This document shows, in pieces, positions 1 to 64,000 of a DNA stretch of 64,000 nucleotides (positions are counted from its first letter, which is position 1; every line of letters begins with the position of its first letter). The DNA is taken from the IMG/VR virus record IMGVR_UViG_3300029404_000062, one strand, 5' to 3'. The DNA comes from a virus. A program made the translations under genes and the position numbers. Under the pieces are notes generated by a model. That model did not search any database. It was not told where the DNA came from and saw only the letters and a list, made by a program, of their open reading frames with translations.

Positions 1-1347
1 GAGCCAGTTCTGGTCGTAAATATTGGCGTAGCTCTGGATGGAGGAGTCGTTGTTGGGGTCCGCCAGACCTGCATTGCCCGCGCCAAACCAGTTGCAGACG
101 ATGGTGCTGACGGTTCCATTGCCGTCATCATAGACGATGGCAGAGTTCTCAACGGCCACCTGATAGCCCTCGGGCAGGTCATCCAGCACCGGGGCGCTTG
201 CCACGACCTCGCCGGTCTTCATATCAAGTGCAAGAAGGTTTACGGTATCCTGATTATCGGTGAACAGCACAAGGTTCGGTGTCAGTGTGGGAGAGCAGCC
301 GCCGCCCCATGCAAGACCGCCGCCGGTGGTCTTATCGCCTTCGCCGCTCACCTTTGCGCCTGCGCTCTCATAGGGCGTGCACCACACAACGTCTACGCCT
401 TCTTCTGCACGCAGAAGATAGCAGTTCTGGTTGGTCAGGATCACCGCGCCGTCCTTGGAGGCGGCGATGCCGTTCTCGGCACCCTCGCCGGGGGTCAGCT
501 CGTGGACAAAGACAGCCTTTGAAAGGTCTGCCTGCTCACCGTTCAGGATGGCATCAATGGCAGAACGGGCAATGTAGCCGATGACGCCCTGCTGCTGGCG
601 CTGCGGGTAAATGCGGAAGCCGCCCGTTGCAAACCAGAGGTTTCCGTCATAGTCAAAGACCACGGACAGAAGATTCTGCGTCAGTTCTTTTCCAAGTGCA
701 GCCTCGGCAGCCGCCTTGATATCAATGTCCAGCACCTTTTCAAATTCCGGCAGCACATTGCCGTTTTCGTCCGTTGCGCGGAGCATCAGCACATGGTTGT
801 TGCTCGTGGGGCAGACGATGCGGTTGGACGCGTCCATGAAGGTATAGGAGCTTTGGATGACGTACCCGCCGCCGTCATGCTTCTTCGGGGAGAAATAGCC
901 AAGCGTCTTTGTCTCCTCGGCGTTCAGGTCGCGGATGGCAATGCCGCCCAGCAGCGGCACAACAGCATGGCCGTAGCTGTCAAAATAGATGGCGGGAGAA
1001 GCATTTGCATTCGTTGTCTCGTAGGAAACGTTGATCTCGGGATAAATGCCCAGCGGCAGGATCTCATCCGTCGAGTCGGTGTTATAGCCGTCGTGATGAA
1101 TGTTTGCATCGCTCTTGGCCATATAGGGGTTTTCCTCCACCTGCTTGGGGTTCAATGCCTTTACCGGCAGCGACGCAGAGGTCGTCTGTGCAGAAGAGGG
1201 CTGCACAGCAGCGGACGATGCAGCGGGCTGCGAAGCTGCGCCGCTGTCTGCGGGCGTCTGCGTACCGCCGCAGGCGGCCATGGACAAGCACAATGCTGCG
1301 GTCAGTGACAAGCTTAACGCAGAATGGATGATCCTTTTCTTTTTCAT
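1..1347 (-). CDS. Secreted lipoprotein, 3'-truncated by window edge. N-terminus MKKKRIIHSALSLSLTAALCLSMAACGG has a signal peptide plus lipobox. Remainder of unknown function.
   Basis: Reverse-complement translation from ATG at 1345-1347, with RBS GGAGAACGG upstream. Lipobox L-S-M-A-A-C present. ORF continues to position 1 without a stop. Confidence 0.6.
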   Translation of the reverse strand, partial: MKKKRIIHSALSLSLTAALCLSMAACGGTQTPADSGAASQPAASSAAVQPSSAQTTSASLPVKALNPKQVEENPYMAKSDANIHHDGYNTDSTDEILPLGIYPEINVSYETTNANASPAIYFDSYGHAVVPLLGGIAIRDLNAEETKTLGYFSPKKHDGGGYVIQSSYTFMDASNRIVCPTSNNHVLMLRATDENGNVLPEFEKVLDIDIKAAAEAALGKELTQNLLSVVFDYDGNLWFATGGFRIYPQRQQQGVIGYIARSAIDAILNGEQADLSKAVFVHELTPGEGAENGIAASKDGAVILTNQNCYLLRAEEGVDVVWCTPYESAGAKVSGEGDKTTGGGLAWGGGCSPTLTPNLVLFTDNQDTVNLLALDMKTGEVVASAPVLDDLPEGYQVAVENSAIVYDDGNGTVSTIVCNWFGAGNAGLADPNNDSSIQSYANIYDQNWL

Positions 1348-1377
1348 AAACCGTTCTCCTTGTTGTGTTCGTTGCGG

Positions 1378-1767
1378 TCAGGTCGGCGCTGCTCTGCCGG
1401 ATTTTTTTTGATCCAGCCAGATGCAAAAACCCTGCCGCAGGGCGGCTTCGGTCACCGGCTCCAGCAGAAAATAGTCTGCACGCAGCCGGAAGGCATGGAG
1501 CGAAAAATCCAGATCGCTGCACCAGATAACACGTGTTTGGGGACAAAGCGCGCGCAGATGCTCTACTGCATTCAAGCCGTCGACACCCGGCAGGGCGATC
1601 ACGGCGTTTGTCAGCGGCTCGCTGCGTGCGGTTTCAAAAAAACTTTCCTGATCGTGGTAACAGTCCATTTGGGGAAACAAACAATGCTCGGCGCAGAACT
1701 GCAAGATCTGCTCTGTCAGAAAAGCTTCCTGCGCCCTGCTGTTTGTCAGCACGGCGATTCGGTACAC
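1378..1767 (-). CDS. Atypical receiver (CheY-like) domain protein lacking the canonical phospho-acceptor Asp.
   Basis: 129-aa ORF with GTG start preceded by AGGAGGA. Residues ALPGVDGLNAVEHLRA...YFLLEPV resemble the receiver fold, but the DD pair and acceptor Asp are replaced (IAVLTNS, AVIALPG). Confidence 0.4.
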   Translation of the reverse strand: MYRIAVLTNSRAQEAFLTEQILQFCAEHCLFPQMDCYHDQESFFETARSEPLTNAVIALPGVDGLNAVEHLRALCPQTRVIWCSDLDFSLHAFRLRADYFLLEPVTEAALRQGFCIWLDQKKSGRAAPT

Positions 1768-1961
1768 AGCTTTCCTCCTTTCTCTTCCTCCCTTATTGGG
1801 GGCTTCTGTCTCCAGTATACGGACAGGCGCGGTCTTTTCAAGGTATCTGGCACGAAAGCACTGTTTCCGTCACGAAATCCCGTTTTCTGCTGCGACAGAA
1901 CCGGGCAACTGTGCTATAATCAGGATGAAAGAGTTTATAAAGGAGGTTGGAAGCTATAACA

Positions 1962-2516
1962 ATGGCTTCTTGGTACAGCATGAGATTTGCGATCGTTGAC
2001 GACCTTGATACCGAGCGCACGCTGCTGAAGGAGCGCTTAGCGCGGCAGCTGCGCCAGCGCGGCACAGAAGCAGAGCTTTTAGAATTTGACAGCGGCGAAG
2101 CTTTTCTGGCGGCAGAAAAAGAGCGGCGCTTTACCGCCGCATTTCTGGATATTTACATGGAAGGCTTAAGCGGCATGGACGCGGCAAGGGAGCTTCGGAA
2201 AACAGATACGGACTGCCTTCTGGTTTTTACCACCACCTCGACAGACCATGCGCTTGAGGGCTTTCAGGTGCGGGCATTTCATTATCTGGTCAAGCCATTT
2301 TCCGAAACCGAGCTTTCCGGTCTGCTGGATAAAATGCTCTCAAAGCTCCCGCGCCCGGAGCCGATCCTGACGGTGAAGGTGGATGGCAGCGACATTCGTT
2401 TGCGCTATCGGGACATCATCCAGTCTGTCCAGCATATTGCAGAAAAGACCGGCGGCGCAAGTACGTTCACCTATCAGGATGGCGTTTTCTCCGCCAAGGT
2501 CATGCTCTGTGGGTAA
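1962..2516 (+). CDS. Response regulator with intact receiver domain (DD, D in DIYMEG, T, KP) fused to a short, possibly truncated, LytTR DNA-binding domain.
   Basis: ORF 1947-2516; ATG at 1962 lies downstream of AGGAGG at 1941-1946. Receiver motifs FAIVDDLD...AAFLDIYMEGLSGMDA...VFTTTSTD...YLVKPF are present. C-terminal ILTVKVDGSDIRLRYRDIIQSVQHI is LytTR-like but ends early. Confidence 0.55.
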   Translation: MASWYSMRFAIVDDLDTERTLLKERLARQLRQRGTEAELLEFDSGEAFLAAEKERRFTAAFLDIYMEGLSGMDAARELRKTDTDCLLVFTTTSTDHALEGFQVRAFHYLVKPFSETELSGLLDKMLSKLPRPEPILTVKVDGSDIRLRYRDIIQSVQHIAEKTGGASTFTYQDGVFSAKVMLCG

Positions 2517-2578
2517 TGGCGTCCCATCGTGCAGGGGCAGGCATCCCGTCTGACGCAAAACGCTTCGCCATTAAAAAA

Positions 2579-2626
2579 CCGCGAGGATGCGTTCATAAAA
2601 GCGCTTCCTCGCGGTTTGATCTTTTA
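2579..2626. terminator. Bidirectional rho-independent terminator between convergent genes.
   Basis: 10-bp stem CCGCGAGGA...TCCTCGCGG flanked by an A-run on the 5' side and TTTGATCTTTT on the 3' side. Confidence 0.6.
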
Positions 2627-2673
2627 TAGGTTTATTTTATAGCATTGTGCATTTTTACGCACAGGCATAAGTC

Positions 2674-4059
2674 TTAAACAGCGTAACCCTTGTTCTTAAT
2701 GACCTCCACGACCTGAGAGACGTACTTCTGGCAGGTGTCGTGGTCGGGGGCTTCCACCATCACGCGCACAAGCGGCTCAGTGCCGGACTCACGGACGAGG
2801 ATACGGCCGGTATCGCCCAGTGCTTCTGCAACGGCCTTGACGGCCTCCTGCACCGCCGGGTCGTTCTGTGCGGCCTTTTTGTCGGTGACGCGGACATTCT
2901 CCAGAACCTGCGGATAAATCTTCAGGGGCTCAGCCAGCTTGCTCATAGGCATCTTCTTGGCCAGCATAACTTCCATCATCTTGAGACTGGTCAGGATGCC
3001 GTCACCGGTGCTGGCGTACTTAGAGAAGATGATATGACCGCTCTGCTCGCCGCCGATACGGCAGCCGTTCTTAGCCATGTACTCGTAGACGTACTTGTCG
3101 CCCACAGCAGTCTTAGCGTAGCCAATGCCCTGCTCATCGAACGCCTTGTAGAGGCCAAAGTTGGACATAACAGTCGTGACTACGGTGTTGTTCATCAGCT
3201 CGCCGTGCTCCTTCATGTAGCAGCCGTAGATGTACAGAATGTGGTCGCCGGTGATGACATTGCCTTTCTCGTCCACGCACAGGCAGCGGTCAGCATCGCC
3301 GTCGAAGGCAAAGCCGACATCCAGACCGTTCTCCACCACAAACTTCTGCAGACCCTCAATATGGGTAGAGCCAGCATTGTTGTTGATATTCAGGCCATTG
3401 GGCTTGTTGTTGATAACATAGGTATCTGCACCCAGAGCATCGAAAACACTCTTAGCGATATTCCAGCTTGCACCGTTGGCACAGTCCAGACCGACCTTGA
3501 CGCCTTTGAAGGAGTAGATACCCAGAGAAATCAGATAACCCATATAACGGTTGCGACCTGCCACATAGTCCACCGTACAGCCGATGTGCTCGCGATGGGC
3601 AAAGGGCAGCTCCGGCCAGTCCTTATCAAACACATGAAGCTTGCCGTCGATGTAGTCCTCCACCAGCAGCAGAGTCTCTTCGGGCATTTTCTCGCCGTAG
3701 CAGTCGATCAGCTTGATACCGTTATCGTAGTAGGGGTTGTGGCTGGCAGAGATCATGATGCCGCAATCGAAATCGTCCACGCGGGCAATGTAAGCCACAG
3801 ACGGCGTAGTAGTGACGTGCAGCAGGTAGGCGTCTGCGCCGGAAGCGGTCAGGCCAGCGACAAGACTATATTCAAACATATAGGAGCTGCGGCGGGTGTC
3901 CTTGCCGATAACGATACGGGCAGGCTCGCTGTTGCCGTTGCGCTTGCGGAGCATATTATAATACCAGCCAAGGAAGCGGCCAACTTTGTAGGCGTGGTCG
4001 GCAGTCAGATCAATACCAGCTTCACCACGGAAGCCATCAGTTCCAAAGTACTTTCCCAT
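2674..4059 (-). CDS. glmM: Phosphoglucosamine mutase-like phosphohexomutase.
   Basis: N-terminus MGKYFGTDGFRG and active-site loop GIMISASHNPYYDNGIK (phosphoserine motif) are GlmM hallmarks. Product is ~460 aa. In-frame upstream extension of ORF 2674-4122 ignored; start at MGKYF has RBS GAGGTAA. Confidence 0.75.
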   Translation of the reverse strand: MGKYFGTDGFRGEAGIDLTADHAYKVGRFLGWYYNMLRKRNGNSEPARIVIGKDTRRSSYMFEYSLVAGLTASGADAYLLHVTTTPSVAYIARVDDFDCGIMISASHNPYYDNGIKLIDCYGEKMPEETLLLVEDYIDGKLHVFDKDWPELPFAHREHIGCTVDYVAGRNRYMGYLISLGIYSFKGVKVGLDCANGASWNIAKSVFDALGADTYVINNKPNGLNINNNAGSTHIEGLQKFVVENGLDVGFAFDGDADRCLCVDEKGNVITGDHILYIYGCYMKEHGELMNNTVVTTVMSNFGLYKAFDEQGIGYAKTAVGDKYVYEYMAKNGCRIGGEQSGHIIFSKYASTGDGILTSLKMMEVMLAKKMPMSKLAEPLKIYPQVLENVRVTDKKAAQNDPAVQEAVKAVAEALGDTGRILVRESGTEPLVRVMVEAPDHDTCQKYVSQVVEVIKNKGYAV

Positions 4060-4239
4060 TTCTTGATTACCTCGTTCCCAAAAGTGAACTTTTAATAGTG
4101 TATATGCTTTTCCCCGTCGCACGATGCTACCTGCGAAAAAGCATTGTCATCCGCATAGTGCATCGAATCAGGGACACTGTGAATTTAGTATAGCACAATT
4201 CTTGAAGCAAATCACCCTTTCTGCAGATTTTCTCCCTGC

Positions 4240-4292
4240 AGACACACAAAAACACCCTTCCTCTCACGGAAACCCGCAAAAGGAAGGGTGTT
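4240..4292 (-). terminator. Rho-independent terminator downstream of the GAPDH remnant, minus-strand sense.
   Basis: Stem ACACCCTTCC...GGAAGGGTGT followed on the minus strand by a TTTTTGTGTG run. An adjacent second hairpin TCTGCAG...CTGCAGA is present. Confidence 0.55.
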
Positions 4293-4402
4293 AAACTCAT
4301 TATCCTGTTGTCATACCGATCACAGCATATTCACACCAGCAAAGCCGGTATCAGCCGTTATTCAGCACGGCACCTCAAGCACTTTTGAGCGTAGAGCTGT
4401 GA

Positions 4403-4511
4403 TTAGCAGTTCTCAGCGAAGTACTTAATGGTACGGACCATCTGAGAGGTGTAGGAGTTCTCGTTGTCGTACCAAGACACGACCTGAACCTGATAGGTGT
4501 CGTCGTAGCTA
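4403..4511 (-). pseudogene. gap: 3'-terminal remnant (last ~36 codons) of the glyceraldehyde-3-phosphate dehydrogenase gene. The upstream body is absent and replaced by an AT-rich junction.
   Basis: Reverse-complement translation gives RSYDDTYQVQVVSWYDNENSYTSQMVRTIKYFAENC*, the canonical GAPDH C-terminus (VVSWYDNE, YFAE). Reading upstream hits an in-frame TAG at 4512-4514, followed by non-coding AT-rich DNA. Confidence 0.7.
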
Positions 4512-4845
4512 CGCTAAATTTTCACGATTTTTTTGTGATCGTTCATAATTTCGAAACAACAGTTACAGTACCACAGCATACCGTTGTCGTACCAAAACCG
4601 GCTTGTTCGTACCAAAATTATACCACGTTTAGGCGTTATTTTCAAGATCTTTCGCGATTTTGTGTTTTAGAATTATTCTATACATTTTACTTCTTTTTAC
4701 GTGCATATAATTTTCACATAGTATCGTGTACTCCTCGGAGCGTCCGGGACCCGGGGCTTCCGCCGGGGCGTTCGCCCTGCCCAGATGCGCTCCTCAGGGT
4801 GGGTGTGATGAGGGGTTGGATGATTCTGTTCGGTCTCCACGATCT

Positions 4846-5194
4846 CACGCTGAAGAGCATCGTACTGCTGCTGGGTGATCTCACCGTTGGCAAGCTGCTC
4901 ATTAGCCTGCTGTGCGGCAGTCTTCAGCGTTGCCAGCTTTTCCTTGGTGGCTTCAATGGCATCCTTGAGCATCTTTTGCTTCTGGACGACCAGTTCTGTA
5001 TTGGAGGGGTCCAACTTCAGGAGTTTGTTGACATCCTTCAGTCCGGACTGCGTCCCCTTGATTGACTTGTTTACACTTTCCAGTGCTTTGGAGAGCTTTG
5101 TGGTATCGCCGCCGATCTCAACGGTGATGCCCTGGATTCTGGATGCCATTTGCGTAACCACCTCCTCGCAGGCATGAAAAAAGCCCATCTGCAC
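4846..5194 (-). pseudogene. Duplicated 5' fragment of the tape-measure gene (first ~116 codons). ~96% nucleotide identity to 36010-36383, then diverges into an unrelated tail.
   Basis: ORF 4697-5194 translates to MQMGFFHA.EEVV..MASRIQGITVEIGGDTTKLSKALESVNKSIKGTQSGLKDVNKLLKLDPSNTELVVQKQKMLKDAIEATKEKLATLKTAAQQANEQLANGEITQQQYDALQREIVETEQN, identical to the TMP N-terminus at 30429-36383. Similarity extends 16 bp upstream of the ATG (GCATGAAAAAAGCCCATCTGCACG.AGCAGACAGGCTAAA). Confidence 0.8.
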
Positions 5195-5292
5195 GAAGCA
5201 GACAGGCTAAAGGAAAAAATGCTATTAGCTGTGTATCAAAGTCATCCTTTCAGCATACAATATATTTATCAGCAAATTTATCGACTAACCGG

Positions 5293-5321
5293 TTGATATT
5301 TTTGCAAACGTGTGCTATAAT
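5293..5321 (+). promoter_or_regulatory. Near-consensus sigma-A promoter upstream of the antitoxin gene.
   Basis: TTGATA, 17-nt spacer, TATAAT, followed by RBS AAAGGAG 10 nt before the ATG at 5348. Confidence 0.55.
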
Positions 5322-5347
5322 GCAATCAAAGAAAGGAGTTGACGATT

Positions 5348-5677
5348 ATGGCTTCTGTTATGAGTGCTATTACCAACACTGTTCCAATCACCCAATTCAA
5401 CCGTGGTCTTGCCGGAAAAATATTTGAAGATGTCAAGCAGTGCGGTGCCAAGGTTGTTATGAAAAACAATGCTGCCGAATGCGTTCTCATCTCCCCGGAC
5501 GAATATGTCCGTTTAATGGATGAATTAAATGATGCTCGTCTGCTGGCTGTTGCTTCTGAACGTATGGCACACTTTGATCCCACCTCTTTGATTTCTGAGG
5601 AAGAAATGAACCGCCGTCTCGGTGTTACAGAAGACGATCTCGCCGGTTTTGACGAGGTAGAAAGTCATCTTCCTTGA
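5348..5677 (+). CDS. Phd/YefM-family type II antitoxin, orphan: no cognate toxin gene follows.
   Basis: ITQFNRGLAGKIFEDVKQCGAKVVMKNNAAECVLISPDEYVRLMDELNDARLL matches the Phd/YefM antitoxin fold signature. The last ~8 codons run into the ParB-MTase gene fragment. Confidence 0.65.
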   Translation: MASVMSAITNTVPITQFNRGLAGKIFEDVKQCGAKVVMKNNAAECVLISPDEYVRLMDELNDARLLAVASERMAHFDPTSLISEEEMNRRLGVTEDDLAGFDEVESHLP

Positions 5678-5745
5678 CCTCCTTGCTGTGGACCTTGTTG
5701 AACAGGGTCTCAATCTCCGGCGGCTCAAAGGGATCAAAACTTCAG
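5652..5745 (-). pseudogene. ~95-bp internal fragment of a ParB-nuclease/DNA-methyltransferase gene (~88% identical to 60331-60425). Minus-strand translation ...PPEIETLFNKVHSKEVKEDDF.
   Basis: Direct nucleotide alignment of 5652-5745 with 60331-60425 inside CDS 59497-60765. Same orientation as the full gene. Confidence 0.65.
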
Positions 5746-5924
5746 CGTTTTGTATGAGTTCTCGGCATTTTCAGTTCATATAACTGTGAAATACAACCAA
5801 TTTCAGTGCCCTATATAGTGTGCAAAACAGGTTCTTTTCGACATTGCTACGTCAATATGGTTTGTTGAGTAGACATTTCTGGACTAAAAATGCGGCGGCG
5901 TAGTTGCTCGACAGGGGCGCAAAA

Positions 5925-6215
5925 AGCTCACTTATTGCGATATGTCGCTACATATCCGATTTTTGAGCATAAAAAAAGAAGCCGCCGATTATGGACGAAT
6001 CGACCGCTTCAAACTCCGTTTGGAGTAAAATGTTCACTTTTTTCTGGACAAGTGATTATTCTCACTTATATGGATTTTTAGTGATTATACTCACTTATTT
6101 TCGTCTGGATGATTCTATCACCCAGATATAAGGGTGCGTAAAAAGCTCACTTATTTTAAGTGAACATAATCACTTATTTTCAATAGCCGTAAGTGAGCTT
6201 AATCACTTATTTTTC
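5925..6215. repeat. Iteron-like array: at least 9 copies of (A)AGCTCACTTATT(TT) or its complement AATAAGTGA in both orientations within ~290 bp.
   Basis: Copies at approximately 5925, 6031, 6051, 6061, 6081, 6091, 6145, 6157, 6171, 6191 and 6203. The final pair forms inverted copies (TAAGTGAAC / GTAAGTGAGC). Confidence 0.6.
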
Positions 6216-6320
6216 ATGGTATGGGTCCCGCCCAGATGGTTACCTTCCGGCTTGCTAACAACTTAGCCTCCTGGATCGTGACCGTCTGGGCTGCTTTTTT
6301 CCTGCTTCGCCACACGCCCC

Positions 6321-6791
6321 TCACACTGCCCCACTGTCGCGTTTTATCGGCGAGGCCGAGGAACTTTCCGCAGCGGAGGTGTTTTCGCCACACAGGGGCT
6401 TTGTGGGGCTTTCGTCCAGAGCCTTTCCGTTTTCCACAAGGAACGGTGTACTCAGGTCAAAGCTCACAAGTTTTTGACCTGGGATGCTTTTCCCTTCCAT
6501 GCGGTAAGTCCTGCTCTTGTTCCAATGGGCATCCCGGTAGATCATCTGCACCAGTGCCTTGCACTTTATCTCACAGCTATTGCCTTCATTCAGCTTCGGC
6601 GTTTTATGAGAACCCACATCCTCGGCTGCACAATTCTGGACTGCCACTTGATTGGCCCGACGATTGTATAAAAAGCGATAATGTACCGGCCAGCCCAGAG
6701 CTTCCAAGGTGCTGCGGAAGATAGTGATCCTTCCATCCACCGCATTAAAGGTCATCCCCAGCATCCGCTGGTTCCATATTCTTTCGCTCAC
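6321..6791 (-). CDS. Stand-alone paralog of the serine-recombinase C-terminal domain (DUF4368-like), diverged copy.
   Basis: MTFNAVDGRITIFRSTLEALGWPVHYRFLY... aligns with rec1 residues ~415-520 (TIFNGKLRFNTACLKKFETVEYVELLL...) and with ORF 6843-7559. Confidence 0.45.
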   Translation of the reverse strand: MSERIWNQRMLGMTFNAVDGRITIFRSTLEALGWPVHYRFLYNRRANQVAVQNCAAEDVGSHKTPKLNEGNSCEIKCKALVQMIYRDAHWNKSRTYRMEGKSIPGQKLVSFDLSTPFLVENGKALDESPTKPLCGENTSAAESSSASPIKRDSGAV

Positions 6792-6842
6792 GTCTCTCCC
6801 CTCCTCAAAAATGGGCGCACTTTCCCCTTGGTATCGTTATGT

Positions 6843-7559
6843 TCAATCTGTTCCGGCACTCTGCCCGACTTCGGGGACCGCTTTCCCTGTCAGTATTCCC
6901 ATTGACACATATTCGTCCATCTGCTGAACTTCGGATTCCTTCAGATGTTCTTCTACAGGCACGCCAAAAGTACCCGCAATATCATCCGGGTAAAATCCCT
7001 TTCTGCTGCTTGCAGGCTTTTCTTCTGGTGTGTTATTCGGAGAATCGGCGGCACCTTTCTTCCGTCTCTGTCCTTCATGGAAAATCTCAGGCACGAGCAA
7101 ATCAAAGACATACAGGGTTTCACCCTCAAAGGTGATCCTGTATCCCAGCATCTTGTACCGGCATTCGCTATCCCAGCCCATCTCCTTATAGACCAGCTCG
7201 GCAAAAGGCTTGCAGGACATTTTTCTGCTCTTTCGCTTATCCGGTTTTGCAACGCACCAGCGCAGAGCGTCTTTATCATTTTCATCACAGCCGCGCACGA
7301 CAATTCGCTTCAAGTCACTGTTGAACATGACATGAACATAGACCACATCTTCCAGACCAGTAATGCAGGCCGTGTTGAATGTGATGCTGTCCTTGCGGAT
7401 CACGATGGCGGGGTCACGAAGATGAGCAAACAACTCTTTTCGCACGACCTGATATCCATCATACGAAAAGGTACTCTCCAGTTCTTCTGCTCTTGTGTCT
7501 CTATCATTTTGTTCTGCCTGCTCTTCTGATGGCAGAATTACAGTATTTTCCTCATTCAT
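6843..7559 (-). CDS. Stand-alone paralog of the serine-recombinase C-terminal domain (DUF4368-like). Overlaps the stop of recombinase 1 by 8 nt.
   Basis: YDGYQVVRKELFAHLRDPAIVIRKDSITFNTACITGLEDVVYVHVMFNSDLKRIVVRGCDENDKDALRW aligns along its length with the rec1 C-terminus (LTGYEVVRAQYFSTMQNPAMTIFNGKLRFNTACLKKFETVEYVELLLNSVDRCVAIRPCEKSNPNAIRW). Confidence 0.55.
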   Translation of the reverse strand: MNEENTVILPSEEQAEQNDRDTRAEELESTFSYDGYQVVRKELFAHLRDPAIVIRKDSITFNTACITGLEDVVYVHVMFNSDLKRIVVRGCDENDKDALRWCVAKPDKRKSRKMSCKPFAELVYKEMGWDSECRYKMLGYRITFEGETLYVFDLLVPEIFHEGQRRKKGAADSPNNTPEEKPASSRKGFYPDDIAGTFGVPVEEHLKESEVQQMDEYVSMGILTGKAVPEVGQSAGTD

Positions 7560-9393
7560 CTATTTCAGTCCATCCTTCCATTATCTCTTCCGCTTCATGG
7601 AGCAGCGCATTCAGACTATCTGCGGTAAATGTATTCATTTCTTCTATCTCTGTTGCCGGCCGAAGCACATCCCAGTTCCCGGCATAATGTTCCTGCTGTA
7701 AAATACCGACCTGCGCAATACTTGTGATTGGCTGTCCAAAAGTCCCTGCCCATTCCGGTGGGAAAATGTAAATCGTTTTTTTGACCGTTTCGCCCTCTGC
7801 TTCTTCCGAATTTTCCTTTGGCGGCAGAACGATTTCTTCAACCTTGATCATCTCCGGCTCGTCCAGTTCAAAGAGCATCAGCTTATTATCGCCGTCCTCC
7901 ACGAATTGCCCACGGAACCGATAACGCAGATCTTCATCCCACTCCATGATGTCAAAAAGAGTCTTTGCCAGACCACGGCAGCCAAGTGTGCTGGCACACC
8001 AGCGTCCTTCTTTCAGCCGACCCCAGCGGATTGCATTGGGATTGCTCTTTTCACACGGACGGATAGCAACGCAGCGGTCAACGGAATTTAACAACAGCTC
8101 CACATATTCCACAGTTTCAAACTTTTTCAGGCAGGCTGTGTTGAAACGCAGTTTTCCATTGAAAATCGTCATTGCAGGGTTCTGCATCGTTGAGAAATAC
8201 TGCGCCCGAACCACCTCATATCCCGTCAGGTCGAGCCGTTTTTTCACATCTGCCACGACAGAATCGTCCGGCTCCTGCATCACACTTTCGGATGCTTCCC
8301 GGTATTCTTCAGCCGAAAAGCCTGTCCAGTCCTTATCGAAAGGAACATATCCTCGCAGGATTCCATCATCAACCACGCTCAAAACCGGCAGTGGCCGATT
8401 TTTCCTCGTGTAACTTCTGGATGCTCTCAGGTGATTGGCAGCGTTGAATACATCTCTGGACACGATTGCCTCATGGTGGTCCCGCTGCCGATACTGCGTC
8501 CGATCATTGTTGTTTTTCTTGGATTTATGCGTCAAAAAATTTGGCGTGTAAGTCTTTCGAGCCAGTACATCTCCGCAATGACGCTCATTTGCAATGACAC
8601 CCGCCAATGTGCTCGGATTCCATTCCGTGTTCCCCGGCTTCGTCTTCCGCCCGTATTCCGTTAGGAGTTCTGCAATTTCCTTAAGAGAAAATCCGTTCAA
8701 GTACAGGTAATAAATCACCTTTACCGTCTGGGCTTCCTCTGGGTTGACCACCAGGTTGCCTTCCTCGTCCTGATCATATCCCAGCAGAGCCGGAGTCAGG
8801 AACAGACCACGGCTAAAGCGCCGGTCAATGGACCAGTTCATAATGATAGACTTGGAATGGGATTCTTCCTCTGCCACTGATGCCAGAATGGTAAGAATCA
8901 TGCGGCCATTGCTGTCCAACGTGTAAATATTGTCGGCTTCAAATTTCACACCTACAGGTGGTGTAAGGTTTTTCAGTGTTTCAATTACAGATAAGCAGTC
9001 TACGATATTTCGTGCAAAACGGGCAATGGACTTCGTAAGAACAAGGTCGATTTTCCCGGCCTTGCAGTCCTCAATCAACTGCTGCATTCCCTTGCGATGT
9101 TCCAGGGATGTGCCGCTGATGCCCTCGTCATCGTAGATGCCGACAAATTCCCATCCCGGCTGCGCCTTGATGTATTCAGTATAATAATTCTTCTGAAGCT
9201 CATACGAGGAAGTCTGTTCATCATTGTCAGTGGAAACACGGACATAGGCTGCGACACGCCGAATAGAGGTGCTTTCTTCAAGCCCCTCCACAGTTTTTGC
9301 CGGGATGACTTCCAGTTCAGAGGCATCCACGCCTTTATACCGATCTCTGATTTTTTGCTTGCGGTCTACCGCTTCCACTTCACTGCTTATCAT
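7552..9393 (-). CDS. Large serine recombinase 1 (resolvase catalytic domain + recombinase domain + zinc-ribbon + C-terminal DUF4368-like domain).
   Basis: N-terminal AAYVRVSTDNDEQ (catalytic Ser) ...KSIARFARN. 613 aa. Confidence 0.85.
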   Translation of the reverse strand: MISSEVEAVDRKQKIRDRYKGVDASELEVIPAKTVEGLEESTSIRRVAAYVRVSTDNDEQTSSYELQKNYYTEYIKAQPGWEFVGIYDDEGISGTSLEHRKGMQQLIEDCKAGKIDLVLTKSIARFARNIVDCLSVIETLKNLTPPVGVKFEADNIYTLDSNGRMILTILASVAEEESHSKSIIMNWSIDRRFSRGLFLTPALLGYDQDEEGNLVVNPEEAQTVKVIYYLYLNGFSLKEIAELLTEYGRKTKPGNTEWNPSTLAGVIANERHCGDVLARKTYTPNFLTHKSKKNNNDRTQYRQRDHHEAIVSRDVFNAANHLRASRSYTRKNRPLPVLSVVDDGILRGYVPFDKDWTGFSAEEYREASESVMQEPDDSVVADVKKRLDLTGYEVVRAQYFSTMQNPAMTIFNGKLRFNTACLKKFETVEYVELLLNSVDRCVAIRPCEKSNPNAIRWGRLKEGRWCASTLGCRGLAKTLFDIMEWDEDLRYRFRGQFVEDGDNKLMLFELDEPEMIKVEEIVLPPKENSEEAEGETVKKTIYIFPPEWAGTFGQPITSIAQVGILQQEHYAGNWDVLRPATEIEEMNTFTADSLNALLHEAEEIMEGWTEIDE

Positions 9394-9403
9394 GTACTTC
9401 CTC

Positions 9404-10381
9404 TCATTCTTCCGGCTTTATGCTCCAATACCACTGGCGCATCTTCCGATAGCTTCGGATGCCGAGTTCCTTTTTTGTATTTTCTGCGGTCCTGCGGCTG
9501 ATACCCTCGTCGCTCATCCGCATATAGATTTCCCTTGATCTCATGTCTCCCTCAGAAAGCAACTTTTTGATCAAGTATGCGGCTTTCTCGGACTTCGATT
9601 CAAAATCTGGCATTCCCGGATCTGCGGATGGATCTGGTGTAACCTCACACTCCAACCACTCAAATCCTGCTTCTGCTGTTATGGAGAACCGAATCTCACC
9701 GTCTGATGGAGCCAGACTATTTTTGATCTGCCGAACAATACGGATGTCTGTGTTTTCCGGGTCGCGCTCTACTTGCAGGACACTCCGGGCCGCAGCCACG
9801 ACATCAATACTGCCCAGGCTCCGGTACAGACCTTTGGTTCCTTCCTTTTTGTTGAGATGCCCAATCAGCACAATGGCACAATCATATACGGATGCCCACA
9901 TACCCAGCCGGTGCATCAACTTTCTTGCTCTGCCCGCAATCTGAAGGTCAGAATCGCTTCCAAGATATGCCTGAATCGGATCGATGACTACCAGACGCGG
10001 CCGGAATTCTATAATAGCCTGCCGGATGCGTTCATCATCCAGCGTCAGCCCGCTGTATGTATCTTCATTTATAAATGCCACATTCCTGCAATCCGCACCG
10101 CACTTTTCCAGTCTGGGCTTGATGGTATCTGACACACCGTCCTCCGAACACTGGTAGATGACTTTCTTCGGCATCCCGATTGGTTTTCCATCCGGGGTGT
10201 TCCCGCCTTTAGAAAGTTCCGCAATCAGGTTCATCATCATTGTGGATTTGCCATCTCCGGGATCTCCTTGCAGCAATGTGATCTTTCCAACTGCAATGAA
10301 CGGATACCACAGCCAGCGAACAGAAGTCGCCTGTACATCACTATATAATGTAAGAATTCCTGTTTCACCTTTTCCTGCCAT
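9404..10381 (-). CDS. RecA-like P-loop ATPase (AAA_25/RepA-like) with C-terminal DNA-binding-like tail. Co-operonic with recombinase 1.
   Basis: Walker A GDPGDGKS and Walker B-like RLVVIDPIQ. Start at MAGKGETG has RBS GGAAAGGAAAG. Its stop lies 11 nt from the rec1 start. Confidence 0.6.
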   Translation of the reverse strand: MAGKGETGILTLYSDVQATSVRWLWYPFIAVGKITLLQGDPGDGKSTMMMNLIAELSKGGNTPDGKPIGMPKKVIYQCSEDGVSDTIKPRLEKCGADCRNVAFINEDTYSGLTLDDERIRQAIIEFRPRLVVIDPIQAYLGSDSDLQIAGRARKLMHRLGMWASVYDCAIVLIGHLNKKEGTKGLYRSLGSIDVVAAARSVLQVERDPENTDIRIVRQIKNSLAPSDGEIRFSITAEAGFEWLECEVTPDPSADPGMPDFESKSEKAAYLIKKLLSEGDMRSREIYMRMSDEGISRRTAENTKKELGIRSYRKMRQWYWSIKPEE

Positions 10382-10631
10382 CGTCTTTCCTTTCCATTTG
10401 CAGTCTTTTCCTACATTTATATTATAGAGAATGCGTGACGATTTGGCTTCCACCTGTCAGGTGGAGTAACACCAAAAATTCCACTTGTCAGATGGAAAAA
10501 TCGCCTAAGACCACATTACCGATGGAGGTGCGGACTATTGCGGTCTTAGAATCTCCTATATTCAGTTGCTATGTGCATCTTCCTGCGAGATAATCGAACT
10601 GCCTTATGCGGGTATCATAAGGAGGAAACAC

Positions 10632-10973
10632 ATGGCAATCGATTATATCGCACTTGGACAGCGCATTAGCGATTTTAGAAACAAACATAATTTTTCACAG
10701 GAGGAGCTTGCTTTCCGCAGTGGCGTTGGAAACAAGCATATCAGCAACATTGAACTTGGAAAAGGAAAACCGAGTCTGGAATCTCTCGTCCAAATTGCAA
10801 ACGTTCTTAATGTATCCGCAGATGACCTGCTAGTGGACAGCCTTACACACTCTACTTCCACTGCTGACACGGAGATTCACCGTCTGCTCTTAGACTGTAA
10901 CGCAATCGAACAGGAGATTCTCACCCGGATGGTAAAGGAGATGAAAGCAATCCTCTACGGTTTGGGAATCTGA
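10632..10973 (+). CDS. XRE-family helix-turn-helix transcriptional regulator.
   Basis: FSQEELAFRSGVGNKHISNIELGKGKPSLESLVQIANVLNVSADDLL is a classic HTH_3 motif. Only plus-strand gene in the island. Confidence 0.7.
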   Translation: MAIDYIALGQRISDFRNKHNFSQEELAFRSGVGNKHISNIELGKGKPSLESLVQIANVLNVSADDLLVDSLTHSTSTADTEIHRLLLDCNAIEQEILTRMVKEMKAILYGLGI

Positions 10974-11134
10974 TTTTGTAACCCGTTGACCACATAACAA
11001 AAAAGCCCGCATAAGCCACAGCTGCACTTCGGCTCAAACCGGGGTGCTGTCTGTGGTTCATGCGGGTCAGGGCAAAAAAAGGAGCCCGCCAGCGTACCAT
11101 GTAGATTCTACACAGTGCGCCAGCGGGCAAAATT

Positions 11135-11653
11135 TCACTTCAATAGATCAGACAGACTGTATTCTCCCTTCGGAATGTTTGCAGTTCTCCGATATTCCTT
11201 TATTGCACTTATCAATGTTTGTGGATTACTGAAATAGTCCTTTACAAAATCATATGACTTCACATCATGCATACGCAGATCCGTCTTACAAAATTCGCTC
11301 GGTTTCTTCCCAGAACGCTTAAACTTGTCATAAGCTCCTTCACTATGGATGATCAGCATTTCTATTTCTGGTGCTGTAATGATATTTATGACATCAACCT
11401 TATGTTCGTAAGCCTTGCTAAGACGAAAATCTTCTCTGCGAGAATCCAAAATCCGAATCACGGAAATTTGGTCATCAAAGCCTTTACGCAAGTAACGCTC
11501 CTCAAATCGCTTTGCACTTCGGCAGCGGATAACACTTTCGTCCAGCATTTCTTCCCTTGAAAAAATCAAAAGGTCATTATCCACAAGAATATCAATAATT
11601 GCGGACTCTGCAGAGCCCTCGCATATACACGCTTTATATTTTGCTAATTTCAT
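11135..11653 (-). CDS. Small DUF4276/RloB-like (TOPRIM-related) protein, partner of the AAA_21 ATPase.
   Basis: N-terminus KACICEGSAESAIIDILV resembles the xLVEGxTEExFV TOPRIM-like start of DUF4276 proteins. 172 aa, low GC (~38%). Separated from the upstream ATPase gene by 13 nt. Confidence 0.45.
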   Translation of the reverse strand: MKLAKYKACICEGSAESAIIDILVDNDLLIFSREEMLDESVIRCRSAKRFEERYLRKGFDDQISVIRILDSRREDFRLSKAYEHKVDVINIITAPEIEMLIIHSEGAYDKFKRSGKKPSEFCKTDLRMHDVKSYDFVKDYFSNPQTLISAIKEYRRTANIPKGEYSLSDLLK

Positions 11654-11665
11654 TTCGCCGCCTCC

Positions 11666-12817
11666 TTAGTGTATTGAAGCAGCCAAATTTTTCTTCAAGC
11701 GCATATATGCCTCATATGCAGGAGTTGTTCCCTCAAGAAAACCGCTTTGATAGGCATCACTCTTTTTAATGTCATTGCGCTTTAAAATATTGCTCAAGTT
11801 ATCAGCTGTGATTCCGTTACGGTTTCTAACGATATAGATTCCATCATTTCGGTCATATTCATCCAGCAATTCTGGATAGTGCGTTGTAAAAATCAGTGTT
11901 CCACCGTTTCTGTTCAAACGGCTATCCATAAAGAAGCGTACTAAAGTCGTGACAATTTCTTTATTAAAATGGTTTTCGATTTCATCCACCAGAAGGTATC
12001 CACCGGACTGAAGAACCTCTTTTACCATTGAAAAAGTAATGATACCCTTGATTGTGCCGGAAGACAGATACTGTTCAAGATCCACTGCATTGTTCAAAGT
12101 GATCTCATCTTCACCCTTAAATTTCAGGTGAATAAAGGTTTTTCCATCTGTTTCTTCAAAACACAATTTTTCAATGGTCGGATCAAGAAAAGCTATCACT
12201 TCGAGTGGGATGTCATCTGTAAATGGAAGGACATTCACATTTGTATAAGAAAGCAGGCTGAATACTTCAACCTTATCATTTGTCTTTTTATTATGAGCAA
12301 TAATCAAGCTAACATCGTCCGGAAGGAACGCTTCATCATTATTCCGAACTGCAGCCGGCTCTATTCCGGTAAAATCCGTCAGATATTTTTTCGACTTTAC
12401 GCTGGCAATCGGTTTCTCCCACATTTTTTCGGCCAGAATAGAGTAATTATAATCTCCCGCTTTTGCTTTCTTTGCCACAATCACAGTCTCCAGGCAGCAG
12501 ACGTATTTGCGTTCATCATAAAAATATGTGCGAATCGTTGCCTTCTCAGTTCCTCCAAGAATGCTCTTTGCTTCCACATGATTAATGGGCTCATTTTTAA
12601 CAATGCTCAAGGCCAGATTGATAACTTTCAGCACGGATGTTTTTCCAGACGCATTGATGCCAATAAAAGCACAAGCGGAATGAAGGTAGTAATTATCCTT
12701 CATCCTATACAGGCGATCTTTATCATCCTCACTTACACGCTGTTGGGTATAAAAGCAGATATCAAGATCTTCCTTAAACAGTGGAAGTCCTTGTGCCGTG
12801 ATACGAAGTATTTTCAT
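11666..12817 (-). CDS. AAA_21/ABC-type ATPase (OLD/AbiL-like ATPase component).
   Basis: Walker A GINASGKTS, Walker B LLVDEIENHF, followed by TTHYPELL (H-loop). 383 aa, low GC. Confidence 0.65.
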   Translation of the reverse strand: MKILRITAQGLPLFKEDLDICFYTQQRVSEDDKDRLYRMKDNYYLHSACAFIGINASGKTSVLKVINLALSIVKNEPINHVEAKSILGGTEKATIRTYFYDERKYVCCLETVIVAKKAKAGDYNYSILAEKMWEKPIASVKSKKYLTDFTGIEPAAVRNNDEAFLPDDVSLIIAHNKKTNDKVEVFSLLSYTNVNVLPFTDDIPLEVIAFLDPTIEKLCFEETDGKTFIHLKFKGEDEITLNNAVDLEQYLSSGTIKGIITFSMVKEVLQSGGYLLVDEIENHFNKEIVTTLVRFFMDSRLNRNGGTLIFTTHYPELLDEYDRNDGIYIVRNRNGITADNLSNILKRNDIKKSDAYQSGFLEGTTPAYEAYMRLKKNLAASIH

Positions 12818-12914
12818 TTTTCAATCCCCCTTCTAAAAACGGCTTTTCCGTTTTTATTTTTCACTATTCTTATTATACCCCACCTAAAAGAAATTATCAA
12901 CGATTTTTCCGTTT

Positions 12915-13316
12915 TTATTTTCTTCTATATCTCAAACTCCGGTAAGCATCCTGTATGAAGCCCACAAACTCAGGACTCATCGTCTCCACGATATGTTTGC
13001 CGTCCACCCCTCGCAGCATCTCTACGGCGATCTGCGCCACATCGCTCTTGTCCTGTTCCATCCGTCTCAAAGCATCTGCCACCGCCTCATCAATGAACGC
13101 AGCGAGCTTTGCTCCTTCAATAATGCTTTGTACCGGCATCGGTGCGCCATCTTCACCCGCCAGCCGGATGACTTTTGGTTCTATGATCTCCCCGATCTTA
13201 CGCAGTGCTTCATCCTCCGGCATCTGCCGCAGATACCCTTTCATGGTGCTTACGACCATTATCTCCAGCGGTGTTGTCCCGTAATCCTCAACGGAAAGCC
13301 ACGATAACCTTTTCAC
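12915..13316 (-). CDS. Hypothetical protein (133 aa).
   Basis: ORF only; no recognisable motifs. Confidence 0.3.
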   Translation of the reverse strand: MKRLSWLSVEDYGTTPLEIMVVSTMKGYLRQMPEDEALRKIGEIIEPKVIRLAGEDGAPMPVQSIIEGAKLAAFIDEAVADALRRMEQDKSDVAQIAVEMLRGVDGKHIVETMSPEFVGFIQDAYRSLRYRRK

Positions 13317-13410
13317 ACTATCCTCTCCCTGCTATGTGTATTTCTGTGTACCCACAACATATAACAGGACTCTGCACATAGCAACCAAATTTTTCCGGAT
13401 AAACGGAAAC

Positions 13411-13460
13411 AAAAAAGGCCCTGCCAGATGCAGTTTTGAGCCACATCCAGCAGGGTCGTA
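13411..13460. terminator. Bidirectional rho-independent terminator downstream of recombinase 2.
   Basis: Stem GCCCTGCCAGATG...CATCCAGCAGGGTC with T-runs on both flanks (TATTTTTT on plus, TTTTTTGTTTCC on minus). Confidence 0.55.
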
Positions 13461-13518
13461 TTTTTTCTCACATTATGCTGTTCGTCTTATCGTTGGTTTC
13501 TTCAAATAGTGTTTTTTC

Positions 13519-15819
13519 TCACACAGCTTCTCCACGTTCCCGTTTTGCAGCGGTCGTCAGATACCGGCGATACTGGATGCTGAAGCCATGCACTTTGTAC
13601 GGTGCATCCACATACACCACCGTACCGTTGAGGTCGCTCCGCTTGAATCCCATGAAGCTGGTCAATGTTCTGCGATTGCCCTTCGTCGTCAGCGTTACAC
13701 CGAAGTTCGTCTTGTAGGTGATGATATCGCCCTGCACCACTCCACTCTCGATGAAGGCGCAGTAGATACCTTTCTCAAAATGAAGCATATCTGGGGATTC
13801 GGCGATTCGCTCTGGTGTCAGCTTCAGCTTGCCCTTGGTCACAGCGGACACTCGCCCTTCAATGACCTTACCGTCCACATCTCTCAGAAGACTTCCCTGC
13901 ACATCCAGTCCGTTGACCTTCAGCGGCATTCCGGCCGCGTTGGTATCCGGCAGTTCTTTCAGGCAGGCAAGGAAATATTCAAAGTTCTTCTTCATGATCG
14001 TCAGCACACCCTGCTCTGCCTCGATGGTCTGCTGCTCATGGCGAAGCGTCTTGATGCGCTCCCGCAGGTCATTTACCAGCTCTGTGTAGATTTGGGCCTC
14101 CGAGCCTTCCTCTGCCGAAATCTCATAAAAGGATGCTCCGATGCTGTTCGGGGTCAGCCCGTTCCGGATGTCCGTGTCGATGTCATCGATTGTCACCTCG
14201 CCGTTGGAAAGGGCATCCTTCAGTTCCGCATTATCTTCCAGAGCGGCTTCCCGCAGGGCTGCCACCTGATGGCTGACTGCATCCTGCAGGCGTTCTTCCA
14301 GTTCTTCGATCTGAGAATTCACCGTCTGAAGCCGCTGTACCGAGATGCTGTTGTTCTTTGCCTGCTTCATCGCCTGTTCAAAAGCGTTGTCGAACAGGGT
14401 CACGATCATGGATGCATCGCCGTGCTGTTCGTAATCCCGCTTCATGCTGTAAAGCAGTTCCATGAAGCTCTGCTCCAAAGCGCATTCATAATAGGTTTCA
14501 GAAGGACACCGTTCATTGGCGGCTTTCTTTTCCGCATCCGACATACATCCCTTTTTGCTGCGACAGTACATTTTCTGGTCGGGGCTGCCATTCTTGGGCG
14601 GTGCGTCCTGCCGTTCTCCTGCCTTCCGCTTGCACTTCCAGACAGGATAGGAATAGCTGTACTTTTCGAGGAATTCACCCGTATCCTCCCCTGTCGCTTT
14701 CAGGCTCCTCTCATCCGTGTAGCCATTTGCCACGCCAGTGTACGTCACACGAAAGAATCCTTCACCACAGGGCTTTCCGGCATCCGGTCCATGCTCAAGG
14801 ATTGCCCCACAGCGCAGATTTCCAAAAGGTGAGCCTTTGATGGTGCGGGTCTTTTTCTTTCCGGGACCTTTCGTCATATCCGTCCGGGGCTTCTCGAACA
14901 AAAGCGTCTGCACCTTATCCCAAGTCACCCGGTCGATGATGCCTACATGGTGGTTCTTGACATAGTACCGGGGTGCTTCACCCTTATTGATGCTGGAACG
15001 GTGTGTCAGGAAATCCTTCGTGATGGTCTTCTGCATCTCCACATCGCCTACATATTTCTCATTCCGCAGAACGATCAGGATGGAGCTTGCCCGCCATTTC
15101 TTTCCGTTCACAGTCGTCTTTCCCAGCTCGTTCAATTCTTCTGCGATTTTATTAGCGGTCTGCCCCTTCACGAAGCGTTCAAAGATGTACCGCACCACCT
15201 GCGCCTGTTCCGGTACGATCACCCACTCCTGATTCGGTCCCAGATCATACCCCAGCATCCGCTTCAGATTGATATGCGGAACGCCCGCCTGGAACTTCTT
15301 CTGGATACTCCAGCGGATGTTGTCCGAAATGGAACGGCTCTCATCCTGTGCCAAAGCGGAAAGGATGGTCAGGATCAGCTCGCCTTTGGCATCCAGCGTA
15401 TCGATATTTTCCTTCTCGAAGTACACACCCACAGGCGGCTTCAATTGCCGAAGCTCACGGGTACAGGTCAGGGAATCGATCGTGTTTCGTGCGAATCGGG
15501 AAATGGACTTCGTGACAATGTAGTCCAACTTGCCATCCATCGCGTCCTTCATCATGCGGTTGAATTCCTCACGGTGCTCTCTGTTCGTGCCGGATTTAGC
15601 TTCATCGGCATAGATGCCTGCAAAGATCCATCCAGGTTTTCCTGTAATCAGGTTCTTGTAGAATGCTTTCTGGGTCGTGTAGGATGTCTGCTGGCTTTCA
15701 TCGCCAGTGGACACGCGGCAGTAAGCCGCCACACGGATGTTCGTCTGCTGTTTCAGCTGTCCGCCATTCTGCACTGATCGCACACTGGCAGGGATCACGT
15801 CTACTTTTCTCTGTGCCAT
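13519..15819 (-). CDS. Large serine recombinase 2 (766 aa).
   Basis: AAYCRVSTGDESQ...KSISRFARN resolvase domain; long recombinase/zinc-ribbon/coiled-coil C-terminus. Confidence 0.85.
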   Translation of the reverse strand: MAQRKVDVIPASVRSVQNGGQLKQQTNIRVAAYCRVSTGDESQQTSYTTQKAFYKNLITGKPGWIFAGIYADEAKSGTNREHREEFNRMMKDAMDGKLDYIVTKSISRFARNTIDSLTCTRELRQLKPPVGVYFEKENIDTLDAKGELILTILSALAQDESRSISDNIRWSIQKKFQAGVPHINLKRMLGYDLGPNQEWVIVPEQAQVVRYIFERFVKGQTANKIAEELNELGKTTVNGKKWRASSILIVLRNEKYVGDVEMQKTITKDFLTHRSSINKGEAPRYYVKNHHVGIIDRVTWDKVQTLLFEKPRTDMTKGPGKKKTRTIKGSPFGNLRCGAILEHGPDAGKPCGEGFFRVTYTGVANGYTDERSLKATGEDTGEFLEKYSYSYPVWKCKRKAGERQDAPPKNGSPDQKMYCRSKKGCMSDAEKKAANERCPSETYYECALEQSFMELLYSMKRDYEQHGDASMIVTLFDNAFEQAMKQAKNNSISVQRLQTVNSQIEELEERLQDAVSHQVAALREAALEDNAELKDALSNGEVTIDDIDTDIRNGLTPNSIGASFYEISAEEGSEAQIYTELVNDLRERIKTLRHEQQTIEAEQGVLTIMKKNFEYFLACLKELPDTNAAGMPLKVNGLDVQGSLLRDVDGKVIEGRVSAVTKGKLKLTPERIAESPDMLHFEKGIYCAFIESGVVQGDIITYKTNFGVTLTTKGNRRTLTSFMGFKRSDLNGTVVYVDAPYKVHGFSIQYRRYLTTAAKRERGEAV

Positions 15820-15861
15820 AATTGCTCCTTTCCGCCGATCCTCTTCCGACCGGCTCTCGCT

Positions 15862-18210
15862 TTACTTTCTCCGAATCTGCTTCACATACTGCTTTCTCTG
15901 GCTTCCATTCCGCATCACATGACCATCAAAGTAGCTGGCAGTGTAGCGGTAATCCTCGATGTTGGTATCCATCTCAACTTCCGTTTTGGTGTCATCGAAC
16001 CAGTGGATCGTGTACTTCAGCGGAGAATGGATAGTCATCGAAAGGATAAATGCCTTGCAGTGTTCCTGCGTCATACCGTTCAGAAATTCTATCATTCCTT
16101 CCCGTCCTGCCGGAAGCTGTTTCATCCATTCGAGGGCTTTTTCTCGGCGGTCATAATCCTGTTCCAACTCTTCCCAGTATTCTTCCAGATAGTCAAGCCG
16201 TTCTGTCAGTTTCTGTTCCGATTCTTCGTCTGCTGCTACCGCCTGTTCCAGCTTTTCAATCAGCTGTCTCTTTTCCTCAATGGTGGCTGCATCGATCATC
16301 TCATCACCCAGAAGTTCCAGTCTGGTTTGCATAACATCCACCTGACTCTTCAGCAGACGGATTTTCTTATTCGTGCTCTCGATACTGAGATGGGCCGCCG
16401 AAATCTGCTTTTTATAAAAGGCACGGTCACGTTCCATGAAGTCCAGCTTCTGTATGCTTTCCAGCCGCGACAACATCTGGCTCACAAAGCTGTCCGCTTC
16501 CGGGGTGAAATTTTCATACTGCTCTTTGAACCGTCCACTCATGATGTCTGCAATCTTCACATCATCGTGGATCGGTTTGACCGTCAGCCGGAACCGTTCC
16601 AGAACACCTTTTCGGAATACGCGGATGATCTGTTCCTCATACACCTTTTCTGCATGACAGATCCTCTTTCCATTATTCTGATTGCTGGAAGGGCAGAACC
16701 AAATCGTGTTGCTCCCGCTTGAGTTTCTTACATTATAAAATCGTCCGCATTCTCCACAGATGAGTCTTCCGCTAAAAGCCTTCGGTACATTTAATTTTCC
16801 CAGCCCCCTGCCGTAGTAAGAACTGTTCATTATTCGTATCTCTTGTACTTTTGCAAACAATTCTTCATCGATAATTGCCGGGTGATGGTCTCTGACCAGA
16901 TATTGCGGAACTTCTCCATTATTTATCCGTCTTTCATGGTTTAAGTAGTCCGTAGTATAGCTTTTTTGAATCCGGACTGCCCCTGTGTAACGCTCCGCAC
17001 GAATAATCTGCCCGATCTGCCGTCCAGTCCAGCCATCTTCCAACACACTGTTGAGCTGTCCCTTTTTTGAATTTTTCTTTCGGGCTTCCACTGCCTTTGT
17101 TCGCGGTGGTGGAATTCTATCAAAATTCAAGCTCCTGGCAATCTCTGTATATGCCTTACCTTCCAGAACTTCATGGAAGATTCGCCTGACCACCGCCGCT
17201 TCCTCTTCAACGATTTCAATGTCCTTATACTTATATCCACTTTCAAGGGTAATGACCTTTCCATTGTAGCGGTACCCATAAATGACCGCATTCCTGACTT
17301 CTCCCTTTGGAAAGCGCATCTTATTTCCAAGATTGATATTGCCGGAAATACTCCGACTCTCTTCCTGGGCGATTGCCGCCAGCGTAGTAAGGATAAAATC
17401 ATTCGTCGGGTCAGCGGTGTCCAGATTTTCCTTTTCAAAAAGGATCGTCACGCCACTGTCATGCAGGGCATCCAATGCTTCCATGAAATCTGCCGTGTTC
17501 CGTGCAAAACGGGAAATGGACTTGCACACAATGCGGTCGATTTTTCCCTCTTTGCAGTGCCGGAGCAGTCTGCGGAATCCGGTTCTATTTTCTCTGGATG
17601 TACCGGAGATGCCGTAATCTGAGTACACACCAACTGCATTCCATTCCGGATTGCTTTCAATCAGCTGGTTAAAATAGCGTTCCTGTGTTTCGTAGGAATT
17701 TTCCTGATCACTCGAATCTGTAGAAACGCGGATGTAAGCAGCCACCTTCAGACAGCCATTTTTCTTTTTCGTTGCACGGAACGTAGCCGTGGAGATGAAT
17801 CGGTTGTCCTGTTCCTGTGGTTCTTCATCTGCATGAAAAAGCTGTGAGAACTCACTCTGCATCCCGCTCTGTACTTTTTCTGCGATGTCCGGCTGTGCCA
17901 TGACTTTCCTTGCCGCCAGCGCATTCTGAATCAGTGCGGTAATGCCGGGGTCTACTACTTCTTTTGGTTTTTGTTGAGTAGACCTGTCCTGTTGCGTGTC
18001 AGTCGAGGGTAAAAAGGAAGCCGTGGCAGCTTCCGTACTCTGACGGACTCCTGCCACAGCTTCTTTCGGTTTAAGGGCTGCTGCCAACAGAGCTGAAACA
18101 TCCACGGCAGATGCCGTTTCTCTCTTTTTCTGTTTCTGCTGGACGGTATTTTTGACCGTTGCTTTCTGTAAACTTGCCAGAAAATCAGTTCCTGCACTCA
18201 TAATCTCCAC
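15862..18210 (-). CDS. Large serine recombinase 3 (782 aa) with a ~140-aa N-terminal extension.
   Basis: VAAYIRVSTDSSDQ...KSISRFARN; CGECGRFY zinc-ribbon. Confidence 0.85.
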   Translation of the reverse strand: MEIMSAGTDFLASLQKATVKNTVQQKQKKRETASAVDVSALLAAALKPKEAVAGVRQSTEAATASFLPSTDTQQDRSTQQKPKEVVDPGITALIQNALAARKVMAQPDIAEKVQSGMQSEFSQLFHADEEPQEQDNRFISTATFRATKKKNGCLKVAAYIRVSTDSSDQENSYETQERYFNQLIESNPEWNAVGVYSDYGISGTSRENRTGFRRLLRHCKEGKIDRIVCKSISRFARNTADFMEALDALHDSGVTILFEKENLDTADPTNDFILTTLAAIAQEESRSISGNINLGNKMRFPKGEVRNAVIYGYRYNGKVITLESGYKYKDIEIVEEEAAVVRRIFHEVLEGKAYTEIARSLNFDRIPPPRTKAVEARKKNSKKGQLNSVLEDGWTGRQIGQIIRAERYTGAVRIQKSYTTDYLNHERRINNGEVPQYLVRDHHPAIIDEELFAKVQEIRIMNSSYYGRGLGKLNVPKAFSGRLICGECGRFYNVRNSSGSNTIWFCPSSNQNNGKRICHAEKVYEEQIIRVFRKGVLERFRLTVKPIHDDVKIADIMSGRFKEQYENFTPEADSFVSQMLSRLESIQKLDFMERDRAFYKKQISAAHLSIESTNKKIRLLKSQVDVMQTRLELLGDEMIDAATIEEKRQLIEKLEQAVAADEESEQKLTERLDYLEEYWEELEQDYDRREKALEWMKQLPAGREGMIEFLNGMTQEHCKAFILSMTIHSPLKYTIHWFDDTKTEVEMDTNIEDYRYTASYFDGHVMRNGSQRKQYVKQIRRK

Positions 18211-18367
18211 TCCTTTCTGCCCGTTTCTTCCTTTGGGCAGTCACATATTCCCTCTGTTTCGTGATATTATCAAGTTTTATCGGCGCAGAAAGACGGAGAA
18301 ATACCGCTCCGATTATTGTTCTATCTGCACGATATGTACCCCACCCTTGGCGGGTGGGGAGGTCTTA

Positions 18368-19834
18368 TCAGATCCGGGCAGCATAGTCCAGACTGATCCA
18401 GCCTGCGCCGGATTTCAGCTTACCCCAGCCCTTGACCGAGCCAGTTCCAGCAGATTCTGCGACAATGGTGAACACGCCCTTTCCGGTGTAATAACCGGTC
18501 TTACCGTAATTCGTGCCCGGTCCCTTGCGGATGTTGAGGTCGTTAATGGATACACGGACTGCATACGGCACAGATGCCGCCGGGGTAGTCGGATAGACCG
18601 CCTTGCCGTCCGGGTCAAAGACCGTATAGCCGGGATTTGCATCTGCACATTCTTTGGCATAGACCAGCTCATGGAATGCGCCTTTCTGGGAAGCCGCGTT
18701 CTGCCAGCTCTTACGCACACGATACCAGCCGGAAATCGCGGTGCTGTCAGACGCTTTTGCCAGATCATACTTCGTAAGGTTCCAACGCTCGATGATACTG
18801 CAAAGGTTCTGAACATAGGTGTGGCTGGTCGCATAGCCACCGTCCTTGATCAGCTGCACTGCTTTCTTGTAGTCCGTGCAGCCTGCCAGACCCTCATAGC
18901 GTTTCTTGCTGCCGTTCATTGCCCCCAGCAGATACGCTGCATGGTCGGCAATAGAATCTTCCACACAGTCATATTTGCGAAAATTAGCTGTGATTGTGAC
19001 CATCGAACCGTCCGGGTTCTGTTCCTGCGTTTTCTTCGTGTAGACAGACGTTCCATCCCATGCAGAATTCGGCCAGGTATTACCGGAGAGGTCAGCCTTC
19101 ATGCCAAAGCAGTTATTGGCATTCTGCGCCAACTCGCTCGTGCCATAGCCGGACTCCAGAATGAACTGTGCCATCGACACACAGGCGAGGATGCCGGACT
19201 GTTTCTGGTTCTCCGTGAATAGCGGCCCGATCTTTGTGACTGCTTCTGCCTCAGATAGATTTTTCAGCGAAGATGCCTGCAAGCCGGAAGAACCGCCCAG
19301 TGCCGCCGTCGCCTTTGCCGCCAGATCACCCAGACGGGCATACAGCCAGTCGCCGGGGCAGCTTTTGTTGGCAAACCAGCGATGCACAGTCAGCACCATC
19401 TCGTCTGCTGCCGGAGCATAGTTGAGTGTCTTATTCTTATCCCCCAGCCACAACAGCTTTTTCTTGCCGTTGCGCTGACAAATATCGGTGCAGAGCTTAA
19501 TTAGGGAACCGTACACCGAACTGTTCATGGCATACGGTGCAGTCAGGTCACTGGCGCACTCGATAGTGATAGCTCTCTGGTCATTCGCATTGCTGGAAGA
19601 GCACCAGCTGCGGTTCTTCTCTTCCACGCACAACGAAACCCTGCCGTCCTTGCCGATGCCGTAGTTGCAGCTTGCCTGACGGCTCGTGCTGGTAAAGCAG
19701 CCGCAGATGCTTTCCGCAGAAAGCTGACCCACAACACAATGCGGTGTGATACGGTCGATGCTGTGTGTCCTCTGCCCGGAGTGGTTCGGGGAGAGATTGG
19801 TGTAAACAACAAGTGGACTATTGGTATATCCCAT
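18368..19834 (-). CDS. Modular endolysin: N-acetylmuramoyl-L-alanine amidase (Amidase_2/PGRP) + glucosaminidase domain + C-terminal SH3b-like repeats.
   Basis: Amidase_2-like NHSGQRTHSIDRITPHCVVGQ; glucosaminidase-like FILESGYGTSELAQNANNCFGMK; C-terminal GWYRVRKSWQNAASQKGAF / VRVSINDLNIRKGPGTNYG repeats. Confidence 0.8.
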   Translation of the reverse strand: MGYTNSPLVVYTNLSPNHSGQRTHSIDRITPHCVVGQLSAESICGCFTSTSRQASCNYGIGKDGRVSLCVEEKNRSWCSSSNANDQRAITIECASDLTAPYAMNSSVYGSLIKLCTDICQRNGKKKLLWLGDKNKTLNYAPAADEMVLTVHRWFANKSCPGDWLYARLGDLAAKATAALGGSSGLQASSLKNLSEAEAVTKIGPLFTENQKQSGILACVSMAQFILESGYGTSELAQNANNCFGMKADLSGNTWPNSAWDGTSVYTKKTQEQNPDGSMVTITANFRKYDCVEDSIADHAAYLLGAMNGSKKRYEGLAGCTDYKKAVQLIKDGGYATSHTYVQNLCSIIERWNLTKYDLAKASDSTAISGWYRVRKSWQNAASQKGAFHELVYAKECADANPGYTVFDPDGKAVYPTTPAASVPYAVRVSINDLNIRKGPGTNYGKTGYYTGKGVFTIVAESAGTGSVKGWGKLKSGAGWISLDYAARI

Positions 19835-19898
19835 AATGATTACCTCCTGAAAAAGATAGAAGCCCGGATTTCTCCGAGCCTCTGCGCAATGTGTATTT

Positions 19899-20609
19899 TT
19901 AAGGAATCAGCAGCTTCATGCCGACCCGGATGGCATTGGAGGTCAGACCGTTCAGCGAACGAATCTCTCCGTAGCGAGTACCATCTCCCAGCTCCTTCTC
20001 TGCGATCTTCCAAAGATTGTCGCCGGGATGCACCTCATAGATCTTGCTGGCAGTAAACGCATAGGTATCGGCACTGTTGAGGACATACGCCAAACCATTC
20101 TCTGCCTCCGGGCATTTGATCTTCAGCCAGCCATCACAGAATTCCGCGATTTCCACAATGGTGTTTTTCTTGTAGACCGTTACGACCTCGGATTCAAGAT
20201 CCGGACTGGTGCGGATATTCATGAGCGTCTTGAGCTTACCGTAGGCAATAGTCGCCGGAAGTTCCTCTGCAGTCGGGAACTCGACCTCATCCACAGGCTC
20301 TTCTTTCTTATCCGCTGGCTGCTCTCCCGCCTCCGATTCTTCCACAGGACTTTCCGGTTCCTTCTCCTCCGGCTTATCCAGTACCTCTCGCTCCTCGTTA
20401 TCCTCTGCTCCCGTAACAGGCACGGCTTCCTCCGGGTAGATGACATTACCGTCATTGTCAAAAACACGGCTGCCCGGATTCTCATCACACTTTGCTTTCG
20501 CGTTTGCCAGCAGCCGGTATGCGCCAAGCTGGGAGGATTCATCTTCCCAATCCACCCGCACACGGTAATAGCCGGTCGTCAGCTTTGCAGGGTATTCTTT
20601 CTTACTCAT
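19899..20609 (-). CDS. Cell-wall-binding protein: N-terminal SH3b-like repeat, acidic linker, C-terminal LysM domain.
   Basis: YYRVRVDWEDESSQLGAY (same repeat type as the lysin) and C-terminal YEVHPGDNLWKIAEKELGDGTRYGEIRSLNGL...GMKLLIP (LysM). Confidence 0.6.
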   Translation of the reverse strand: MSKKEYPAKLTTGYYRVRVDWEDESSQLGAYRLLANAKAKCDENPGSRVFDNDGNVIYPEEAVPVTGAEDNEEREVLDKPEEKEPESPVEESEAGEQPADKKEEPVDEVEFPTAEELPATIAYGKLKTLMNIRTSPDLESEVVTVYKKNTIVEIAEFCDGWLKIKCPEAENGLAYVLNSADTYAFTASKIYEVHPGDNLWKIAEKELGDGTRYGEIRSLNGLTSNAIRVGMKLLIP

Positions 20610-20661
20610 CTTGTTCTCCTCCTAAAAATAAGGGAGAGGCTGTCACACCTCTCCCAGTTCA

Positions 20662-21090
20662 TCACTGTTCCTCGTTCTCGTGCTTCTTCTGGCTTTTTTC
20701 CTCCTTGAGCTGCGCCAGCATCTCCTTCAGCTTGTCCGGCACCGGAAGACCGATCACCGCCGCATTCTCAAGACAGCTCAGACCTTCATTTGCCAGATAG
20801 AAGAACACCACAGCCGTGCGGATGGCAGAGCCATTCTGAAGCACCTGTGTATCGATGATGTTGGCAATCCCGACCAGCACGAAGATACACACCTTCTTGG
20901 CAATGCCACGGAAGCCGACCTCAGAAGACAGCTCATGCTTGATGGCTGCTGCCAGCACCCCGGTGAAGTAGTCACAGACCACGAACACCACCAAAGCGTA
21001 AAGGAAGCCATCAAAGCCACCGAAGAACCAGCCCAGAAATCCGCCCAATCCTGCGAACATCCATTCAATCTTGTCGATCACATTCTGCAT
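20662..21090 (-). CDS. Holin (TcdE/phage_holin_4-like, multi-TM).
   Basis: Hydrophobic segments GLGGFLGWFFGGFDGFLYALVVFVVCDYFTGVLAAAI and IFVLVGIANII; charged C-terminal tail; located upstream of the lysin. Confidence 0.7.
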   Translation of the reverse strand: MQNVIDKIEWMFAGLGGFLGWFFGGFDGFLYALVVFVVCDYFTGVLAAAIKHELSSEVGFRGIAKKVCIFVLVGIANIIDTQVLQNGSAIRTAVVFFYLANEGLSCLENAAVIGLPVPDKLKEMLAQLKEEKSQKKHENEEQ

Positions 21091-21223
21091 ACGCTTGTCC
21101 TTTCCTGCCCAGTTGGGCATAAAAAATAGACGGCATCTGCCGCCTTGTGTAAAAAAACTCCTTCTATAATGAACACCGTTTAACAGACATTTTAGAAGTA
21201 TGTCTGTCCTTGACGGTGGAAAT

Positions 21224-23506
21224 TTAATAAAATTTGTTATCTAATCCGATAAATTCAACCTCCCGGAACTCGGTCGGGTTCTTCTTGATAATCCAATCGA
21301 TATAGGTGGCGATAATCATGGCACAGACGAAATAGCCAACTGCATTGAAATGTCCTCCTCGCTTCTGCTGATAAAGAAAACCGGAAGAATACAATGTCGT
21401 GCCGTAAGTGAAAAGGTCAACCAGATACACATTCTGGAACATCCCTGCAATCTCACGAACTGCAGCATTATACCCGGCAGTTTCCACAGCTTTTAACGGA
21501 TCGGTCAGCACAAAGATTTTTGCTTTCGGCTGAAGTTGCTGAATTTTCTGGATGATCCTTCCGTAATTCCCATAGTAGGTATCCGGATTCTGTGTATAAT
21601 CATTCATGTCGATATCCGCAGCCGTGCCAATGGTGTACTTCTTATTGTTTTCGTTCTGCCCCAGTCCGATGACATAAGCCTCGCACTTATGCTCTCCGTC
21701 AAAGCACTCAACTGCCATAGAGCTGGAAAGGAACGTATCACACCGGAGTCCACCTCTTGACCAGTTGTAATAGGTATTGCCAGTCATTCTGGCAAGATAC
21801 TGTCCCCAGGAATACTCAAACAGATCTTTTCCACTGGTAGAACCATCTGCTTTCTTATACACAGCTTCTCCGCTGGCAAGACTATCTCCGATGCAGCCCA
21901 CATGTCGGAAAATCGCCATCAAACCGGCATCATTGCGAATGCGCTCCAACGGAGTATCCGAAAGATTAAATCCCAGCAGATCATTCACTTCGGCTGTCAA
22001 CCGCTTCTGGATGCTTACTTCCAATTTTCCCTTCGTGACCGCGCCATCGGCAATTTTAGGAGTTGTGATTGCCCCATCCTGCACCTTCCCGGTAGAAACA
22101 ACTGTATCCTGAAACCAGATCTTTGCAAAATCCTTCAGGTTTTCCTTGTACATAGTCAGCCGGATATATTCCGTTCCCTTCGGGCAAACAAATTCTGTAT
22201 AGCACAAAACCCCACCCTTCTCCTGAGCATATTTCAGACCAGAAAGATATTTCTTATCTGCATCATAGAATGCCAGACCAGAAACATCATTGGGTGCTGT
22301 ACTCATGCTGGCGCGTAAAAGGCATCGGCTACCGCCATACGGAAATGGAAGATAATCTTCAGTCGCAAAATAAGTGTTGGTTCCAGGCGTATATGTCCGG
22401 AGGCTTCCATTTGACCGAGAAATATACAAATCGGGGGTCAGAACAATATCCAGGGGGATTTCCAGAAATGCCGCATTTTTTGCAAGCACCGCACCATCAC
22501 TCAGCTTTTCCGGTGTTATGGATTCATCTGCCAGATTGTCCGTCTTAACACATTTCTGTGCCAATTTCTCATGCGTGACCGCCTGATCTACGATCTGACC
22601 AACAGAAACACTGCAATCATCCAGCCACAGACCCACACCATCGAGGTTTTCCTGCCCCATGCAGGTCATCCGCATATACGCTGTCCCTTCCGGACAAAAA
22701 ATGCGCCGCAATGCCAGTTTGTTCGTTTCCCGGTTGTAGTCACTTCCAGCGATAAACTTCTTATCTGCATCATAAAAAGCAATCCCAGATTTATCGCTTT
22801 CCACTTTTGACATGGCAGAGCAAACCTGAATCCAACAACCCCCATACGGAAATGAAATATATTCTACCGTAGCGAAATACACGTTTGGTGTCTGTGAAAA
22901 AGTCTCCACTCCGCCATATTTTCTCGGAATATATTTATCTGCCGTCCAGTTGAGCTCCGGCGTGATATTCAGAAAAGACAAGCGGCTTCCGTTCAATGCA
23001 TCTTTCAAGATACCTTTACCAGATCCGATTGCCCGAACATGAGATCCCATTGATTTATAGGTCTGCCCTTCTTCATCCACCCGTGCGTCCACAACCTCTG
23101 CGGCATAGTCCTTATCCTTATCGGTCGAAGCCGACACATTGGCATCCAGCCGCTTATCCATCGTATCCATGCGGCTGTTCAGCTCTGCCTTATTGCTGTT
23201 GGTAAGGCTTTCTGCCGATGCCACACGGGTGTTAATATTGGATTCAGCCTTGTCAACATATTCCGTAAGATGAGCTTCGGTCTCTTTCATCTCCCGGATC
23301 GCTTCTGCAATCTGGGCACTGTAAAGGCTGTACTGCATCCAGTAAGATTGATCCGAAATGGCAGTTCCGGTCGGCACAGGCTTCCTGCTGATATAGCTCT
23401 CTCCGGACGATTTATCGAGTACAATGCTGAGTTCTTCGTATTCCTTGCTAATATCCCACACACCATCGTGTTTGGGAACGATTCTTCTTCCAATAAATTT
23501 AGACAT
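21224..23506 (-). CDS. Tail fibre/receptor-binding protein 1 with C-terminal SGNH/GDSL hydrolase domain.
   Basis: N-terminus MSKFIGRRIVPKHDGVWD... is shared with the next gene. GDSL block HVGCIGDSLASGE near residue 525. Confidence 0.7.
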   Translation of the reverse strand: MSKFIGRRIVPKHDGVWDISKEYEELSIVLDKSSGESYISRKPVPTGTAISDQSYWMQYSLYSAQIAEAIREMKETEAHLTEYVDKAESNINTRVASAESLTNSNKAELNSRMDTMDKRLDANVSASTDKDKDYAAEVVDARVDEEGQTYKSMGSHVRAIGSGKGILKDALNGSRLSFLNITPELNWTADKYIPRKYGGVETFSQTPNVYFATVEYISFPYGGCWIQVCSAMSKVESDKSGIAFYDADKKFIAGSDYNRETNKLALRRIFCPEGTAYMRMTCMGQENLDGVGLWLDDCSVSVGQIVDQAVTHEKLAQKCVKTDNLADESITPEKLSDGAVLAKNAAFLEIPLDIVLTPDLYISRSNGSLRTYTPGTNTYFATEDYLPFPYGGSRCLLRASMSTAPNDVSGLAFYDADKKYLSGLKYAQEKGGVLCYTEFVCPKGTEYIRLTMYKENLKDFAKIWFQDTVVSTGKVQDGAITTPKIADGAVTKGKLEVSIQKRLTAEVNDLLGFNLSDTPLERIRNDAGLMAIFRHVGCIGDSLASGEAVYKKADGSTSGKDLFEYSWGQYLARMTGNTYYNWSRGGLRCDTFLSSSMAVECFDGEHKCEAYVIGLGQNENNKKYTIGTAADIDMNDYTQNPDTYYGNYGRIIQKIQQLQPKAKIFVLTDPLKAVETAGYNAAVREIAGMFQNVYLVDLFTYGTTLYSSGFLYQQKRGGHFNAVGYFVCAMIIATYIDWIIKKNPTEFREVEFIGLDNKFY

Positions 23507-23669
23507 AACAGTCTCCCTTCTACCGGTCTGCTCCGGCCATCATGATTTTCACTGCATCCGGCAGACTGGGAGGTCCTGTCTTTGAGAGGTCAAGAGCTAC
23601 ATAGTACCCCCCCCCCGAATTTTCTGACGATTCATCATATTCTTTTTCCTTTCCCGGCAAAATGCCGCA

Positions 23670-26600
23670 TTATTTGCTGTCCTCCGTCAGCCACGCACGG
23701 ATCTGGCAATAGTAGCCGTCTGCCCATGCCTGATATCCTCGTGCCGAGGGATGGATGCTGTTGGTTAGTGTCCGGCTGGTTTCCGTGAACCGGTTCGTCA
23801 CCGGTTTATCACTGTACGGAAATGCCAGACGGCGGTCAGTGCGCAGGCCGTGGGCAAAGCAGGTCACATTCTTGTGGTACTTGCCAGCATCAAATGCCTT
23901 GATCAGTGCAAGGTTCAGCGTGTTGATGCTCATATGGAAGATACCCATGCTGGAACCGCACTGATAAGAATAATCCGAGCCGGGGCCACAAAGACCGATA
24001 CCGATCTTGCAGTTCGGGAAGCCCGTTTCCTTATCCAGCAGCGCATCGATAAACTGCTTCGCCTGATCCACGAACTTCTGCACCTCTGCTTCCGTGCGGT
24101 ACAGTGTAGTGCCCTGTGACACATCATTGGTGCCAAGTGCAATCAGGAAGTAATCGATGCCCTCATAGCCGTTGGTCTCGCAGTATTTCTGGAAATCCAG
24201 ACGGCCTTTGATCTTGTCCCAGAACGCATTCGTTTTGCCGGCGTAATCCGTATCTGCCAGATACCGGGCAAAGGTCCAGCTGCCGCGTCCTTCGTGCTTG
24301 CCACCAGACGGTCCTCTCGTTCCCAGCGGGTGGATCACGCAGTCATTATCCTCTGCCAGCAGACGGTACACTTCCGTTGCCACAGAACCATTGTCCACGA
24401 GAGAGTCTCCACAGATGCAGATATTCTTCGTGAGCTTGTCCTTCAGCTTATGGTGGACCCTGACCTGGACAGGTTTGGACGATACCGTATGGCAGTCATC
24501 TTCATCCAGACGGCGGACGGTCAGTGCAAAATCCGTACTGTCCTTCGTCGGCGTGTAGTTCATGCAGTACTCGTTCCGGGTCAGGCTCGGTGCATTCGTG
24601 CCTCTGGCGAGCACATACAGATTTTCCTTGCCATCGTGGCGGGAAAGACAGTCAAAGAAGATGGAAAGCTGGCGTCCCTCCATGCAGTCCCAGTGGGACG
24701 GGGTCACGATGTCATCCTCTACAGCCGGAGTAATGGCTTTCTGCACATAATCCGTGATACGCTTCGGGATGAAAGATGCCGCGTTATCCGCGAAGAGATC
24801 ACCCGCTTTGTATTCCTTACCGCCCACAATGAACTTCACATCCGGGTGAATGTGCGGATTATACAGCTTGCTCTGATACCAGGATGCAATATAGAAACCA
24901 TTCGTACCCAGCTTTCGGAACAGGCTGGTGTCGTACAGATTGATGGTTTTCGTACCGGCATCATAAGCGAGGATGCGCATCGGCATACCAAATGTCGAGC
25001 TAGGTGTGTTAAATGCCATCTCTACCGGATCGCCTGCCATGATCCACTCATAGTGGAACGTATCTGGAACACCCAGACACTTGGTACTGACCTGGATCGT
25101 ACCGCCATCCTGGTCAATGGTAATACCGCCGCTTGCCAGATACATATGGCGGGAATCCTTACCGGCAAGATCCGTGCGGAGCTGCTGGAAGCGGTCCTCA
25201 TACTTCTTTTCGATATAGGAATCACGCCGTTCTTCATCGAAAAGCTCACCAGCCTTATAAGTCGTGCCATCCAGCACAATGCTGAAAGAGGAACCCATGT
25301 GCGGATACCAGAAATGGTTTTCATACCATGCAGCGATATAGTAGCCGTTTACTCCCAATGCCCGGAACTGTGCAGTGTTGTAAAGATTGATCTGATCTAT
25401 GGACGAGTCATAGGCAAGGATCAGCATGTGATGCTTTTCTGCTTCCGTACTATCCAACATCGGTACCGGCTCCTCACTAGCACTGATCCAGTAGTAAGCA
25501 CCGTTATCGACAACCGCCAGGATACGTTTCGTGACCTGAATGGTGCGGTTGACCCTATCGATCGCAAACTGGCCTGTAGCGAGGAACATCTTTGCTGAAC
25601 GGTACTTGTGCCAGGTCATCGCAGTATTCGCAATCTTGGCTGGATTGCCATAATCGATCCCGTTGATGACTGTACCGCTGCTTGAAGGAGCTGCGTACAC
25701 CACATTCCAGTCAAAAAAGACCGCAAACACAAAGCGGCCCTTTGTGAATAGATCGCCCCAGCTATCGCCGCTTGTATTTTCCACCTTAATGACAGGGACT
25801 TCTGTCTTTTCTCCCGTCTCGTTTGCGGATGCTTCCGCACCATCATAATAGATCGCCCACCATTTTCCCACTACTGCAAAGTCAAACGAGGTACTGTTTT
25901 CCGCCACCAGTTTCGTCTGCTCGTACTGTGTACCATTTGTACGGCGGCAGACATATACACTCTTTCCCTCCGGGAATGTGACCGTCACTTTGCTGCCCGT
26001 GAACCTGATATCCACGCTGCCGTTCATCCACTGCCAGCCTGTTGCGTAATTTGACAGCAATCTCATCGGGAGCATGTTGTCATAGAGGTACACCGAGAGC
26101 TTCGAGAACAGCTTTTCATTGGTGGTGACAGAGATGAAACGGGTATTCGGAAGCAGTGTGATCACATAGTTGTCATAGACCTTGCCGCTCTCTGCCCGGA
26201 AACAGCCACCGAGGAACTTACGGTCCATGTCATAGCAGACCACGTTGTTATAGTCATCCCGGCCGCTCATATAGCCGAACTGACCGTCCACCAGAATCGC
26301 ATCACCGCTGACCGGGACCATGTGCGCCACGCGCCAGCTTTCCGAAGCTACAAGGTTGCCGTTCTGGTTTGCGTAACCATTTTTGATCACCCAGTTCTTC
26401 ATGATATTCTGCATGGAACGCACCCTGCCGACTGCACGGATATTGTCACCGGCTGTGGGATAAGTCTTTCCCTCATCATCCACACGGGCATCTACCAGCT
26501 CCTGCGCATAGTTGGCATTTTTGTCCGTAGATGCCTTGACGTTGGCATTGATCTGGGCTTTCAGTGTTTCTGCAGTCTTATCCATCTCGGACTTACTGGC

Positions 26601-26975
26601 TGCAACTGCACTGTTCGCTGCATCGACTTTCTGAGTGATATCCGCTACATCCTGTGCGGTCATCTTGCGCAGGACTGCCACATCTGATGCAGTATCTGTA
26701 CGAAGCTGCTCTACATCTGCCGCAGTATCCTTGCGGAACTGCTCCACTTCTTCTGCCGTATTCTGACGGTACAGAGCCATCTGCTCCGAGAACCGGGAAC
26801 ACATCGCCCAGTATTCCTCCTGAGACAAAAGCGTTCCGACCGGCACAGGTTTCCGGCTCATATAGCTGTCGCCAGTGGATTCCTCATACACAATGGTAAG
26901 AGGCTCATATTCTTTTGCTTTGTCCCAGACACCATCATGGCGAGGGACGATTCGGTTGCCGATATATTCCGACAT
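23670..26975 (-). CDS. Tail fibre/receptor-binding protein 2 (~1100 aa) with C-terminal SGNH/GDSL hydrolase domain.
   Basis: MSEYIGNRIVPRHDGVWD N-terminus paralogous to fibre 1. C-terminal ICICGDSLVDNGS ... GTNDVSQG (GDSL blocks I and III). Confidence 0.7.
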   Translation of the reverse strand: MSEYIGNRIVPRHDGVWDKAKEYEPLTIVYEESTGDSYMSRKPVPVGTLLSQEEYWAMCSRFSEQMALYRQNTAEEVEQFRKDTAADVEQLRTDTASDVAVLRKMTAQDVADITQKVDAANSAVAASKSEMDKTAETLKAQINANVKASTDKNANYAQELVDARVDDEGKTYPTAGDNIRAVGRVRSMQNIMKNWVIKNGYANQNGNLVASESWRVAHMVPVSGDAILVDGQFGYMSGRDDYNNVVCYDMDRKFLGGCFRAESGKVYDNYVITLLPNTRFISVTTNEKLFSKLSVYLYDNMLPMRLLSNYATGWQWMNGSVDIRFTGSKVTVTFPEGKSVYVCRRTNGTQYEQTKLVAENSTSFDFAVVGKWWAIYYDGAEASANETGEKTEVPVIKVENTSGDSWGDLFTKGRFVFAVFFDWNVVYAAPSSSGTVINGIDYGNPAKIANTAMTWHKYRSAKMFLATGQFAIDRVNRTIQVTKRILAVVDNGAYYWISASEEPVPMLDSTEAEKHHMLILAYDSSIDQINLYNTAQFRALGVNGYYIAAWYENHFWYPHMGSSFSIVLDGTTYKAGELFDEERRDSYIEKKYEDRFQQLRTDLAGKDSRHMYLASGGITIDQDGGTIQVSTKCLGVPDTFHYEWIMAGDPVEMAFNTPSSTFGMPMRILAYDAGTKTINLYDTSLFRKLGTNGFYIASWYQSKLYNPHIHPDVKFIVGGKEYKAGDLFADNAASFIPKRITDYVQKAITPAVEDDIVTPSHWDCMEGRQLSIFFDCLSRHDGKENLYVLARGTNAPSLTRNEYCMNYTPTKDSTDFALTVRRLDEDDCHTVSSKPVQVRVHHKLKDKLTKNICICGDSLVDNGSVATEVYRLLAEDNDCVIHPLGTRGPSGGKHEGRGSWTFARYLADTDYAGKTNAFWDKIKGRLDFQKYCETNGYEGIDYFLIALGTNDVSQGTTLYRTEAEVQKFVDQAKQFIDALLDKETGFPNCKIGIGLCGPGSDYSYQCGSSMGIFHMSINTLNLALIKAFDAGKYHKNVTCFAHGLRTDRRLAFPYSDKPVTNRFTETSRTLTNSIHPSARGYQAWADGYYCQIRAWLTEDSK

Positions 26976-26997
26976 ATTTTCCCCTTTCCCGGCTGCA

Positions 26998-27666
26998 TCA
27001 GCCGTTTGCAAACTCTACGATCAAGCGTCCGTCACCATCCATTGAAAAGATGAGCTTCAGACCATCCTCGGTGGTGAAGGCAAGATAACCGTCATCCGTA
27101 ACCGTACAGTTCAAAAGATTTTCGATGAATTTCTGGATGGTGCTGGATTCCGACTTGTCACTGAAGCCGAGTCCATCCTCCGACACAACGGCAAAATAGC
27201 CATCATCCGTGATATACACTTCCAGCAGTCCCTTGCGGATGGCTTCCACCACGCCAGCGTAGGTATAAGTGGCGATCTTGCCGTTGTTGATGGCTGCCCG
27301 CTCCACCTTCAATGTGAGAGAGAACGACCCAAGGACATCCCCTGCTGCGCTGAGCATAACAACATCCAGCGGAAACCGCCCGGCCTGTGCGGTCATGAAG
27401 GTCGTGATTGTAAAGACGACCGCCCCATTTTCAACAAACACAAGGTCGGATGCCGTCTCGCTGGTGTAATGAAAGATCGTGCCGTCCGGTCTGGTGCCGG
27501 AACAGGCAACAATGCAGTCCTGCGGTACAGAATACTGTACCGAGTTGTTATACAGGACACATCTGACTTTCCGTGCCCTGTTATCATATTGTTTGACCGG
27601 AACTGTCACTGGAATGAGATTTTCCGTCAGCGACAGTTCCACTTCCTGATAAATGCTTGTGATCAT
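26998..27666 (-). CDS. Phage tail/baseplate structural protein (BppU-like), hypothetical.
   Basis: Position between Tal and the fibres. 222 aa with no enzymatic motifs. Confidence 0.35.
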   Translation of the reverse strand: MITSIYQEVELSLTENLIPVTVPVKQYDNRARKVRCVLYNNSVQYSVPQDCIVACSGTRPDGTIFHYTSETASDLVFVENGAVVFTITTFMTAQAGRFPLDVVMLSAAGDVLGSFSLTLKVERAAINNGKIATYTYAGVVEAIRKGLLEVYITDDGYFAVVSEDGLGFSDKSESSTIQKFIENLLNCTVTDDGYLAFTTEDGLKLIFSMDGDGRLIVEFANG

Positions 27667-29630
27667 TATGCGCTCCCTCCTTCCTGATCGGTCTTCTTAT
27701 CATCTGTTTCTTCTTTGCCCCCATTATCTTTTTCTTCGGTGTCCTGGTTCTCCGGCTCCGGCTTTTCCGGTTCCGTCGGTGTGGTCGGTTCCGTTGGTTG
27801 TTCCGGCTCATGGCCGATGGTCTGCCACTGTTCTCCATCCCAGAGCTTTAACCGCAGGTTCTTCTTATCAACCCAGAGCATATCTGCCGCCGGGGCCACC
27901 GGCGCATTTTCCGACACCGGGATGCTGGGCTGGTACTTTTCATCCAGTTCTTTTTCGACATCTTCCGACAGCTTCTTCGCCACACTGTATCTCTCATCCA
28001 ACTCCTTCTGCAGATCTTCTGAGATTTCTGTTAGGGTGCCATACCGCTTATCCAGTTCCTCATACAGCTCTTTAGACAGCTTCTTTGCCGTTTCGTACCG
28101 CTGGTCGAGCGTTTTCTGAAGCTCGGCAGAGATGGCGGTCGCTGTTTTGTACCGTTCATCCAGTTCCTTCAGCAGCTCCTCGGAAAGCTCCGTGGCTTTC
28201 TTATAGCGGTCATCCAGTTCTTTGAGGGTCTGTTCCAGTAGGATCGCTGTCCTGACTGCGGTGTCATCCGCCTCCCAGCCATATCCCCACGTCTTACCGG
28301 CATCCGTGGATACAAACAACCCGGCAGCGCTGTTCTTCCATGCGACCGTTGACTGTTTCAAAGTCGCCGCATTGAATGCATACCGGGTCGTATTTCCCTT
28401 ACTGTCAGTTTCATTTTTATAATGCAGTCCAAACAGCGCAGCAAAAAGCGCACCGTCATAAATAATGGATGCTGTGATCCCACCGACCTGCTCTCCCACT
28501 GCTGTCTCCGCACGGACTGCCGTATCATAGGCAATCGTTGCTGTATTCCGGATGCTATTGAGCGAACCGGTCAGAGAAGAATTCCGGCTGCTGACTGTGG
28601 AGTTCGACAGCGTAATGCTGTTATAGCGTTCCAGCAGCGCATCATACTCGGTTTCCGTGACTTTGGAACTGATTTCGATTCCCAGCTTTGAGATAAACAC
28701 ATGGACCGTATCGCAAAGGGAGACTCGCTCTGCTTCCACGATGTCCTCGTATCCCGGTGTATTCCAGAGCTGTAAGAAGTCGATCTTGATGTCGATTTCC
28801 GGCTCCGTTAAGTCCGTGGTGTCGATATAGTTCTGTGCATATTCCCGGAGTGCCGTCTCACTCGGCTTTTCCTGAAAATTGCTGGTACAGTCCAGCACGG
28901 TGACCTTCTGGTAAGGAATTGACCGCTTGCTTTGCAGCACCACCTTCTCCGGCAGCTCCATGACCGCCTGGGTTTCATTATCCACCCAGTACGGATGCAC
29001 ACCAGTGATCGTGTTCTCGATGGATTTCTCCATCTTGAAGTCTGTCAGGTTCTTCCCGTAGATGATGTGGACATTGTGATCCGCACCTCTGGTTTTATGA
29101 AACTTGACCGTGTAGCGATCCCACTCAAATTCACCGCCGAAGGTATCCAGCACGGAAGCATCCATGCCGCCCAGACAGTTACGGAAGGACGATGGAACGC
29201 CCAGCGTAAAGGTTGCACTGGATTCCACATTCGTCCAGACATTAAACGGACAGTCGAAAGCCGCATGGCTTTTCAGCCCCTGCATTGCCCCGCCACATCC
29301 GGTCACTGAAAATGGTGATACCGTGATAAAGTTGAGCTGGTAGGAAATATGCCGTGCCTGCACTTCCAGCTTGCCATCAATAGGGGTCGTGATCTTGTAG
29401 ATGCGGAACGGCTGAGACTGCATGGTATCGGATGGCTTGGCAAGGATGATATTCCCCTCCTCCAGCCTTTCTGCATGGATGCCATCTGCCGGACAGACCA
29501 GCTTCAGTTCATAGCTTCCGTTTCTCTTTTCCGTTACAGTACAAGACTGTGCATCTGCCAGCTTTCCGATGCCGTTATGGTCAAATTTCATTTCTCTGGA
29601 ATCATATAAACATGGAATCACTGGCTGCAC
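27666..29630 (-). CDS. Tail-associated lysin/tail tip protein (Tal, prophage tail endopeptidase-like N-terminus) with heptad-like KELDERY repeats and Pro/Glu-rich C-terminus.
   Basis: Location immediately after Dit; size 654 aa. Internal repeats LKELDDRYKKATELSEELLKELDERYKTATAISAELQKTLDQRYETAKKLSKELYEELDKRYGTLTEISEDLQKELDERYSVAKKLSEDVEKELDEKY. Confidence 0.6.
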   Translation of the reverse strand: MQPVIPCLYDSREMKFDHNGIGKLADAQSCTVTEKRNGSYELKLVCPADGIHAERLEEGNIILAKPSDTMQSQPFRIYKITTPIDGKLEVQARHISYQLNFITVSPFSVTGCGGAMQGLKSHAAFDCPFNVWTNVESSATFTLGVPSSFRNCLGGMDASVLDTFGGEFEWDRYTVKFHKTRGADHNVHIIYGKNLTDFKMEKSIENTITGVHPYWVDNETQAVMELPEKVVLQSKRSIPYQKVTVLDCTSNFQEKPSETALREYAQNYIDTTDLTEPEIDIKIDFLQLWNTPGYEDIVEAERVSLCDTVHVFISKLGIEISSKVTETEYDALLERYNSITLSNSTVSSRNSSLTGSLNSIRNTATIAYDTAVRAETAVGEQVGGITASIIYDGALFAALFGLHYKNETDSKGNTTRYAFNAATLKQSTVAWKNSAAGLFVSTDAGKTWGYGWEADDTAVRTAILLEQTLKELDDRYKKATELSEELLKELDERYKTATAISAELQKTLDQRYETAKKLSKELYEELDKRYGTLTEISEDLQKELDERYSVAKKLSEDVEKELDEKYQPSIPVSENAPVAPAADMLWVDKKNLRLKLWDGEQWQTIGHEPEQPTEPTTPTEPEKPEPENQDTEEKDNGGKEETDDKKTDQEGGSA

Positions 29631-29637
29631 CTCCCTT

Positions 29638-30420
29638 TTACAGCGTCCACCAGCGTGGAGTCACCTCCACCGCTGTGATACCGCCTGTCCATGTGATCTG
29701 TGTCTTTCCCTCCGGCAATTCCGGGAAGTCATCCGAAAGGATGGTCTCATTGCAGAAGCCGGAAGCGTTGTAGGCGTTGTGCGTCTCACAGTTGAGCAGC
29801 ACGTAGTCCTTAATACTGTGGATGGTGATCTTCTCCTCACCCACATACAGCTCACCGCCAGAATCTCCGTAGACCTTGAAGATAGGCTGCGCCGGAAATG
29901 CAAATGGGTTCTTCAAAGTTGATCTGCCATCCAACCGGATCGTCCTCTGCCCATCCACGCTCCACCTCTGGGGCTTACAATTGAAGGTCAGTTCCATCTC
30001 AGCGGCTTTCTGGGCGGTGATATCAAATTCCAGAGCATCCTTGCAGACTGCCATCCTGAAGAAATCCGGGTCGTAGGTGTCCTGCAACTTCTGGTAGCCA
30101 ATCGGAGATAACAGCCATGACTTGACCGCAGCTGTCTTGGCTGGCAGACCGTTGAAGAAAAATGCCTTATACTTGATATCCACGTTCTGATATCTGCGCC
30201 TTCCTGTCCTTGCATTCTCGGTGATGATGTCCCCGTTCCTGCCGGGTACGGAGGTACTCTCCACATCTGCAGCCGGGGAATCATATACACCGGGTCCAGA
30301 CAAATATAAAAGGAAGTCTTTGCTGGACTTCCCAGCAAAGGCCAGATACTGTCTGGCGTATCTGCCTTTTAACTGAAACTGTGATACTGTCTGCTTTGGG
30401 GTGTTGTAGCCCATACGCAT
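29638..30420 (-). CDS. Distal tail protein (Dit, siphovirus tail component).
   Basis: 260-aa gene directly downstream of the TMP, the conserved Dit position. Confidence 0.6.
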   Translation of the reverse strand: MRMGYNTPKQTVSQFQLKGRYARQYLAFAGKSSKDFLLYLSGPGVYDSPAADVESTSVPGRNGDIITENARTGRRRYQNVDIKYKAFFFNGLPAKTAAVKSWLLSPIGYQKLQDTYDPDFFRMAVCKDALEFDITAQKAAEMELTFNCKPQRWSVDGQRTIRLDGRSTLKNPFAFPAQPIFKVYGDSGGELYVGEEKITIHSIKDYVLLNCETHNAYNASGFCNETILSDDFPELPEGKTQITWTGGITAVEVTPRWWTL

Positions 30421-30428
30421 CTCCTCCT

Positions 30429-33400
30429 TTACTTGAAGACTGAATCATCCTCGTGGATCATGCCGTTGATCTTATCGGCAACGGTCTGTGCCAGTTCATC
30501 ATCGTTCCGGGCGTTATAGCCATTGACTGTGATATACACACCGCCAAGGTTGGTCGTCCGGGTGGTACCGCCTCCGGCCAGAGCTGTCCGCGGGAAGTTC
30601 CAGCCAGAGCCATCGAAGTGCGGCAGGGTCAGTTCCGGCAGACTGAAGGAACTGATGCCCTCCATACCCTGCTGCACCTTTGCTGCCATCGACTTGATCT
30701 GGCTGATCAGACTGCCTTCTCCTTTCTTGATGCCGCCGGAAAGCAGCTTCATGAAGTCCGGCATATAGGTGTCCGCATCTGCCAGAGGTCCTTCATCCGG
30801 TACCGAGAAGTGCAGGAACGATCGGATACCGCTTGCCACACTCTTGACCGCATTGCCGACCCAGCTGACGCCCTTTTTGATACCTCCGGCGATACCGCCA
30901 ACGATGTCTTTGCCCAAGCTGACCGCCGAGGAAGCCACATTCTTGATACTGCCCCAGATGGACGATGCCACATTGCCGATGGCAGATGCCGCATTGGAGA
31001 TTCCGTTCTTGATGGCATTGACACCGTTCGTGAATACAGAAGTGACCTTGTTCCAAATATTCGTCACACCCTCCCGGAAGCCATCGCAGTTTTTCCAGAG
31101 AGCGGTCAGTCCCAGACCGATGCCGCCAACGGCCGCCACTGCGATACCTGCAGGACCCGCCAGACCAGCAAGTGCTGTGCCTGCGGATGCGAGGAAACCA
31201 CCTGCGGAGCTTGCTACGCCTGCAAGAGCCGTACCCGCACCTGCCGCCAGACCAGATACGGCCGTGCCAACCGAACCGAACAGTCCTGCGATTGCGGAGC
31301 CGGCAGAACCAGCAATTCCGCCCAATGTGGACCCCACACCAGACAGAAGCCCGGAAAGACTGCCGCCTAAACCACCGATCTTCGATACCACACTGGAAAG
31401 CAGTCCGCCCAGATTCGACAGGATTCCACTGCCGCTGGAGCTAAGGCTTCCCAGCTTCGAGATAATGCCAGTGATGCCTTCTCCGAGACCGCCCATCTTG
31501 GAAGTCAACCCAGAGATCAGGTTGCCAAAGTTCGACACAATCTGACCGCCATCTGCACTGCCGATTTTCGACAGGAAACTGCCGATGTTGGACAGCAGAC
31601 CGCCGCCGTTCTCTGTGCCGAGAACATTGCCGAGGTTCTGCATCGTACTTCCAAGGTTTCCAATGGTGTTCTTCATGGAACCGAGCTTGTCCACAAGCCC
31701 CGTGACCGTATTGACCGTGTCACCGACCTTGCTGATGCCGTTGCCCAGGCTCTTTAGGAAATCCGAGTTGAAGGTATCGCCAAGGCTACGGATCGCATTC
31801 CCAAGGGAACTGGTCTGAGAGCTCAGCTCACCAATGGAATCCTTCATATCCGCAAAACCCTGCTTCACTTCATCGCTCATGCCACCGACTGCGGTTTTGG
31901 TGATACCCTGCAGGTCAGTCCAGAGCTGCTGGAACTGTGTTTTCAGACCGGAAAGCCCGGACATCAACTGGGACTGGATACCGCTGCCCACATCCCTTGC
32001 AGCACTACCGATACCGCTCTGACTTTTCTTGATCGTGGTGGCAAAACTGCCGACCACGGAATCCATCCAGTCGCCCAGAGAATCTACCGGGGTCGTGAGG
32101 TTGCTGCTCATAGCCCCAGCAAGTCCCTGCACGGCTTTCACCACCGACTTGACATTTTTCTTAATGCCGGTTGCCAGCAGCTTCATGAAGTCGGGCATAT
32201 AGGTATCTGCATCGGACAGAGGACCCTCGTCTGGTACAGAGAAATGCAACAGACTTCTAACCCTGCTTGCGACATTTTCTGCCGCTGCGATCACGGAACT
32301 AGCCGCTGCCCGGACACCTGCCGCCATCTGGGAACAGATATCTGCACCCCAGCGGTATGCCGAAGAAGCAATCGAACCGAGCGAGTTAAAGCTGCTCCTG
32401 ATACTTGCGACACCAGAAGAAACCGTGCTGCGCAGGCTGGACATTGCCGAAGACACCGTGGACTTGATGCCGTTGAAAGCAGAGGTCGTGGTGGATTTCA
32501 GGGAATTCCAGCCGCTCGTGACCGTACTGCGGACAGCTGTGACAGAAGAAGTCGTAAGAGACTTGATGCTGTTCCATGCTGTCGTAATGACTGTTTTGAT
32601 ACCATTCCAGCTGGTGTTTGTCAGAGTTTTCACTGCGTTCCATGCGCTTGTCATGGAAGATTTTACAGAAGCAGTCGCAGAAGTAGTCAGAGACTTGATT
32701 CCGTTCCATGCTGTAGTGATAACGCTCTTGATTCCGTTCCAGCTGGTCGTTGTCAGCGACTTCACTGCATTCCATGCACTGGTCATGGAAGATTTAACTA
32801 CCGCTGTCGCAGAGGTCACATTGGATCTCACCGCCGCAAAGCTGGTCTGGATGGTGGTCTTGATGCTGTTCCATGTGCTCGTGGTACTGGTCGTAATGGA
32901 GCTCCATGCGGATCTCATCGCGGCACTTACACCTGTCGTTCCGGTCTTCACCGTCTGGCTGATGGCTGCCCAGCTCTTACTGTATGCCTGCTCCACTCCC
33001 CTCATGGAGTTGGTGATGGAGGTAGACAGCGTGGTGGACAGGTTCTCTGCCGCCGCAGTCACAAGGCTGGTGTTGGTCGTGATGCCGTTTGCCAGACCCT
33101 GCATAAAGTCCGGCATCCAGCTTTCCATATCTGCCAGAGGTCCTTCATCCGGCACAGAGAAGTGCAGGAAGGAACGGATACGATCCGCCACTCCCGATAC
33201 GGCACTTGCCACATCCTGAATCCTCGACTGGATACCGGACACAATGTTGCCGATCATGTCAGAGCCCCACGAAAATGCCTGTCCAGCCAGACCCTTGATA
33301 AAGGAGACCGCACTGTTAAAGCCATTCGTGATGGTGGTCTTAATACCGGAAATCGTAGAGGAAATCCCGGATTTCATCGAGTTAAAGGCTGTGGTTGCCG

Positions 33401-36383
33401 CGCTCTTGATGCTGTTACTGAGGGACGAAACCGTAGACTTCATGGCATTCCAGCCGGAGGAAACCACCGATTTGATGCTGTTAACCACACCGGAGATCTT
33501 GCTGCTGATGGCGCTCCAGATGGAAGAAACCGTGGACTGGATCGCAGAAAGGACTGTCGAAATGACCGTCTTGATCGCATTCCATGCCGTACTCATCCTG
33601 GTTTGGATGCCAGTCAGCAGCGGAGACAGGAAGGATACAATGGCGTTCCACACCGTTGTCACTGCAGTCTGGATTGCTGTCAGCACCGTGGAGATAGCCG
33701 TCTGAATCGCTGACCAAACTGTAGAAAAAGTCGTCTGCAATCCAGTCAGCATCGGAGTCACGAAGGCAACGATGGCGTTCCAGATGGAAGTGATCTTCGT
33801 CTGAATTGCGGTCAGTGCTGCGCCGATCAGGATCTGGATCACCTGCCAGATAGTCTCAAACAGATATTTGAACGCATCCAACAGAGGTTTCATGGTGTTG
33901 TAGATGCCATTCCACACCGAAGTGATAGTCGTGCTGATGGTGTTCATGACCGTAGAGATCGCGGTCGAGATTGCCGTCCACACAGTTGTCACCGTGGTAT
34001 GGATTGTATTCATCACAGAAGAAACTGCTGTGGAAATGGCAGTCCAGATGGTGCTGAAGGTCGTCTGGATACTCGTAAGGACGGTGGTGAAAAATCCAGA
34101 CACTGCTGTAAATACAGTCGTTGCTACACTTTGGATAGCGGAAACTGTGTTTGAAAAGAAGCTGCTGATTCCACTCCACACAGTCTCGAAGAAGCTCTTG
34201 ATACTGCCCCAGACCGTCTGCCAGTCCGTACCGAACAGCCCAAGGAACACATCCAGCGCACTCTTCAGAGCAGTAAGGGTCATGGAGAAAATGGACTTCA
34301 CGCCATCCCAGATGCTGGAAAAGATACCCTTTACCGCTTCCCATGCGCCGCTCCAGTTGCTGGAGAACACATTGGAAAAGACATCAAACAAGCCGAGCAG
34401 CGTATCCAGAGCCGTACTCAATACCGTAGCCACAATCTGGAATGCTCCCTCAAACAGCGGTGCAAGCACCTGACAGAAGCCATCCCAGACTGCTTTCAGT
34501 ACCTCAGTTACATCCTTAAAATCAAAGCCCAGCCCGTTGATCCGCTGTATCAGCTGATCACAGAAGCCTTTCACCTTGGAAACGATGTCGTTCCAGATGC
34601 CGGTAATGGCAGCACGGAACTCCTCGTTGGTGTTCCAGAGATTCATAAAAGCCGCCACCAGCGTACCGATGACGGCCACTACAGCTACGACCGGCCCGGA
34701 CAGACCACCCAGAACCACACCCAGCTTGCTGAACACACCGCTGGCACTTCCCACGTGGGTGATGAGAAGCCGGACACCCTTTGCAAGAGAACTGAACCCC
34801 CGCATCGCGGTGCCGACGGTCGATATGGTCTTGCCCAGCACAATGAGCAGCGGACCAATGGATGCCGCCAGCAGCCCGATCTTGATGATCGTTTCCCTGG
34901 TACTTTCATCCATACTGTTCAGCTTGTCCACGAACTGCTGCACGGCAGATACGATCTTACGGATGGTCGGCATCAGGATATCACCAAAAGAAATGGCCAG
35001 CTCTTCCAACTGAGATTTCAGAATGGTGAGCTGACCATTTAAATTGTCCTGCATGGTCTCTGCCATGCTTTCGGATGCACCATCGCAGTTTTCAATGGCT
35101 CCACGCAGTTTGTTGATGTCCGTTTCGCTGGAATTCATCAAGGCAAGGAATCCGGACATAGCATTTTTGCCGACCAGTGCCTCAGCGTTGGCGGCCTTCT
35201 CAGATTCCGACAGCCCGGAAAATGCCACACGGCAGTCCGCAAGGATGTCGTTCAGGCTTCTCATGCTGCCATCTGCGTTGCTGGTCGCAATCGTGACCTC
35301 ACCAATGTTTTTACCCACAAAGGTCACTTCACCGGAAAGGTTGTTCATGATGGTACGAAGGGACGTACCAGCCTGCGAAGCCTTGATACCACTATTTGCC
35401 ATCAGACCGATGGCTTCTGCGGTATCCTCTGCCGAGAATCCCAGCGCACCGGCGATAGGTGCACAGTACTTGAACGTCTCGCCCATCATGGAGACATTGG
35501 TGTTCGCATTGGAAGAAGCAGCTGCAAGGATATCTGCAAAATGCCCGGAATCCGCAGCAGATAAGCCGAACGCGGTAAGGGCATCCGTGACGATATCCGA
35601 AGTCGTAGCGAGGTCTTCACCGGATGCCGCCGCAAGGTTCATGATACCCTCGATGCCGTTCAGCATGTCAGAAGTCTTCCATCCGGCCATGGCCATGTAT
35701 TCCATCGCCGAAGCTGCCTCGGATGCAGAGAACTTGGTCTTTGCACCCATCTCACGGGCTTTTGCACGAAGCTGGTCAAAGTCATCTCCTGTCGCACCGG
35801 AAATGGCAGAAACCTTACTCATCTCGGAATCAAAATCTGCTGCTGTCTTTACTGCGGCCGTACCAAGACCCGTTACAGCGGCAGTCACCGGCAGGAACTT
35901 CTTACCAACATTCTCCACAGAAGATCCGATGTTCTGGAGCTTTTCTCCGGCTTCATCGATTTTGGCAAGAGTCGCATTGGTAGTAGCCGCCTGGTCCTGT
36001 AAGGATCGCAGATTCTGTTCGGTCTCCACGATCTCACGCTGGAGGGCATCGTACTGCTGCTGGGTGATCTCACCGTTGGCAAGCTGCTCATTCGCCTGCT
36101 GTGCCGCAGTCTTCAGAGTTGCCAGCTTTTCCTTGGTAGCTTCAATGGCATCCTTAAGCATCTTCTGCTTCTGGACGACCAGTTCTGTATTGGAGGGGTC
36201 CAGTTTCAGGAGTTTGTTGACATCCTTCAGTCCGGACTGCGTCCCCTTGATTGACTTGTTTACACTTTCCAGTGCTTTGGAGAGCTTTGTGGTATCGCCG
36301 CCGATCTCAACGGTGATGCCCTGGATTCTGGATGCCATATGGATGACCACCTCCTTTTGGGCATGAAAAAAGCCCATCTGCAC
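30429..36383 (-). CDS. Tape measure protein, 1984 aa, with extensive internal degenerate repeats.
   Basis: Size, position after the G/GT chaperones, coiled-coil N-terminus, Gly-rich segments, and repeats of ...TIWTAISTAVSSVMNTI... type. Confidence 0.85.
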   Translation of the reverse strand: MQMGFFHAQKEVVIHMASRIQGITVEIGGDTTKLSKALESVNKSIKGTQSGLKDVNKLLKLDPSNTELVVQKQKMLKDAIEATKEKLATLKTAAQQANEQLANGEITQQQYDALQREIVETEQNLRSLQDQAATTNATLAKIDEAGEKLQNIGSSVENVGKKFLPVTAAVTGLGTAAVKTAADFDSEMSKVSAISGATGDDFDQLRAKAREMGAKTKFSASEAASAMEYMAMAGWKTSDMLNGIEGIMNLAAASGEDLATTSDIVTDALTAFGLSAADSGHFADILAAASSNANTNVSMMGETFKYCAPIAGALGFSAEDTAEAIGLMANSGIKASQAGTSLRTIMNNLSGEVTFVGKNIGEVTIATSNADGSMRSLNDILADCRVAFSGLSESEKAANAEALVGKNAMSGFLALMNSSETDINKLRGAIENCDGASESMAETMQDNLNGQLTILKSQLEELAISFGDILMPTIRKIVSAVQQFVDKLNSMDESTRETIIKIGLLAASIGPLLIVLGKTISTVGTAMRGFSSLAKGVRLLITHVGSASGVFSKLGVVLGGLSGPVVAVVAVIGTLVAAFMNLWNTNEEFRAAITGIWNDIVSKVKGFCDQLIQRINGLGFDFKDVTEVLKAVWDGFCQVLAPLFEGAFQIVATVLSTALDTLLGLFDVFSNVFSSNWSGAWEAVKGIFSSIWDGVKSIFSMTLTALKSALDVFLGLFGTDWQTVWGSIKSFFETVWSGISSFFSNTVSAIQSVATTVFTAVSGFFTTVLTSIQTTFSTIWTAISTAVSSVMNTIHTTVTTVWTAISTAISTVMNTISTTITSVWNGIYNTMKPLLDAFKYLFETIWQVIQILIGAALTAIQTKITSIWNAIVAFVTPMLTGLQTTFSTVWSAIQTAISTVLTAIQTAVTTVWNAIVSFLSPLLTGIQTRMSTAWNAIKTVISTVLSAIQSTVSSIWSAISSKISGVVNSIKSVVSSGWNAMKSTVSSLSNSIKSAATTAFNSMKSGISSTISGIKTTITNGFNSAVSFIKGLAGQAFSWGSDMIGNIVSGIQSRIQDVASAVSGVADRIRSFLHFSVPDEGPLADMESWMPDFMQGLANGITTNTSLVTAAAENLSTTLSTSITNSMRGVEQAYSKSWAAISQTVKTGTTGVSAAMRSAWSSITTSTTSTWNSIKTTIQTSFAAVRSNVTSATAVVKSSMTSAWNAVKSLTTTSWNGIKSVITTAWNGIKSLTTSATASVKSSMTSAWNAVKTLTNTSWNGIKTVITTAWNSIKSLTTSSVTAVRSTVTSGWNSLKSTTTSAFNGIKSTVSSAMSSLRSTVSSGVASIRSSFNSLGSIASSAYRWGADICSQMAAGVRAAASSVIAAAENVASRVRSLLHFSVPDEGPLSDADTYMPDFMKLLATGIKKNVKSVVKAVQGLAGAMSSNLTTPVDSLGDWMDSVVGSFATTIKKSQSGIGSAARDVGSGIQSQLMSGLSGLKTQFQQLWTDLQGITKTAVGGMSDEVKQGFADMKDSIGELSSQTSSLGNAIRSLGDTFNSDFLKSLGNGISKVGDTVNTVTGLVDKLGSMKNTIGNLGSTMQNLGNVLGTENGGGLLSNIGSFLSKIGSADGGQIVSNFGNLISGLTSKMGGLGEGITGIISKLGSLSSSGSGILSNLGGLLSSVVSKIGGLGGSLSGLLSGVGSTLGGIAGSAGSAIAGLFGSVGTAVSGLAAGAGTALAGVASSAGGFLASAGTALAGLAGPAGIAVAAVGGIGLGLTALWKNCDGFREGVTNIWNKVTSVFTNGVNAIKNGISNAASAIGNVASSIWGSIKNVASSAVSLGKDIVGGIAGGIKKGVSWVGNAVKSVASGIRSFLHFSVPDEGPLADADTYMPDFMKLLSGGIKKGEGSLISQIKSMAAKVQQGMEGISSFSLPELTLPHFDGSGWNFPRTALAGGGTTRTTNLGGVYITVNGYNARNDDELAQTVADKINGMIHEDDSVFK

Positions 36384-36423
36384 GGAGCAGACAGGCTAAA
36401 AATGGGTATAAAAATACCCTGCC

Positions 36424-36450
36424 AGCTTTCACCAGCAGGGTTGATTAGAA
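36424..36450 (-). terminator. Terminator hairpin immediately downstream of the DUF234 ATPase gene.
   Basis: CCCTGCCAGCTTTCACCAGCAGGG stem-loop, followed on the minus strand by a T-rich run. Confidence 0.5.
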
Positions 36451-36453
36451 TTT

Positions 36454-37851
36454 TTACTTGTAAAGGTCTTCCAGCGTTATCAGCCGAACTTCACCTCGCT
36501 CTTGTGCCTGAAGAAGTCCATCTGTGAATCCGCCTTTCGAGAAGATATAGTAGTGATAGTTGTTGCCCTTTCCAAAAACTGAAGCATAATCCCGAATCAA
36601 ATCGAGTTCATCCACACCGATTTTCTCATTCCGGTATTTGCATGAACCGATGATATAGTCTTTGCCCTCAACAGGAGTTCCGACGATATCAATCTGTATC
36701 TGCTTTTTCTTCTTCGGGTCTGTCCCCCACCACTGGCCGATTTCACTCAGCTCAATAGGAAGGCTATCCGAATAATAGAGCAGGTAATCCTGACACATCT
36801 TCTCATAAATTAGACCCATGTAATCAGGAAGATACTGCTTTACAGCGTGTGGATAGGTCTTTGCAATTCTGCCAGAGTCAATGGCACTCATATTGATTGG
36901 CACAAACCGATACCAGAAACGGAAGAAGTTATCAGCCAGCAGATAGATGGTTTTCTTACCCGGTTTTTCTGTAATCGGTGTTTCTTTCTTCGCAATGCCA
37001 AGGTCGATCAGCGTTTTCAGGTACTTCGATACGACCGAGTTTTCCTCGCCGACCTTCATCTTGATATCGTTCATTCGGGAAGCACCTTCTGCAATCGCTT
37101 TAATGATTGCATTATAAATGGCCGGCTCCCGGAGTTCCTGCTTCAGTAAGTTCCCCGGTTCCTCATACAGATAGCTGGAGCGGTCAAAGAAATTATCCAA
37201 CAGAGCTTCATCCACACTATCTCGCACATCCAACTTATTGATATAGTGGGGAACTCCTCCCGTGATTCCATAAATCAGGGAATTGTCTTCTGCAGACAGA
37301 TTTGGGTGGAACACAGCGGTTTCTTTATAGTCTAGCGGCTCAATCTTAAACTGTCCAGTACGTCTGCCATACAACGGACTTTCCTTTCCAAGCACCTGAC
37401 TCTCCATGAAGCTCATAGAGGAGCCGCAAAGAATCAGGTACATCTTGGACTCTGTCCATTTGTGGTCGATGATGTGCTGCAGCATCGCTGAAATAGCTGG
37501 TTTTGCTTTTGCAAGATAAGGATACTCATCAATGACAAAGACAATCCTCTTTTCCTTTGAAAGTGCTGTCAGCTCATCCAAAGCTGCATCATAGGACCTG
37601 AACTCCGGTGCAGACTCCATATCCGGCCGCTCAAAACTCATAATCGACTTTGAGAGAGCTTCCAGATTTTCCTTTCCTGTCGTGTTCAATGCAGAAAAGA
37701 AAATGGTAGGCTTATCTTTGCAGAACTCGTTGATCAGTGCCGTTTTACCAACACGCCGTCTGCCGTAGATGACAATGCACTCAAACTTATCACCTGCATA
37801 CCGTTTATTCAGTTTCCGCAGCTCATCCTCACGGCAATAGAATTGACTCAT
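36454..37851 (-). CDS. AAA+ ATPase of the COG1672 type (Arch_ATPase domain + C-terminal DUF234, predicted nuclease-like). Low-GC moron inserted between the tail chaperones and the TMP.
   Basis: Walker A GRRRVGKTAL, Walker B VFVIDEYPYL. ~44% GC against ~57% in flanking phage genes. Own promoter and terminator. Confidence 0.7.
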   Translation of the reverse strand: MSQFYCREDELRKLNKRYAGDKFECIVIYGRRRVGKTALINEFCKDKPTIFFSALNTTGKENLEALSKSIMSFERPDMESAPEFRSYDAALDELTALSKEKRIVFVIDEYPYLAKAKPAISAMLQHIIDHKWTESKMYLILCGSSMSFMESQVLGKESPLYGRRTGQFKIEPLDYKETAVFHPNLSAEDNSLIYGITGGVPHYINKLDVRDSVDEALLDNFFDRSSYLYEEPGNLLKQELREPAIYNAIIKAIAEGASRMNDIKMKVGEENSVVSKYLKTLIDLGIAKKETPITEKPGKKTIYLLADNFFRFWYRFVPINMSAIDSGRIAKTYPHAVKQYLPDYMGLIYEKMCQDYLLYYSDSLPIELSEIGQWWGTDPKKKKQIQIDIVGTPVEGKDYIIGSCKYRNEKIGVDELDLIRDYASVFGKGNNYHYYIFSKGGFTDGLLQAQERGEVRLITLEDLYK

Positions 37852-37911
37852 CTGCTCACCTCCAATAATTACACTCGTGAGTTAGTAACTCGTAAGTTAC
37901 TTCTTTACGAG

Positions 37912-37943
37912 TATAATAAATCAGATAGTCTGCAAAGTCAAGT
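37912..37943 (-). promoter_or_regulatory. Near-consensus sigma-A promoter driving the DUF234 ATPase moron.
   Basis: Minus-strand TTGACT, 17-nt spacer, TATTAT, followed by a 5'-UTR hairpin CTCGTAA...TTACGAG and RBS GGAGGTG. Confidence 0.5.
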
Positions 37944-37959
37944 AAAATAAGTCGAACCT

Positions 37960-38187
37960 TTAGAATCGATCGAAGTCCGACTGACTTGCCAGCTCTTTGT
38001 ACGGATAGTCGTCGTTCTGCCGCTCTGTGAACATATCATTGACCAACCCGATGGTCAGCAGGTCGAGGTCGGCAATGCTGATACCGAGCTGTACACAGCG
38101 CAGCAGAAAGAGCGGGGTGGTCATTTCCCGCTCACTTTTTCGAGGTTTTTTCTGGATTCCACCTCCGTCTGCACATTCAGGCCCCAC
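37960..38187 (-). CDS. Tail assembly chaperone T segment. Expressed as a G-T fusion by -1 programmed frameshift.
   Basis: ORF in the -1 frame overlaps the 3' end of the G gene. Frame arithmetic and reading after the slippery site give KKPRKSEREMTTPLF, matching this ORF. Confidence 0.65.
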   Translation of the reverse strand: MGPECADGGGIQKKPRKSEREMTTPLFLLRCVQLGISIADLDLLTIGLVNDMFTERQNDDYPYKELASQSDFDRF

Positions 38188-38501
38188 AGTTCGATCAGCT
38201 GGGGCAGGATCTGGTAGATGGAGAAGGTGTTGAACTGGTCCAGGAACTCCTCCGGGCTGTCCGGCACATTCGCAGGGTCAGCATGACGGGCCATCAACCA
38301 TGCCAGGTCCTCGAACATCTCCAGACTGAAAAGGTCGAGGTTGGAATTGTCCTCATCGTTCTCCCCTACGCTCTTTTCCAGCTGGCGCAAGTCTTTGTAA
38401 ATGTCACGGCCGAACTTGATACGGTACAGGCGGGGTACAGCGGCACTTGCCTTAAAGGTGACTTCCTTGCCATCGATCTCGATTTTCTTTGTAACTGCCA
38501 T
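38121..38501 (-). CDS. Tail assembly chaperone G.
   Basis: Start MAVTKKIEIDGKEV with RBS GGAGG. Sits in the conserved position between the major tail protein and TMP. Acidic C-terminus. Confidence 0.7.
   Translation of the reverse strand: MAVTKKIEIDGKEVTFKASAAVPRLYRIKFGRDIYKDLRQLEKSVGENDEDNSNLDLFSLEMFEDLAWLMARHADPANVPDSPEEFLDQFNTFSIYQILPQLIELWGLNVQTEVESRKNLEKVSGK
38145..38151 (-). promoter_or_regulatory. -1 programmed ribosomal frameshift slippery heptamer A_AAA_AAC (mRNA sense) in the G/GT overlap. A second G_AAA_AAG lies 9 nt downstream.
   Basis: Zero-frame codons AGA AAA AAC CTC GAA AAA GTG. Shift to -1 yields the T ORF. Confidence 0.6.
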
Positions 38502-38567
38502 AATCGTAATCCTCCAAAATTTCATGTAAAATTGGCAGAGCCGAAGCCCTGCCATATATCGTGTTTC

Positions 38568-39395
38568 TTACTCTGCCGGGTCAATGCTCACCAGTGCATT
38601 ACTGCCACTCACAGTCGGCAGCTTTCCATCCCACTTCTGGATCTTCTGGTAATCGATCAGCGTATCGGACAGGCTTTCTGCCAGTTTGCGGTTTGCCTCT
38701 GCCTGTGCATCTGCGGCAATGGAAGTCTTCTGGGCTTCTGCCTCTGCATTGGTGATCGCCACCTGCTTATCGGCTTCTGCCTTGGCAATGGCGGCTTCGT
38801 TCTCGATCTTCTGCTTATCTGCGTTCTGCTGTGCAATGGACTTCTGCTGGATGGCGGCATTGTAGGCTTCCTCGAAATTCATGTCGTTGACGACGACCTT
38901 GTTTACGAACACAACATCCTCACCATATTTCTGCACAAGGGACTCTGCCAGCTTCTGCTGTGCCAGAGGCTCGATCTTGGTACGGTTGGTTACCTCATTG
39001 GGACCAAGTTCTGCCATCGCAGACTTGATTGCCGATGCCACTAACTCATCACCGACCAGATTCTTGATGTCGGACACATTCGCATACAGCCATGCGCTCT
39101 TTTCAGGAAGCACCTGATAGGTCACGATGACATCAGCGGCATACACAGGAGTCTTGTCGGAGGCTTCGCCCCAGACCTGCGCCTCGATATGCTTATCCTG
39201 CTGCTTGTTGTTGACCTTATGGATGCTCTGCACAAAAGGAATGCAGAAATTGAGCTTGCCACTCTGGATGGTGGTCTCCTGGATCTGACCAAAGCTGGTC
39301 TTCACGCCGGTGTAGCCGGTGGGAATGATGTGGAACGAACAGATAGCCAGCACCAGAACGATGATCACTGCGAACAAAGGAAAAATCTTCTTCAT
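38568..39395 (-). CDS. SPFH/band-7 (prohibitin/HflC-like) membrane protein. Moron between the major tail protein and chaperone genes.
   Basis: N-terminal TM helix IFPLFAVIIVLVLAICSF, SPFH core, C-terminal Ala/Glu/Lys-rich coiled-coil (AEAEAQKTSIAADAQAEANRKLAE). Confidence 0.7.
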   Translation of the reverse strand: MKKIFPLFAVIIVLVLAICSFHIIPTGYTGVKTSFGQIQETTIQSGKLNFCIPFVQSIHKVNNKQQDKHIEAQVWGEASDKTPVYAADVIVTYQVLPEKSAWLYANVSDIKNLVGDELVASAIKSAMAELGPNEVTNRTKIEPLAQQKLAESLVQKYGEDVVFVNKVVVNDMNFEEAYNAAIQQKSIAQQNADKQKIENEAAIAKAEADKQVAITNAEAEAQKTSIAADAQAEANRKLAESLSDTLIDYQKIQKWDGKLPTVSGSNALVSIDPAE

Positions 39396-39457
39396 AATCG
39401 TATACCTCTTTATAATAATGTAAGCAGAGCCAAAGCCCTGCGGTGTGTGCCGGTCAC

Positions 39458-40072
39458 TTAGCCCTGCGGCTCCTCGGTGTGACTGGTGTCTTCAGTGTCC
39501 ACAGCTTCTGCCTGCGGCTCATAGACCGCATCGTACCACTTGTTATAGACATCATCGGTGGTGTTGGTGCCGGTCTTTGCCTTAACATAACCGTTTGCCA
39601 GAGGGGTTGCCTGCAGGTTCAGGGTGTCCGTCTTGACTTCCTTGCTGTCCTCATTGGTCTCACCCTCGATGGACGGACGGCTTGCCACACAGTTGTACAG
39701 CACATGACGGATGTGGCGCTGGTCGCCATCGAACTCAAACAGGAATGCGAAATGCTCCAGTTCCACGTTGGCGTTCTCAGCAAGCACGCCATTGCCATCC
39801 AACTCCTCGTGCATGATGTCCGTGAGGAAGCTCTCCGGGATCAGCGCGATCTCCAGATCCCCCTCATAGCCGGAGTTGTTATTCACGACATAGTAGGCGA
39901 TATTGTCCGCATAGAACGGCTCGATCTCGCCATTGGCATCCATAGAAAGACTGACGGCACCGGGAATACGGACCGGCTTTGCATAGGTGACACTGCCATC
40001 TTCGTCAAAGGTCGCCTTGGCATAATGGCAGTTTTTCAGGCCAAATTTGACCTTATTGCTTTTCTTCGACAT
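39458..40072 (-). CDS. Major tail protein.
   Basis: Position upstream of the chaperones. N-terminus MSKKSNKVKFGLKNCHYAKATFDEDGSVTYAKPVRIPGAVSL is typical of siphovirus major tail proteins. 204 aa. Confidence 0.7.
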   Translation of the reverse strand: MSKKSNKVKFGLKNCHYAKATFDEDGSVTYAKPVRIPGAVSLSMDANGEIEPFYADNIAYYVVNNNSGYEGDLEIALIPESFLTDIMHEELDGNGVLAENANVELEHFAFLFEFDGDQRHIRHVLYNCVASRPSIEGETNEDSKEVKTDTLNLQATPLANGYVKAKTGTNTTDDVYNKWYDAVYEPQAEAVDTEDTSHTEEPQG

Positions 40073-40106
40073 AGTGTTCCTCCCATAAAAATATCCTGCA
40101 TGAGCA

Positions 40107-40424
40107 TCACACAGTCAGCTCATACAGGACTTCATACATCTTTTCGGTTTCGATCCAGACCTCGCTTTTCTCATAGTAGAGTTCGTGTGCGGTCAGGACT
40201 TCTTCAATGCTTGCTTCCATATCCGAGTCTTTGTAATCGGTGTACACCTCAATGTCCAGCCGGTTAAAGTGGTGGTACACAAGGTTATCTGCACCGAAAT
40301 TCTCGGCTTTCGGATACAGGAAACAGATAAACGGTGGATCAGGGCTCTCCCCTTCTGCGAAATGGTCATACGCATAGGGAAGCCCCATCTCCTCCACCAG
40401 AGCTTTTACTTCTTCATGGGTCAT
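40107..40424 (-). CDS. Hypothetical phage protein, possibly tail terminator/completion (by position).
   Basis: Position only; 105-aa acidic protein. Confidence 0.3.
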   Translation of the reverse strand: MTHEEVKALVEEMGLPYAYDHFAEGESPDPPFICFLYPKAENFGADNLVYHHFNRLDIEVYTDYKDSDMEASIEEVLTAHELYYEKSEVWIETEKMYEVLYELTV

Positions 40425-40434
40425 TGGTTCCTCC

Positions 40435-40812
40435 TTACTTTAGTGCCTTTTCGATGAGAGACTGGAGCTGCTCGATACCGGCCTGCTCTGCCGGGGCAAT
40501 ATGGGGTCTTGCTGCCACCCGGCCGCCGCCGCGCTTGGCATGACCTTTTTCCAGCAGATGTGCCAGCTGGTAGCGGTTTTTGGAATGCACCACCATCTGA
40601 AGGCTCTGGCTGGACTCCGACTGCTTGGTCGCCGCCCAGCTTCCCTTGTACGCGCCCGTCCGGGACGGTGCATTGGCCGAGATCTGGTCTTTGACCGTTT
40701 TGGCAGACTTACGGACAGCACTTTTCACCTGCGCGGAAGCAAGCGTTGCATATTCTTTTAAGCCCTCGTTTATGGCATCTGCCATCTCATCAATGCTGAC
40801 GGTTCTGCTCAT
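40435..40812 (-). CDS. HK97 gp10-family head-tail joining/tail component protein.
   Basis: 125 aa; the ...YQLAHLLEKGH... block resembles the gp10 family; conserved gene order. Confidence 0.5.
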   Translation of the reverse strand: MSRTVSIDEMADAINEGLKEYATLASAQVKSAVRKSAKTVKDQISANAPSRTGAYKGSWAATKQSESSQSLQMVVHSKNRYQLAHLLEKGHAKRGGGRVAARPHIAPAEQAGIEQLQSLIEKALK

Positions 40813-41143
40813 CCGGCTGCCTCCTCTCCAGTCTGCAATGAATCTTCAGGATCTTCTTCTGATAGTTCATCGGGTCAACGGATTCGATATTGTAGAGCTG
40901 CTCCCGGAAGCGGATGCGGTAACCAGTGGAAGTTAATCCTCTGGTCTCGCTGCACCAGCGAACCGTAAACACCACGCTCTTCTGTTCGGCTGTGACCTCA
41001 CCTTCTTCTTCCTGTGCCTGATAGGTCGAAGCGTAGGCAAAGCAGGTGAAATATTCCTCCCATGTGTTCCGATGGTTTCCGACCTTATCGGTCACGACCG
41101 TGCTTTTCTCGATTGTGATCCGCTCATTCAGTTTCTCGATCAT
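40790..41143 (-). CDS. Head closure (head-tail adaptor) protein.
   Basis: 117 aa. Gene order connector, head-closure, gp10, major tail protein. Confidence 0.5.
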   Translation of the reverse strand: MIEKLNERITIEKSTVVTDKVGNHRNTWEEYFTCFAYASTYQAQEEEGEVTAEQKSVVFTVRWCSETRGLTSTGYRIRFREQLYNIESVDPMNYQKKILKIHCRLERRQPDEQNRQH

Positions 41144-41481
41144 CAGAACACCCCCTCCCTCACAGCAAACAGAATGGAACGAAGCGTCAGCATCAGCTGC
41201 TTATGGTCAGCTTCGTCCCGGTGCTCATAGAGATACCCCAGTGCATACAGAATCGCCACACGACAGGTGCTGCGCAGGGCTTCCAGTTCCCTTGTGGGCA
41301 GTACTCCGTTCTCGGCATCCCGGTCAGCGGCATTGACTGCCTCCCACTGGTCTTCCGAAAGACGGCCAACGTCCTTGCACATCTGCTCCGCAGAAGATAA
41401 AAGAATGCCGATCAGGGCATCCTCATCGCTGCTGTCCACGCGGAGATAGGTCTTCGCTTCGTAAAGCGGAATCAGTGCCAT
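41143..41481 (-). CDS. gp6-like head-tail connector protein.
   Basis: N-terminus LYEAKTYLRVDSSDEDALIGILLSSAEQ matches the gp6-like connector pattern. Confidence 0.55.
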   Translation of the reverse strand: MALIPLYEAKTYLRVDSSDEDALIGILLSSAEQMCKDVGRLSEDQWEAVNAADRDAENGVLPTRELEALRSTCRVAILYALGYLYEHRDEADHKQLMLTLRSILFAVREGVF

Positions 41482-41507
41482 AACCAGCTCCTCCTTTCCA
41501 GACTTTC

Positions 41508-42713
41508 TTAGCCCTGCGGTGCCATCTGCAGAAGCTGTACGGCTTCGGGCAGGATCAGCTTGCCATCCACACGCTGGGTGGTCAGGAAACCGACCTGATC
41601 AGTACGGGCATACAGCTCGTTCAGACGGCGGAAGGTGCGGTTCTGGCGGTCAGCCACCCAGTAGTAGCTGTAATCGCCAAAGGCCATGACCTTGCTGCCA
41701 CCCTTGATCTCCGGCATGAAGGCGGAAGTCTTCAGTGGACGGTTCAGCAGGGTATCCGGCTTGCCGATCTCCAGACCCGGCTTCCAGATATAGTTGCCGT
41801 TGTTGTCCTTGATGGTCATCAGCTGCAGCACCAGGGCTTCGTTGCAGAGGAACTGTGCCTTCTTGCGGTAAGGAGCCTTCAGTGCATAGTAGAGCTTGAA
41901 GATCTCATCAAAGGACACAGCATCCTTCTGGGCGGCGGTCACACCGACCTTGGCACCGCCGGTCTCAGCCAGCAGACCCAGAGGCTTGCCCACACCGTCA
42001 CCAGTGATAAAGGCACGCTCCTCTGCGTTGCCCATACGCACACCGAAACGGCGGGCAATATAGGTGGCGAGGTCAAAAGCGGAGTCATTCAGCAGCTCGT
42101 TGGAGATCTTGATCATAGTGCCCAGCTTGTACGCAGACAGCATGGTCTGACCGAAAGTGGTATCGCTCTCCGGGATCTCCTCACCCTCATCGATCCAGCT
42201 TGCCTCGCCGGTATCCTCAGCGATAGGGATCTTGCGGGTGCCGGAGCTGGTGCGGATGACAGTCGCCAGGCCACGGAAGATGTTGTTCTCTTCCAGTGCC
42301 TCCACCAGCTTCTTCTCGAACTCATCCGGGACAGTGAAGCCGCCCTCGGTATCCTCGCCCACAGACAGTGCATTGCGGACCTCGCCGTAATGGCCACGGT
42401 TGCGGATCATGTTCCAGAAGTTCTCGGCATACTCGGCAGTGGCGGTCGGCTTGACATCCTTCTTGCTGCCGTTCTTCGGGTCAGCATGGACAGGATTGGA
42501 AGTCGGTGCGGACAGCTGTGCCTCGATCTGTGCCTGCTGCTCCAGACGCTCGATCTCTGCACCCAGGTCCTTGACCTCCTGTGCCATCTTGTTGTACTGC
42601 TCCACGGCCTCAGCCTTTACCAGACCGTTCTCGCCGCGGTTCTTCTCCAGAAAGTCCTTGGTCTGCTCCCAGAGAGTGTTGCGCTTGGTGCGCAGTTCCA
42701 GAATCTTACTCAT
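41508..42713 (-). CDS. Major capsid protein, HK97 fold.
   Basis: 401 aa; follows the prohead protease; blocks ...KLGTMIKISNELLNDS..., ...FITGDGVGKPLGLL... typical of HK97-type MCP. Confidence 0.8.
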   Translation of the reverse strand: MSKILELRTKRNTLWEQTKDFLEKNRGENGLVKAEAVEQYNKMAQEVKDLGAEIERLEQQAQIEAQLSAPTSNPVHADPKNGSKKDVKPTATAEYAENFWNMIRNRGHYGEVRNALSVGEDTEGGFTVPDEFEKKLVEALEENNIFRGLATVIRTSSGTRKIPIAEDTGEASWIDEGEEIPESDTTFGQTMLSAYKLGTMIKISNELLNDSAFDLATYIARRFGVRMGNAEERAFITGDGVGKPLGLLAETGGAKVGVTAAQKDAVSFDEIFKLYYALKAPYRKKAQFLCNEALVLQLMTIKDNNGNYIWKPGLEIGKPDTLLNRPLKTSAFMPEIKGGSKVMAFGDYSYYWVADRQNRTFRRLNELYARTDQVGFLTTQRVDGKLILPEAVQLLQMAPQG

Positions 42714-42770
42714 AGTGTTTGTCCTCCATAGATTGATTTGTGGTGATATGAAAAACAGCCTGAATGCACA

Positions 42771-43670
42771 TCACTTCATGCACTCAAGCTGTTTCATCAG
42801 GATATTGTAGGGAATGCTGCCATCCTCGGTCTTTCCGTCCATGTCAAGGACAGGACCGGAATTGGCAGGTGGTTCAGCCGGAGGGGTAGGCTCTGCGGAC
42901 GGTTTCGGGTCAGCAGGTGGCTCCTTCGGCTCAGTGTGTTTCTGGCCCACATCTTCCGGCTTCACACCCAGACGGTTCAGGACGATTAGATCCATCTGAC
43001 GGCTGGAGAAAAGGTGCCCTGCCGTATCCTTCTGGAACGGCTTCTTTTCTTCGCCCTCGCCCGGTTCACTGTCAGGGTCTTCTTCCGGATTCTCCGGATC
43101 TGCCGGGTCACTGTCCGGCTCTTCCTCTTTCTTTGCAAAGAGGATCTCATCTGCAAAGCCCAGCTCCACCGCCTTCTTCGCATTCATCCAGGTCTCATTG
43201 CTCATGAGGTTGGCGATGCGGGCATGGCTGAGTCCGCTCTTTGCAGCATAGGCATTGATGATGCTCTCCTTGACTTCGTTCAGCACCTCGATGGCCTTCT
43301 CCATGTCCTTGGTGTTGCCCATCGCAACGGTGCTGGGGTCATGGATCATCAGCATGGCGACAGGACTCATCTGGACAGTATCACCGGCCATTGCGACAAC
43401 AGATGCCGCCGAAGCTGCAATCGCATCGATCTTGACCGTGATGCTGCCCTTGTAATCCTTAAGCATGGTATAAATCTCGGCGGCGGCGAACACATTTCCG
43501 CCCGGACTGTTGATCCAGACGGTCACATCCCCCTCGCCGGATTCCAGCTCATCCCGGAACATCTGCGGCGTGATCTCATCGCCCCAGAAAGATTCCTCAT
43601 CGATGGGTCCTTCCAGCCGGAGAATTCTGGTGTCATCACTGTTTTTGATCCAGTTCCAGAATTTCTTCAT
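42771..43670 (-). CDS. Prohead maturation protease (ClpP/S14-like) with acidic scaffold-like C-terminus.
   Basis: WINSPGGNVFAAAEIYTML...IDAIAASAASVVAMAGD...MLMIHDPS carries the ClpP-family catalytic-centre pattern. Confidence 0.8.
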   Translation of the reverse strand: MKKFWNWIKNSDDTRILRLEGPIDEESFWGDEITPQMFRDELESGEGDVTVWINSPGGNVFAAAEIYTMLKDYKGSITVKIDAIAASAASVVAMAGDTVQMSPVAMLMIHDPSTVAMGNTKDMEKAIEVLNEVKESIINAYAAKSGLSHARIANLMSNETWMNAKKAVELGFADEILFAKKEEEPDSDPADPENPEEDPDSEPGEGEEKKPFQKDTAGHLFSSRQMDLIVLNRLGVKPEDVGQKHTEPKEPPADPKPSAEPTPPAEPPANSGPVLDMDGKTEDGSIPYNILMKQLECMK

Positions 43671-45064
43671 CGGGTTCTCCTTCCTGTTTTTTGTGGCTTA
43701 CTCTCACTCAGCCGGTTATCGCTGTCAGGTTCGTCTTCCGGGTCGGGCTGTGTCTGTTTCGGCTGATTCTGCTGGACTGCGGCAGCTTTATTCTGCTGTG
43801 CCACTCCTGCATCTTTCAGCTTCACATAGCCGCCGTTCAGATAATAATCGTCACCGCCCTCCTCTGCCGGGATGAGATCCATGTTCTCCAGACGATGCAC
43901 ATCATTCGGAGAGAGGAAGCCGTTACTGATGCCGGTCGCATAACCGTTCATCCGGCTCTGGTAGTCACCACGGAGCAGACCGTCCACATTGAATTTCGGG
44001 AAGTAGGTGTCCTGCTCCTCTTCCAGCAGCAGATCCTTGATGATGCCCTGCTCGATGCGGACAAGCCACGGGGTCAGGGAGTGCATCACGAAGTTCAGCG
44101 ACTGGTATTCAATGTTGGAGAAGGTCGCCCTGGACAGATCGGCTACCAGATGCGGAGGCACACGGAAGATGCGGCAGATCTCCGTCACGGAAAACTGCTT
44201 CGTTTCCAAAAACTGGCTGTCCTCCGGTGGCAGGGAGATTGGTTTGTAGGCCATGCCCTCTTCCAGCACAGCCACACGATGGGCATTGGCTGCACCGCCA
44301 TAAGCCGCCTCCCAGCTATCCCGGATACGGTTCGGGTCTTTTACAACGCCGGGATGCTCCAGCACACCGCTGGGCTGTGCGCCGTTCTTGAAGAAGGAGG
44401 AACCGTATTTATCTACCGCAATGGAAGTGCCGAGGCTGTTCTTCATCATAGCGATTGGCGAGAAACCGATCAGGCCATTAAACCCAAGCCCCGGCACATG
44501 AAAGATCTCGTCCCGGCGGAAGTAGAGGTCCTTGTTCTGTTCTCCCGGAACTTCATCCGTGTATGCGTGGTAGATATAGTAGAGCTCGCCACTCTCATCT
44601 CGGTCCACTTCGACATTTTCCGGCATCAGCGGATACAGACCCAGCACCGTATTCTTGCCATCTCGGACGATCTGCGCGTAAGCGTTGCCCCAGAGAAGCA
44701 GGTGGGTCATCAGCGTTTCCCAGAAGACAAAGGATGTCATCTCCGGGTTGGGCTGGCGATACAGGATCTTGTACAGCGGATGATCCCGTGCCTTTTCCTT
44801 GTTGCCGTTGTCGTCTGTCACCCGGTAGAGATGCAGCGGCAGTGCCGCAATGGACTCTGCCAGCAGACGAACACAGGCATACACGGTCGGGATCTGCATG
44901 GCGGCTTTCTCATCCACCTGCTCCCCGGCATTGGAACGGCCAAACACAAAGGTCTGCCCGGAATCGCGGACATTATCCGTGACCTGCGGCAGACCTTCTT
45001 TTGGCTGTTCTGTTTTGGGAGAATCCCTTGGGTTCTCAAACCCCATCCATTCCCAGAATCCCAT
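43667..45064 (-). CDS. Portal protein (HK97-family).
   Basis: 465 aa between terminase and protease; start overlaps the protease stop by 4 nt. Confidence 0.75.
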   Translation of the reverse strand: MGFWEWMGFENPRDSPKTEQPKEGLPQVTDNVRDSGQTFVFGRSNAGEQVDEKAAMQIPTVYACVRLLAESIAALPLHLYRVTDDNGNKEKARDHPLYKILYRQPNPEMTSFVFWETLMTHLLLWGNAYAQIVRDGKNTVLGLYPLMPENVEVDRDESGELYYIYHAYTDEVPGEQNKDLYFRRDEIFHVPGLGFNGLIGFSPIAMMKNSLGTSIAVDKYGSSFFKNGAQPSGVLEHPGVVKDPNRIRDSWEAAYGGAANAHRVAVLEEGMAYKPISLPPEDSQFLETKQFSVTEICRIFRVPPHLVADLSRATFSNIEYQSLNFVMHSLTPWLVRIEQGIIKDLLLEEEQDTYFPKFNVDGLLRGDYQSRMNGYATGISNGFLSPNDVHRLENMDLIPAEEGGDDYYLNGGYVKLKDAGVAQQNKAAAVQQNQPKQTQPDPEDEPDSDNRLSESKPQKTGRRTR

Positions 45065-45303
45065 TAAGCCTTATCCTCCTTCTCCAGTTCCGGCAGACCG
45101 GCAAGGCTGGTACCGAGGGACGCAACACCTGCCACGATCACTGCACTGCCGACTGCCATCCAGTCCACCGTGCCGCCGGGCATCTGTGTCACGACCAGGG
45201 CCGCGCCGGTCTGGAACATCGTCTTTGCAGCACGGATGCCGGCTGCCTTCCACCATTCTGCACTCATCAGATACTTCATTGTGTTTTCCTCCATCTTTTT
45301 CAT
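45064..45303 (-). CDS. Small membrane protein (79 aa), hypothetical.
   Basis: Two hydrophobic segments; translationally coupled between TerL and portal. Confidence 0.35.
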   Translation of the reverse strand: MKKMEENTMKYLMSAEWWKAAGIRAAKTMFQTGAALVVTQMPGGTVDWMAVGSAVIVAGVASLGTSLAGLPELEKEDKA

Positions 45304-45304
45304 A

Positions 45305-46930
45305 TCAAAAAACGATCATGTCACGTTCGTCGTAGACGCTTCCCTGCTGCTGTCCTTCGTTTCGGATGCAGCGGTCCAGTGCCATGATCGCAGCGACGAT
45401 ACCATCGATTTTCTCCGGCGATTTTGCCTTTGTCGGCTTGATATTGCCTGCCGGGTCGGTATCCACGACCACATTCCCCGCCATCCATGCCATGACCGGA
45501 TTGCCGCCGTGGGTAATACGCCCTTCCATCAGGAGCTTGTAGAACTCCTTGGTGGGCGGGCTCATATCTTTGAAGCCCTGTCCGAAAGGTACGACTGTGA
45601 ATCCCATCCCCTCAAGATTCTGGGTCATCTGCACGGCTCCCCATCGGTCAAAGGCAATCTCTAAAATGTGATAGGTCTTACCCAGCTCCTCGATGACTTT
45701 CTCGATAAATCCGTAGTGAATGACATTGCCTTCTGTCGCCATCAGATACCCCTGCTGATACCAGACATCATACGGAACGGATGCCCTGCGCACACGCTGG
45801 GGGATCGTGTCCTCCGGTATCCAGAAGAAAGGAAGCATGATGTACTTTTCTTCTGGGATTCTCGGTGGGAACATCAGCACAAAAGCTGTGATGTCTCCGG
45901 TGCTGGACAAGTCCAGACCTCCATAACAGTCACGGCCTTTCAGGACTTCCATATCAATGGGCTGGTTGCCCAGATTGTAGATGTGTTCCGGGATAAACCG
46001 GGTCAGCGATGCAACCCACATATTCAGACGAAGCTGCTTGAACACATTCTCCTCTGCCGGGTTGTCCAGTGCTTCCTGGTACGCATCCCGGACACGCTGT
46101 ATCTGGATGGTCTGGCCCAATGAGGGGTTTGCCTTATACCAGTTGGCTTCATCGTGCCAGTCATCCTCATCGGTCAAACCGTAGACCACGGGGTAGAAAG
46201 TGTGGTCGATCTTATGTCCGGCCAACAGGTCAAGGGCTTTCATGTGGAGCTCGTAGCAGATGCTCTCCTTGTCCGTGCCGGCCGTGGTGATCAGGAAGAA
46301 CAGCGGCTGTTCACGGGCATCACCGGAACCTTTGGTAAGGACATCGTAGAGTTTTCGGTTTGGCTGGGCATGAACCTCATCCAGCACCAGACCTGACACG
46401 TTCAGACCGTGCTTCGTACCAACTTCGGCAGACAGAACCTGATAAAATCCTGCGTTCCCGTAGTTCACGATGCGCTTGGTGGCTGCCATGATCTTGCACC
46501 GTTTCAAAAGTGCCGGGGTCATCTGCACCATCTGGTGGGCAACATCAAAAACAATGGATGCCTGCTGGCGGTCAGCCGCCGCACCATAGACTTCGGCAGA
46601 TGGCTCATTATCGGCAAAAAGCAGATACAAGGCCACCGCAGCGGCAAGCTCAGATTTGCCGTTCTTCTTGCCGATTTCGACATAAGCCGTGCGAAACTGA
46701 CGGTTTCCCTTTTCATCCACGATGCCAAACACATCCCGGATGATCTGCTCCTGCCAAGGGAGAAGCCAGAACCGCTTGCCTGCCCACTTACCTTTGGTAT
46801 GACGCAGGTTTTCGATAAAAGTCACTGCCCGGTCTGCTTTTGCGGCATCGTAATGGCAGGTCGGAAGCATGAACCGGCTGGGTTTGTAGTCCTTTAGTTT
46901 CGGATAGTTTTTCGGTCTGCACTCTGCCAT
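45305..46930 (-). CDS. Terminase large subunit.
   Basis: 541 aa; ATPase region ...KRFWLLPWQEQIIRDVFG... and Walker-type LVLDEVHAQ; nuclease C-terminus. Confidence 0.85.
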   Translation of the reverse strand: MAECRPKNYPKLKDYKPSRFMLPTCHYDAAKADRAVTFIENLRHTKGKWAGKRFWLLPWQEQIIRDVFGIVDEKGNRQFRTAYVEIGKKNGKSELAAAVALYLLFADNEPSAEVYGAAADRQQASIVFDVAHQMVQMTPALLKRCKIMAATKRIVNYGNAGFYQVLSAEVGTKHGLNVSGLVLDEVHAQPNRKLYDVLTKGSGDAREQPLFFLITTAGTDKESICYELHMKALDLLAGHKIDHTFYPVVYGLTDEDDWHDEANWYKANPSLGQTIQIQRVRDAYQEALDNPAEENVFKQLRLNMWVASLTRFIPEHIYNLGNQPIDMEVLKGRDCYGGLDLSSTGDITAFVLMFPPRIPEEKYIMLPFFWIPEDTIPQRVRRASVPYDVWYQQGYLMATEGNVIHYGFIEKVIEELGKTYHILEIAFDRWGAVQMTQNLEGMGFTVVPFGQGFKDMSPPTKEFYKLLMEGRITHGGNPVMAWMAGNVVVDTDPAGNIKPTKAKSPEKIDGIVAAIMALDRCIRNEGQQQGSVYDERDMIVF

Positions 46931-47415
46931 CAGCTTCCACCTCCTCCCAGCAGATTCTCCATCTCATCAGCTGCATCCGCAGGACCGCCGTCCGAAGCAA
47001 TGATCCGGCTTCGGGAGGACGGGGTCAGACCGAACTGCTCTGCAAACTTGTTCATGATCTTCAGATAGGTCTGGGCGATGGACACCTGCGGCACCTGCTG
47101 CCAGTACCCGGACGGGGTCTTGACGATAGTGCCGTGCTGGGTGATGAACTCCTCTGCCTCCTTCCATCGGGCATACGCCTGACAGTAACCGGCAAAGGCC
47201 GCCATGTCCACTTCGGTCAGGATGCCGATGGCTTCCATCTGTTTGGCAAGTCTACGCCACTCTTTCTTTGCTTCCGGCTCCAGCCACTTCGGACAGGCCG
47301 GTGCTTTCTTATTGGGCTTCGGTTCGCTGGTGTTCAGCGGATGCTTGCCCGGATTACCTTCCAGTTCCTTCATGGCGGTCGGCTTTGGTTTTCTGCCTCT
47401 GGTAGCCATTGGCAT
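46930..47415 (-). CDS. Terminase small subunit (P27-family-like).
   Basis: Basic N-terminus MATRGRKPKPTAMKELEGNPGKH, typical of P27-family TerS; adjacent to TerL with overlapping stop/start. Confidence 0.7.
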   Translation of the reverse strand: MPMATRGRKPKPTAMKELEGNPGKHPLNTSEPKPNKKAPACPKWLEPEAKKEWRRLAKQMEAIGILTEVDMAAFAGYCQAYARWKEAEEFITQHGTIVKTPSGYWQQVPQVSIAQTYLKIMNKFAEQFGLTPSSRSRIIASDGGPADAADEMENLLGGGGS

Positions 47416-47600
47416 CTCCTCCTTTCTACAAAAATGGGTAAAGAAAAAGGACCTCCAAAGAAGTCCTTAAAATATCATTTTCCCAAACAGGAAACTTTTC
47501 TGCATAACTAACAAATAGTTTCCCATTTCGGCAACTTTATATAAAACACATCGGATACGAGGCACAGCCCCTTTTCAGGGCGTGTACCTTTTGGGTGCTG

Positions 47601-47978
47601 TTAGGCGTTGGGGTTGGCTTCCTTCCAAGCCTCGTATTCATCGACCAGCTCCGCTTCCTCGATGACCTGCCAGACGCTGCAGAAGCGGCTTCTCTGCTGC
47701 TCGATCTCCGCTTCCGTCCAGTCTTCCGGCTTGCGGCTCATGTCGTGGTAGGCATCCATCTCCGCTTTCGTCCGGAAGAAAAGGATCTGCTTCAGCTTCA
47801 GCGTTTCCTCGTTATTCCGCAGGCTGTACCGCTTGTCTTCTGCCGCCCTGCAAAGGCTTCCGAGATCGTTGCAGCTGAGGGTCATGTCCTGCTTGAAGGC
47901 GATCTCAATGCCGATCAGCTTCTTCTCGGTGTCAGCTTCCTGAATGTTCTTAAGGTAGGTTTTTGCTTTGTTCGTCAT
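47601..47978 (-). CDS. Hypothetical phage protein.
   Basis: Start MTNKAKTYLKN preceded by promoter cassette copy 1. Confidence 0.4.
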   Translation of the reverse strand: MTNKAKTYLKNIQEADTEKKLIGIEIAFKQDMTLSCNDLGSLCRAAEDKRYSLRNNEETLKLKQILFFRTKAEMDAYHDMSRKPEDWTEAEIEQQRSRFCSVWQVIEEAELVDEYEAWKEANPNA

Positions 47979-48004
47979 GGTCTGTATCCTCCGTGTGTTT
48001 TGTT

Positions 48005-48090
48005 TTCCGTAGGGCTTTTCCCTTCGTTGTGACTGTATATTACCGTCACTGCCCGGACATAGCAAGCGGCTATGCTGCACGATCATACAC
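48005..48090 (-). repeat. Promoter/leader cassette copy 1 (conserved ~80 bp: upstream box GATCGTGCAGTATAGCCGCTTGCTAT, -35 TTGCTA, 17-nt spacer, -10 TAATAT/TATAT, leader ...ACCGAAAGGG..., RBS).
   Basis: Aligns with copies at 48488, 49150, 49772, 50438, 50762, 54898, 56328. Confidence 0.6.
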
Positions 48091-48177
48091 ACCCCTTTTT
48101 GTCGGATTTATGTGTATTTACACGCCGGAGAAATCCGCCACTACGAGCAAAAGCCCCCGAAGGAGCTCTGCCTTTTT

Positions 48178-48462
48178 TCAGTGTGCGTTCCTGATGCACC
48201 ACTCGATCGCGTGACCGGCATCCGTGTAGGTCTCATCGGAAATCTTCAGAAGCTCCAATCGGCACTCAATCGGTGACCAGCCTTCCTCCGGGTCTTCCAC
48301 AAAGCCGTATACCGCTCCCTCCAGCATGCCGTTCCAGTTCATCTGGGCAACCAGAACCCTGTCACCGAACTGCATGATGCTGTCGTAGCAAGGTCTGAGT
48401 CGGTCGTAGAAGCTCTCGATGCTGATGTTGTTTTCTGGGAAATTAATCAAATGCTTTTTCAT
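48178..48462 (-). CDS. Hypothetical small protein (94 aa).
   Basis: ORF behind cassette copy 2. Confidence 0.4.
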   Translation of the reverse strand: MKKHLINFPENNISIESFYDRLRPCYDSIMQFGDRVLVAQMNWNGMLEGAVYGFVEDPEEGWSPIECRLELLKISDETYTDAGHAIEWCIRNAH

Positions 48463-48487
48463 GGTAAAATCCTCCGTGTTTTCGTTT

Positions 48488-48572
48488 TTCCCTTGGGGCT
48501 TTCCCCTTTCGGTATGTGCATATTACCGTCAGGTGCAAAGGATAGCAAGCGGCTATACTGCACGATCATCTT
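48488..48572 (-). repeat. Promoter/leader cassette copy 2.
   Basis: CCTTGGGGCTTTCCCCTTTCGGTATGTGCATATTACCGTCAGGTGCAAAGGATAGCAAGCGGCTATACTGCACGATCAT. Confidence 0.6.
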
Positions 48573-48597
48573 CCCAGAATACCGGGCAGAATGTACA

Positions 48598-48813
48598 TTA
48601 CTCTGCATTTTCGGCATCCTGCTCCATGAGGTCTACGATGGTATCGTAGAAGAATTGCGGGTCGTAGGCCAGCGGCTCCCGGCCGGCTTCCTTATCCATC
48701 CTGATCTGGTCTGCTACCATGTCCTCGGCATCCTCCAGCGTGAAGGCATCCTTATCGCTGTCATCCATGTGATTGTAGATTTCCACGATGACATCCATCA
48801 TCCGTTCTTCCAT
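48598..48813 (-). CDS. Hypothetical acidic small protein.
   Basis: ORF 48598-48879; internal start MEERMM chosen. Confidence 0.35.
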   Translation of the reverse strand: MEERMMDVIVEIYNHMDDSDKDAFTLEDAEDMVADQIRMDKEAGREPLAYDPQFFYDTIVDLMEQDAENAE

Positions 48814-48941
48814 GTGCTTTTCCTTTCTGGGGCATCCACGCCGCCACATCTTCCCCTGTGTGGGGCGTTGTCGCTTCATTCGGATCGTTTTGCCACCCGT
48901 GGCACAAGCCCCTGTGTGGGGCTGTGTCGGGGGCTGTCGGT

Positions 48942-49133
48942 TTATCTGTTCATCCGTCCCAGCAGGTAGGCTTCCTCCATTGCTTTCTGGATGCCCCAGA
49001 CCGGAACCTCAATGAAGTCCTCGCTGTCATTGTCGCGGGCTTCGAGGTCGCCCCGGCTGTCTACCGCTGCCATCAGGCGCTTGGCGATTTCCAGCAGGGC
49101 TTTTTCTTCTTCCTTGGTAATGTTCTTCTTCAT
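48942..49133 (-). CDS. Hypothetical small protein (63 aa).
   Basis: Behind cassette copy 3. Confidence 0.35.
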   Translation of the reverse strand: MKKNITKEEEKALLEIAKRLMAAVDSRGDLEARDNDSEDFIEVPVWGIQKAMEEAYLLGRMNR

Positions 49134-49149
49134 GGTGGTTTCCTCCGTT

Positions 49150-49232
49150 TTTCTTGGTTTTCCGTTTCGGTATGTGCATATTACCGTCTATGTCACACAC
49201 TATCAAGCGGCTATACTACACAAAGATAGCCG
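49150..49232 (-). repeat. Promoter/leader cassette copy 3.
   Basis: TTTCGGTATGTGCATATTACCGTCTATGTCACACACTATCAAGCGGCTATACTACAC. Confidence 0.55.
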
Positions 49233-49297
49233 CCCGGAACTGTGCGTATTACAGCAGAAGAAAAGGGCTGCCGGCAAGCCCCATGTGTTTCTCTGGC

Positions 49298-49747
49298 TTA
49301 GTAGTCTTCTTCGTCCTCGTAATCTTCCTCTTCGTCCCAGTCATCTTCCTCTTCATCCCAGCTGTCATCCTGGTCTTCTTCCTCATCCTTGAAGTCCCAC
49401 ATATCTTCGGTCGGCTGGTTTCTAAGGTCTGGGTTCTGCTCAACATAGTCGGCAACCGCTCCGCAAAGGATGTCCAGAACCTTTTCGTAGGCTTCCTCAC
49501 TGTAGACTGCCCAGGCATCTGCAGTCAGCTTTGCGATTTTGTCGTTGCCCTTGGCTCCAAGGAACCGCCCTGCAGGGTTGCAGGTTTCCTTGCCGTAGCC
49601 GATGCCCAGCTGGTCGCCGTCGTTGTAAAAGCGGTATCCGATGCGGCTCATTGCCCTTACCAGCTCCCCTGCGAGGCTGTCTGCCTTGCCCGTATCCGGT
49701 ACCAGTTCCTTGAAAAGTTTATTGATGCGGTCTTCATTCTTCGTCAT
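49298..49747 (-). CDS. Hypothetical protein with extremely acidic C-terminal tail (DWDEEEDYEDEEDY). Candidate DNA-mimic/anti-restriction-like.
   Basis: Start MTKNEDRINK behind cassette copy 4. Last ~45 residues are >60% Asp/Glu. Confidence 0.4.
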   Translation of the reverse strand: MTKNEDRINKLFKELVPDTGKADSLAGELVRAMSRIGYRFYNDGDQLGIGYGKETCNPAGRFLGAKGNDKIAKLTADAWAVYSEEAYEKVLDILCGAVADYVEQNPDLRNQPTEDMWDFKDEEEDQDDSWDEEEDDWDEEEDYEDEEDY

Positions 49748-49771
49748 TGTCGTATCCTCCGTTTTTGTTGT

Positions 49772-49848
49772 TTTCCCCTTTCGGTGACTGTATATTACCG
49801 TCACCTCGAAACACTATCAAGCGGCTAAACTACACGATCATTCAATCC
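49772..49848 (-). repeat. Promoter/leader cassette copy 4.
   Basis: CCCTTTCGGTGACTGTATATTACCGTCACCTCGAAACACTATCAAGCGGCTAAACTACACGATCAT. Confidence 0.55.
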
Positions 49849-49949
49849 TGTAATTGTCATATTTATGTGCTTTTCATGCCAGCTTTCGGAAGACAGACAC
49901 GAGCAAAAGGCTGGTCATTTCCAGCCCCTTGCGCCTGTCGGTCTTGCCT

Positions 49950-50210
49950 TTAGCGGATGATTTCGAGGTAGCTTACGTTGCCCCAGCAGTCCGTTCCCTT
50001 GAAGCGGATGCGCTTGTCGTTCTCCCTGTCGAGGGTGAATTTCCGAAGGAGCTTCATCTTCTGGATGCGGTTCAGAAGGTCCTTGCCGTTCTTCGCATCC
50101 TCAACGGCATCCCTGATCTCGACCACCGCACTGTCGCTTCCGTACCAGAGGTTGCTGAGTGCCTCTGGAATTCCGTTTGCAAGATAAAGGTTGATTTTTG
50201 TGTAGGTCAT
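49950..50210 (-). CDS. Hypothetical small protein (86 aa).
   Basis: Co-transcribed with 50226-50432. Confidence 0.35.
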   Translation of the reverse strand: MTYTKINLYLANGIPEALSNLWYGSDSAVVEIRDAVEDAKNGKDLLNRIQKMKLLRKFTLDRENDKRIRFKGTDCWGNVSYLEIIR

Positions 50211-50225
50211 GTTTTTGTTCTCCTC

Positions 50226-50432
50226 TCAAAATGTCATCGTTTCCAGAATCTCATCCATGCCTGCCTCCCAGTCATGGCGGCTAAATTCAATTTTGCTGTA
50301 CATCTCTGCGCTGTCCGGCTCATCGAAAAGCCGGAAGCATTCTCTTGCCAGCTCCTCGCTGGTATGCTGCTGGATTTCATCCGGCTGTCCATCCAGCCGT
50401 GTAAAGGTGATCTCGTAAGTGTAGCGTTCCAT
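50226..50432 (-). CDS. Hypothetical small protein (68 aa).
   Basis: Behind cassette copy 5. Confidence 0.35.
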   Translation of the reverse strand: MERYTYEITFTRLDGQPDEIQQHTSEELARECFRLFDEPDSAEMYSKIEFSRHDWEAGMDEILETMTF

Positions 50433-50437
50433 GTTCT

Positions 50438-50518
50438 TTGCCCCTTTCGTTTTGGTAGCTGTATATTACCGTCACTGCCGGATACTATCAAGCGGCTAAA
50501 GTACACGATCATCTGCCC
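50438..50518 (-). repeat. Promoter/leader cassette copy 5.
   Basis: TTTTGGTAGCTGTATATTACCGTCACTGCCGGATACTATCAAGCGGCTAAAGTACACGATCAT. Confidence 0.55.
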
Positions 50519-50571
50519 CCTGATCTGGAGGATTTATGTGTTTATCCGGGGAGGTTTCCCTCCCCGTTTTC

Positions 50572-50748
50572 TTAGCTGAACATCTCTGCCGTGTCATCGT
50601 CGATCCAAAGGTGCATGCCGTCTGCTTCCATAATCGCATGGTCTTCATGAACCTCGGTGATGATTCCTTCCCGGCTTCCTCTTCCATCAAATTCGTTCCA
50701 GTGCCATGTTGTCTTTCTTCCCTTTTTCCATGTTCTCCAATCAGCCAT
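50572..50748 (-). CDS. Hypothetical small protein (58 aa).
   Basis: Start MADWRTWKKG with RBS GGAGG, behind cassette copy 6. Confidence 0.35.
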   Translation of the reverse strand: MADWRTWKKGRKTTWHWNEFDGRGSREGIITEVHEDHAIMEADGMHLWIDDDTAEMFS

Positions 50749-50761
50749 TCTCCTGTCCTCC

Positions 50762-50842
50762 TTTGCTTTTTGTAGCTGTATATTACCGTCACCGCCCTGT
50801 GATAGCAAGGCCATAAAACGTCATATTATCAACGATCTTTGC
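50762..50842 (-). repeat. Promoter/leader cassette copy 6 (more diverged).
   Basis: TTTTTGTAGCTGTATATTACCGTCACCGCCCTGTGATAGCAAGGCCATAAAACGTCAT. Confidence 0.45.
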
Positions 50843-50958
50843 CCCTCATGTTTGGTACATATATGACCCCTGATTGACTTGCTATATATGTGTTTCTGCG
50901 GCATTATACACACAACGAAAGCAAAGAAAAACCAAACCAAAAACGGAGGACAAAAACC

Positions 50959-51210
50959 ATGAAAAAGACCATTACAGAAGTTGAAACCGCAATCGAAAAC
51001 CGCATCGCAGAGCTTGAAGAAGAATACGAGCTGGACATTTACGACCGCAACGACATCCGGGAAGAAGAATACCAGAAAGCCGGATGGCGGCACGACCCTT
51101 TCCCAGAGGAGCTTGAGGAAGAGGACGAAGAAGAGGAAGAAGATTGGCACTACCACAGCATGGAAGAACGACTGAACGAGGTCGGCATGAGCATGAGGGA
51201 TTTCTTCTAA
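50959..51210 (+). CDS. Small acidic protein (83 aa). Only plus-strand gene in this arm.
   Basis: Start MKKTITEVE after RBS AACGGAGGA. EEEDEEEEEDW acidic stretch; own promoter TTGACT...; followed by a hairpin terminator. Confidence 0.45.
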   Translation: MKKTITEVETAIENRIAELEEEYELDIYDRNDIREEEYQKAGWRHDPFPEELEEEDEEEEEDWHYHSMEERLNEVGMSMRDFF

Positions 51211-51214
51211 GGAA

Positions 51215-51262
51215 TCCCAAAAGGCTCCCCCAGCAGAAGCTGGGGCTCTGCCTCGTATCCCC
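51215..51262. terminator. Bidirectional terminator hairpin between convergent genes.
   Basis: CCCCCAGC-AGAA-GCTGGGGG stem-loop with flanking T/G-rich runs. Confidence 0.45.
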
Positions 51263-51409
51263 CGTTTTGGTTTGGTATGATACACAAAACCGCTGCCAGA
51301 TATTTGTGTACATTATGGCGGCGGTTCTTCTTGCTATCGTTGCTTTATAGAGGTAACATACAGTAAACTGGAAGGGGGTTCTCATTCTTTTGAGGCCCCC
51401 ATTTTCCGT

Positions 51410-51601
51410 CTAATCGGCTTCGCCCTGCATTGCCTGATGCATCACCCTGCGGTTATGCGCCCTGGCTTTCTTTTTCAGGTCTCTTTTCCATCTGCGGATG
51501 GTCACCGCCTTGCAGTGGTTTCTCGACCATTCGTATTCATCCAGAATGTATCTGCCGCCGTGTTCCCTCTCGCCATAAGCCGGCATCTTTCTGTGTCCCA
51601 T
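51410..51601 (-). CDS. Hypothetical small basic protein (63 aa).
   Basis: ORF only. Confidence 0.3.
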   Translation of the reverse strand: MGHRKMPAYGEREHGGRYILDEYEWSRNHCKAVTIRRWKRDLKKKARAHNRRVMHQAMQGEAD

Positions 51602-51672
51602 AGGCCCCTCCTGTTAAACCAAGCCCTCCCGGTCTTTTCTGGCCGAGAGGGTATTTTTCTGATTGTGGTATC

Positions 51673-52044
51673 TTATTCCGGCTTCGTTCCGTCATCCATC
51701 TGGATGACTGCCATCTGCCCGAACATGCTGACGAATGCCTCCGGCACCCAGAAACGTTCCCTGAATTTCCTGAGCAGGTCCTGGGGCAGCTCTGCGAAAT
51801 CTTCCTCGCCCAATCCGCAGATGAAGAAGTTTCCCTTGATGGGCTGCTCCAGTTCCGGGATGTATCTGCTGAACAACTTCTCGGTGAACAGACCGTTGTC
51901 ATCGGTGACCAGGGCGGCGCGTTCTTCCCACGGGTAGGTGGCTGTGATGCAGTCGCAGTTGAGGATGCGGTAGAACTCTTGCAGGGAGTTTTCAATATCC
52001 ACCACCTGCGGATGCTCCATCGGTTTGATCAGAAGAACTTTCAT
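51673..52044 (-). CDS. DUF3846-like hypothetical protein.
   Basis: MKVLLIKPMEHPQVVDIENSLQEFYRILNCD resembles the DUF3846 family common in phage/ICE accessory regions. Start overlaps the upstream stop (ATGA). Confidence 0.35.
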   Translation of the reverse strand: MKVLLIKPMEHPQVVDIENSLQEFYRILNCDCITATYPWEERAALVTDDNGLFTEKLFSRYIPELEQPIKGNFFICGLGEEDFAELPQDLLRKFRERFWVPEAFVSMFGQMAVIQMDDGTKPE

Positions 52045-52508
52045 TCGACCCAGCCCCCTTTCACGATTGCCCAGTCTGCAAGCTGCATCTTCTGCTGTCC
52101 GCCCCATGCAATATCCTCTAACGCTTCCTCCGTTCCGCAGCGGTTGCAGATCTGAATGTCCGCCCTTCGACTGAGTGCCTGCTGCTGATGGGCGTAGCAG
52201 TCAGGATTTGCTCCGCACCTGGGGCAACGTGGTCCGGTCTGTCGCGTTTTTCCAAGCCGGTCGAGCGACACCTTGACCTCGGCATCCGTTGCCACACGGT
52301 GGCAACTGTCCGCGCCGTAGGAAATGTTCAGATGGCTTCCGGTGTCCCAGCTCACTAAGATGTTTCCGGCATCATCAACCCCGTTGCAGGTTCCCTGCGT
52401 TCCGATGGGCGGTGCCTGCCTGTCATCCATCTCATCGAGGATGATCCGGCATCCGACCGGGAACTCTTTTCTCAACTTCTTGACCATTTTCTGATCTGCG
52501 AAATTCAT
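52041..52508 (-). CDS. DUF4314-like protein with C-terminal zinc-ribbon.
   Basis: VGCRIILDEMDDRQAPPIGTQGTCNGVDDAGNILVSWDTGSHLNISYGADSCHRV (DUF4314-like) plus CPRCG...CNRCG. Confidence 0.45.
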   Translation of the reverse strand: MNFADQKMVKKLRKEFPVGCRIILDEMDDRQAPPIGTQGTCNGVDDAGNILVSWDTGSHLNISYGADSCHRVATDAEVKVSLDRLGKTRQTGPRCPRCGANPDCYAHQQQALSRRADIQICNRCGTEEALEDIAWGGQQKMQLADWAIVKGGWVE

Positions 52509-52984
52509 GACTGCACCTCCCCGATCATCTTCTGGGCGGCATCCTTATCCATGCATTCCTTCAGCGCACCTTCGAGGATGTGCATCGGGAAGTGGAATGC
52601 CTTGTAGCCGTCATGCAGAACTTTGTAGTAATACCGGCTCGGTGCGCGGTGCCCGAAGTCGTTTTCCATGATGTAGACCATTGCGGTCACCATCTCCGGC
52701 TCTGCCCCTTCCCGGAGCAGTTCAATGTTCAGATCTTCCTTGCGGTAGTAGTTCGGGTAGCCCTCATAGAGGTCGAGGTTTCCTTCGTCCCTTTCCGAGA
52801 TCTCCCACACCAGAACCGGCGTGTTCTTCTTCGGGTTCGGTGCGATGGTGGCGCAGCCGCGGAACAAAAGCTCCCAGCCGGCCAGCACCGCCTGCCCTGC
52901 AATTTTTGCATCCGGGCATCGGTCTGCCATCTGCTCCACCGACAGGTTGCTGCCGTAGGCGATGTAATATTTCTTGTTCTTCAT
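52505..52984 (-). CDS. Gamma-glutamyl cyclotransferase-like (GGCT/AIG2-fold) protein 1.
   Basis: YYIAYGSNLSVEQMADRCPDAKIAG... matches the GGCT signature YxAYGSNL. Start MKNKKYY. Confidence 0.65.
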   Translation of the reverse strand: MKNKKYYIAYGSNLSVEQMADRCPDAKIAGQAVLAGWELLFRGCATIAPNPKKNTPVLVWEISERDEGNLDLYEGYPNYYRKEDLNIELLREGAEPEMVTAMVYIMENDFGHRAPSRYYYKVLHDGYKAFHFPMHILEGALKECMDKDAAQKMIGEVQS

Positions 52985-53114
52985 TTGAATCTCTCCCTTC
53001 GGTTTTCTCCGCTCTTGTCTGGCGGTATGGTATATATCACTCTTTTGCCCTGATTTATCAAGGCCGATGAGCATCATATACTGCACAGTGTTTTTTTCCT
53101 GTGATCGTGTACTC

Positions 53115-53636
53115 TTACATCATCTGCCGCTTCTTCAGATACCGGATGGCTTCCGCCCTTCCGATGCTGGCTGCCAGTCCACGCTTCAGTGTGTCCAGCG
53201 GAAATTCCCAGTCGCTGTATCCGCCACGCAGCAGTTCAAAATACTCGGCATCCGGGCAGCCAAGCCTCCGATCCTCGTGCATCACATAAGCGATGCATGG
53301 CTTTGCCTTTTTCATGCGGTTCCCGTTCAGGTTCCAGACCGGAAGCTGGAACTGCTTCTTATAATAGTATCTTGGGCAGCCTTCGTATCGGTCTAGCAGG
53401 AGCTCATCGTATTCCGAGAGCTTCCAGACCACCGCCGGTACGCTTTCATTGGCATCCTGCTCGATGGTGGCATAGCAGCCGGTCTTACTCTTTTTGAACA
53501 GGAGCCGGTAGCCCATGATCTCGGTCGTGCCGACCACCACAGCGTAAGGGCATCTCTTTCCCATCCGTTCCATGTCGAGGTTGCTTCCGTAGGCAAGGTA
53601 ATATCTGGATGGGTTTCGGCTGATCAGTTCAAACAT
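53115..53636 (-). CDS. Gamma-glutamyl cyclotransferase-like (GGCT/AIG2-fold) protein 2, paralog of the preceding gene.
   Basis: RYYLAYGSNLDMERMGKRCPYAVVVG...; start MFELISRN. Confidence 0.65.
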   Translation of the reverse strand: MFELISRNPSRYYLAYGSNLDMERMGKRCPYAVVVGTTEIMGYRLLFKKSKTGCYATIEQDANESVPAVVWKLSEYDELLLDRYEGCPRYYYKKQFQLPVWNLNGNRMKKAKPCIAYVMHEDRRLGCPDAEYFELLRGGYSDWEFPLDTLKRGLAASIGRAEAIRYLKKRQMM

Positions 53637-53865
53637 CTGCCTCACCGTCCTCCCTGCCAGTGAACTCCACGCCCTGGAAATCCTCTTTCCCAAGCTCGAT
53701 CTGGCTGTCCCGCCACCAGTCCTCTGCCACACGCTGGGCTTCCTCCACGGTCGGCTCTTTCATCTCGGATTCATAAATGGTCACCGTCCTCTGGTAGGTC
53801 TCGGTGATGATCACCTTAAAGGCTCTGCCGCCCGGTGTGTTTTCATTTTTTAACGTGCTTTTCAT
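53629..53865 (-). CDS. DpnD/PcfM-like small protein.
   Basis: 78 aa; FKVIITETYQRTVTIYESEMKEPTVEEAQRVAEDWW pattern typical of the DpnD/PcfM family seen in conjugative/phage accessory regions. Confidence 0.4.
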   Translation of the reverse strand: MKSTLKNENTPGGRAFKVIITETYQRTVTIYESEMKEPTVEEAQRVAEDWWRDSQIELGKEDFQGVEFTGREDGEADV

Positions 53866-53932
53866 AAACCTGCACCTCCTTCTACCACCTCAAGGGCGGT
53901 TGCCCGCCCAAAAGGTGCCCGTGCATCCCGGC

Positions 53933-54868
53933 TTATTTGTTCCGCCAGGATGCGTTGCCCTCCATGTTCCGCAGAAGGATCTCCCTTGCCGTTGCAAATT
54001 CATCCCCGATGAATCCCAGCCTCAGCATCCAGCACCGCATCGCGTACTTTTCGTTGTCGGTCTGCTGGGGCTTCGGGCTTGCCGTCCTGACCATCTTGGC
54101 AAGCTGGCTCATTGCGAGGCAAAGCTGGATGTAGGCTTTCATCTCACCGGCATGCAGTCCGTTGCGCTTTCCGTCCGCTGGGTCTGCAAATTGGAAAAGG
54201 CGGAATTCAATGGTTCCTTTTGTAAAGGTGGCATGAAGGTTCAGCATATGGTATCGGCTTGAATTGTAATGCTGGCTTCTGCCGTAGTCTGCACCGTTAC
54301 CTTCGTACCAGATGTCTTCCAGCCTGTGCATGGTGGTCGGCTTCTCGCGGTTCAGCCGGTCGAGGAAGCGGTGGTTGACCACCTGGCAATAATGTCCGGT
54401 GCGCCCCGCGTCGATCCGGATGGCTCTGCCGATCTGCTGTTCGTGCGCCGCCATGATGTTCACAAGGTTGCGGATGGTCTTTGCGGTGTGGTCGCCTTTG
54501 CCAATGTGAATGTGGACTCCGCATCCGCGGCTTGGGCTGCTCTTTGCGCCTGCCTTGCGGAGCAGTCGGATAATTTCCTGCAGGGGTTCGATGTCGTCGT
54601 AGGTGAGGATCGGGGTGACCAGTTCGCATTTTTCTGCGTCCGGTCCGTAGATGCTCACATCCCTCTGGAATTTCCAAACCCTGCCCTGTCCGTCCTTGCA
54701 AGCCCAGCTGTAATATCCGTACTCGCTGGCCGCGTTCCATGCTCTGGTTCCGAAGTACTCGGCGACCTTTCTTGCCGCTTTTTCTCTGGTGATGTTGTTC
54801 ATCTCGATCTCAACTCCGATGGTCTGGTTCTTCATGGCTTCAATCTGCTCTCTTGTTTTATCGTTCAT
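53933..54868 (-). CDS. Amidoligase (glutamine-synthetase/GCS-like carboxylate-amine ligase, Amidoligase_2 family).
   Basis: Metal-binding GVEIEM (ExE), CGVHIHIG (HxH), and TIEFRLFQ (E-x-R) motifs in the order expected for the GS-like amidoligase fold. Start MNDKTREQ behind cassette copy 7. Confidence 0.6.
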   Translation of the reverse strand: MNDKTREQIEAMKNQTIGVEIEMNNITREKAARKVAEYFGTRAWNAASEYGYYSWACKDGQGRVWKFQRDVSIYGPDAEKCELVTPILTYDDIEPLQEIIRLLRKAGAKSSPSRGCGVHIHIGKGDHTAKTIRNLVNIMAAHEQQIGRAIRIDAGRTGHYCQVVNHRFLDRLNREKPTTMHRLEDIWYEGNGADYGRSQHYNSSRYHMLNLHATFTKGTIEFRLFQFADPADGKRNGLHAGEMKAYIQLCLAMSQLAKMVRTASPKPQQTDNEKYAMRCWMLRLGFIGDEFATAREILLRNMEGNASWRNK

Positions 54869-54897
54869 GGTATGTTCTCCTTTGTTTTTTCCTTGTT

Positions 54898-54996
54898 TTC
54901 CCTTTCGGTATGTGCATATTACCGTCAGGTGCGGATAATAGCAAGGATATAAAAGAACATATATTCGACAAATATCGAGAGGAATGATCGTGTACA
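54898..54996 (-). repeat. Promoter/leader cassette copy 7.
   Basis: CCCTTTCGGTATGTGCATATTACCGTCAGGTGCGGATAATAGCAAGGATAT...GATCGTGTACAT. Confidence 0.5.
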
Positions 54997-55100
54997 TTTC
55001 TGCAGTTTATCCGCTTGATAATGTACATTTTCAGAGTTAATATCGTTACAATGAAAGAGGGTCTCGCATATTTTCCGTCCCCCATTGGGAGCTTGGGAGC

Positions 55101-56285
55101 TTACGCTCCCGCCTCCAGCATCTGCGCCGTGTCTGCCCCACAGTCGGGCTGTGTCGGCTCGGCATCTGCTGATGCGATCGTTTCCCCTGCGGAGGCACTG
55201 CCCTCCTGTGCCGCCTGTTTCGCGGCTTTCAGGGCATCCCGTTTTGCCTTTTCCCTTGCGAGGAACTTCTGTGCTTCCTCATCCGTGCGGAAAGCCGCAT
55301 GGCCGGAAAGATTCTCCATGAGGATCTTGCGTGTTTCTTTGAAGTCCGGACCGTTCATCCCCAGCCGCAGGAGCCATGTGCGGAGTGCGTATTTCTCATT
55401 CTCATCGTTGACATCCTTTGCCTGGATGCGCTTCTGGCTGATCGCCTGCTGGTTCATCAGCACCGCCAGCTGTGCAAAAGCCGTCAGGTGTTCGTGGTCC
55501 GGTGCGGTCGGGAAGCCGGTAAAGGTGACCTTCTCGGTGGTGATTTTCAGGCCTTCCAGTGCAGCACCATGTTCAGTCTCATAGTCGCTTACCGCGTTGA
55601 TGAAGTTCATGATGGCAAAGGTGCAGCTATCGTCTTTCAGCTTCTCCACCAGTCCCTCTTCCACATGGAAGTTTCCGCCAGTCGCCTTGCCGATGAGCTT
55701 GCCGCGGCTGTAAAGAAGGTTGACCAGGTTGCGGAGAGTCACACCGTTGTGCTGGCTGACCGGGAATGCAAGTTCCAAGTCCAGCGGCACCTCTTCCGGC
55801 TGATCTTCTGTCTCCTGCGATTCTGCATCCGGCTCATCCTCTATGGTATCATCCTCAGCCGTATTGTCCGGCTCCAATGCATCCTCGGCTCCTGCTTCCG
55901 CAGGTTCATCTTCTGCGGTATCTGCATCTTCGGATTCCTGCTCGTCCAGAACCTCCAGCTCTGCTTCGGGCATCTGCTCAGTTTCCGCTTCGGTCACAGG
56001 CTCCTCATCCATATCCGCTGTCAGCTCTGTGTCCTCCGGCTGGTCATCCGTGCTCTCAATACTCTCGCCGCCGCGGATCAGTCCCTCATTCAGCAGGGTC
56101 GTCAGCAGCTCGGCATCTGCATTCTCCGGCTCGACCAGAAGGTTGCCATTCCGGTCGATGGTGTAGCTCCCGATGTCGTAAGAATACAGAGGTGCTTTGG
56201 TATAGTAAGGGTGGATGCCGGTCAGCTCCTCCATGCGTTTTGCGAGGGTCTTTCTCTCGGCTACGTTCAGTTTAAATTTCAACAT
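55101..56285 (-). CDS. Degenerate amidoligase paralog: retains the C-terminal half but lacks the catalytic N-terminal motifs; carries a ~120-aa hyper-acidic insert.
   Basis: C-terminus EKYALRTWLLRLGMNGPDFKETRKILMENLSGHAAFRT aligns with the amidoligase's EKYAMRCWMLRLGFIGDEFATAREILLRNMEGNASWRN; TLRNLVNLL vs TIRNLVNIM. Region 70-190 is D/E-rich (TDDQPEDTELTADMDEEPVTEAETEQ...). Confidence 0.5.
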   Translation of the reverse strand: MLKFKLNVAERKTLAKRMEELTGIHPYYTKAPLYSYDIGSYTIDRNGNLLVEPENADAELLTTLLNEGLIRGGESIESTDDQPEDTELTADMDEEPVTEAETEQMPEAELEVLDEQESEDADTAEDEPAEAGAEDALEPDNTAEDDTIEDEPDAESQETEDQPEEVPLDLELAFPVSQHNGVTLRNLVNLLYSRGKLIGKATGGNFHVEEGLVEKLKDDSCTFAIMNFINAVSDYETEHGAALEGLKITTEKVTFTGFPTAPDHEHLTAFAQLAVLMNQQAISQKRIQAKDVNDENEKYALRTWLLRLGMNGPDFKETRKILMENLSGHAAFRTDEEAQKFLAREKAKRDALKAAKQAAQEGSASAGETIASADAEPTQPDCGADTAQMLEAGA

Positions 56286-56327
56286 AATTCATCGCTCCTT
56301 TTCGTTCATTTGTTTTTGTGCATCCCG

Positions 56328-56398
56328 ATGTTCTTTTCGGTAGCACATATATCACTCTAAAACGGATGAATAGCAAGGCCATTTCCCGATATTCTTCA
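56328..56398 (-). repeat. Promoter/leader cassette copy 8 (diverged).
   Basis: CTTTTCGGTAGCACATATATCACTCTAAAACGGATGAATAGCAAGGCC. Confidence 0.4.
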
Positions 56399-56508
56399 TG
56401 TTCGACCATTTACACAAGGGACCGCAAAATCTGTTGTGTAAATAGGACCAATATGTAAGCCCACCATATCACCAGGTCGCTTTCTACCTAGTAATATAGC
56501 GGGCCAGT

Positions 56509-58737
56509 TTATTCTTCCAGACCTGCACACCACGCGATGCCGGCCAGAACGAAGTAAACACAGGGCAGTGCCACGCCGTTGCCCCAGAGTTTGTACTCTG
56601 CCGCATCCGAATACGGGTCAGCCAGCCATTTGCGGATCTGTTTCTCTGTCTTTGGTTTCTTCGCCTGCGTCACGATCCTGCGGTGTGTTTCAAACACATC
56701 TGCCCAGAATGCCAGCTCTTCATCGGTCGGATTCTCCGCGCCGAGGTCACTGCACCACCAGTCCGGAAAGCCCTGCAACCGGGCGCATTCGATTGGTGTC
56801 AGTCGGCGGACTGTGTAGCTGACATCCTGCGGCACCGGTGCAATGGTGGTCGGGTCTTTGTAGTCCCGTGCCATCAAGGTCGGCGCAACCTCTTTCTCCA
56901 CCTGCATATAGGAGCCGGTAGTCATGGCATAGACGCTTTCCGGGACACAGACTGCATGGCGGTCAGTGGCATCCAGCGTGAAGCAGACATCCTCATTAAC
57001 CCCGTCCCCCTGCGGGCCGTTCTCGTCCTTGCGGCCGATCATGTTGCCCTGCAGCACAAAGGTCTGCATCTGGTCGCTCCGGGTCGCCATGAGTGCGCCG
57101 GACTTTCCATGCAGGTCGATCAGCTCATTGCGCTGATTTACGTGGAATGCGGTCACATCTTCCGGCTGTGCCACGAAGGTCTGCTGCTTCATCCCCGGCT
57201 CTGCTGCCAGTGCTGCTGACTTATCTCCCAGATCCCAGACTTCATCCCGCTGATTCTGGGTAAAAGCCACTGCCGGTGCGCCGCCGTGGGTACAGGACAA
57301 AGGCGGTGCCACCTGTTCGTCCACCGTGCAGTTCGACTTTCCGCCACCCTGATCCACGCAGACAACAGGTTCACAGATGCACAGCCCTCCCTGATTGCAG
57401 GTCGGGTCACCACCGCTGCGGTCGAGTGTCCGAGAGGTGCTGGCTTCATAGAAACCACTGTGCGGATTGTCACTCATCATGGAGTGGCTTGCCTTGGAGC
57501 AGACACCGTAGGCTTTCAGAACGAACAGCGTCTGGTCATTGTTGCAGCCCAGAGTTGCCGATTTTTCCTCTTGCCAGATCGCGCCCTTTCCGCCTCCATC
57601 ACATCCAGAGCGGATCTTCAGTGTGACCGCCGGGGAGTTTTCAACATCTTTCACCAGGCTTTCCACAGAGTTTTCAACTCCCATGACCAGCGGAACATTG
57701 CCGCCGCCTGTACCGCACCGGCTGGTCAGCGTCTGCACCTTGCCATCCTCGGAAATCTTCACCCGGCTGTCCGCAGGATGATTTTCCAGTGCAATGGCGG
57801 CCGGAACCACACCGGCCCGGAGTGTCGGTGAGCGTTCTTCCTCGTACCCGATGCTTCTGGCATTGGCGGAGTGTTCAGTGCAGAAGCCTGCCGCCTCCAT
57901 AACGCAGGGTGGATGCCCATGATCCTCTGCCCGGAGCGTCCCGGTCACTTCATGGGATACATCCATCTGTGCTCCACCCTGATCATTCAAGACGATTCTT
58001 CCGTTTCCACAGCCTGTCTCTCCAATGCTTCTTTCAGCACAGGCGGCAGCTCTTTGCCACGCACGGAAGCTCTCCGCAGAATACCGAGACACGCCTTCGG
58101 ACTCAAATAATATTTCTTTGGCACCCCGACCTGCAAAATCTGCGACAAGGAAGATTCGTTTTCTTCTTTGGGGTACGCCCCACCACTGTGCATCAAGGAC
58201 TCGATATGCGACGCTCCATCCGTCTCCCAGATAGTAGTCGGCATCGGGCCAGCCTTTTTTCGCAGGCGCAGGCACCTCGGCGGCCGGTTCTTTAACACCG
58301 ATGACGGCTTCGAGGACTGCTTTGAAGTCCTGCCCTTTGTTGGAGGAGAAAGCTCCCGGCACATTTTCCCACACGATGAATCGCGGTTGTTTTCCATTGG
58401 TTGCACACCTCATTTCCTTCACGATTCGGATTGCTTCATAAAACAGGCTGGACCGTGAACCATCCAGACCATCTCGTTTCCCGGCGATAGACATATCCTG
58501 GCATGGACTGCCAAAGGTGATGATGTCCACGGGCGGCAGGTCTGCGCCGCTGATGGCAGACACATTTCCGTAGTGTTTCATCTGGGGCAGCCGCTTCGTT
58601 GTTACCCGGATGGCGAACGGCTCCACCTCACTGCTCCAGACAGGCTCGATTCCAGCAAGCATTCCACCCAACGGAAAACCCCCGGAGCCATCGAAGAGGC
58701 TGCCGAGGGTCAAAGTCTTATTCTGTTCTTTGCTCAT
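56509..58737 (-). CDS. DNA (cytosine-5)-methyltransferase, 742 aa with a very long target-recognition region (multispecific phage-type).
   Basis: Motif I LFDGSGG, motif IV GSPCQDMS, motif VI ENV. ~450-aa insert between catalytic motifs and motif IX/X. Confidence 0.85.
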   Translation of the reverse strand: MSKEQNKTLTLGSLFDGSGGFPLGGMLAGIEPVWSSEVEPFAIRVTTKRLPQMKHYGNVSAISGADLPPVDIITFGSPCQDMSIAGKRDGLDGSRSSLFYEAIRIVKEMRCATNGKQPRFIVWENVPGAFSSNKGQDFKAVLEAVIGVKEPAAEVPAPAKKGWPDADYYLGDGWSVAYRVLDAQWWGVPQRRKRIFLVADFAGRGAKEILFESEGVSRYSAESFRAWQRAAACAERSIGETGCGNGRIVLNDQGGAQMDVSHEVTGTLRAEDHGHPPCVMEAAGFCTEHSANARSIGYEEERSPTLRAGVVPAAIALENHPADSRVKISEDGKVQTLTSRCGTGGGNVPLVMGVENSVESLVKDVENSPAVTLKIRSGCDGGGKGAIWQEEKSATLGCNNDQTLFVLKAYGVCSKASHSMMSDNPHSGFYEASTSRTLDRSGGDPTCNQGGLCICEPVVCVDQGGGKSNCTVDEQVAPPLSCTHGGAPAVAFTQNQRDEVWDLGDKSAALAAEPGMKQQTFVAQPEDVTAFHVNQRNELIDLHGKSGALMATRSDQMQTFVLQGNMIGRKDENGPQGDGVNEDVCFTLDATDRHAVCVPESVYAMTTGSYMQVEKEVAPTLMARDYKDPTTIAPVPQDVSYTVRRLTPIECARLQGFPDWWCSDLGAENPTDEELAFWADVFETHRRIVTQAKKPKTEKQIRKWLADPYSDAAEYKLWGNGVALPCVYFVLAGIAWCAGLEE

Positions 58738-59504
58738 ACAGCCTCCTCTCCGAGCATCTGCTCTGTGGCTTTCTGGTAGAAATCTCTGGACACTTCAAAT
58801 CCGTAGCTGTTGCGTCCCAGCTCTCTGGCAGCCCGAAGTGTCGAACCACTGCCGGCGCACGGGTCAATGACCACATTGCCCTCATCGGTAAAGGTTTCGA
58901 TCAGGCGTTTCAGCACGGACACCGGTTTCTGGGAAGGATGGATCTTCGGATATTCTTTGCCGTCCCGCTTCCAGTCAAACCAGTTGAAGATCATGTGGGG
59001 CTTGCCGTCTTCTCCGAGGTTACGGAACTTCGGCAGCTTGTTCCGGTACAGCACCAGAGCGTATTCCGTTGCACCCACGATCTTCATGTTGGCTTTCAGG
59101 ACTTGCGGACTGTAGTTCTTGCAGAACACCAGCGGGATATAATTCTTGAAGCCGTACTTCTCCGCTTCAGTGATCACCTTCGGGATCTGCTGGAAAGCAC
59201 AGAAAACGATCATGCACGGCGCATCTTTCTCGCCTTTTCCCGGCTCTTTCTTGAGCAGCCGGTTGCAGAAATGGAAATATTCTGCAATGTTGAAAGTGAA
59301 GTCGGTATTGAATGCCGCTTTCCGTGCCTTATCGCTCTCACCATTCTTGTTGTCCCCGTCCACATACCAGTCCGGTCTGCTGGCGTAGAAGTCCATTCCT
59401 ATGTTATACGGAATGTCGGCGATCACCAGCTGTGCCTTGGGGATGTTATAGGACTTGAAATTCTGGAAGTTGTCATGGATGAGGACACATTTCACATCAG
59501 CCAT
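58734..59504 (-). CDS. Amino-DNA methyltransferase (N6-adenine or N4-cytosine), beta-class motif order.
   Basis: Motif IV IADIPYNIG precedes the AdoMet motif VIDPCAGSGSTL. Confidence 0.75.
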   Translation of the reverse strand: MADVKCVLIHDNFQNFKSYNIPKAQLVIADIPYNIGMDFYASRPDWYVDGDNKNGESDKARKAAFNTDFTFNIAEYFHFCNRLLKKEPGKGEKDAPCMIVFCAFQQIPKVITEAEKYGFKNYIPLVFCKNYSPQVLKANMKIVGATEYALVLYRNKLPKFRNLGEDGKPHMIFNWFDWKRDGKEYPKIHPSQKPVSVLKRLIETFTDEGNVVIDPCAGSGSTLRAARELGRNSYGFEVSRDFYQKATEQMLGEEAV

Positions 59505-60765
59505 CGGCACCCACGCTTTCCGGCTCAAAGGTCGCCACCTCATCGAACTTCAGCCTCTGACCATCCCGGAGAACACACACATCCTCATAGCGGCCTTCAC
59601 TGTGTTCGATATACCGTTTCACGATGACATCCACGAATTTCGGGTCCAGCTCAATGCCCCGGCAGACACGGTCGGTCTCCTCACAGGCGATCAGGGTCGA
59701 GCCGCTACCGAGGAACGGGTCAAGGACGATGCCGTTGGTCATGGTAGAGTTGCGGATGGGATAGCTCATCAGACCGATGGGCTTCATGGTCGGATGGTCC
59801 TTGTTGGATTTCGGACGGTCATACTCCCAGATGGTCGTCTGCTTGCGGTCAGAATACCACTGGTGCTTGCCCTTCTGCTTCCAGCCATACAGACACGGTT
59901 CGTGCTGCCACTGGTAAGGACTGCGCCCCAGCACCAGTGCGTTCTTCTTCCAGATACAGCACCCGGACAGGTAGAACCCTGCATCCTTGAACGCCTTTTG
60001 GAAGTTCAATCCTTCGGTATCTGCATGGAAGATGTAGATGGAACCGTCATCCGCCAGATGGTCATGCATCTGTTTGAACGCCGCCAGCAGGAACTCGTAG
60101 AATTCCGAGTCGCCCATGTTGTCGTTCAGGATCTTGCCGGCCGTTTCTTCCACATCGACGTTGTACGGAGGGTCCGAAAGCACAAGGTTGGCTTTCACGC
60201 CGTCCATCAGGGTGCCGTAGCACTCTGCTTTCGTGGAGTCACCGCACAGGACTTTGTGCTTGCCCAGCATCCAGAGGTCACCCTCTTTGGAGAAGCACGG
60301 CTGCTTCAGTTCGGATTCCACATCAAAGTCATCTTCCTTGACTTCCTTGCTGTGTACCTTGTTGAACAGCGTCTCGATCTCAGGCGGGTCAAAGCCGGTC
60401 TTGCCCAGATCAAAGTTGGAATCCTCGATGTCTTTGAGCAGGTCGGCCAGCAGCGAATCATCCCACGCGCCTGTAATTTTGTTGAGGGCAATGTTCAGCG
60501 CCTTTTCTCTGGTCTTGTCGATGTCCACCACCGCACACGGAACTTCGGTGTAGCCCAGTTCCATCGCAACGGTCAGTCGCTGGTGACCGCCGATGATTGT
60601 CATGTCGGCATTGACCACCAGCGGGTCGGCAAAGCCAAACTCCGTGATGGAGTTCTTGATCTTCTCGTACTCTTTGTCTCCCGGCTTCAGCTTTTTCCGG
60701 GGATTGTATGCCGCTGGCTTGAGTACGGACACCGGCAGCATCTTCAGTTCAGCAGTTGTTTTCAT
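59497..60765 (-). CDS. ParB-like nuclease domain fused to an amino-DNA methyltransferase (DPPY).
   Basis: N-terminal ParB-like KMLPVSVLKPAAYNPRK... with GGHQR motif; methyltransferase motifs LSDPPYNV and LDPFLGSGST. Confidence 0.8.
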   Translation of the reverse strand: MKTTAELKMLPVSVLKPAAYNPRKKLKPGDKEYEKIKNSITEFGFADPLVVNADMTIIGGHQRLTVAMELGYTEVPCAVVDIDKTREKALNIALNKITGAWDDSLLADLLKDIEDSNFDLGKTGFDPPEIETLFNKVHSKEVKEDDFDVESELKQPCFSKEGDLWMLGKHKVLCGDSTKAECYGTLMDGVKANLVLSDPPYNVDVEETAGKILNDNMGDSEFYEFLLAAFKQMHDHLADDGSIYIFHADTEGLNFQKAFKDAGFYLSGCCIWKKNALVLGRSPYQWQHEPCLYGWKQKGKHQWYSDRKQTTIWEYDRPKSNKDHPTMKPIGLMSYPIRNSTMTNGIVLDPFLGSGSTLIACEETDRVCRGIELDPKFVDVIVKRYIEHSEGRYEDVCVLRDGQRLKFDEVATFEPESVGADG

Positions 60766-60786
60766 GTAAGCTCCTCCTTACTGGAT

Positions 60787-61020
60787 TTACACACGCATGA
60801 CCTGAGAGAACGGCACGAAAAAGGAGCCGAACAAAAAGCCCGACTCCAGTTTCTCGCTGTCTCCGCCATTCTCCGACTGCGGCCGTTCCGACATCTTGCA
60901 CCATTCTGGATCTTTTCCGTTGATGGATGCCAGAACTCTTTCTTCCGCTTCGTCAATCGTATGTACACAGATTTCTCCGGTGTTGAACATGGGGAACACA
61001 CCGATCACCTTTTCACTCAT
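60787..61020 (-). CDS. Hypothetical small protein (77 aa).
   Basis: ORF only. Confidence 0.3.
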   Translation of the reverse strand: MSEKVIGVFPMFNTGEICVHTIDEAEERVLASINGKDPEWCKMSERPQSENGGDSEKLESGFLFGSFFVPFSQVMRV

Positions 61021-61516
61021 CTTCCGTTGCCTCCTTCATCCCGTATCGATAATCCCAGTAACAGTTCAGACTGCAGAACTTCCGTTCCCTCCTCTGCTCA
61101 TCCACTGCCCGGAACTCCCGTCCACAGTTTTTACAGATGACCAGCCGGGAAGTTTTGCCTTTCTTACCATACCGGTTGAAATACTCTTTTTTGCACTCCC
61201 CGGAGCAGAACCGTCGTAAGCCACCTGCGCCTTTTTGCGCCGCGATCCGTCCGCAGACCGGGCATCTCCGATCCGGAGTGATCTTAGGCGGCATCAGGTG
61301 ACAGTTCCCACTCTCCGGCAACCCCAGTTCCCGGCAGTAATCCGTGACCTGTTCCAAAGAAAGCCCGGTGTCTTCTGCGATCTCCACACATTCAACCCCG
61401 GCAAGCCGCTGCCTTCTGACTTCTTCCCGCTCCGGGCGGTACTCATATCCCTCAAACACACAATCCAGCCGCACACCATTCTGTACGACATCACGCTCCA
61501 CGCTCAGCGGTTCCAT
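61013..61516 (-). CDS. Zinc-ribbon protein with HTH-like N-terminus and repeated CPxCG...R(R/K)FCSxxC motifs. Candidate phage regulator.
   Basis: Start MEPLSVERD with RBS GGAAGGAG. SLEQVTDYCRELGL HTH-like; RCPVCGR...RRFCSGECKKEYF and ICKNCGREF...RKFCSLNCYWDY. Confidence 0.4.
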   Translation of the reverse strand: MEPLSVERDVVQNGVRLDCVFEGYEYRPEREEVRRQRLAGVECVEIAEDTGLSLEQVTDYCRELGLPESGNCHLMPPKITPDRRCPVCGRIAAQKGAGGLRRFCSGECKKEYFNRYGKKGKTSRLVICKNCGREFRAVDEQRRERKFCSLNCYWDYRYGMKEATEDE

Positions 61517-61799
61517 CTGCTTCACTCCTTCCCTTGTTTGCACAGGCTCGGCTGCAATATTTCCGTTCCAGACCATACTGGTGCCGGTAGGAAAACTCCC
61601 TGCCGCACACCGGACAGATCTTTGACCGCACGGTCTTCCAGTTCTCTGGTTTCGGGTGGGTGTTGTTCCATCTGGACCGACATTCCGGCGAGCAGAACTT
61701 TCTTGGCCGGCCTTTATGGTTCGGTACGATTGCCGTACCGCACTGAGGACAGAAGGCAAACGCCATGTCCTTGATCATCTCAGCCGTGTAATCCTCCAT
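61491..61799 (-). CDS. Zinc-ribbon protein, paralogous motif architecture (CPQCG...RKFCSPEC; CPVCGREF...RKYCSRAC).
   Basis: 102 aa; same duplicated Cys motif as the downstream gene. Confidence 0.4.
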   Translation of the reverse strand: MEDYTAEMIKDMAFAFCPQCGTAIVPNHKGRPRKFCSPECRSRWNNTHPKPENWKTVRSKICPVCGREFSYRHQYGLERKYCSRACANKGRSEADGTAERGA

Positions 61800-62201
61800 C
61801 TGTCCTCACCGTCCTCTCATTTTTCGCCGTTTCTGCGGCATTTTCTATGGAAAATTTCAAAATACATACGAAAAGCGGCGAAGCAGGGATCGGCTCCGTT
61901 CCGCCAGGTTGAATTGTTGTTGCGGCGGCCGATCTGCGCACGCCTCCTGTTCCTCCCGGAACAAGCTAAAATGTGCAAAAGCTCCCTGTTTACGAGAGGT
62001 TTCACACACTTTGGTTCATTTCGGGGAAAAAGAATGGCACCGGAACCAAAGCTCCGATGCCTGTACATTTTCCTTGTTCATTTTGCGCCGTTAATCTGCT
62101 GACCCCCGGCCTATGAATTTTGCGGTTTTTCACGCAAAAGGGGCCACCGGTCTCCGTGAGACTTCACCACAGAGAAGTGACCCCGGCCCCCGGTGGGGTA
62201 A

Positions 62202-62561
62202 TCAGTAGGTGTATGTCGGATTGATGTCTTCCGTCAGGGTCTTCCGGTCGTGGCATTCTTTGCAGAGTGCCTGCCAGTTGTCCTCGTCCCAGAAAAGGCG
62301 CTGGTCGCCACGGTGCGGTTTAATGTGATCCACCACCGTAGCTCTGACATACCGGCCGTTCTTCATGCACTCCACACACAGCGGGTGCGCTTGCAAATAT
62401 GCCTTGCTGACTTTTTGCCAACGGCGTGTGTAACCACGCTTGGCAGCAGGTCTTGTTACTTCCGGGTGGAGAGGCAGGTGCTTCTCACAGTACAGCCTTC
62501 CGGGTTCCACCAGCTCCGGGCAGCCGGGGTGTCGGCACGGTACCTTTGGTTTGAACGGCAT
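62202..62561 (-). CDS. HNH endonuclease (phage-type).
   Basis: VDHIKPHRGDQRLFWDEDNWQALCKECHDRKT (HNH motif with His/Asn and Cys ligands); 119 aa. Confidence 0.8.
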   Translation of the reverse strand: MPFKPKVPCRHPGCPELVEPGRLYCEKHLPLHPEVTRPAAKRGYTRRWQKVSKAYLQAHPLCVECMKNGRYVRATVVDHIKPHRGDQRLFWDEDNWQALCKECHDRKTLTEDINPTYTY

Positions 62562-62564
62562 GGC

Positions 62565-63632
62565 TTACTCCTCCCACGGAAGACCGGCCTTACCGAAGTG
62601 ACCGTAGGCACTGACCTTGTTGTAGTCCACATCCAGAAGACCCAGCCGTTTGGTGATACCCTGCGGGGTCAGGTCGTAGCTGTCGTTGATGTAGGCTTGG
62701 ATGAAGTCCAGTGCTTCATGCTCCGTACCAAAACACTCCACCGACACACCCACCGGCTGAACCACGCCGATGGCGTAGGCCAGCTGGACTTCACACTTGT
62801 CAGCGTAGCCGGCCTGCACGATGTCCTTGGCGATCTTCCGTGCCATGTATGCAGCGGAGCGATCCACCTTGGTGGGGTCTTTGCCGGACAAAGCACCGCC
62901 ACCGATACAACCGATGCCGCCGTAGGTATCACACGCCAGCTTCCTGCCAGTCACACCACAGTCGGCAAAGCTGCCGCCCAGCACGAATCGGCCGGTCGGG
63001 TTGACCAGCTTCTGGAAGCTCCCGTCCAGTCCGTACTCACAGGCGGCAAGCACCATCATGGATTCGATGATGTGCCGGAAATCGCTGACCTCCACATCCG
63101 GGCTGTGCTGCACGGAGCAGAGGAAAGTGGTGATGCGTCCGGTGTCATAATCATAGCTGACCTGTGCCTTGGCATCTGCACGGAACATCCTGCTGGGATG
63201 CGCTTTCAACAACTGCAGAAACTTGGTGGCGACCATGTACGGAATCGGCATCTGCTCCACCGTTTCGTTGGTGGCATAGCCATACATGATGCCCTGGTCA
63301 CCGGCACCGCCCTTGTCCACACCAAGTGCAATGTCCGGCGACTGCTTGTCCACCAGAATGCCGATGCGGAGCAGCTCTCTCATATCAAAGCCCAGCTTCT
63401 CGGCGCCGATGCGGGTAAGCACATCGTGGACGATCTGGTGGTAGTTCGGCTGGTAGTCGGTGGTGACCTCGCCAGCGATAATAAGCTGGCTCTTTTTCAG
63501 CAGGCACTCGATTGCCACGCGGGCGTTCTTGTCATGCTGAAGGATGTCTGTCACGATGGCATCTGCGATCTGGTCACAGATCTTATCAGGATGTCCATCG
63601 CTGACCTGTTCACAGGTAATAATCTTACTCAT
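62565..63632 (-). CDS. metK: S-adenosylmethionine synthetase (MetK), phage-encoded, translationally coupled to the HNH gene.
   Basis: DGHPDKICDQIADAIVTD at the N-terminus, GAGDQGIMYGYA, and the Gly-rich C-terminal loop match MetK. ORF 62565-63761, start taken at MSKIITCEQ with RBS GGAGG. Confidence 0.8.
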   Translation of the reverse strand: MSKIITCEQVSDGHPDKICDQIADAIVTDILQHDKNARVAIECLLKKSQLIIAGEVTTDYQPNYHQIVHDVLTRIGAEKLGFDMRELLRIGILVDKQSPDIALGVDKGGAGDQGIMYGYATNETVEQMPIPYMVATKFLQLLKAHPSRMFRADAKAQVSYDYDTGRITTFLCSVQHSPDVEVSDFRHIIESMMVLAACEYGLDGSFQKLVNPTGRFVLGGSFADCGVTGRKLACDTYGGIGCIGGGALSGKDPTKVDRSAAYMARKIAKDIVQAGYADKCEVQLAYAIGVVQPVGVSVECFGTEHEALDFIQAYINDSYDLTPQGITKRLGLLDVDYNKVSAYGHFGKAGLPWEE

Positions 63633-63683
63633 GTTCTTTGTCCTCCGTCTTTCATGTATCACAAAGCAGGCCGCCTTTGCCCT

Positions 63684-63841
63684 TGCCCACAAATAGGCTC
63701 CCACAAAGACTGCCTGCCATGTTCCAATATTGCTTTTACAGTGTAAATGCGATGCCCACAAAGATTGGGCCGCCCAGTGAAAAAGTAACTTTCAAATCTT
63801 CTTGTTTTCTTTTCTTGTAGCAAGTAGCAACTTGTAGCTAC
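63684..63841. promoter_or_regulatory. Operator-like repeat cluster upstream of metK: three (G)CCCACAAAG boxes and the palindromic block CTTGTAGCAAGTAGCAACTTGTAGCTAC (contains perfect palindrome GTAGCTAC).
   Basis: Boxes at ~63684, 63698, 63753; palindromic block at 63815-63841; AT-rich surroundings. Confidence 0.4.
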
Positions 63842-64000
63842 TTTTTCATATAGAAATCTATAAAAGAAAGTAAACATCAGTGTACAAGGGGTACAAACAA
63901 GATAAAATAGAAATGAGGGGCGATAGAGCGGAAATGTCAGATTTTCCACTCTATCTGAACACGGTCGCTGGTGGCCTTGATCGTAGAGATCAAACCATCG

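Follow-up and report, generated by a model that had tools for sequence, protein, structure and literature searches.

The window analyzed here is a 64,000-nucleotide stretch from a virus record (IMG/VR IMGVR_UViG_3300029404_000062), and it contains, near its left end, a short 3' remnant of gap, the gene for GAPDH. On one side of the remnant lie the gap terminator and the host gene glmM, and on the other side lie a conserved module, the relic of one phage, and the prophage of another (Table 1). Translation of the minus strand of positions 4403 to 4720 gives ...RSYDDTYQVQVVSWYDNENSYTSQMVRTIKYFAENC. No tRNA or tmRNA gene was found in the 64-kb window.

Table 1. Coordinates of the features at the gap remnant and its surroundings. 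Motif offsets are counted from the first base of the 104-bp core.
Feature	Position in the window	Strand	Remarks
Host glmM (phosphoglucosamine mutase), downstream of gap in the empty site	2674-4059	-	Four of four PGM_PMM domains (Pfam)
Native gap intrinsic terminator (B' side)	4251-4292	-	19-pair stem, then a T run
TATGACAAC, motif-like site in the native gap 3'UTR, offset +191	4307-4315	-	One mismatch; in the window and in empty site L010
gap 3' remnant	4403-4506	-	104-bp core common to attL, attR, and attB; codes for ...DDTYQVQVVSWYDNENSYTSQMVRTIKYFAENC*
TTGGTACGACAACG (WYDN codons) in the core, with the TACGACAAC site at +35	4462-4475	-	Candidate right half of the recombination core
TACGACGAC, one-mismatch motif straddling the junction, offset -1	4505-4513	-	Present, too, in L147 and in L124 and L135, whose arms are unrelated
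Right-end module (P arm), conserved in the islands that target gap	4507-4824	-	About 320 bp, one copy
GGTACTGTAACTG, degenerate site, offset -64	4560-4572	-	Read from the sequence
TTGGTACGACAACG, P-arm site, offset -85 (second copy in the original prediction)	4582-4595	-	-85/-86 kept in the module, L147, L127, L124, and L135
TTTTGGTACGA(ACAAG), P-arm site, offset about -106 (third copy in the original prediction)	4607-4617	-	Less conserved; mutated in L003 and L004
Outward-facing sigma-70 promoter	4617-4645	-	TTGAAA, 17 nt, TGgTATAAT; faces the remnant, towards glmM
GC-rich hairpin element, left part of the module	4732-4824	-	GC 0.70; fold -36.8 kcal/mol
Relic of another phage, between module and prophage	4816-5873	.	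Tape-measure N terminus, antitoxin, methylase fragment
Prophage, outside the gap att site	5876-64000	-	Runs off the window; Pfam

The gap remnant, the empty site, and the right-end module

The original prediction had proposed a comparison with an uninterrupted gap locus. Contig L010 provides one: an intact gap gene (L010:8626-9657; 343 aa) is followed there by the same 3'UTR, terminator, and glmM. The homology of the remnant to this gene comprises exactly its last 104 nt, and from the remnant through the 3'UTR and terminator into glmM, the window and L010 are 98.7% identical over 457 nt. The remnant is therefore real, but the break from gap to foreign DNA, which had been placed at 4512, has to be moved, as gap homology stops at 4506; bases 4507 to 4515 merely prolong the open frame back to a TAG. 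Two further elements of the prediction held up in the same comparison. The DNA upstream of the remnant is AT rich, with a GC content of 34% at 4507 to 4700 versus 49% in the remnant and 55% in glmM, and the native gap terminator is kept beyond the remnant, as it is in the empty site of L010. The gap 3'UTR folds with -66.8 kcal/mol (z = -6.2).

The GlmM protein of the window (461 aa) is found, identical, in 26 contigs from public assemblies and in ten distinct contexts. In nine other glmM contexts, as in the window, homology to L010 begins at one and the same base (L010:9554, corresponding to window 4506), and from that base on, identity to L010 is 97.6 to 99.6%. This contrast between empty and occupied loci indicates that the 3' end of gap is an attachment site and that the remnant is one junction of an element integrating there. 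Relatives of gap among the matches listed in the scan of contigs, from a few Faecalibacterium species, place the host in this genus. Two gap proteins (P0039 and P0015) were set aside; they come from other Faecalibacterium species, with a gap-mutS-like arrangement and without an island. Left of glmM, the window (around 1700 to 2420) lacks about 1.5 kb present in contig L196 (16975-18475), namely, a HATPase_c_5 histidine kinase and part of a LytTR response regulator.

What adjoins the remnant is equally constant. The module is present in all nine occupied loci and in the window, at 89 to 100% identity and irrespective of cargo, and it was also found in L110, L125, L165, L147, and L172. Because they are conserved in nine independent occupied loci, the remnant, the 14-mers, and the module are not a product of chance. 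Beyond the module, the nine loci differ: they continue into polysaccharide-synthesis genes, a serine-recombinase mobilizable element, an element with a serine recombinase and AAA_25, or the prophage of the window. Variable DNA beyond a constant module and remnant identifies these as the constant end of an element with varying cargo. The GC-rich hairpin element of the module (93 bp) recurs at L202:13689-13781 (94.6% identity), where it adjoins the phage end at a great distance from gap, and it is possibly a dispersed repeat or a target for insertion.

The promoter in the module is a strong one, matching 11 of 12 consensus positions and having the TG extension in a promoter scan. Both of its hexamers are invariant among all module variants, whereas adjacent bases vary. 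The same promoter is carried by L165, and the unrelated P arm of L127 carries an analogous one at a similar distance; in the L124-type arm, the promoter scan found no outward promoter. Between this promoter and glmM stands the native terminator. Two other readings of the arm were rejected. A structured RNA was discarded because the P-arm transcript is unstructured (z = -0.13), and a small open reading frame in the arm (MLWYCNCCFEIMNDHKKIVKI) was discarded, as no ribosome-binding site was seen and the frame stops at a TAG before the remnant. An Rfam scan of positions 3900 to 5600 with a permissive E value returned only chance matches (all E > 0.5).

Islands at the 3' end of gap in related contigs

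Can the other end of such an element be found? In contig L011, the sequence after an intact gap consists of a short spacer, then a hairpin resembling a terminator, and the gene for a 303-aa tyrosine recombinase (int). Scanning metagenome contigs with this recombinase yielded 80 loci, with 95 to 99% identity and diverse cargo, and in the metagenome loci, int starts 148 bp past the end of either the full gap or the 104-bp remnant. No promoter was found between gap and int, where the sole feature is a hairpin with a T run abutting the int ATG.

The recombinase matches PF00589 at amino acids 114 to 282 with 109.7 bits (cutoff, 27.1; E = 1.7e-31) and the phrog_1 integrase with E = 1.4e-44. The catalytic residues R, K, HxxR, H, and Y, assigned by eye, lie in GMR, GKGSKER, HTCRH, MGH, and QRY, respectively. 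Scores against TIGR02224 and TIGR02225 were 167 and 163 bits, below the equivalog cutoffs of 335 and 330. Judged by its profile matches (XerC/XerD/XerA-like), the protein is Xer-like in architecture and is neither XerC nor XerD. It has a core-binding and a catalytic domain, and at 303 aa it is too short to accommodate a lambda-type arm-binding domain as well. A second int subfamily, 74% identical to the first, is associated with an unrelated P arm and the same core.

A complete island of 10.96 kb is contained in L172, a related contig that is not from the genome of the window itself. It runs from gap (8821-9852) and int (10001-10909) through cargo to the module (20397-20708), the remnant, and the native flank, and its two 104-bp cores (9749-9852 and 20709-20812) lie 10.96 kb apart. 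Two further parts of the original prediction are thereby supported: the element supplies a replacement 3' end, as evidenced by the 104-bp gap end at both island junctions, and an intact gap occupies the far junction, at least in related complete examples, namely, L172 and 29 to 30 gap-int junctions with a 343-aa gap and a near-identical 104-bp end. The cargo of L172 includes an AAA_25 primase/helicase-like gene, an amidase (Amidase_2), and a glmM paralogue. In a Pfam search of ten of its larger open reading frames, no other recombinase was found, and the same search (ten larger frames of at least 70 aa, in L172 only) found no relaxase, coupling protein, or type IV secretion genes. By the frames searched, L172, the one small island examined, does not qualify as an ICE or IME.

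When classified by their flanks, 69 copies of the core were compared; they differ by 0 to 2 substitutions within the species group, and gap-int flanks were counted 29 times, module-native flanks 12 times, module-int flanks 3 times, and gap-native flanks twice. The stacking of elements at the gap site that the original prediction had invoked is real. In L110, L125, L165, and L147, the module, remnant, and int follow one another, which marks tandem islands, and in L124, gap is followed by an int of the second subfamily, 6 kb of cargo, the unrelated P arm, a remnant, and an int of the first type. In all five contigs, the stacked junctions retain complete 104-bp remnants. About 38 contigs start within the 104-bp repeat because assemblers break at repeated sequence. 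No circular form or attP contig was recognized, as terminal overlaps were found in 0 of the 12 contigs tested; module-core-int joints do occur, and tandem arrays explain them as well as circles do. We infer present mobility from the coexistence of empty and occupied sites and from the tandem arrays.

Some islands have clearly decayed. In L091 (GCA_009741595.1; 10001-11644), gap and a truncated int form one in-frame fusion, followed by polysaccharide genes; this int is missing its first ~27 codons and the C-terminal catalytic part, and the fusion is annotated as one 547-aa protein. The island in L091 is presumably immobile.

Several other observations concern the content of the islands. Full-length glmM paralogues lie inside several of them (L172:18257-19642, L007:5720-7105, and L147:2269-3653), with about 85% DNA identity to the host glmM just outside attR. 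In L006 (1350-8972), a mobilizable element with a 503-aa serine recombinase, Mob_Pre, RepA_N, and an MFS transporter is inserted about 570 bp left of the gap junction, in what is the extended right end of an L004-like island. Two kinds of P' arm, the interval from core to int, occur beside the same int (L119, L122, L124, and L125). Over about 155 bp, the first kind has 85 to 88% identity with the native gap 3'UTR; the second has only the initial bases, the motif pair, and the terminator-like hairpin in common.

Motif array, phage relic, and prophage

The 14-nt string singled out in the original prediction, CGTTGTCGTACCAA, occurs exactly twice in the 64-kb window (4462-4475 and 4582-4595; spacing, 120 nt), and the shorter third copy, TCGTACCAAAA, was found at 4607-4617, as claimed. 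Shuffled sequences gave a mean of 0.26 matches to CGTTGTCGTACCAA even when two mismatches were allowed. The 9-mer that encodes WYDN, TACGACAAC, recurs at fixed offsets. Perfect or one-mismatch copies are located at -85/-86 and -64/-65 in the unrelated P arms of L124, L135, and L127 and at -1 in L124 and L135; the site at -64/-65 is occupied by TACGACAAC or TACGATAAC in L124, L135, and L127. Position ~-106 of the module holds TACGAACAAG. On the other side of the core, the P' arm between gap and int has TACGAACAAG and TACGATAAG 20 nt apart, at about +160 and +180, with TACGACAAC in place of TACGATAAG at the second site in some loci. All motif copies share one orientation. In an attP-like sequence of 614 bp, there were 3 matches with at most one mismatch versus 0.07 in shuffles.

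Copies of TACGACAAC at fixed offsets are probably protein-binding sites, and the protein that binds the TACGACAAC-like array, with its phasing of 20 to 21 bp, is most likely the recombinase or an accessory protein. A 116-aa coiled-coil protein is encoded beside the module. As a candidate for the core itself, we propose the dyad AGGTCGT-GTCTTGGT-ACGACAA. Among the core alleles, the C/T variants at position 32 go with the upstream flank (P = 0.039) and those at position 71 with the downstream flank (P = 0.066), in few and nonindependent samples. This allele linkage weakly suggests an exchange between core positions 32 and 59 (window 4448-4475). Mapping of the crossover by such polymorphisms is only marginal, given how little the 104-bp core varies.

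Between the module and the prophage lies the phage relic. It contains the truncated N terminus of a tape-measure gene on the minus strand, reaching up to 5194 (phrog_5755, amino acids 1 to 109, E = 1.4e-44), and this open reading frame has homology to other islands only from about amino acid 127, the point of its fusion with the module. The relic further includes a Phd-like antitoxin gene (5339-5677, plus strand), which lacks an adjacent toxin gene, and 70 bp of a ParB-methylase gene that are 91% identical to a stretch of the resident phage's own copy.

The prophage encodes an endolysin, tail proteins, capsid, portal, terminase, and methylases (Pfam), along with three large serine recombinases (7552-9393, 13519-15819, and 15862-18210). 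A look-up of the first of these (613 aa) retrieved ten contigs, and all ten share a constant block that consists of the endolysin, two serine recombinases, and an AbiLi-like ATPase, followed by an HTH gene, AAA_25, the third serine recombinase, and genes for proteins of 238 and 156 aa. A look-up of a SAM-synthetase protein indicates that the phage extends at least 10 kb past the right edge of the window; one contig, L195 from ERZ28636455, is identical to the window and appears to end at about the same edge. No close relative was found among the INPHARED phages, searched with 22.7 kb of the prophage. Two candidate defense genes were noted: an AbiLi-like AAA_21 ATPase (11666-12817; PADLOC E = 2.5e-31) with a 172-aa partner, located between the recombinases, and a PDC-S27-like ATPase (36454-37851; E = 2.8e-56) among the tail genes. 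In L197 and L200, 130 bp at the phage end is repeated, with 82% identity, just outside the junction (13558-13686). This suggests that the phage target in these two contigs was a sequence related to the phage's own end.

Interpretation and comparison with known systems

On the basis of these results, we consider it likely that positions 4403 to 4824 are the attR of a family of tyrosine-recombinase genomic islands that integrate at the 3' end of Faecalibacterium gap. In the mechanism we propose, the 303-aa Xer-like recombinase would be encoded at the opposite end of the island, with its start codon directly following a hairpin that resembles the gap terminator, and the attP of the island would hold a duplicate of the final 104 bp of gap. 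Integration would therefore leave gap intact at attL and a 104-bp remnant at attR, before the terminator and glmM. The remnant would itself be usable as a target, so that islands could accumulate in tandem, and further elements would later insert inside or beside an island, as a serine-recombinase prophage and a phage relic would have done in the window. The extra copies of the WYDN string would belong to the island arm, as a same-orientation array of TACGACAAC-like sites phased by 20 to 21 bp, and a protein bound to this array would most likely assemble the recombination complex at a core overlapping the codons for WYDN.

Expression of int may be coupled to the state of the island. The outward promoter of the module would read across the joined ends of a circle into int, and int expression would be high only in the circular or tandem state. 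Once the island is integrated, int would lie promoterless behind the gap terminator, and the module promoter would face the remnant, the native terminator, and glmM; additionally or alternatively, this promoter may feed glmM. In the genome of the window, the int end of the island would lie outside the window. Since some islands have decayed, as in L091, the island of the window could be immobile.

How do other explanations compare? The original prediction had the prophage on the right integrate into gap, with the remnant as its attachment junction. The prophage does lie only about 1.4 kb from the junction, and it fills the rest of the window. However, its end at 5873 to 5876 is 1.37 kb away from the junction at 4506, with the phage relic separating it from the module, and in the ten contigs with the same phage, homology to the window stops at this very position ('...TTTTTAGTCCAGAAA'). 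The phage end adjoins at least five classes of flanks, with no gap core in the contigs outside the window type. An insertion into gap by a serine recombinase would have the prophage end abut the interrupted gene, and it does not; no tyrosine integrase of the prophage was found within the window, and the module with the remnant occurs in at least eight loci devoid of this phage. Integration of the prophage into gap is thus highly improbable, and by its junctions the prophage sits beside or inside the gap island. An intact gap may lie beyond the right prophage end, as had been expected, solely because the remainder of the island should lie there. The original prediction also took the short copies at 4582-4595 and 4607-4617 for decayed att cores of earlier integrations, and we find this improbable as well. 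Stacking does happen at the gap site, the 14-nt identity to the core is exact, and a second short repeat at the same 120-nt spacing (D1/D4, D3) is a possible hint of an old duplication. This reading as scars nevertheless fails because gap homology is absent on both sides of the 14 to 17 nt, whereas the true stacked junctions described above keep the full 104 bp. Moreover, the motif at -85/-86 and -64/-65 is found in P arms that are otherwise unrelated and belong to an int only 74% identical, and copies with a 20-nt spacing also occur in the P' arm.

A different view, which we hold to be unlikely, is that the island is fixed and immobile here, the junction a fossil, and the promoter a means to restore glmM transcription cut off from the strong gap promoter. 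Polysaccharide-synthesis cargo at many loci, which is typical of stable variable loci, would fit this view, as would the decayed int of L091, a promoter directed at glmM with both hexamers invariant, and the lack of a detected circular form among the 12 contigs tested. These points have to be set against an int that is intact and 95 to 99% identical in 80 contigs with diverse cargo, against empty and occupied sites that coexist among strains with an identical GlmM protein, and against tandem arrays, which amount to repeated use of the site; the native terminator also still separates the promoter from glmM.

The attR reading defines gap as a recurrent integration hotspot in Faecalibacterium, a highly abundant human gut commensal, together with an island family that uses the site. 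The cargo of the islands varies, with polysaccharide-synthesis genes, glmM paralogues, and defense genes among it, and the islands host serine-recombinase elements and prophages. The attR reading also explains why metagenome assemblies of this Faecalibacterium species break at the end of gap, and it corrects a tempting misassignment of the prophage integration site. A compact pair of recombinase and att site, with candidate binding sites and a testable promoter-switch design, may be worth trying as an integration tool for Faecalibacterium.

A well-known pattern is that of tyrosine-recombinase elements that integrate into the 3' ends of housekeeping protein genes and bring a replacement 3' end; examples include ICESt3 in fda of Streptococcus thermophilus and the streptococcal ICEs and IMEs in rpsI, rplL, guaA, and lysS. 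Like such elements, the gap islands have their tyrosine recombinase beside attL, use the 3' end of the target as the direct repeat, leave the target gene whole, and accrete in tandem at the remnant. They differ in their target, gap (GAPDH), in the length of the repeat (104 bp plus a diverged 3'UTR), in their short Xer-like recombinase, and in the absence of a relaxase or conjugation gene from L172. Our literature searches turned up no account of gap as an att site. The type of mobile-element junction is itself ordinary, and the concept adds little beyond the known elements that target 3' ends; what appears to be new is the target gene, gap. The motif array at fixed offsets might be the only unusual feature.

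A parallel for the proposed promoter switch is ICEKp1, for which experiments have shown that int is supplied by attenuated read-through out of the host gene in the integrated state and by a promoter at the 3' end in the excised state (PMC13023037, NAR 2026). In the gap islands, int likewise comes right after a strongly expressed host gene and has a terminator-like stem-loop within its 5' leader; the outward promoter, at the other end of the element, would be directed at int only once a circle has formed. In contrast to ICEKp1, the switch in the gap islands is deduced from sequence, the host gene is gap and not tRNA-Asn, and the island is one of Firmicutes with an Xer-like int.

Within Faecalibacterium, tandem and nested ICEs, IMEs, and other mobile elements (matryoshkas) have been described (PMC12084326, Sci Rep 2025), where the naming style IME_..._lysS also occurs. 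That account shares with ours the genus, the integration of elements next to one another at a resident element's att site, and nesting, and one of its tandems contains a prophage. Its main text does not mention gap or glmM as a site.

The array invites a last comparison, as gap islands and integrons both lack an N-terminal arm-binding domain in their integrase. The integron attI site has accessory direct repeats, DR1 and DR2, that are bound by such an integrase. Similarly, extra core-like half-sites in the same orientation lie beside the core of the gap islands. Their sites differ from those of attI in being on both arms, in their phasing of 20 to 21 bp, and in lying up to 106 bp from the identity boundary, and any attI-like binding is a prediction from the sequence. 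It is conceivable, although doubtful, that the Xer-like integrase itself binds these sites without an arm-binding domain, with core-type half-sites reused as accessory arm sites. If true, the att architecture would be an unusual one, built on phased, same-orientation copies of TACGACAAC, a 9-mer coding for WYDN, and it would suggest how the element locks onto the conserved WYDN codons, a target available in many species.

Follow-up and report, generated by a model that had tools for sequence, protein, structure and literature searches.

A probable remnant of a second, related prophage between host glmM and a prophage with three large serine recombinases

We analysed a window of 64,000 bp, the whole stretch of IMG/VR virus record IMGVR_UViG_3300029404_000062. 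It holds host DNA with the glmM gene (phosphoglucosamine mutase) of Faecalibacterium, 909 bp of phage debris (4822-5730), a short non-phage flank called here the arm, and the right part of a resident prophage with an intact tape-measure protein (TMP) gene (Table 1). The host DNA was common to seven phage-free strains from position 1 up to 4821-4824, and the debris sits between the right end (attR) of the resident prophage and glmM. The region is an integration hotspot for elements using large serine recombinases (LSRs), and it holds several recombinase elements in other strains (L002, L006 and L110). Neither the Rfam scan nor the tRNA scan of the window gave a match. The phage-free strain L007 carries two glmM copies (5720-7105 and 10001-11386) about 3 kb apart with 88.8% nucleotide identity, and L105 has a glmM-like fragment in opposite orientation 1.7 kb past its phage end.

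Table 1. Coordinates of the host, debris and prophage features in the window
Feature	Position	Strand	Remarks
Host glmM (phosphoglucosamine mutase, Faecalibacterium)	2674..4059	-	host DNA
Promoter-like site upstream of glmM	4617..4645	-	intact; 177 bp from deletion junction
Stub ORF, 150 aa	4697..5149	-	TMP residues 1-109 fused to 41 codons of host-derived DNA
Repeat copy 1 (stub)	4822..5211	-	hairpin, RBS and first 109 codons of B-type TMP
B-type block (Phd cassette and TMP start), 842 bp	4822..5663		98.7-100% identical to B-type phages
Terminator-like hairpin	5182..5208	-	11-bp stem and T run; within repeat, upstream of TMP start
Promoter-like site for Phd	5293..5321	+	TTGATA-17-TATAAT with TG, 11/12 matches
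Orphan Phd/YefM-like antitoxin gene	5348..5677	+	C-terminus altered by breakpoint: ..EVESHLP* instead of ..EVEIE*
Phage ParB-N6 methylase gene fragment, 70 bp	5660..5730	-	91.4% to 60325-60394
Arm, non-phage flank after attR (B' side)	5730..5875		about 146 bp, then cut off
attR crossover region	5869..5886	-	..TAGTCCAGAAA / TGTCTAC..; crossover about 5875/5876
Resident A-type prophage, right part	5876..64000	-	continues past the window
Conserved terminal phage block	6321..18210	- (HTH on +)	LSR1 to X156
LSR3	7552-9393	-	terminal block
LSR2	13519-15819	-	terminal block
LSR1	15862-18210	-	terminal block
Intact tape-measure gene	30429..36338	-	1969 aa, PhageMin_Tail domain
Repeat copy 2	36011..36400	-	hairpin, RBS and first 109 codons of resident intact TMP
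DUF234 ATPase cargo gene	36454..37851	-	PADLOC candidate PDC-S27, E = 3e-56; A-type counterpart of Phd/ParE cassette

Self-BLAST of the window and ungapped alignment gave a direct repeat of 390 bp (4822-5211 and 36011-36400), in which 371 of 390 positions were identical (95.1%, E = 1e-176). The copies are 31,189 bp apart (offset), both lie on the minus strand, and both edges of the repeat are sharp; a repeat of this kind cannot be chance. The second copy belongs to the intact TMP gene of the resident prophage, and the first, called here the stub, has its own ATG at 5149 (36338 in the resident gene). An RBS and a terminator-like hairpin lie in the 62 bp that the repeat covers ahead of the ATG. 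From the ATG on, the stub matches the TMP protein for exactly 109 residues, and its reading frame then runs through 41 codons unrelated to TMP to a stop codon at 4697-4699. No promoter-like site was predicted for the stub ORF. The repeat had been noticed in an initial annotation of this DNA, and the self-comparison confirmed that it is real, that the stub is co-oriented with the full TMP gene, and that the copies bracket the recombinases and the lysis/tail-tip region: the rest of the TMP gene, the tail-tip and lysis genes and three LSR genes lie between them. The annotation had aligned 4846-5210 with 36010-36400 at ~96% identity, where the repeat itself stood and its start and identity were corrected to 4822 and 95.1%; the 16 bp upstream of the ATG and the ~116 shared residues that it gave were replaced by the 62 bp and 109 residues above. 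The repeat is not an attachment-site duplication, being 390 bp long at 95% identity rather than a pair of short identical cores at the ends of an element, with one copy 30 kb inside the prophage and the other outside attR.

To place the right end of the resident prophage, we compared it with the ends of more than 20 related prophages. In all relatives, ..GAGT(G/C)CAGAAA is found about 510 bp downstream of X156, and the flanks diverge after it. The nearest relative, L098 (97% nucleotide and 97-100% amino acid identity), diverges exactly at the crossover into the reading frame of ugd (UDP-glucose dehydrogenase), and a ugd frame follows the phage end also in L103, L105 and L110. The stub is therefore outside the resident prophage, which should be annotated as ending at 5875/5876 and not at the stub. 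Inside this end lies a conserved terminal block, which in this phage family (the window and L098-L118) contains three LSR genes (782, 766 and 613 aa). Its other members are X133, an AbiLi-like ATPase with a 172-aa gene, HTH, AAA_25, X238 and X156. The order lysis, LSR1, LSR2, (X133), HTH, AAA_25, LSR3, X238, X156 is kept in more than 20 related IMG/VR loci. We had considered the module with the third recombinase (5731-13316) as a separate element or phage satellite, and this was rejected because it is the conserved phage end in these loci. The AbiLi-like AAA_21 ATPase (PADLOC, E = 2.5e-31) and its 172-aa partner gene, at 11135-12817 inside the recombinase block, were found in the lineage of the window and in L098 only, and were absent in the other relatives. 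The non-coding stretch of ~510 bp between X156 and the att site contains iteron-like repeats of TCACTTATTTT and its complement (6040-6215), which may be putative binding sites of a recombinase or an accessory factor.

Flanks of at least three classes follow the right end of this phage family: one lies inside the ugd frame, one is a scar array ahead of ugd, and one is the arm. This suggests that the family has several target sites in polysaccharide-synthesis genes. In the second class (L133, L135, L100 and L062), an att-like scar array lies about 450 bp past the phage end. A P-arm-like motif (TTTTTCCG..GAATTAGAGGT.G) occurs in it in two further copies and the ugd-type half-site (TTATGACAATAAG..CAGCACTTTG) is present twice, and in L135 the array leads to an intact ugd and glycosyltransferase genes. 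The array looks like the record of repeated integrations and deletions. This flank had also been a candidate for the left end of the phage, which was rejected because it is an att-scar array upstream of the intact host ugd.

Two arrangements upstream of the TMP gene were distinguished in these phages. The A-type is that of the resident prophage, with the DUF234 ATPase gene; the B-type is that of sister phages, which have a Phd/ParE-like cassette before an intact TMP gene and are overall about 93-95% identical to the resident phage. In the B-type slot between the tail gene t144 and the TMP gene, the Phd gene and an overlapping gene for a ParE/RelE-like toxin of 111 aa lie on the opposite strand (weak Pfam matches: ParE 23.1 bits, Phd 22.1 bits). 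A 38-mer common to both copies of the repeat was used as search seed and was found in 68 IMG/VR contigs, about 20 of which carry an intact TMP gene preceded by exactly the upstream sequence of the stub. The match to the sister lineage extends past the 390-bp repeat over a foreign block of 842 bp (4822-5663), found in L020, L029-31, L036, L045, L052, L053, L059, L064, L072, L074, L079, L082 and L083, and further in two isolate genomes (L090 and L092). Among isolates, genomes of Faecalibacterium intestinale and Blautia faecis have the B-type arrangement, and their TMP gene is intact.

Compared with the intact TMP genes of B-type phages, the stub allele was 100% identical to that of L083 and 98.7% to 15 others, whereas its identity to the resident copy was only 95%. 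At the 19 sites that differ between the copies, the stub haplotype was that of L083 (B-type, intact TMP) and the resident haplotype was that of L037 (A-type), and comparison of the 19-site haplotypes with these two gave no conversion tract between the copies. All 10 coding differences in the 109 shared codons were synonymous; with 74 synonymous and 253 non-synonymous sites, this has P of about 4e-7 under neutrality. It indicates that both copies diverged as functional genes in different phages. On these comparisons, the stub is not a duplicate of the resident TMP gene. A segmental duplication of the resident gene was rejected by the identities (95.1% to the resident, 100% to L083) together with the synonymous differences, which equally speak against a recombination scar made from the resident copy, one of two origins offered by the initial annotation. 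Among INPHARED phages, the only relative was a distant one, Clostridium phage NatCom_42228, with 72.7% identity over part of the TMP gene.

The debris consists of two non-contiguous phage pieces located at the integration locus, between the resident end and host DNA at 4821. They retain a 70-bp fragment of the methylase gene, one small gene (that of the antitoxin, promoter included), and the first 109 TMP codons with the RBS and hairpin ahead of them, which falls short of the genes that a functional phage needs. All these parts are homologous to genes of intact phages (98.7-100% to the B-type; 91% to the resident gene for the methylase fragment), and the methylase fragment adjoins the B-type block in phage order and orientation. 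The block breaks at 5663, and in B-type phages the toxin ATG would follow 5 bp later; thus, the ParE-like toxin is gone, and the window holds an antitoxin gene with no adjacent toxin gene instead of a complete type II toxin-antitoxin (TA) module. The three junctions have microhomology of just 3-5 bp: TTTGA at 5730 between the arm and the methylase fragment, about 3 bp between the methylase fragment and the block, and ATC between TMP and host DNA. At the last of these, TMP homology ends exactly where host homology begins, with ATC alone in common, 177 bp upstream of the promoter-like site of glmM. A recombinase crossover inside TMP at 4822 was rejected because of this ATC microhomology and the lack of att-like sequence.

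The same structure, with the stub joined to host DNA on one side and to Phd and the X156 phage end on the other, was present in contigs from several ENA studies, JGI and Logan, and L003 carries it at 99.5% identity. Its recurrence in independent assemblies excludes an assembly artefact, which the initial annotation had named as the finding that would overturn it. Some short contigs start inside the repeat, as a real repeat predicts. The exact stub/host junction is known only from the ENA, JGI and Logan contigs found by protein look-up, and a scan of GTDB representative genomes, IMG/VR and JGI metagenomes gave no match, so that the structure belongs to one strain lineage.

We conclude that the stub is probably debris of a second, B-type prophage, which decayed between the resident attR and glmM in the same orientation as the resident prophage. 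This is the other origin considered in the initial annotation, the stub of a second, related and largely deleted prophage, and it is supported by the sister-lineage allele, the cassette of that lineage and the second colinear phage fragment. The B-type prophage would have integrated in situ next to glmM and then decayed, and nearly all of it would have been lost in at least three illegitimate deletions, all with junction microhomologies of 3-5 bp. The first deletion would have joined the arm to the methylase gene, and the second would have taken out the DNA between the methylase gene and the toxin start. The third would begin at TMP codon 109 and extend across the remaining phage and its attR to host position 4822. 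Deletions that removed the antitoxin would have been lethal while the toxin was present, and a piece centred on the antitoxin may have survived for this reason. TA modules resist loss and typically decay through inactivation or loss of the toxin (review PMC7167474). Given both points, the antitoxin would be expected to survive longest, together with the DNA right beside it, to which the TMP start belongs. The stub is probably silent, because it has no predicted promoter and terminator-like hairpins lie ahead of it, and it is probably itself functionless.

Larger remnants of a second copy were found right after the end of the first phage in several relatives. Those of L112/L062 and L100 comprise a tail-gene fragment, t144, the cassette and TMP. 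In L099/L075, DUF234 and TMP come after fragments of three genes (one of 394 aa, terL and t144); the remnant of L020 resembles these. The debris of the window stands at the far end of this series of decay stages. Internal deletions with differing endpoints have also arisen independently in many IMG/VR relatives (L101, L103, L108/L047, L110/L051, L111, L114 and L076), and defective derivatives of the phage appear to be common in gut metagenomes. Examples of the fusions created by such deletions join TMP aa 633 to X238, TMP aa 1260 to an LSR3 fragment, TMP aa 1774 to LSR2 aa 89, metK aa 99 to clp aa 54, and the methylase to the HTH region.

The initial annotation had proposed tandem lysogeny. 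In a true tandem dilysogen, an intact attP would have linked the two copies, as when an incoming phage recombines homologously with the resident one, and the second copy would have decayed later; the arm would then be the left end of the phage. The arm (TGTCTACTCAACAAACC...) does follow the phage end exactly at the crossover, and it does so in L111 and L118 as in the window. To find the left end, we walked leftward in relatives through the SAM-synthetase gene and the polymerase gene to the CI-like repressor gene. The arm was absent beyond the repressor in 20 of 21 repressor-proximal left arms in this walk, which ended short of a clean attL, and the fact that the real attL of the phage was never seen leaves some room for a tandem. 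The DNA beyond the repressor contained a 'glyoxalase' gene cluster and a sugar nucleotidyltransferase gene. In L118/L235 (59 kb), the right end of a first phage is followed by the arm, a truncated nucleotidyltransferase gene, the cluster, and the repressor and early genes of a second phage. The repressor there is only about 6.8 kb beyond X156, as a tandem might have it, but the nucleotidyltransferase gene that the arm abuts is intact, with unrelated upstream DNA, in L217, L223 and L237. L118/L235 thus represents two co-oriented prophages with about 5.5 kb of polysaccharide-locus DNA between them. The arm also follows the end of an unrelated recombinase element in L120/L121, and L098 has the ugd ORF, not the arm, at the same point. 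We consider a true tandem unlikely, and the L118/L235 arrangement favours side-by-side lysogeny at neighbouring hotspot sites. The second prophage of the earlier proposal is therefore retained, but a strict attP-joined tandem was not demonstrated: in the comparison with the left arms reached, the sequence after the resident end did not look like the repressor-proximal left end of the phage. The ugd-type half-site, as found in the L110 flank, was sought in the phage-free strains to rebuild the attB of the lost phage, and none was present in them. In the left arm of L237 (about 2300-2470), the C-terminus of another serine recombinase (DUF4368-like) abuts the start of the host sugar nucleotidyltransferase gene, and the 5' end of this gene seems to be a further integration target.

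The short microhomologies at the three junctions would also suit a capture of filler DNA, in which two B-type fragments, for example from an aborted infection, were joined beside attR by end joining and a second prophage never existed; relative to L120, the insert stands in place of about 660 bp of host-side DNA. Such a capture is nevertheless quite improbable, because both fragments keep the order and orientation of the phage map and point the same way as the prophage next to them, because relatives have graded and much larger second-copy remnants at the same position, and because a clean loss of the toxin with the antitoxin kept fits stepwise decay under selection. It is very improbable that the debris is mobile DNA of the resident phage itself, for example from aberrant excision in an earlier host, with a true phage end at 4822. 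The remnant is linked to the resident prophage in every contig found, as this would demand, but in L098 and more than 15 others the phage stops at ..CAGAAA, with unrelated flanks beyond it, and the 4822 junction has no att-like sequence. A local segmental duplication of the resident TMP start, or an assembly artefact, is scarcely credible: the copies are co-oriented and 95% identical and some short contigs break inside the repeat, but the stub carries the allele of the other lineage together with its cassette, its coding differences are all synonymous, and contigs of different studies, including the 99.5% variant L003, span both contexts.

The repeat is a latent substrate for recombination. 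The initial annotation had predicted that homologous recombination between the copies would excise ~31 kb. The longest perfectly identical run between them is 134 bp (5016-5149), a length at which RecA-type recombination would be feasible. The deletion product would be without most of the TMP gene, the tail tip, the lysis genes, all three recombinases and attR, and the deletion would lock the resident prophage in place. Residues 1-109 do not differ between the stub and resident proteins, so that the 150-aa protein encoded by the product would be unchanged. When this protein was looked up exactly, 9 contigs were returned, each with the phage end upstream. The remnant-specific Phd occurred in 40 index blocks, and the phage end adjoined it in 23 of the 23 contigs read. 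The predicted mechanism is thus possible, but its product was not found among the contigs encoding the exact stub or remnant proteins; rare deletion variants may exist. The repeat will also break short-read assemblies.

The find is an ordinary prophage remnant in a serine-recombinase hotspot, of a known kind and not a new type of element. Polylysogeny is familiar from double Stx-phage lysogens and from the multiple lambdoid prophages of Salmonella and E. coli. As in those cases, related co-oriented prophages at one locus give rise to direct repeats that can recombine, with L118/L235 representing the two-prophage state; unlike them, the window contains only debris of the second phage, whose attachment site cannot be reconstructed. 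For LSRs, a 'multi-targeting' class was reportedly described by Durrant et al. in 2022. The junction of the phage right end to at least three flank classes in or near polysaccharide-synthesis genes (ugd) resembles such enzymes, a likeness that concerns the surroundings of the stub and not the stub itself. As a phage fragment left after deletions, the debris resembles the cryptic prophages DLP12, e14, Rac and Qin of E. coli K-12 (PMC6379469), which likewise are without excision, lysis and structural genes, remain at an integration locus, and can recombine with related phages (PMC6379469). It differs from classical cryptic remnants in being just 0.9 kb in three pieces and in lying directly beside an apparently intact, closely related prophage, and from the E. 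coli examples in that its phage family uses LSRs, not tyrosine integrases.

As in decaying type II TA modules, the Phd-family antitoxin and its intact promoter outlasted the ParE/RelE-like toxin (PMC7167474). Antitoxins have been described as anti-addiction modules (PMC7167474, citing Saavedra De Bast et al. 2008); unlike these, the Phd of the window is a putative antitoxin, known from its sequence with weak Pfam matches. It is improbable, though conceivable, that the remnant is not inert, with Phd and its near-consensus promoter selected as an anti-addiction or immunity factor against the ParE-like toxin of incoming B-type phages and the 390-bp homology serving cargo exchange. If this were true, the resident prophage could swap the DUF234 ATPase gene against Phd/ParE with the remnant or with infecting relatives. 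The locus represents a clean, well-dated case of prophage erosion in gut Firmicutes, with microhomology deletions, a toxin lost before its antitoxin, and a last deletion that stops short of the promoter-like site of glmM. For annotation, the 150-aa 'tape-measure' ORF beside glmM is a fusion relic and should not be given a tail-gene annotation.

The surroundings are more interesting than the stub itself, with three recombinases, several target classes, scar arrays and a swappable slot for defence cargo. This slot, between t144 and the TMP gene, is a cargo hotspot that holds the DUF234 ATPase gene, the Phd/ParE pair (for example, L045, 2240-2895) or at least one further type, represented by loci with unrelated sequence upstream of TMP. 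Internal repeats are common in tape-measure proteins, and the resident TMP gene has such repeats with 82-86% identity (32547-32795; 30747-30829 and 33099-33181). DNA of the TMP region was about 92-99% identical in the GTDB genomes L086-L097 (isolates or MAGs), which are labelled Blautia (7), Faecalibacterium intestinale, Clostridium fessum, Lawsonibacter and Acetatifactor and belong to two bacterial families. Near-identical copies of the phage are found in Blautia and Faecalibacterium. This spread reflects either an unusually broad host range of the phage or contaminated assemblies.

Near the end of the window, the independent contigs L008, L011 and L015-L017 end within about 90 bp of each other (63934-64022), just upstream of the SAM-synthetase gene, and two Logan contigs read through this point, which hints at a repeat or a strain-variable point there. 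A repeat of ~57-100 nt occurs in seven copies in 48010-54965 (at 48010, 48493, 49151, 49765, 50436, 50753 and 54889), in front of small early genes, and has no Rfam match. Read on the gene strand, it resembles a promoter (TTGCTA-17-TAATAT) followed by a leader and an RBS.

Follow-up and report, generated by a model that had tools for sequence, protein, structure and literature searches.

At one end of a siphovirus-like prophage, within the 64-kb stretch of viral DNA analysed here (hereafter the window), lies a non-coding array of short repeated sites that recur in related elements, are confined to one arm of the element and sit close to its crossover. In our proposal the array serves as a platform for accessory binding, through which recombination at the crossover beside it would be modulated, and we would put the probability of this reading at roughly 45%. 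Its position by the crossover, the fixed distance of a one-armed repeat (the D box) just outside the recombinase half-site, the extra P' core half-sites interleaved with dyads in class I variants and the unusual proteins encoded next door favour the proposal; among the points against it are that the known large serine integrases are free of accessory sites, that one class of relatives is without the dyad repeats, and that the bracketing of the array by hairpins is compatible with a role in transcription.

Genome engineers value large serine integrases because a protein directionality factor and a pair of short sites, attP and attB, are all that is needed. The module described here differs. A conserved site array abuts its crossover, and its genes encode an ATPase, three serine recombinases and two free-standing paralogues of the C-terminal domain of a recombinase; the contigs that carry it are attributed to Faecalibacterium, Blautia, Ruminococcus and other Clostridia. 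Should the array modulate recombination, serine integrases would have a second route of control, acting through DNA architecture, and a protein family of ~1,300 cluster representatives without annotation would gain a function. If it is just an operator cluster or an insulator at a prophage end, the outcome would be more ordinary, but would still offer a precise candidate binding motif and a regulator-site pair in common human gut prophages.

The repeat array and its neighbouring genes

From about position 5879 to its right end the window is prophage, encoded on the minus strand, with genes for terminase, portal, capsid, tail, holin and lysin, and with three serine recombinases at the prophage end, of 782 aa (15862-18210), 766 aa (13519-15819) and 613 aa (RecC, 7552-9393). 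The last operon before the array, also on the minus strand, encodes an AAA_25 ATPase, RecC, p238 and p156. The array is flanked by p156 and, across the junction, by a gene pointing back toward it. The genes nearest the array are as follows.

6321-6791, minus strand: p156, a small protein paralogous to the C-terminal part of RecC; no gene of the module varies more, and its class tracks the arm class
6843-7559, minus strand: p238, a second RecC C-terminal paralogue, 83-94% conserved in relatives
7552-9393, minus strand: RecC, a 613-aa serine recombinase with Resolvase and Recombinase domains and a novel C-terminal region
9404-10453, minus strand: AAA_25 (RecA/DnaB-like) ATPase, for which the gene callers of other contigs use an internal ATG (325 aa)
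10566-10973, plus strand: XRE-type HTH_3 regulator, divergent from the operon, with three operators of its own at 10448-10526

A sequence-only reading of this DNA had placed the repeats just downstream of a serine recombinase and two paralogues of its C-terminal domain, and this location holds: by BLASTP, p238 matches the RecC C-terminus at E=3e-27, p156 matches p238 at E=5e-10 and p156 matches RecC at E=5e-7, the paralogous part of RecC being its C-terminal 200 residues. The DUF4368-like label that had been attached to these paralogues has to be dropped, as p156, p238 and the RecC C-terminus gave no Pfam match even at E<=10 and none in PHROG or NCBIfam; RecC gave no zinc-ribbon match either. 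The AAA_25 protein was weakly similar to the primase/helicase and DnaB-like helicase families of PHROG. The suggestion of a nested integrative element did not survive: the recombinase module is the terminal module of a large prophage, and, deletion variants aside, all the long contigs inspected carry it together with the other two recombinases. The stretch from the HTH gene to p156 was also considered as an independent small element and rejected, the tape-measure junction of one relative (L028) being an internal deletion that joins mid-gene.

The repeats themselves are real and specific to this region. TCACTTAT has six exact matches, all within 5928-6210 (283 bp) and none elsewhere in the 64 kb, against a chance expectation of 1.16 over the whole 64 kb, and six were reached in none of 100 shuffles. 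Including degenerate copies, seven half-sites lie in the plus orientation (5928, 6034 (weak), 6062, 6091, 6147, 6170 and 6203) and four in the inverted one (6050, 6080, 6158 and 6191), in agreement with the at least nine copies in both orientations counted earlier. Spacings between half-sites, taken from the coordinates, are 33, 23, 56, 29, 29 and 105 nt for a unit of 8-10 nt, and TRF found no head-to-tail tandem repeat in the array. Repeat analysis and a gapped search identified the true repeat unit as a dyad, ATAAGTGA-N6-TCACTTAT (AAGTGA-N6-TCACTT), in which the GTGA and TCAC cores are 10 bp, or one helical turn, apart. Four such dyads (6050-6068, 6079-6097, 6157-6176 and 6190-6209) form two pairs with within-pair spacings of 29 and 33 bp, and every dyad is followed on the plus strand by a T-run (TCACTTATTTT). 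Besides the dyads there are three direct copies of the 23-nt, one-armed D box GGGGCGCAAAAAGCTCACTTATT, at 5914, 6020 (weak) and 6133, which in the gene direction reads AATAAGTGAGCTTTTT-GCRCC, that is, a dyad half-site followed by CTTTTT-GCRCC. A near-dyad with mismatches at 62596 is the sole other one that the gapped search returned in the window, so that the refuting condition set earlier, a motif common throughout the genome, was not borne out in the window. The array has a G+C content of 35% as against 52% for the window, its single open reading frame of at least 50 aa is a 63-aa frame, and gaps of 1, 2, 3, 9 and 12 nt separate relatives across it, all of which fits the non-coding, AT-rich DNA originally described. 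Listed from the crossover to p156 (classes I to III are the arm classes of relatives, defined below), the features are these.

5735-5874, no strand: remnant of the P' arm (the other phage end), outside the array; joined to the P arm, it gives an attP-like junction
5875-5878, no strand: inferred crossover region, ATTT on the plus strand and AAAT in the gene direction, with the P arm to its right and the P'-arm remnant to its left
5879-5913, minus strand: P half of the core attachment site (…GCATTTTTAGTCCAGAAA), read from the sequence; kept in all class I copies
5914-5936, minus strand: D box 3 (AATAAGTGAGCTTTTTGCGCCCC in the gene direction), core-proximal, 55 nt from the crossover; direct-repeat family D2
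5939-5956, no strand: short palindrome GATATGT-CGCT-ACATATC between T2 and D box 3, read from the sequence
5971-6010, minus strand: T2, an intrinsic-terminator-like hairpin with a T7 run, reading in the gene direction toward the crossover; terminator scan
6020-6042, minus strand: D box 2, degenerate (AAAAAAGTGAACATTTTACTCC), 70% identical to the reference copy; kept in class I relatives
6050-6068, no strand: dyad PAL4 (AAGTGATTATTCTCACTTA), from repeat analysis and gapped search
6079-6097, no strand: dyad PAL3 (TAGTGATTATACTCACTTA), 29 bp from PAL4, from the same two analyses
6104-6126, no strand: central inverted repeat TCTGGATGAT-TCT-ATCACCCAGA between the dyad pairs, with a TGAT-N3-ATCA core; from the sequence and a central hairpin in the folds
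6133-6155, minus strand: D box 1 (AATAAGTGAGCTTTTTACGCACC), which shares 91% identity with D box 3 and is found in classes I and II
6157-6176, no strand: dyad PAL2 (TAAGTGAACATAATCACTTA), from repeat analysis and gapped search
6190-6209, no strand: dyad PAL1 (TAAGTGAGCTTAATCACTTA), 33 bp from PAL2, likewise
6230-6300, no strand: T1, a long hairpin just past the p156 stop codon with a T-run on the plus strand; inverted repeat I2, terminator scan, fold and relatives

D box 3 directly abuts the recombinase half-site, the P core half and the P' half (TGTCTACTCAACAAA) form an imperfect inverted repeat, and the array as a whole is bracketed by the hairpins T1 and T2, both terminator-like in the terminator scan.

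The element end and its attachment site

Many metagenomic contigs encode a p156 identical to that of the window. Ten of these and the window itself give eleven copies of the element, which are near-identical up to ...GTCCAGAAA / ...GCATTTTTAGTCCAGAAA and then diverge, with at least five unrelated flanks beyond the element end, and because the identity of the 11 copies stops there, we place the boundary at 5875-5879. This point is ~40 bp left of the first repeat and the dyads are internal in every copy, so the array is not itself the crossover, which had been among the suggestions; by this comparison the array lies inside the element, in the prophage P arm, 36-335 bp from the inferred crossover.

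On the other side of the boundary, the flank in L024, L022, L036, the second arm of L041 and similarly L008 continues as TACGATAG, which in L024, L022 and L036 is in-frame UDP-glucose 6-dehydrogenase (ugd; codons YDS), with a Pfam UDPG_MGDP_dh_N match to the flank from profile position 93 onward (E=9e-12). A Lactococcus EPS plasmid has the reciprocal junction, GCACCGAC|AAATGTCTACTCAAC, in which GCACCGAC closes a truncated ugd and AAATGTCTACTCAACAAACC comes next. The 144-bp P' arm shares 91% identity with three Lactococcus EPS plasmids and ends at the same base beside the truncated ugd; it was the sole match when deposited phages and plasmids were searched by DNA similarity, and no copy of the array was found among them. 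P' arm sequence also flanks the element in L002, L003, L006, L009, L011 and L037, and L005 shares just the first ~27 nt of this flank. Together, the ugd flanks and the reciprocal plasmid junction place attB within ugd for these relatives, with a shared core AAAT and with TGTCTACTCAAC... as the P' arm.

The window's own junction is attP-like, the P arm being joined to 144 bp of P' arm (5735-5874), and it adjoins a ~1.5-kb remnant that retains an antitoxin gene of the Phd type along with a truncated gene for the tape measure. The P' arm has its own repeated motif, TACTCAAC. In class I variants, one or two extra P' core half-sites, GTCTACTCAAC, are interleaved among the dyads, and these copies tie the arm to the recognition sequences of the recombinase.

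Arm classes among relatives and the conservation of the sites

Relatives were gathered by an exact-pattern scan of viral contigs, p156 homologue look-ups, a one-genome-per-species scan and a profile scan of viral contigs. Those from the species scan were attributed to Faecalibacterium, Blautia, Ruminococcus bromii, Clostridium fessum, Acutalibacteraceae and Lachnospiraceae. Two MAGs with relatives bear the names Prevotella and Bacteroides.

The arms fall into three classes. Class I arms (the window's among them; p156 at least 78% identical) carry four to six dyads and three D boxes. Class II arms (p156 57-64% identical) have two D boxes and four dyads; the dyads form two pairs, with exactly 30 bp between partners and 80 bp from one pair to the other. 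Class III arms (p156 53-58% identical; L031-35, L044-50 and L077-81) carry no dyads, one perfect and one degenerate D box, and keep all five genes. The layout common to the three classes runs from the p156 stop codon through T1, zero to two blocks of dyad, dyad and D box, then T2, a short palindrome and a final D box, although the arm has otherwise diverged. In all three classes 40-55 nt (distances counted by eye) separate this last box from the crossover. A D box also follows T1 in class III, at a position equivalent to D box 1. T1 of the class III relatives has an A-run before it and a T-run after it and is bidirectional there; a hairpin with a T-run at the T2 position occurs in classes I and III, and in class II by eye; and a ATATGTAG element like the palindrome at 5939-5956 sits at the equivalent position in classes I and III. 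The TGAT-N3-ATCA core recurs in class I variants, with only a partial version in class II.

Among the genes, AAA25, RecC and p238 are 81-98% identical across all classes, p156 spans 53-100% with a strongly conserved N-terminal half, and the other two recombinases span 25-87%. As class III keeps the genes without the dyads, the dyads are dispensable and not essential for integration. In this comparison the D boxes are the constant part of the arm, and the dyads are an add-on in two of the three classes. 'Ca. Heliusvirales' NatCom phages, in which p238 is ~40% identical, have a different gene order and no dyads, so these distant relatives afford no co-variation test.

Functionally, the sequence-only reading had left three options side by side: a replication origin, a ParB-type partition site, and accessory sites for a recombinase. 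That these are specific recognition sites has been upheld, and arm layout and conservation favour the accessory-site option, whereas the origin and the ParB site found little support given the irregular spacing, the lack of a DnaA box and of par genes, and the dyad-free class III. As an origin, the array would supply iterons for an initiator loading the adjacent AAA_25 (RepA/DnaB-like) ATPase, and the excised element would replicate. Direct and inverted copies of one motif in AT-rich, non-coding DNA of 35% G+C would suit such a role, as would the weak primase/helicase and DnaB-like PHROG matches of AAA_25. Staphylococcal pathogenicity-island origins consist of two repeat sets flanking a central region, and the two repeat sets around a central region seen here may be likened to them. 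We nevertheless consider an origin quite improbable, since regular ~22-bp iteron spacing is missing, no DnaA box occurs in 5880-6320, no Rep, initiator or primase gene was found in the module, the AAA25 of class III is ~90% identical and yet accompanied by no dyads, and the module belongs to a large phage, whose own replication genes were not identified in the window.

A partition (centromere-like) site for a ParB-type or ribbon-helix-helix protein is the most improbable of the accounts that we weighed. Short repeats clustered in direct and inverted orientation would fit it, and a ParB_N domain is encoded elsewhere in the prophage, but this domain, the only ParB_N there, is fused to a methylase at 59497-60765, 53 kb away, and ParB_N-methylase fusions are common phage proteins. 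No parA/parB pair lies near the array, where the neighbours are the recombinase, AAA_25, the HTH protein and uncharacterised proteins; the element is an integrating prophage; and class III again is without dyads.

Where the arms can be aligned, it is the sites that have been retained. Between the window (class I) and L020 (class II), 78/86 half-site and D-box positions are identical (91%), as against 47/105 non-motif positions (45%), with 14/24 for the dyad spacers (Fisher p=1.5e-11). A frequency matrix of 59 distinct dyads gave the consensus AAATAAGTGA-N6-TCACTTAT, in which the GTGA core is invariant and TCAC is kept in 57-59/59, the flanks vary, the spacer is variable and A/T-rich, and the unpaired-side extension AAAT is conserved. 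Across 1.06 Mb of related loci, 239 of 250 dyads were clustered and 11 isolated, and nearly all loci had their cluster 100-450 nt past the p156 homologue on its downstream side, the exception being the second, truncated arm in L041. Judged from these alignments, conservation and confinement of this kind are the signature of protein-binding sites and not of RNA stems.

The dyads could in principle act at the RNA level, as hairpins serving as weak terminators, a structured 3' UTR or a small RNA, and the T-run after each dyad, the one instance in which the terminator scan scored a dyad half plus D box 1 as terminator-like, and the folding of both strands far better than shuffles (z = -8.0 and -9.2) all look compatible with this. 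We regard it as very improbable. The z-scores were set aside because repeated palindromes produce them automatically; the stems are A/U-rich with two G-C pairs; among the 59 dyads one-sided variants occur without compensation (AGTAA…TCACT, AGTGA…TCATT and AGTGA…TGACT); what is conserved is the sequence, including the AAAT on the unpaired side, rather than the pairing; and Rfam, at gathering and at relaxed thresholds, returned nothing relevant.

The main rival, which we hold to be rather unlikely, is an operator array, in which a phage or host repressor or activator on the dyads would control an arm promoter (that of a short transcript with its end at T2, for example) or stop read-through at the border of the prophage end and the host gene. 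The one-turn spacing of the cores and the distance of about three turns between paired dyads have the look of classical cooperative operators, the GTGA-N6-TCAC core resembles CRP-type sites, the array sits between T1 and T2, which are present in all arm classes, and dispensability in class III would suit a regulatory add-on. By eye, an extended -10-like TGATAGAAT can be made out on the minus strand between the dyad pairs, and TATAAT occurs in several dyad spacers. A sigma-70-type promoter scan of 5600-6900, however, found none, neither the class I variants nor class II preserve TGATAGAAT, no gene lies downstream of the array, no Rfam family matched, and the account leaves unexplained why a D box should stand at a fixed 40-55 nt from the crossover. 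Promoter candidates picked by eye were dropped, as they were not conserved across classes.

Candidate binders and comparison with known systems

For the accessory platform that we prefer, we envisage a single sequence-specific DNA-binding protein that would recognise AATAAGTGA across the array, with the dyads (ATAAGTGA-N6-TCACTTAT) bound by a dimer and the D boxes acting as one-armed sites of the same protein. The bound protein would then assemble a higher-order complex on the P arm, and this complex could modulate site-specific recombination at the adjoining crossover, in efficiency or in direction, much as arm or accessory sites do elsewhere. Protein binding, the identity of the binder and the effect on recombination are what we infer from the arrangement and conservation of the sites. 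The likeliest binders would be p156, p238 or the C-terminal region of RecC, all encoded next door. A binder of the D box would be expected in every class, as the box itself is, and any conserved protein of the module, or the conserved N-terminal half of p156, would fit. Against p156 as the single candidate, p156 is 57-64% identical between classes I and II and the dyads are unchanged, so that the data do not single it out. The binder may also be a host regulator, judging by the likeness of the core to CRP sites.

The HTH_3 protein, which had been proposed as a binder, was rejected in this role: its operators, three copies of the palindrome TTCCACCTGTCAGGTGGA at intervals of 31 and 30 bp within the divergent promoter region of the regulator (10448-10526), differ from the dyad, and the dyad is absent from the HTH_3/AAA25 intergenic region. 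A likeness to the heptad of the pSM19035 omega protein, WATCACW, was likewise rejected, as only some half-sites match and the architecture differs.

A bolder scheme, which we hold to be doubtful, is that serine-recombinase integration here uses arm-type sites outright. In it, the novel domain that p156 and p238 have in common with the C-terminus of RecC would bind the AATAAGTGA dyads and D boxes, making RecC a 'heterobivalent-like' recombinase and the stand-alone copies of the domain directionality or specificity factors, and the variable p156 would serve as an adaptor matching a near-invariant AAA25-RecC-p238 engine to different arms and cores.

In the literature searched, no description of the gene module or of the array was found; serine-recombinase triplets are reportedly mentioned in papers on integrative conjugative elements of Streptococcus. 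What can be compared with known systems is an arrangement in which repeated candidate protein sites lie within a few hundred bp of a crossover, inside a mobile element, and in which the sites are conserved while the surrounding arm has diverged.

Regulatory sites of the CI/Cro and CRP kinds share with the array their dyad symmetry, with cores one turn apart and pairs about three turns apart. A CRP-type site is TGTGA-N6-TCACA; its GTGA-N6-TCAC core and spacing are the same as here, whereas the outer position in our dyads is A and not T and a conserved extension, AAATAA, is present. Unlike CI/Cro/CRP clusters, the array has no evident promoter or regulated gene, and the XRE repressor of the module has other operators. 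Iteron origins of plasmids and satellites (RepA/pi-type, pathogenicity-island ori) are alike in placing directly repeated and inverted copies of one motif within AT-rich DNA close to a helicase-like gene, and differ in that the array is without regular phasing, an initiator gene or a DnaA box and is dispensable in relatives.

Integrases of the phiC31, Bxb1, TP901-1 and SPbeta type need no flanking sites and obtain directionality through a protein-protein interaction with a recombination directionality factor, and phage serine integrases are not known to use arms or extra sites. The minimal attP of phiC31, Bxb1, TP901-1 and SPbeta SprA is like the site described here in its imperfect inverted repeat around a short core (AAAT in our case), in the integration into a protein-coding gene (here ugd) and in the recombinase gene at the prophage end; it is unlike it in that three recombinases and a conserved site array stand beside the core here. 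For characterised phage large serine integrases, minimal sites of <50 bp and no accessory sites are reported (PMC1470463). An arm platform would be unprecedented for this family, because its known members need no accessory DNA.

Small serine resolvases and invertases, with res II/III of Tn3/gamma-delta, Sin site II and the Hin/Gin enhancer, belong to the same enzyme family and have dimer-type inverted and direct repeats by the crossover, and their accessory arrays control the topology or direction of the reaction. The res accessory sites differ in being bound by the HTH of the recombinase and in carrying the crossover-site motif, whereas the core half-sites here (TTTTTAGTCCAGAAA / TGTCTACTCAAC) do not resemble the dyads; the array is, moreover, ~300 bp long as against ~120, and lies 1.3 kb downstream of RecC, not upstream. 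The attP of lambda-like tyrosine integrases also has repeated short sites in non-coding arms around a core, inside the phage end and by the int operon, the P' arm here too having a repeated motif, and the part that those sites play in assembly and directionality is the part that we can only propose for ours. Lambda-type P and P' arms are bound by the Int N-domain, Xis, IHF and Fis; no homologue of the Int N-domain or of Xis was found here, and the array differs further in that its recombinases are serine enzymes, its dyads are missing from one class of relatives and its sites are putative. Although membership in neither group can be claimed, because lambda arms belong to tyrosine integrases and the accessory sites of resolvases share the crossover motif, which is not so here, lambda-type attP, with its arm sites, and the small serine resolvases, with their accessory sites, offer the closest functional analogues of the array.

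Junction and left flank of the prophage

The P arm, the non-coding phage end that carries the dyads, joins the P' arm of the other phage end instead of host DNA, and the junction, at 5875-5878 (within 5735-5895), is attP-like. Beyond it lies a remnant of about 1.5 kb (4300-5874), followed by host DNA, with these features:

5339-5677, Phd-type antitoxin gene, in the remnant
4697-5194, truncated tape-measure N-terminus, in the remnant
2674-4122, glmM, a host gene, past the remnant

Taken together, the arm-to-arm junction, the remnant and glmM suggest tandem or accreted elements. Two tandem arms, ending in ugd (the UDP-glucose 6-dehydrogenase gene, attB in some relatives), are found in the related locus L041. 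A 144-bp stretch of the P' arm (5735-5878) shares 91% identity with three Lactococcus EPS plasmids (3001-3144 in L001, the Lactococcus lactis plasmid NZ_CP087605.1), where it stops at the same base as in the window and the adjoining ugd is cut off at the same codon. This plasmid stretch appears to be what is left of a related element in a distant host, one of the Bacilli and not the Clostridia.

Sequence motifs in and around the arms

The P' core half-site GTCTACTCAAC occurs in three to four copies, in both orientations, in the P' arm (L001 positions 2538, 2776, 2879 and 3130), and is found within the P arm, beside the dyads, in variants of class I, the window's own arm class:

12843-12910 in related locus L022
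3520-3590 in related locus L036
10590-10660 in related locus L060

The exact 11-mer is also present within the window's 782-aa recombinase gene (17973-17983). Directly 3' of the stop codon of p156, a small paralogue of the C-terminal region of the serine recombinase RecC, lies a long hairpin (6230-6300), the stem of which is kept in relatives although the sequence changes; its version in class III, the arm type that has no dyads, is a predicted bidirectional terminator, with an A-run before and a T-run after. A whole-window search for the DnaA-box-like 9-mer TTATCCACA (≤1 mismatch) returned 23 sites against 11.9 expected, about twofold (23 was reached in 0 of 100 shuffles), and none of these lay in the repeat array. 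An 18-bp palindrome, TTCCACCTGTCAGGTGGA, unrelated in sequence to the dyads, occurs three times (10448-10526) at spacings of 31 and 30 bp in the DNA that separates HTH_3 from the divergently oriented AAA_25 gene, and this arrangement is that of a classic three-operator switch.

Mosaicism and distant versions of the recombinase module

Comparison of 6321-18210 with the related loci L053-L090 revealed strong mosaicism: the AAA_25 ATPase, RecC and its paralogue p238 remain 81-98% identical even in those relatives in which identity drops to 25-45% for the remaining two recombinases and to 53% for p156. A conserved "engine" seems to have been joined to recombinases, an arm and a core that vary. The cargo slot between the recombinases (11135-12817) is variable: in the window it encodes an AbiLi-like AAA_21 ATPase (PADLOC E=2.5e-31) and its 172-aa partner, and in relatives it holds MerR-type or other genes. 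A PDC-S27-like ATPase (DUF234) is encoded in the tail region (36454-37851), and this gene and the AbiLi-like one are probably both defence genes carried by the prophage.

In the related locus L086 the module is distantly similar to the window's (RecC 34% and p238 31% identical), and no dyad array follows its third gene. Directly after that gene stands a near-perfect palindrome of 45 bp, CATCACGTCCACTTGGTCGTAT-A-ATACGTCCAAATGGACGTGATG (6973-7017), possibly the site at which this version of the module recombines. Cultured-community gut phages that bear the label "Ca. Heliusvirales" (INPHARED records PV036411.1, PV036435.1 and others; L091, L092) also encode homologues of p238 and RecC (~40% identity). 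Every gene of their RecC module is annotated as hypothetical, and the module and two further recombinase genes, one annotated as "integrase" and one as "DNA invertase", are convergently oriented.

Follow-up and report, generated by a model that had tools for sequence, protein, structure and literature searches.

A putative three-gene operon of gut temperate phages encodes a large serine recombinase and two free-standing paralogues of its C-terminal domain

Serine integrases such as those of phiC31, Bxb1, A118 and SPbeta, as well as the CcrA/B recombinases, carry a Resolvase catalytic domain with a VST motif, a Recombinase domain, and a zinc ribbon with an embedded coiled coil, the ribbon and coil defining att-site reading and directionality control. 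These enzymes are major genome-engineering tools, and their site choice and directionality are understood for the zinc-ribbon/coiled-coil type only. Directionality factors (RDFs; for example Bxb1 gp47, phiC31 gp3 and SPbeta SprB), a class of small accessory proteins, bind the integrase and so alter which sites it recombines. Known RDFs have no sequence kinship to their integrase, act on its coiled coil or zinc domain, and are usually expressed separately. A different kind of regulator is found in DDE transposase systems, where a free-standing protein carries a non-catalytic domain of the recombinase of the same element: the Mu repressor and MuA transposase (domain I-alpha) have a common DNA-binding domain and bind the same enhancer/operator region, and the Tn5 inhibitor protein is a regulator with a domain of its own transposase.

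Large serine recombinases with other C-terminal arrangements have also been described. The DUF4368 multi-targeting serine recombinases (TndX/TnpX type) are large serine recombinases of Clostridia with a non-canonical C-terminal region (Durrant et al. 2022, PMC10083194). Firmicutes ICEs carry serine integrase triplets at one end of the element, in which some members have no zinc ribbon, and additional CDSs have been noted that lie between these genes and the target gene (Ambroset et al. 2016, PMC4701971).

We analysed a 64,000-nt stretch of viral DNA (IMG/VR record IMGVR_UViG_3300029404_000062, referred to here as the window). Compared by layout with the ICE triplets, the recombinase genes rec3, rec2 and rec1 all have the same orientation here, but the host is a siphovirus-like prophage, and cargo and regulatory genes separate rec1 from rec2 and rec3. 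The window also differs from the triplets, as these have been described, in carrying free-standing paralogues of a recombinase domain. Neither this domain nor the three-gene set that contains it is described in the literature that we searched.

The C-terminal domain of rec1 and its two copies

The gene rec1 (7552-9393, minus strand) appears in the ORF list as a 613-aa protein and has, by Pfam, the make-up of a large serine recombinase. Its Resolvase catalytic domain (PF00239, aa 47-185, E = 1.3e-28) contains the sequence YVRVSTD, corresponding to the VST serine motif, and is followed by a Recombinase domain (PF07508, aa 218-325, E = 8.3e-22). On the strength of these two domains, which it has in common with the serine integrases, rec1 is predicted to be a catalytically intact recombinase of the large type. 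Like the serine integrase genes, it lies at a prophage end beside an att-like dyad site.

The C-terminal part of rec1, in contrast, is unlike that of the serine integrases. The zinc ribbon PF13408, which Pfam matched to rec3 (7e-10), gave no match to rec1; a Cys-cluster motif was sought in rec1 aa 330-385 and not found; and the AlphaFold model of aa 340-613 has a beta-rich core and shows no long coiled coil. An unrelated, uncharacterised domain takes the place of the zinc ribbon and coiled coil, and the protein as a whole is unusually acidic (pI 5.0). Alignments, the AlphaFold model and an HMM place the core of this domain at aa ~385-520 (7834-8241, minus strand), within an HMM envelope of aa 353-612. 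Its core has the residues N, C, C, W, Y and G that the alignments show to be invariant across the family, and is modelled as two beta-beta-alpha-beta-beta repeats (core pLDDT 75-80).

Two genes downstream of rec1 encode free-standing paralogues of this domain: ORF238 (6843-7559, minus strand; core aa ~34-162, 7074-7460) and ORF156 (6321-6791, minus strand), the latter consisting of the core only (aa ~14-118, 6438-6752). The original prediction had been that a DUF4368-like C-terminal region of about 200 aa, absent from recombinases 2 and 3, recurs as two separate ORFs of 238 and 156 aa. The recurrence is borne out by coordinates, pairwise matches and profile alike. Residues 367-567 of rec1 align with aa 11-213 of ORF238 (27% identity, E = 3e-27) and residues 430-516 with ORF156 (23%, E = 9e-7), and the two small proteins align with each other (24%, E = 7e-10). 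When a profile of the three families was searched against the 641 six-frame ORFs of the window, rec1, ORF238 and ORF156 were the only matches (E = 1e-107, 5e-95 and 8e-60), with rec2 and rec3 falling outside the family as expected (E > 0.09). Modelled independently with AlphaFold, the rec1 domain and ORF238 have the same topology of two beta-beta-alpha-beta-beta repeats. Judging from these alignments, ORF238 and ORF156 are old duplications of the rec1 C-terminal domain.

The size and the family label of the domain both had to be revised. The common folded core is ~130 aa, to which the 200-aa BLAST span adds a linker of low complexity and a short tail motif with the conserved pattern [FY]P.[DE]W..[TQ]FG.P. 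The motif is found in rec1 (IFPPEWAGTFGQPI; 7726-7767, minus strand), in ORF238 (FYPDDIAGTFGVPV), which also has an acidic N-terminus, and in the Ca. Heliusvirales homologues; it is missing from ORF156. As for DUF4368 (PF14287), it matched none of rec1, ORF238 and ORF156 at E <= 0.1 and none of 31 family members at E <= 10. In rec1, Pfam reported the Resolvase and Recombinase domains only, and it had no match in the two small proteins; the strict and lenient scans together rule out a DUF4368 identity. The TndX/TnpX-type recombinases therefore resemble rec1 in having a non-canonical C-terminus but differ from it in the domain found there. Nor was any other known domain recognised in the family by Pfam, NCBIfam, PHROGs, a PDB sequence profile search or the lenient Pfam scan of the 31 members.

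By fold comparison the best match was to the DNA-binding protein MraZ, followed by plant B3 DNA-binding domains. Alignment of the family to E. coli MraZ and B. subtilis AbrB with hhalign, for which approximate versions of both sequences were used, gave probabilities below 1%, and the MraZ/AbrB-SpoVT family had no Pfam match among the 31 members in the lenient scan. The core of ORF156 is basic (pI 9.5); those of rec1 and ORF238 are not (pI 6.6 and 7.8), and their flanking tails are acidic.

Layout and conservation of the trio

As originally predicted, ORF238 overlaps the rec1 stop by 8 nt (ATGAATGA, 7552-7559, minus strand), a translational-coupling arrangement, and overlaps of 8, 53, 23 or 1 nt are kept at this junction across loci. 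Directly after ORF156 lies a long hairpin with 29-nt arms (6230-6291) that is kept in related loci and is probably the operon terminator. An AAA_25 P-loop ATPase gene (9404-10453, minus strand) lies directly upstream of rec1; it belongs to an invariant five-gene unit in close relatives and is missing from the Heliusvirales version. A 135-aa Xre-type HTH protein is encoded further on (10566-10973, plus strand), and a repressor-like homologue of it precedes rec1 in Heliusvirales operons. To the left, the conserved unit ends at ~11128. An Rfam scan of 4000-19000 gave no matches.

Across >130 loci, the order rec1-ORF238-ORF156 is unbroken almost wherever the contig extends far enough to show it. 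It was found in 17 genome loci from at least 8 genera, in 56 IMG/VR loci, in 53 of 59 further viral (IMG/VR) loci, the remainder being mostly cut by contig ends, and in three annotated Ca. Heliusvirales genomes at 36-45% identity. The trio of the last group, a recombinase with the domain, a medium paralogue and a small paralogue in overlapping frames, has its counterpart in the window in the same order. ORF238 orthologues are recognisable in distant phages at 36-42% identity and ORF156 orthologues at profile level. Purifying selection on the small ORFs, which had been proposed as a check, is evident from the NG86 median dN/dS of 0.067 for ORF238 and 0.206 for ORF156, compared with 0.047 for rec1 and 0.05 for the rec1 C-terminal core, and the lengths of both small ORFs are constant across loci. 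The domain group comprises about 2,600 clusters at 50% identity and occurs on thousands of gut metagenome contigs, the ORF238 family counting 3,911 clusters at 90% identity. We read the trio as a three-gene operon, old and well conserved, that sits in the lysogeny/integration region of one lineage of temperate phages infecting gut Clostridia, Ca. Heliusvirales and its relatives.

One Faecalibacterium lineage carries derivatives of rec1, ORF238 and ORF156 that are truncated or chimeric. ORF238 was also seen fused in frame to GlmS, Ugd and ANT genes, always at the same nucleotide and always in one rearranged remnant lineage. These fusions led us to consider the junction of the rec1 stop and the ORF238 start as a possible attP, which we rejected as a general layout, since rec1 and ORF238 stay adjacent within megabase-scale chromosomal contigs and the fusions come from that remnant lineage.

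The repeat array and att-like sites

Past ORF156 lies a repeat array (5914-6214) with seven TCACTTAT cores, all on one strand and within 290 bp. Four of the seven are halves of AAGTGA-N6-TCACTT palindromes (6050-6068, 6080-6097, 6157-6175 and 6190-6208). The array further contains three half-sites, AAGCTCACTTATT (5924-5936, 6030-6042 and 6143-6155), and a terminator-like hairpin (5982-6004). The fragment 5840-6300 holds, in addition to the palindromes and half-sites, a GTCTACTCAAC site.

The array is situated 40-350 bp inward of the att-like end of the element, where a dyad-symmetric site, ATGTCTACTCAA-CAAACCATA-TTGACGTAGCAATG, is found at 5842-5876 (minus strand). Where near-identical elements from different hosts are compared, they diverge within this site or just past it, and we therefore take it to mark where the mobile unit ends on the right. 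A related dyad site, GGTCTACTCAACAAAAACC...GTAGTAGACC, is also present at 17949-17985 (minus strand), upstream of the probable true rec3 start, in direct orientation relative to the first.

The presence of an iteron array directly after a triplicated domain had been singled out as unusual. The array is indeed there, but its significance is weakened by the distant homologues of the trio. Its sequence tracks the protein subfamily, with AAGTGA-type or ATGATA-type palindromes at the same position. However, no comparable array was found within 5 kb of the Heliusvirales trio homologues, and we rejected on that ground the idea that the domain always has the array as its partner. One close subfamily has lost the palindromes and has a single half-site only, with AAA_25 kept at 90% identity. 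Because the trio occurs in Heliusvirales without an array and in this subfamily with one half-site, the array is not an obligatory target. Any link between array and domain is thus hypothetical, and the array could instead serve the AAA_25 ATPase or the HTH protein.

Possible roles of ORF238 and ORF156

On balance we favour the reading that ORF238 and ORF156 are non-catalytic partner subunits co-expressed with rec1. In such a scheme, the ~130-aa C-terminal domain of rec1 would have replaced the usual zinc-ribbon/coiled-coil domain, and duplicated copies of it would have been kept as separate proteins co-translated with rec1. These would assemble with rec1, either through pairing with its C-terminal domain or on DNA sites akin to the ones this domain binds, and may supply the site selection and synapsis control that the zinc ribbon and coiled coil provide in canonical serine integrases. 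The original prediction of trans-acting accessory subunits derived from the recombinase, akin to RDFs in binding the integrase and changing what it recombines, fits the conservation and selection data in its first part. A separately switched directionality factor is disfavoured: because co-translation with rec1 appears obligate, we suspect a constitutive partner. RDFs also differ from the small proteins of the trio in being unrelated to their integrase and in acting on domains that rec1 lacks. The Mu repressor and Tn5 inhibitor are closer in that each is a free-standing protein with a non-catalytic domain of its recombinase, but here two diverged paralogues (about 25% identity) share one operon with a serine recombinase, and binding of a shared site is hypothetical. 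The non-basic cores and acidic tails of rec1 and ORF238 count against partners that bind DNA.

A more ambitious version, which we offer tentatively and consider doubtful as a whole, is that the trio is a new type of heteromeric serine-recombinase machine, in which two obligatory non-catalytic subunits derived from the catalytic subunit's replacement domain would jointly read the att site and accessory repeats and set directionality; such a machine would typify an order of temperate phages that is very widespread in the human gut.

We think it unlikely that ORF238, ORF156 or both are instead transcription or immunity regulators, free-standing copies of a DNA-binding domain of the recombinase that would rival rec1 for the palindrome array or for other operators, much as the Mu repressor binds the region that MuA also binds. 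Palindromes of 18-20 bp with half-sites are typical of operators, ORF156 is small and basic, the Heliusvirales operon begins with its repressor-like HTH gene in a lysogeny region, and circularisation of the phage would bring the array beside the other prophage end. However, no sigma-70-like promoter was found in the array, distant homologues keep both small genes where there is no array, and the tight coupling of translation to rec1 is more suggestive of stoichiometric partners than of independent regulators.

It is similarly improbable that the array has nothing to do with the domain and is an iteron origin served by AAA_25 or a set of operators for the Xre-type HTH protein, with the paralogues acting by protein contacts alone or as inhibitors or decoys of rec1. 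Such an arrangement would agree with the charge of the rec1 and ORF238 cores and tails, with the co-occurrence of array and AAA_25 in the window's family and the lack of both in the Heliusvirales version, and with palindromes of a length that suits a dimeric HTH protein. Seven same-strand cores in 290 bp would suit an iteron origin, but AAA_25, the closest candidate, lies at a distance of 3 kb and is neither a known initiator nor, here, a demonstrated one; the close subfamily has lost the palindromes and kept AAA_25; and the promoter region of the HTH gene itself is 4 kb from the array.

That the small ORFs are decaying pseudogenes of extra recombinase genes whose catalytic halves were lost, as the original prediction also entertained, is refuted: their tandem position downstream of a recombinase, their alignment to its C-terminal part alone and the derivatives in the Faecalibacterium lineage would fit such relics, but intact frames of constant length and fixed order in >130 loci, kept overlaps, dN/dS of 0.07 and 0.21, which overlapping constraint cannot explain over 700 nt of non-overlapping ORF, orthologues in distant phages, and the lack of any catalytic-domain remnant upstream of either ORF all argue against them.

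Ca. Heliusvirales is reported to be an ancient lineage that is widespread in the human gut, and a large, abundant group of serine recombinases that occurs in it departs from the zinc-ribbon/coiled-coil type, with an unnamed C-terminal domain and two free-standing copies of it in nearly all loci. If ORF238 and ORF156 are true partner subunits, they would represent an undescribed mode of control of serine recombination and a defined experimental target for gut prophage integration and excision. Whatever the mechanism, the C-terminal domain merits definition as a family, and the small genes, whose present annotation is "hypothetical" or, wrongly, "integrase", become recognisable as a conserved module.

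The C-terminal domain of rec1 and its two free-standing copies

The window's three serine recombinases lie in a block at the lysis-proximal end of a siphovirus-like prophage, since prophage genes begin at about 18.3 kb with the endolysin (18368-19834) and run on the minus strand to the window end, through tail genes, a 1984-aa tape measure, the major head protein, portal and terminase. At the terminase region, DNA identity to records named 'Evtepia phage NatCom' is 73%. Six copies of a repeat of about 57-77 nt (core TGTATATTACCGTCAC ... AGCAAGCGGCTA) occupy intergenic positions in the prophage early region (48010-54965) and may be repeated regulatory or promoter elements. The recombinase block comprises, on the minus strand, rec3 (15862-18210), rec2 (13519-15819), a small conserved ORF (12915-13316), two cargo genes (11135-12817), an AAA_25 ATPase gene (9404-10453), rec1 (7552-9393), ORF238 (6843-7559) and ORF156 (6321-6791), with an Xre-type HTH gene (10566-10973) on the plus strand. 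The long ORF of rec3 opens with a GTG-started extension (17903-18210), and its catalytic domain begins only at residue 156; an ATG close to position 17903 offers a better start, with a good Shine-Dalgarno sequence (AAGGAAAG) in front of it, and the extension is probably untranslated.

Domain searches of rec1 found Resolvase (aa 47-185) and Recombinase (aa 218-325) domains, and neither DUF4368 nor the zinc-ribbon recombinase domain, which is present in rec3. ORF238 and ORF156 are paralogues of its C-terminal region: about 200 residues of ORF238 align with it at 27% identity (E 3e-27), about 87 residues of ORF156 align with rec1 at 23% (E 9e-7), and the two small proteins match each other at 24% (E 7e-10). 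In an alignment of the three families, the common core is about 130 residues long, N, C, C, W, Y and G being invariant in it, and rec1 and ORF238 alone share a short motif in their tails, [FY]P.[DE]W..[TQ]FG.P. An HMM built from this alignment, run on all of the window's six-frame ORFs, detected three copies and no more, and did not match rec2 or rec3. The rec1 stop and ORF238 start share 8 nt (ATGAATGA). The original prediction was thus correct about the ORFs, the three copies, the overlap and the repeat array, and its domain-level similarity stands; its label, DUF4368-like, does not, because rec1 contains no DUF4368, the small proteins match nothing in Pfam, and a lenient Pfam scan covering each of the alignment's 31 members gave no consistent hit. 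DUF4368 marks multi-targeting TndX-like recombinases (PMC10083194) and does not apply to the trio of rec1, ORF238 and ORF156.

Searches of NCBIfam and PHROGs with ORF238 and ORF156 were likewise empty, as was a search of PDB sequences with the domain profile, and our literature searches found neither the domain nor the trio described. The family is nevertheless large: ORF238 alone retrieved 3,911 clusters at 90% identity, and a joint profile retrieved 2,583 clusters at 50% identity among 1.84 billion representatives. AlphaFold models of ORF238 and the rec1 C-terminal region, made independently, share a core in which two beta-beta-alpha-beta-beta units follow one another (pLDDT 75-87), with disordered flanks; on these models, a possible identity as an MraZ-like DNA-binding barrel is a lead and not a result. 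Core pI rises from 6.6 in rec1 to 7.8 in ORF238 and 9.5 in ORF156, and the flanks are acidic. The whole rec1 protein has a pI of 5.0, against 8.6 for rec2 and 7.7 for rec3, which is unusually acidic for a DNA recombinase; Asp and Glu abound in its linker and tail.

Conservation of the trio in bacteria and phages

A scan of one genome per species yielded 17 loci, in Blautia, Faecalibacterium, Ruminococcus, Clostridium fessum, Lachnoclostridium, Mediterraneibacter and others. Every locus that has the region keeps the order AAA_25-rec1-ORF238-ORF156, including those in which identity to the window drops to 65% for rec1 and ORF238 and to 35-40% for ORF156. The rec1/ORF238 overlap in relatives is 8 or 53 nt. 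The trio is intact in nearly all of these loci, and the small ORFs are under purifying selection, with median dN/dS (pairwise Nei-Gojobori estimates) of 0.067 for ORF238 and 0.206 for ORF156, compared with 0.047 for rec1 and 0.05 for its C-terminal core. IMG/VR contained 56 more loci with the unit. Some viral contigs in IMG/VR (loci L029-L031) have another HTH-AAA_25 unit, complete or partial, downstream of ORF156 at a distance of a few kb, which suggests tandem accretion of related units.

Among deposited phage genomes, the tblastn matches to the family fall almost entirely in complete genomes that bear the label Ca. Heliusvirales (17 records, with two places matched in each). We read the annotated genes in three of them, from Blautia, Oscillospirales and Agathobacter hosts. 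In order, they encode an HTH repressor-like protein, a 622-632-aa recombinase with the domain (43-45% identity to rec1), a 233-261-aa paralogue (36-42% identity to ORF238), a 129-133-aa paralogue (HMM E about 1e-16), two further proteins, one of them DUF6551, and two convergent canonical serine recombinases; reading frames overlap here too. The two further genes, for a conserved 316-338-aa protein and the ParB-like DUF6551 protein, follow the trio in one operon, and neither has a homologue beside the trio in the window. The recombinase-medium-small order recurs in 53 of 59 additional Heliusvirales-type viral loci, nearly all the others being cut by contig ends. So widely shared an order means that the duplications are old and that each small gene has been retained from then on; the suggestion that they are decayed relics is refuted by their intact frames, fixed order, low dN/dS and Heliusvirales homologues.

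Element ends and the repeat array

DNA similarity among relatives ends 320-540 bp past ORF156. In Blautia faecis, Faecalibacterium intestinale and an Emergencia MAG, three elements that are 99% identical part within or just after a dyad-symmetric site (5842-5876, minus strand; ATGTCTACTCAA-CAAACCATA-TTGACGTAGCAATG). The flanks beyond this site differ by locus yet often carry a TTGACGT-like half-site, as expected of a putative att junction. A related dyad lies upstream of the better rec3 start (17949-17985), and both sites contain GTCTACTCAAC in direct orientation, marking off a 12.1-kb segment that might excise independently; many relatives have GTCTACTCAAC once or twice more between ORF156 and the array. 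The invariant unit consists of HTH, AAA_25, rec1, ORF238 and ORF156 and has a sharp left edge about 158 bp past the HTH stop (window ~11128), with variable cargo directly outside. In the window this slot holds the pair at 11135-12817, a 383-aa AAA_21 ATPase matching AbiLi (E 2.5e-31) and a 172-aa partner without a match, probably an AbiL-like anti-phage defence pair borne by the prophage; other loci have different cargo or none. Just outside the right end lie a 300-bp stretch (4822-5121) that duplicates, at 97% identity, a 5' portion of the resident tape-measure gene (36011-36310) and a 70-bp copy (5661-5730, 91%) of part of the ParB-methylase gene (60325-60394), the latter adjoining a Phd/YefM-like antitoxin gene (5339-5677). 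By sequence, this flank looks like a mosaic of related-prophage remnants.

On the 3' side of ORF156, a long hairpin is followed by the 300-bp array (5914-6214), which lies 40-350 bp inside the element end, given where the near-identical elements part. It consists of four AAGTGA-N6-TCACTT palindromes and three half-sites, with all seven TCACTTAT cores on one strand. In relatives about 65% identical, this position is occupied by ATGATA-type palindromes and AAATGWACATTT half-sites. This covariation with protein subfamily suggests a reader of the array among the unit's proteins, the HTH protein and the AAA_25 ATPase being equally possible. The array that the original prediction placed beside the triplicated domain is real; it is not an obligatory companion of that domain, since none like it occurs within 5 kb of the Heliusvirales operons and one close subfamily has a single half-site.

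Chimeric derivatives and a possible role for the free domains

Dozens of database proteins derive from rec1, ORF238 or ORF156 by in-frame fusion or internal deletion (loci L011 and L018-L023; proteins P0025, P0037, P0038, P0040, P0127, P0128, P0135, P0222, P0372, P0375, P0377 and others), with foreign partners including GlmS, Ugd, ANT, epimerase, Alg14, topoisomerase, TraG, tape measure and tail endopeptidase. A fusion present in two independent samples and a truncation present on 263 contigs mark these as real, inherited variants. Junctions cluster at aa 247-249, 285-290, 405 and 428-431 of rec1 and aa 1-6 and 45-47 of ORF238. TAT ends the left partner in all five junctions read at the DNA level, YAT precedes the right partner in the hot-spot sequences checked, and the matched segments overlap by 3 nt in both internal deletions with two known parental sites (n=2). 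The contigs examined represent one Faecalibacterium lineage, in which a rec1 remnant accompanies intact ORF238 and ORF156 in a polysaccharide locus, adjoining a PDDEXK_2 (Rpn/YhgA-like) gene. Recombinase action at pseudo-sites and nuclease-promoted illegitimate recombination are candidate origins. The chimeras are derivatives and leave the conclusion for the intact trio unchanged.

Streptococcal ICEs carry serine integrase triplets at their ends, some members lacking the zinc ribbon and extra CDSs lying between triplet and target gene (PMC4701971). The window resembles them in having three serine recombinases at one element end, of which rec1 lacks the zinc ribbon. Recombinases and integrases go unmentioned in the Heliusvirales paper. 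Known RDFs bear no relation to their own integrases, unlike ORF238 and ORF156, which are paralogues of a domain of their own recombinase. The nearest parallel, a conceptual one, is with regulators that carry their own transposase's DNA-binding domain, as the phage Mu repressor does with that of MuA.

In canonical serine integrases, a zinc-ribbon domain reads the outer parts of the att sites and coiled-coil contacts, remodelled by RDFs, set directionality (e.g. PMC3783163, PMC5499577). rec1 has lost both the zinc ribbon and the coiled coil and carries the unrelated domain instead. The three proteins would be made from one message, ORF238 by translational coupling, and the simplest reading is a complex of fixed stoichiometry, a mechanism inferred from what the data do show: paralogy, conservation, purifying selection and the domain loss in rec1. 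Co-expression of this constant kind is more in keeping with a structural partner than with a directionality switch induced separately. As structural partners, the free domains could occupy additional DNA sites or pair with rec1's own domain, and would thereby substitute for the missing zinc-ribbon and coiled-coil control elements.
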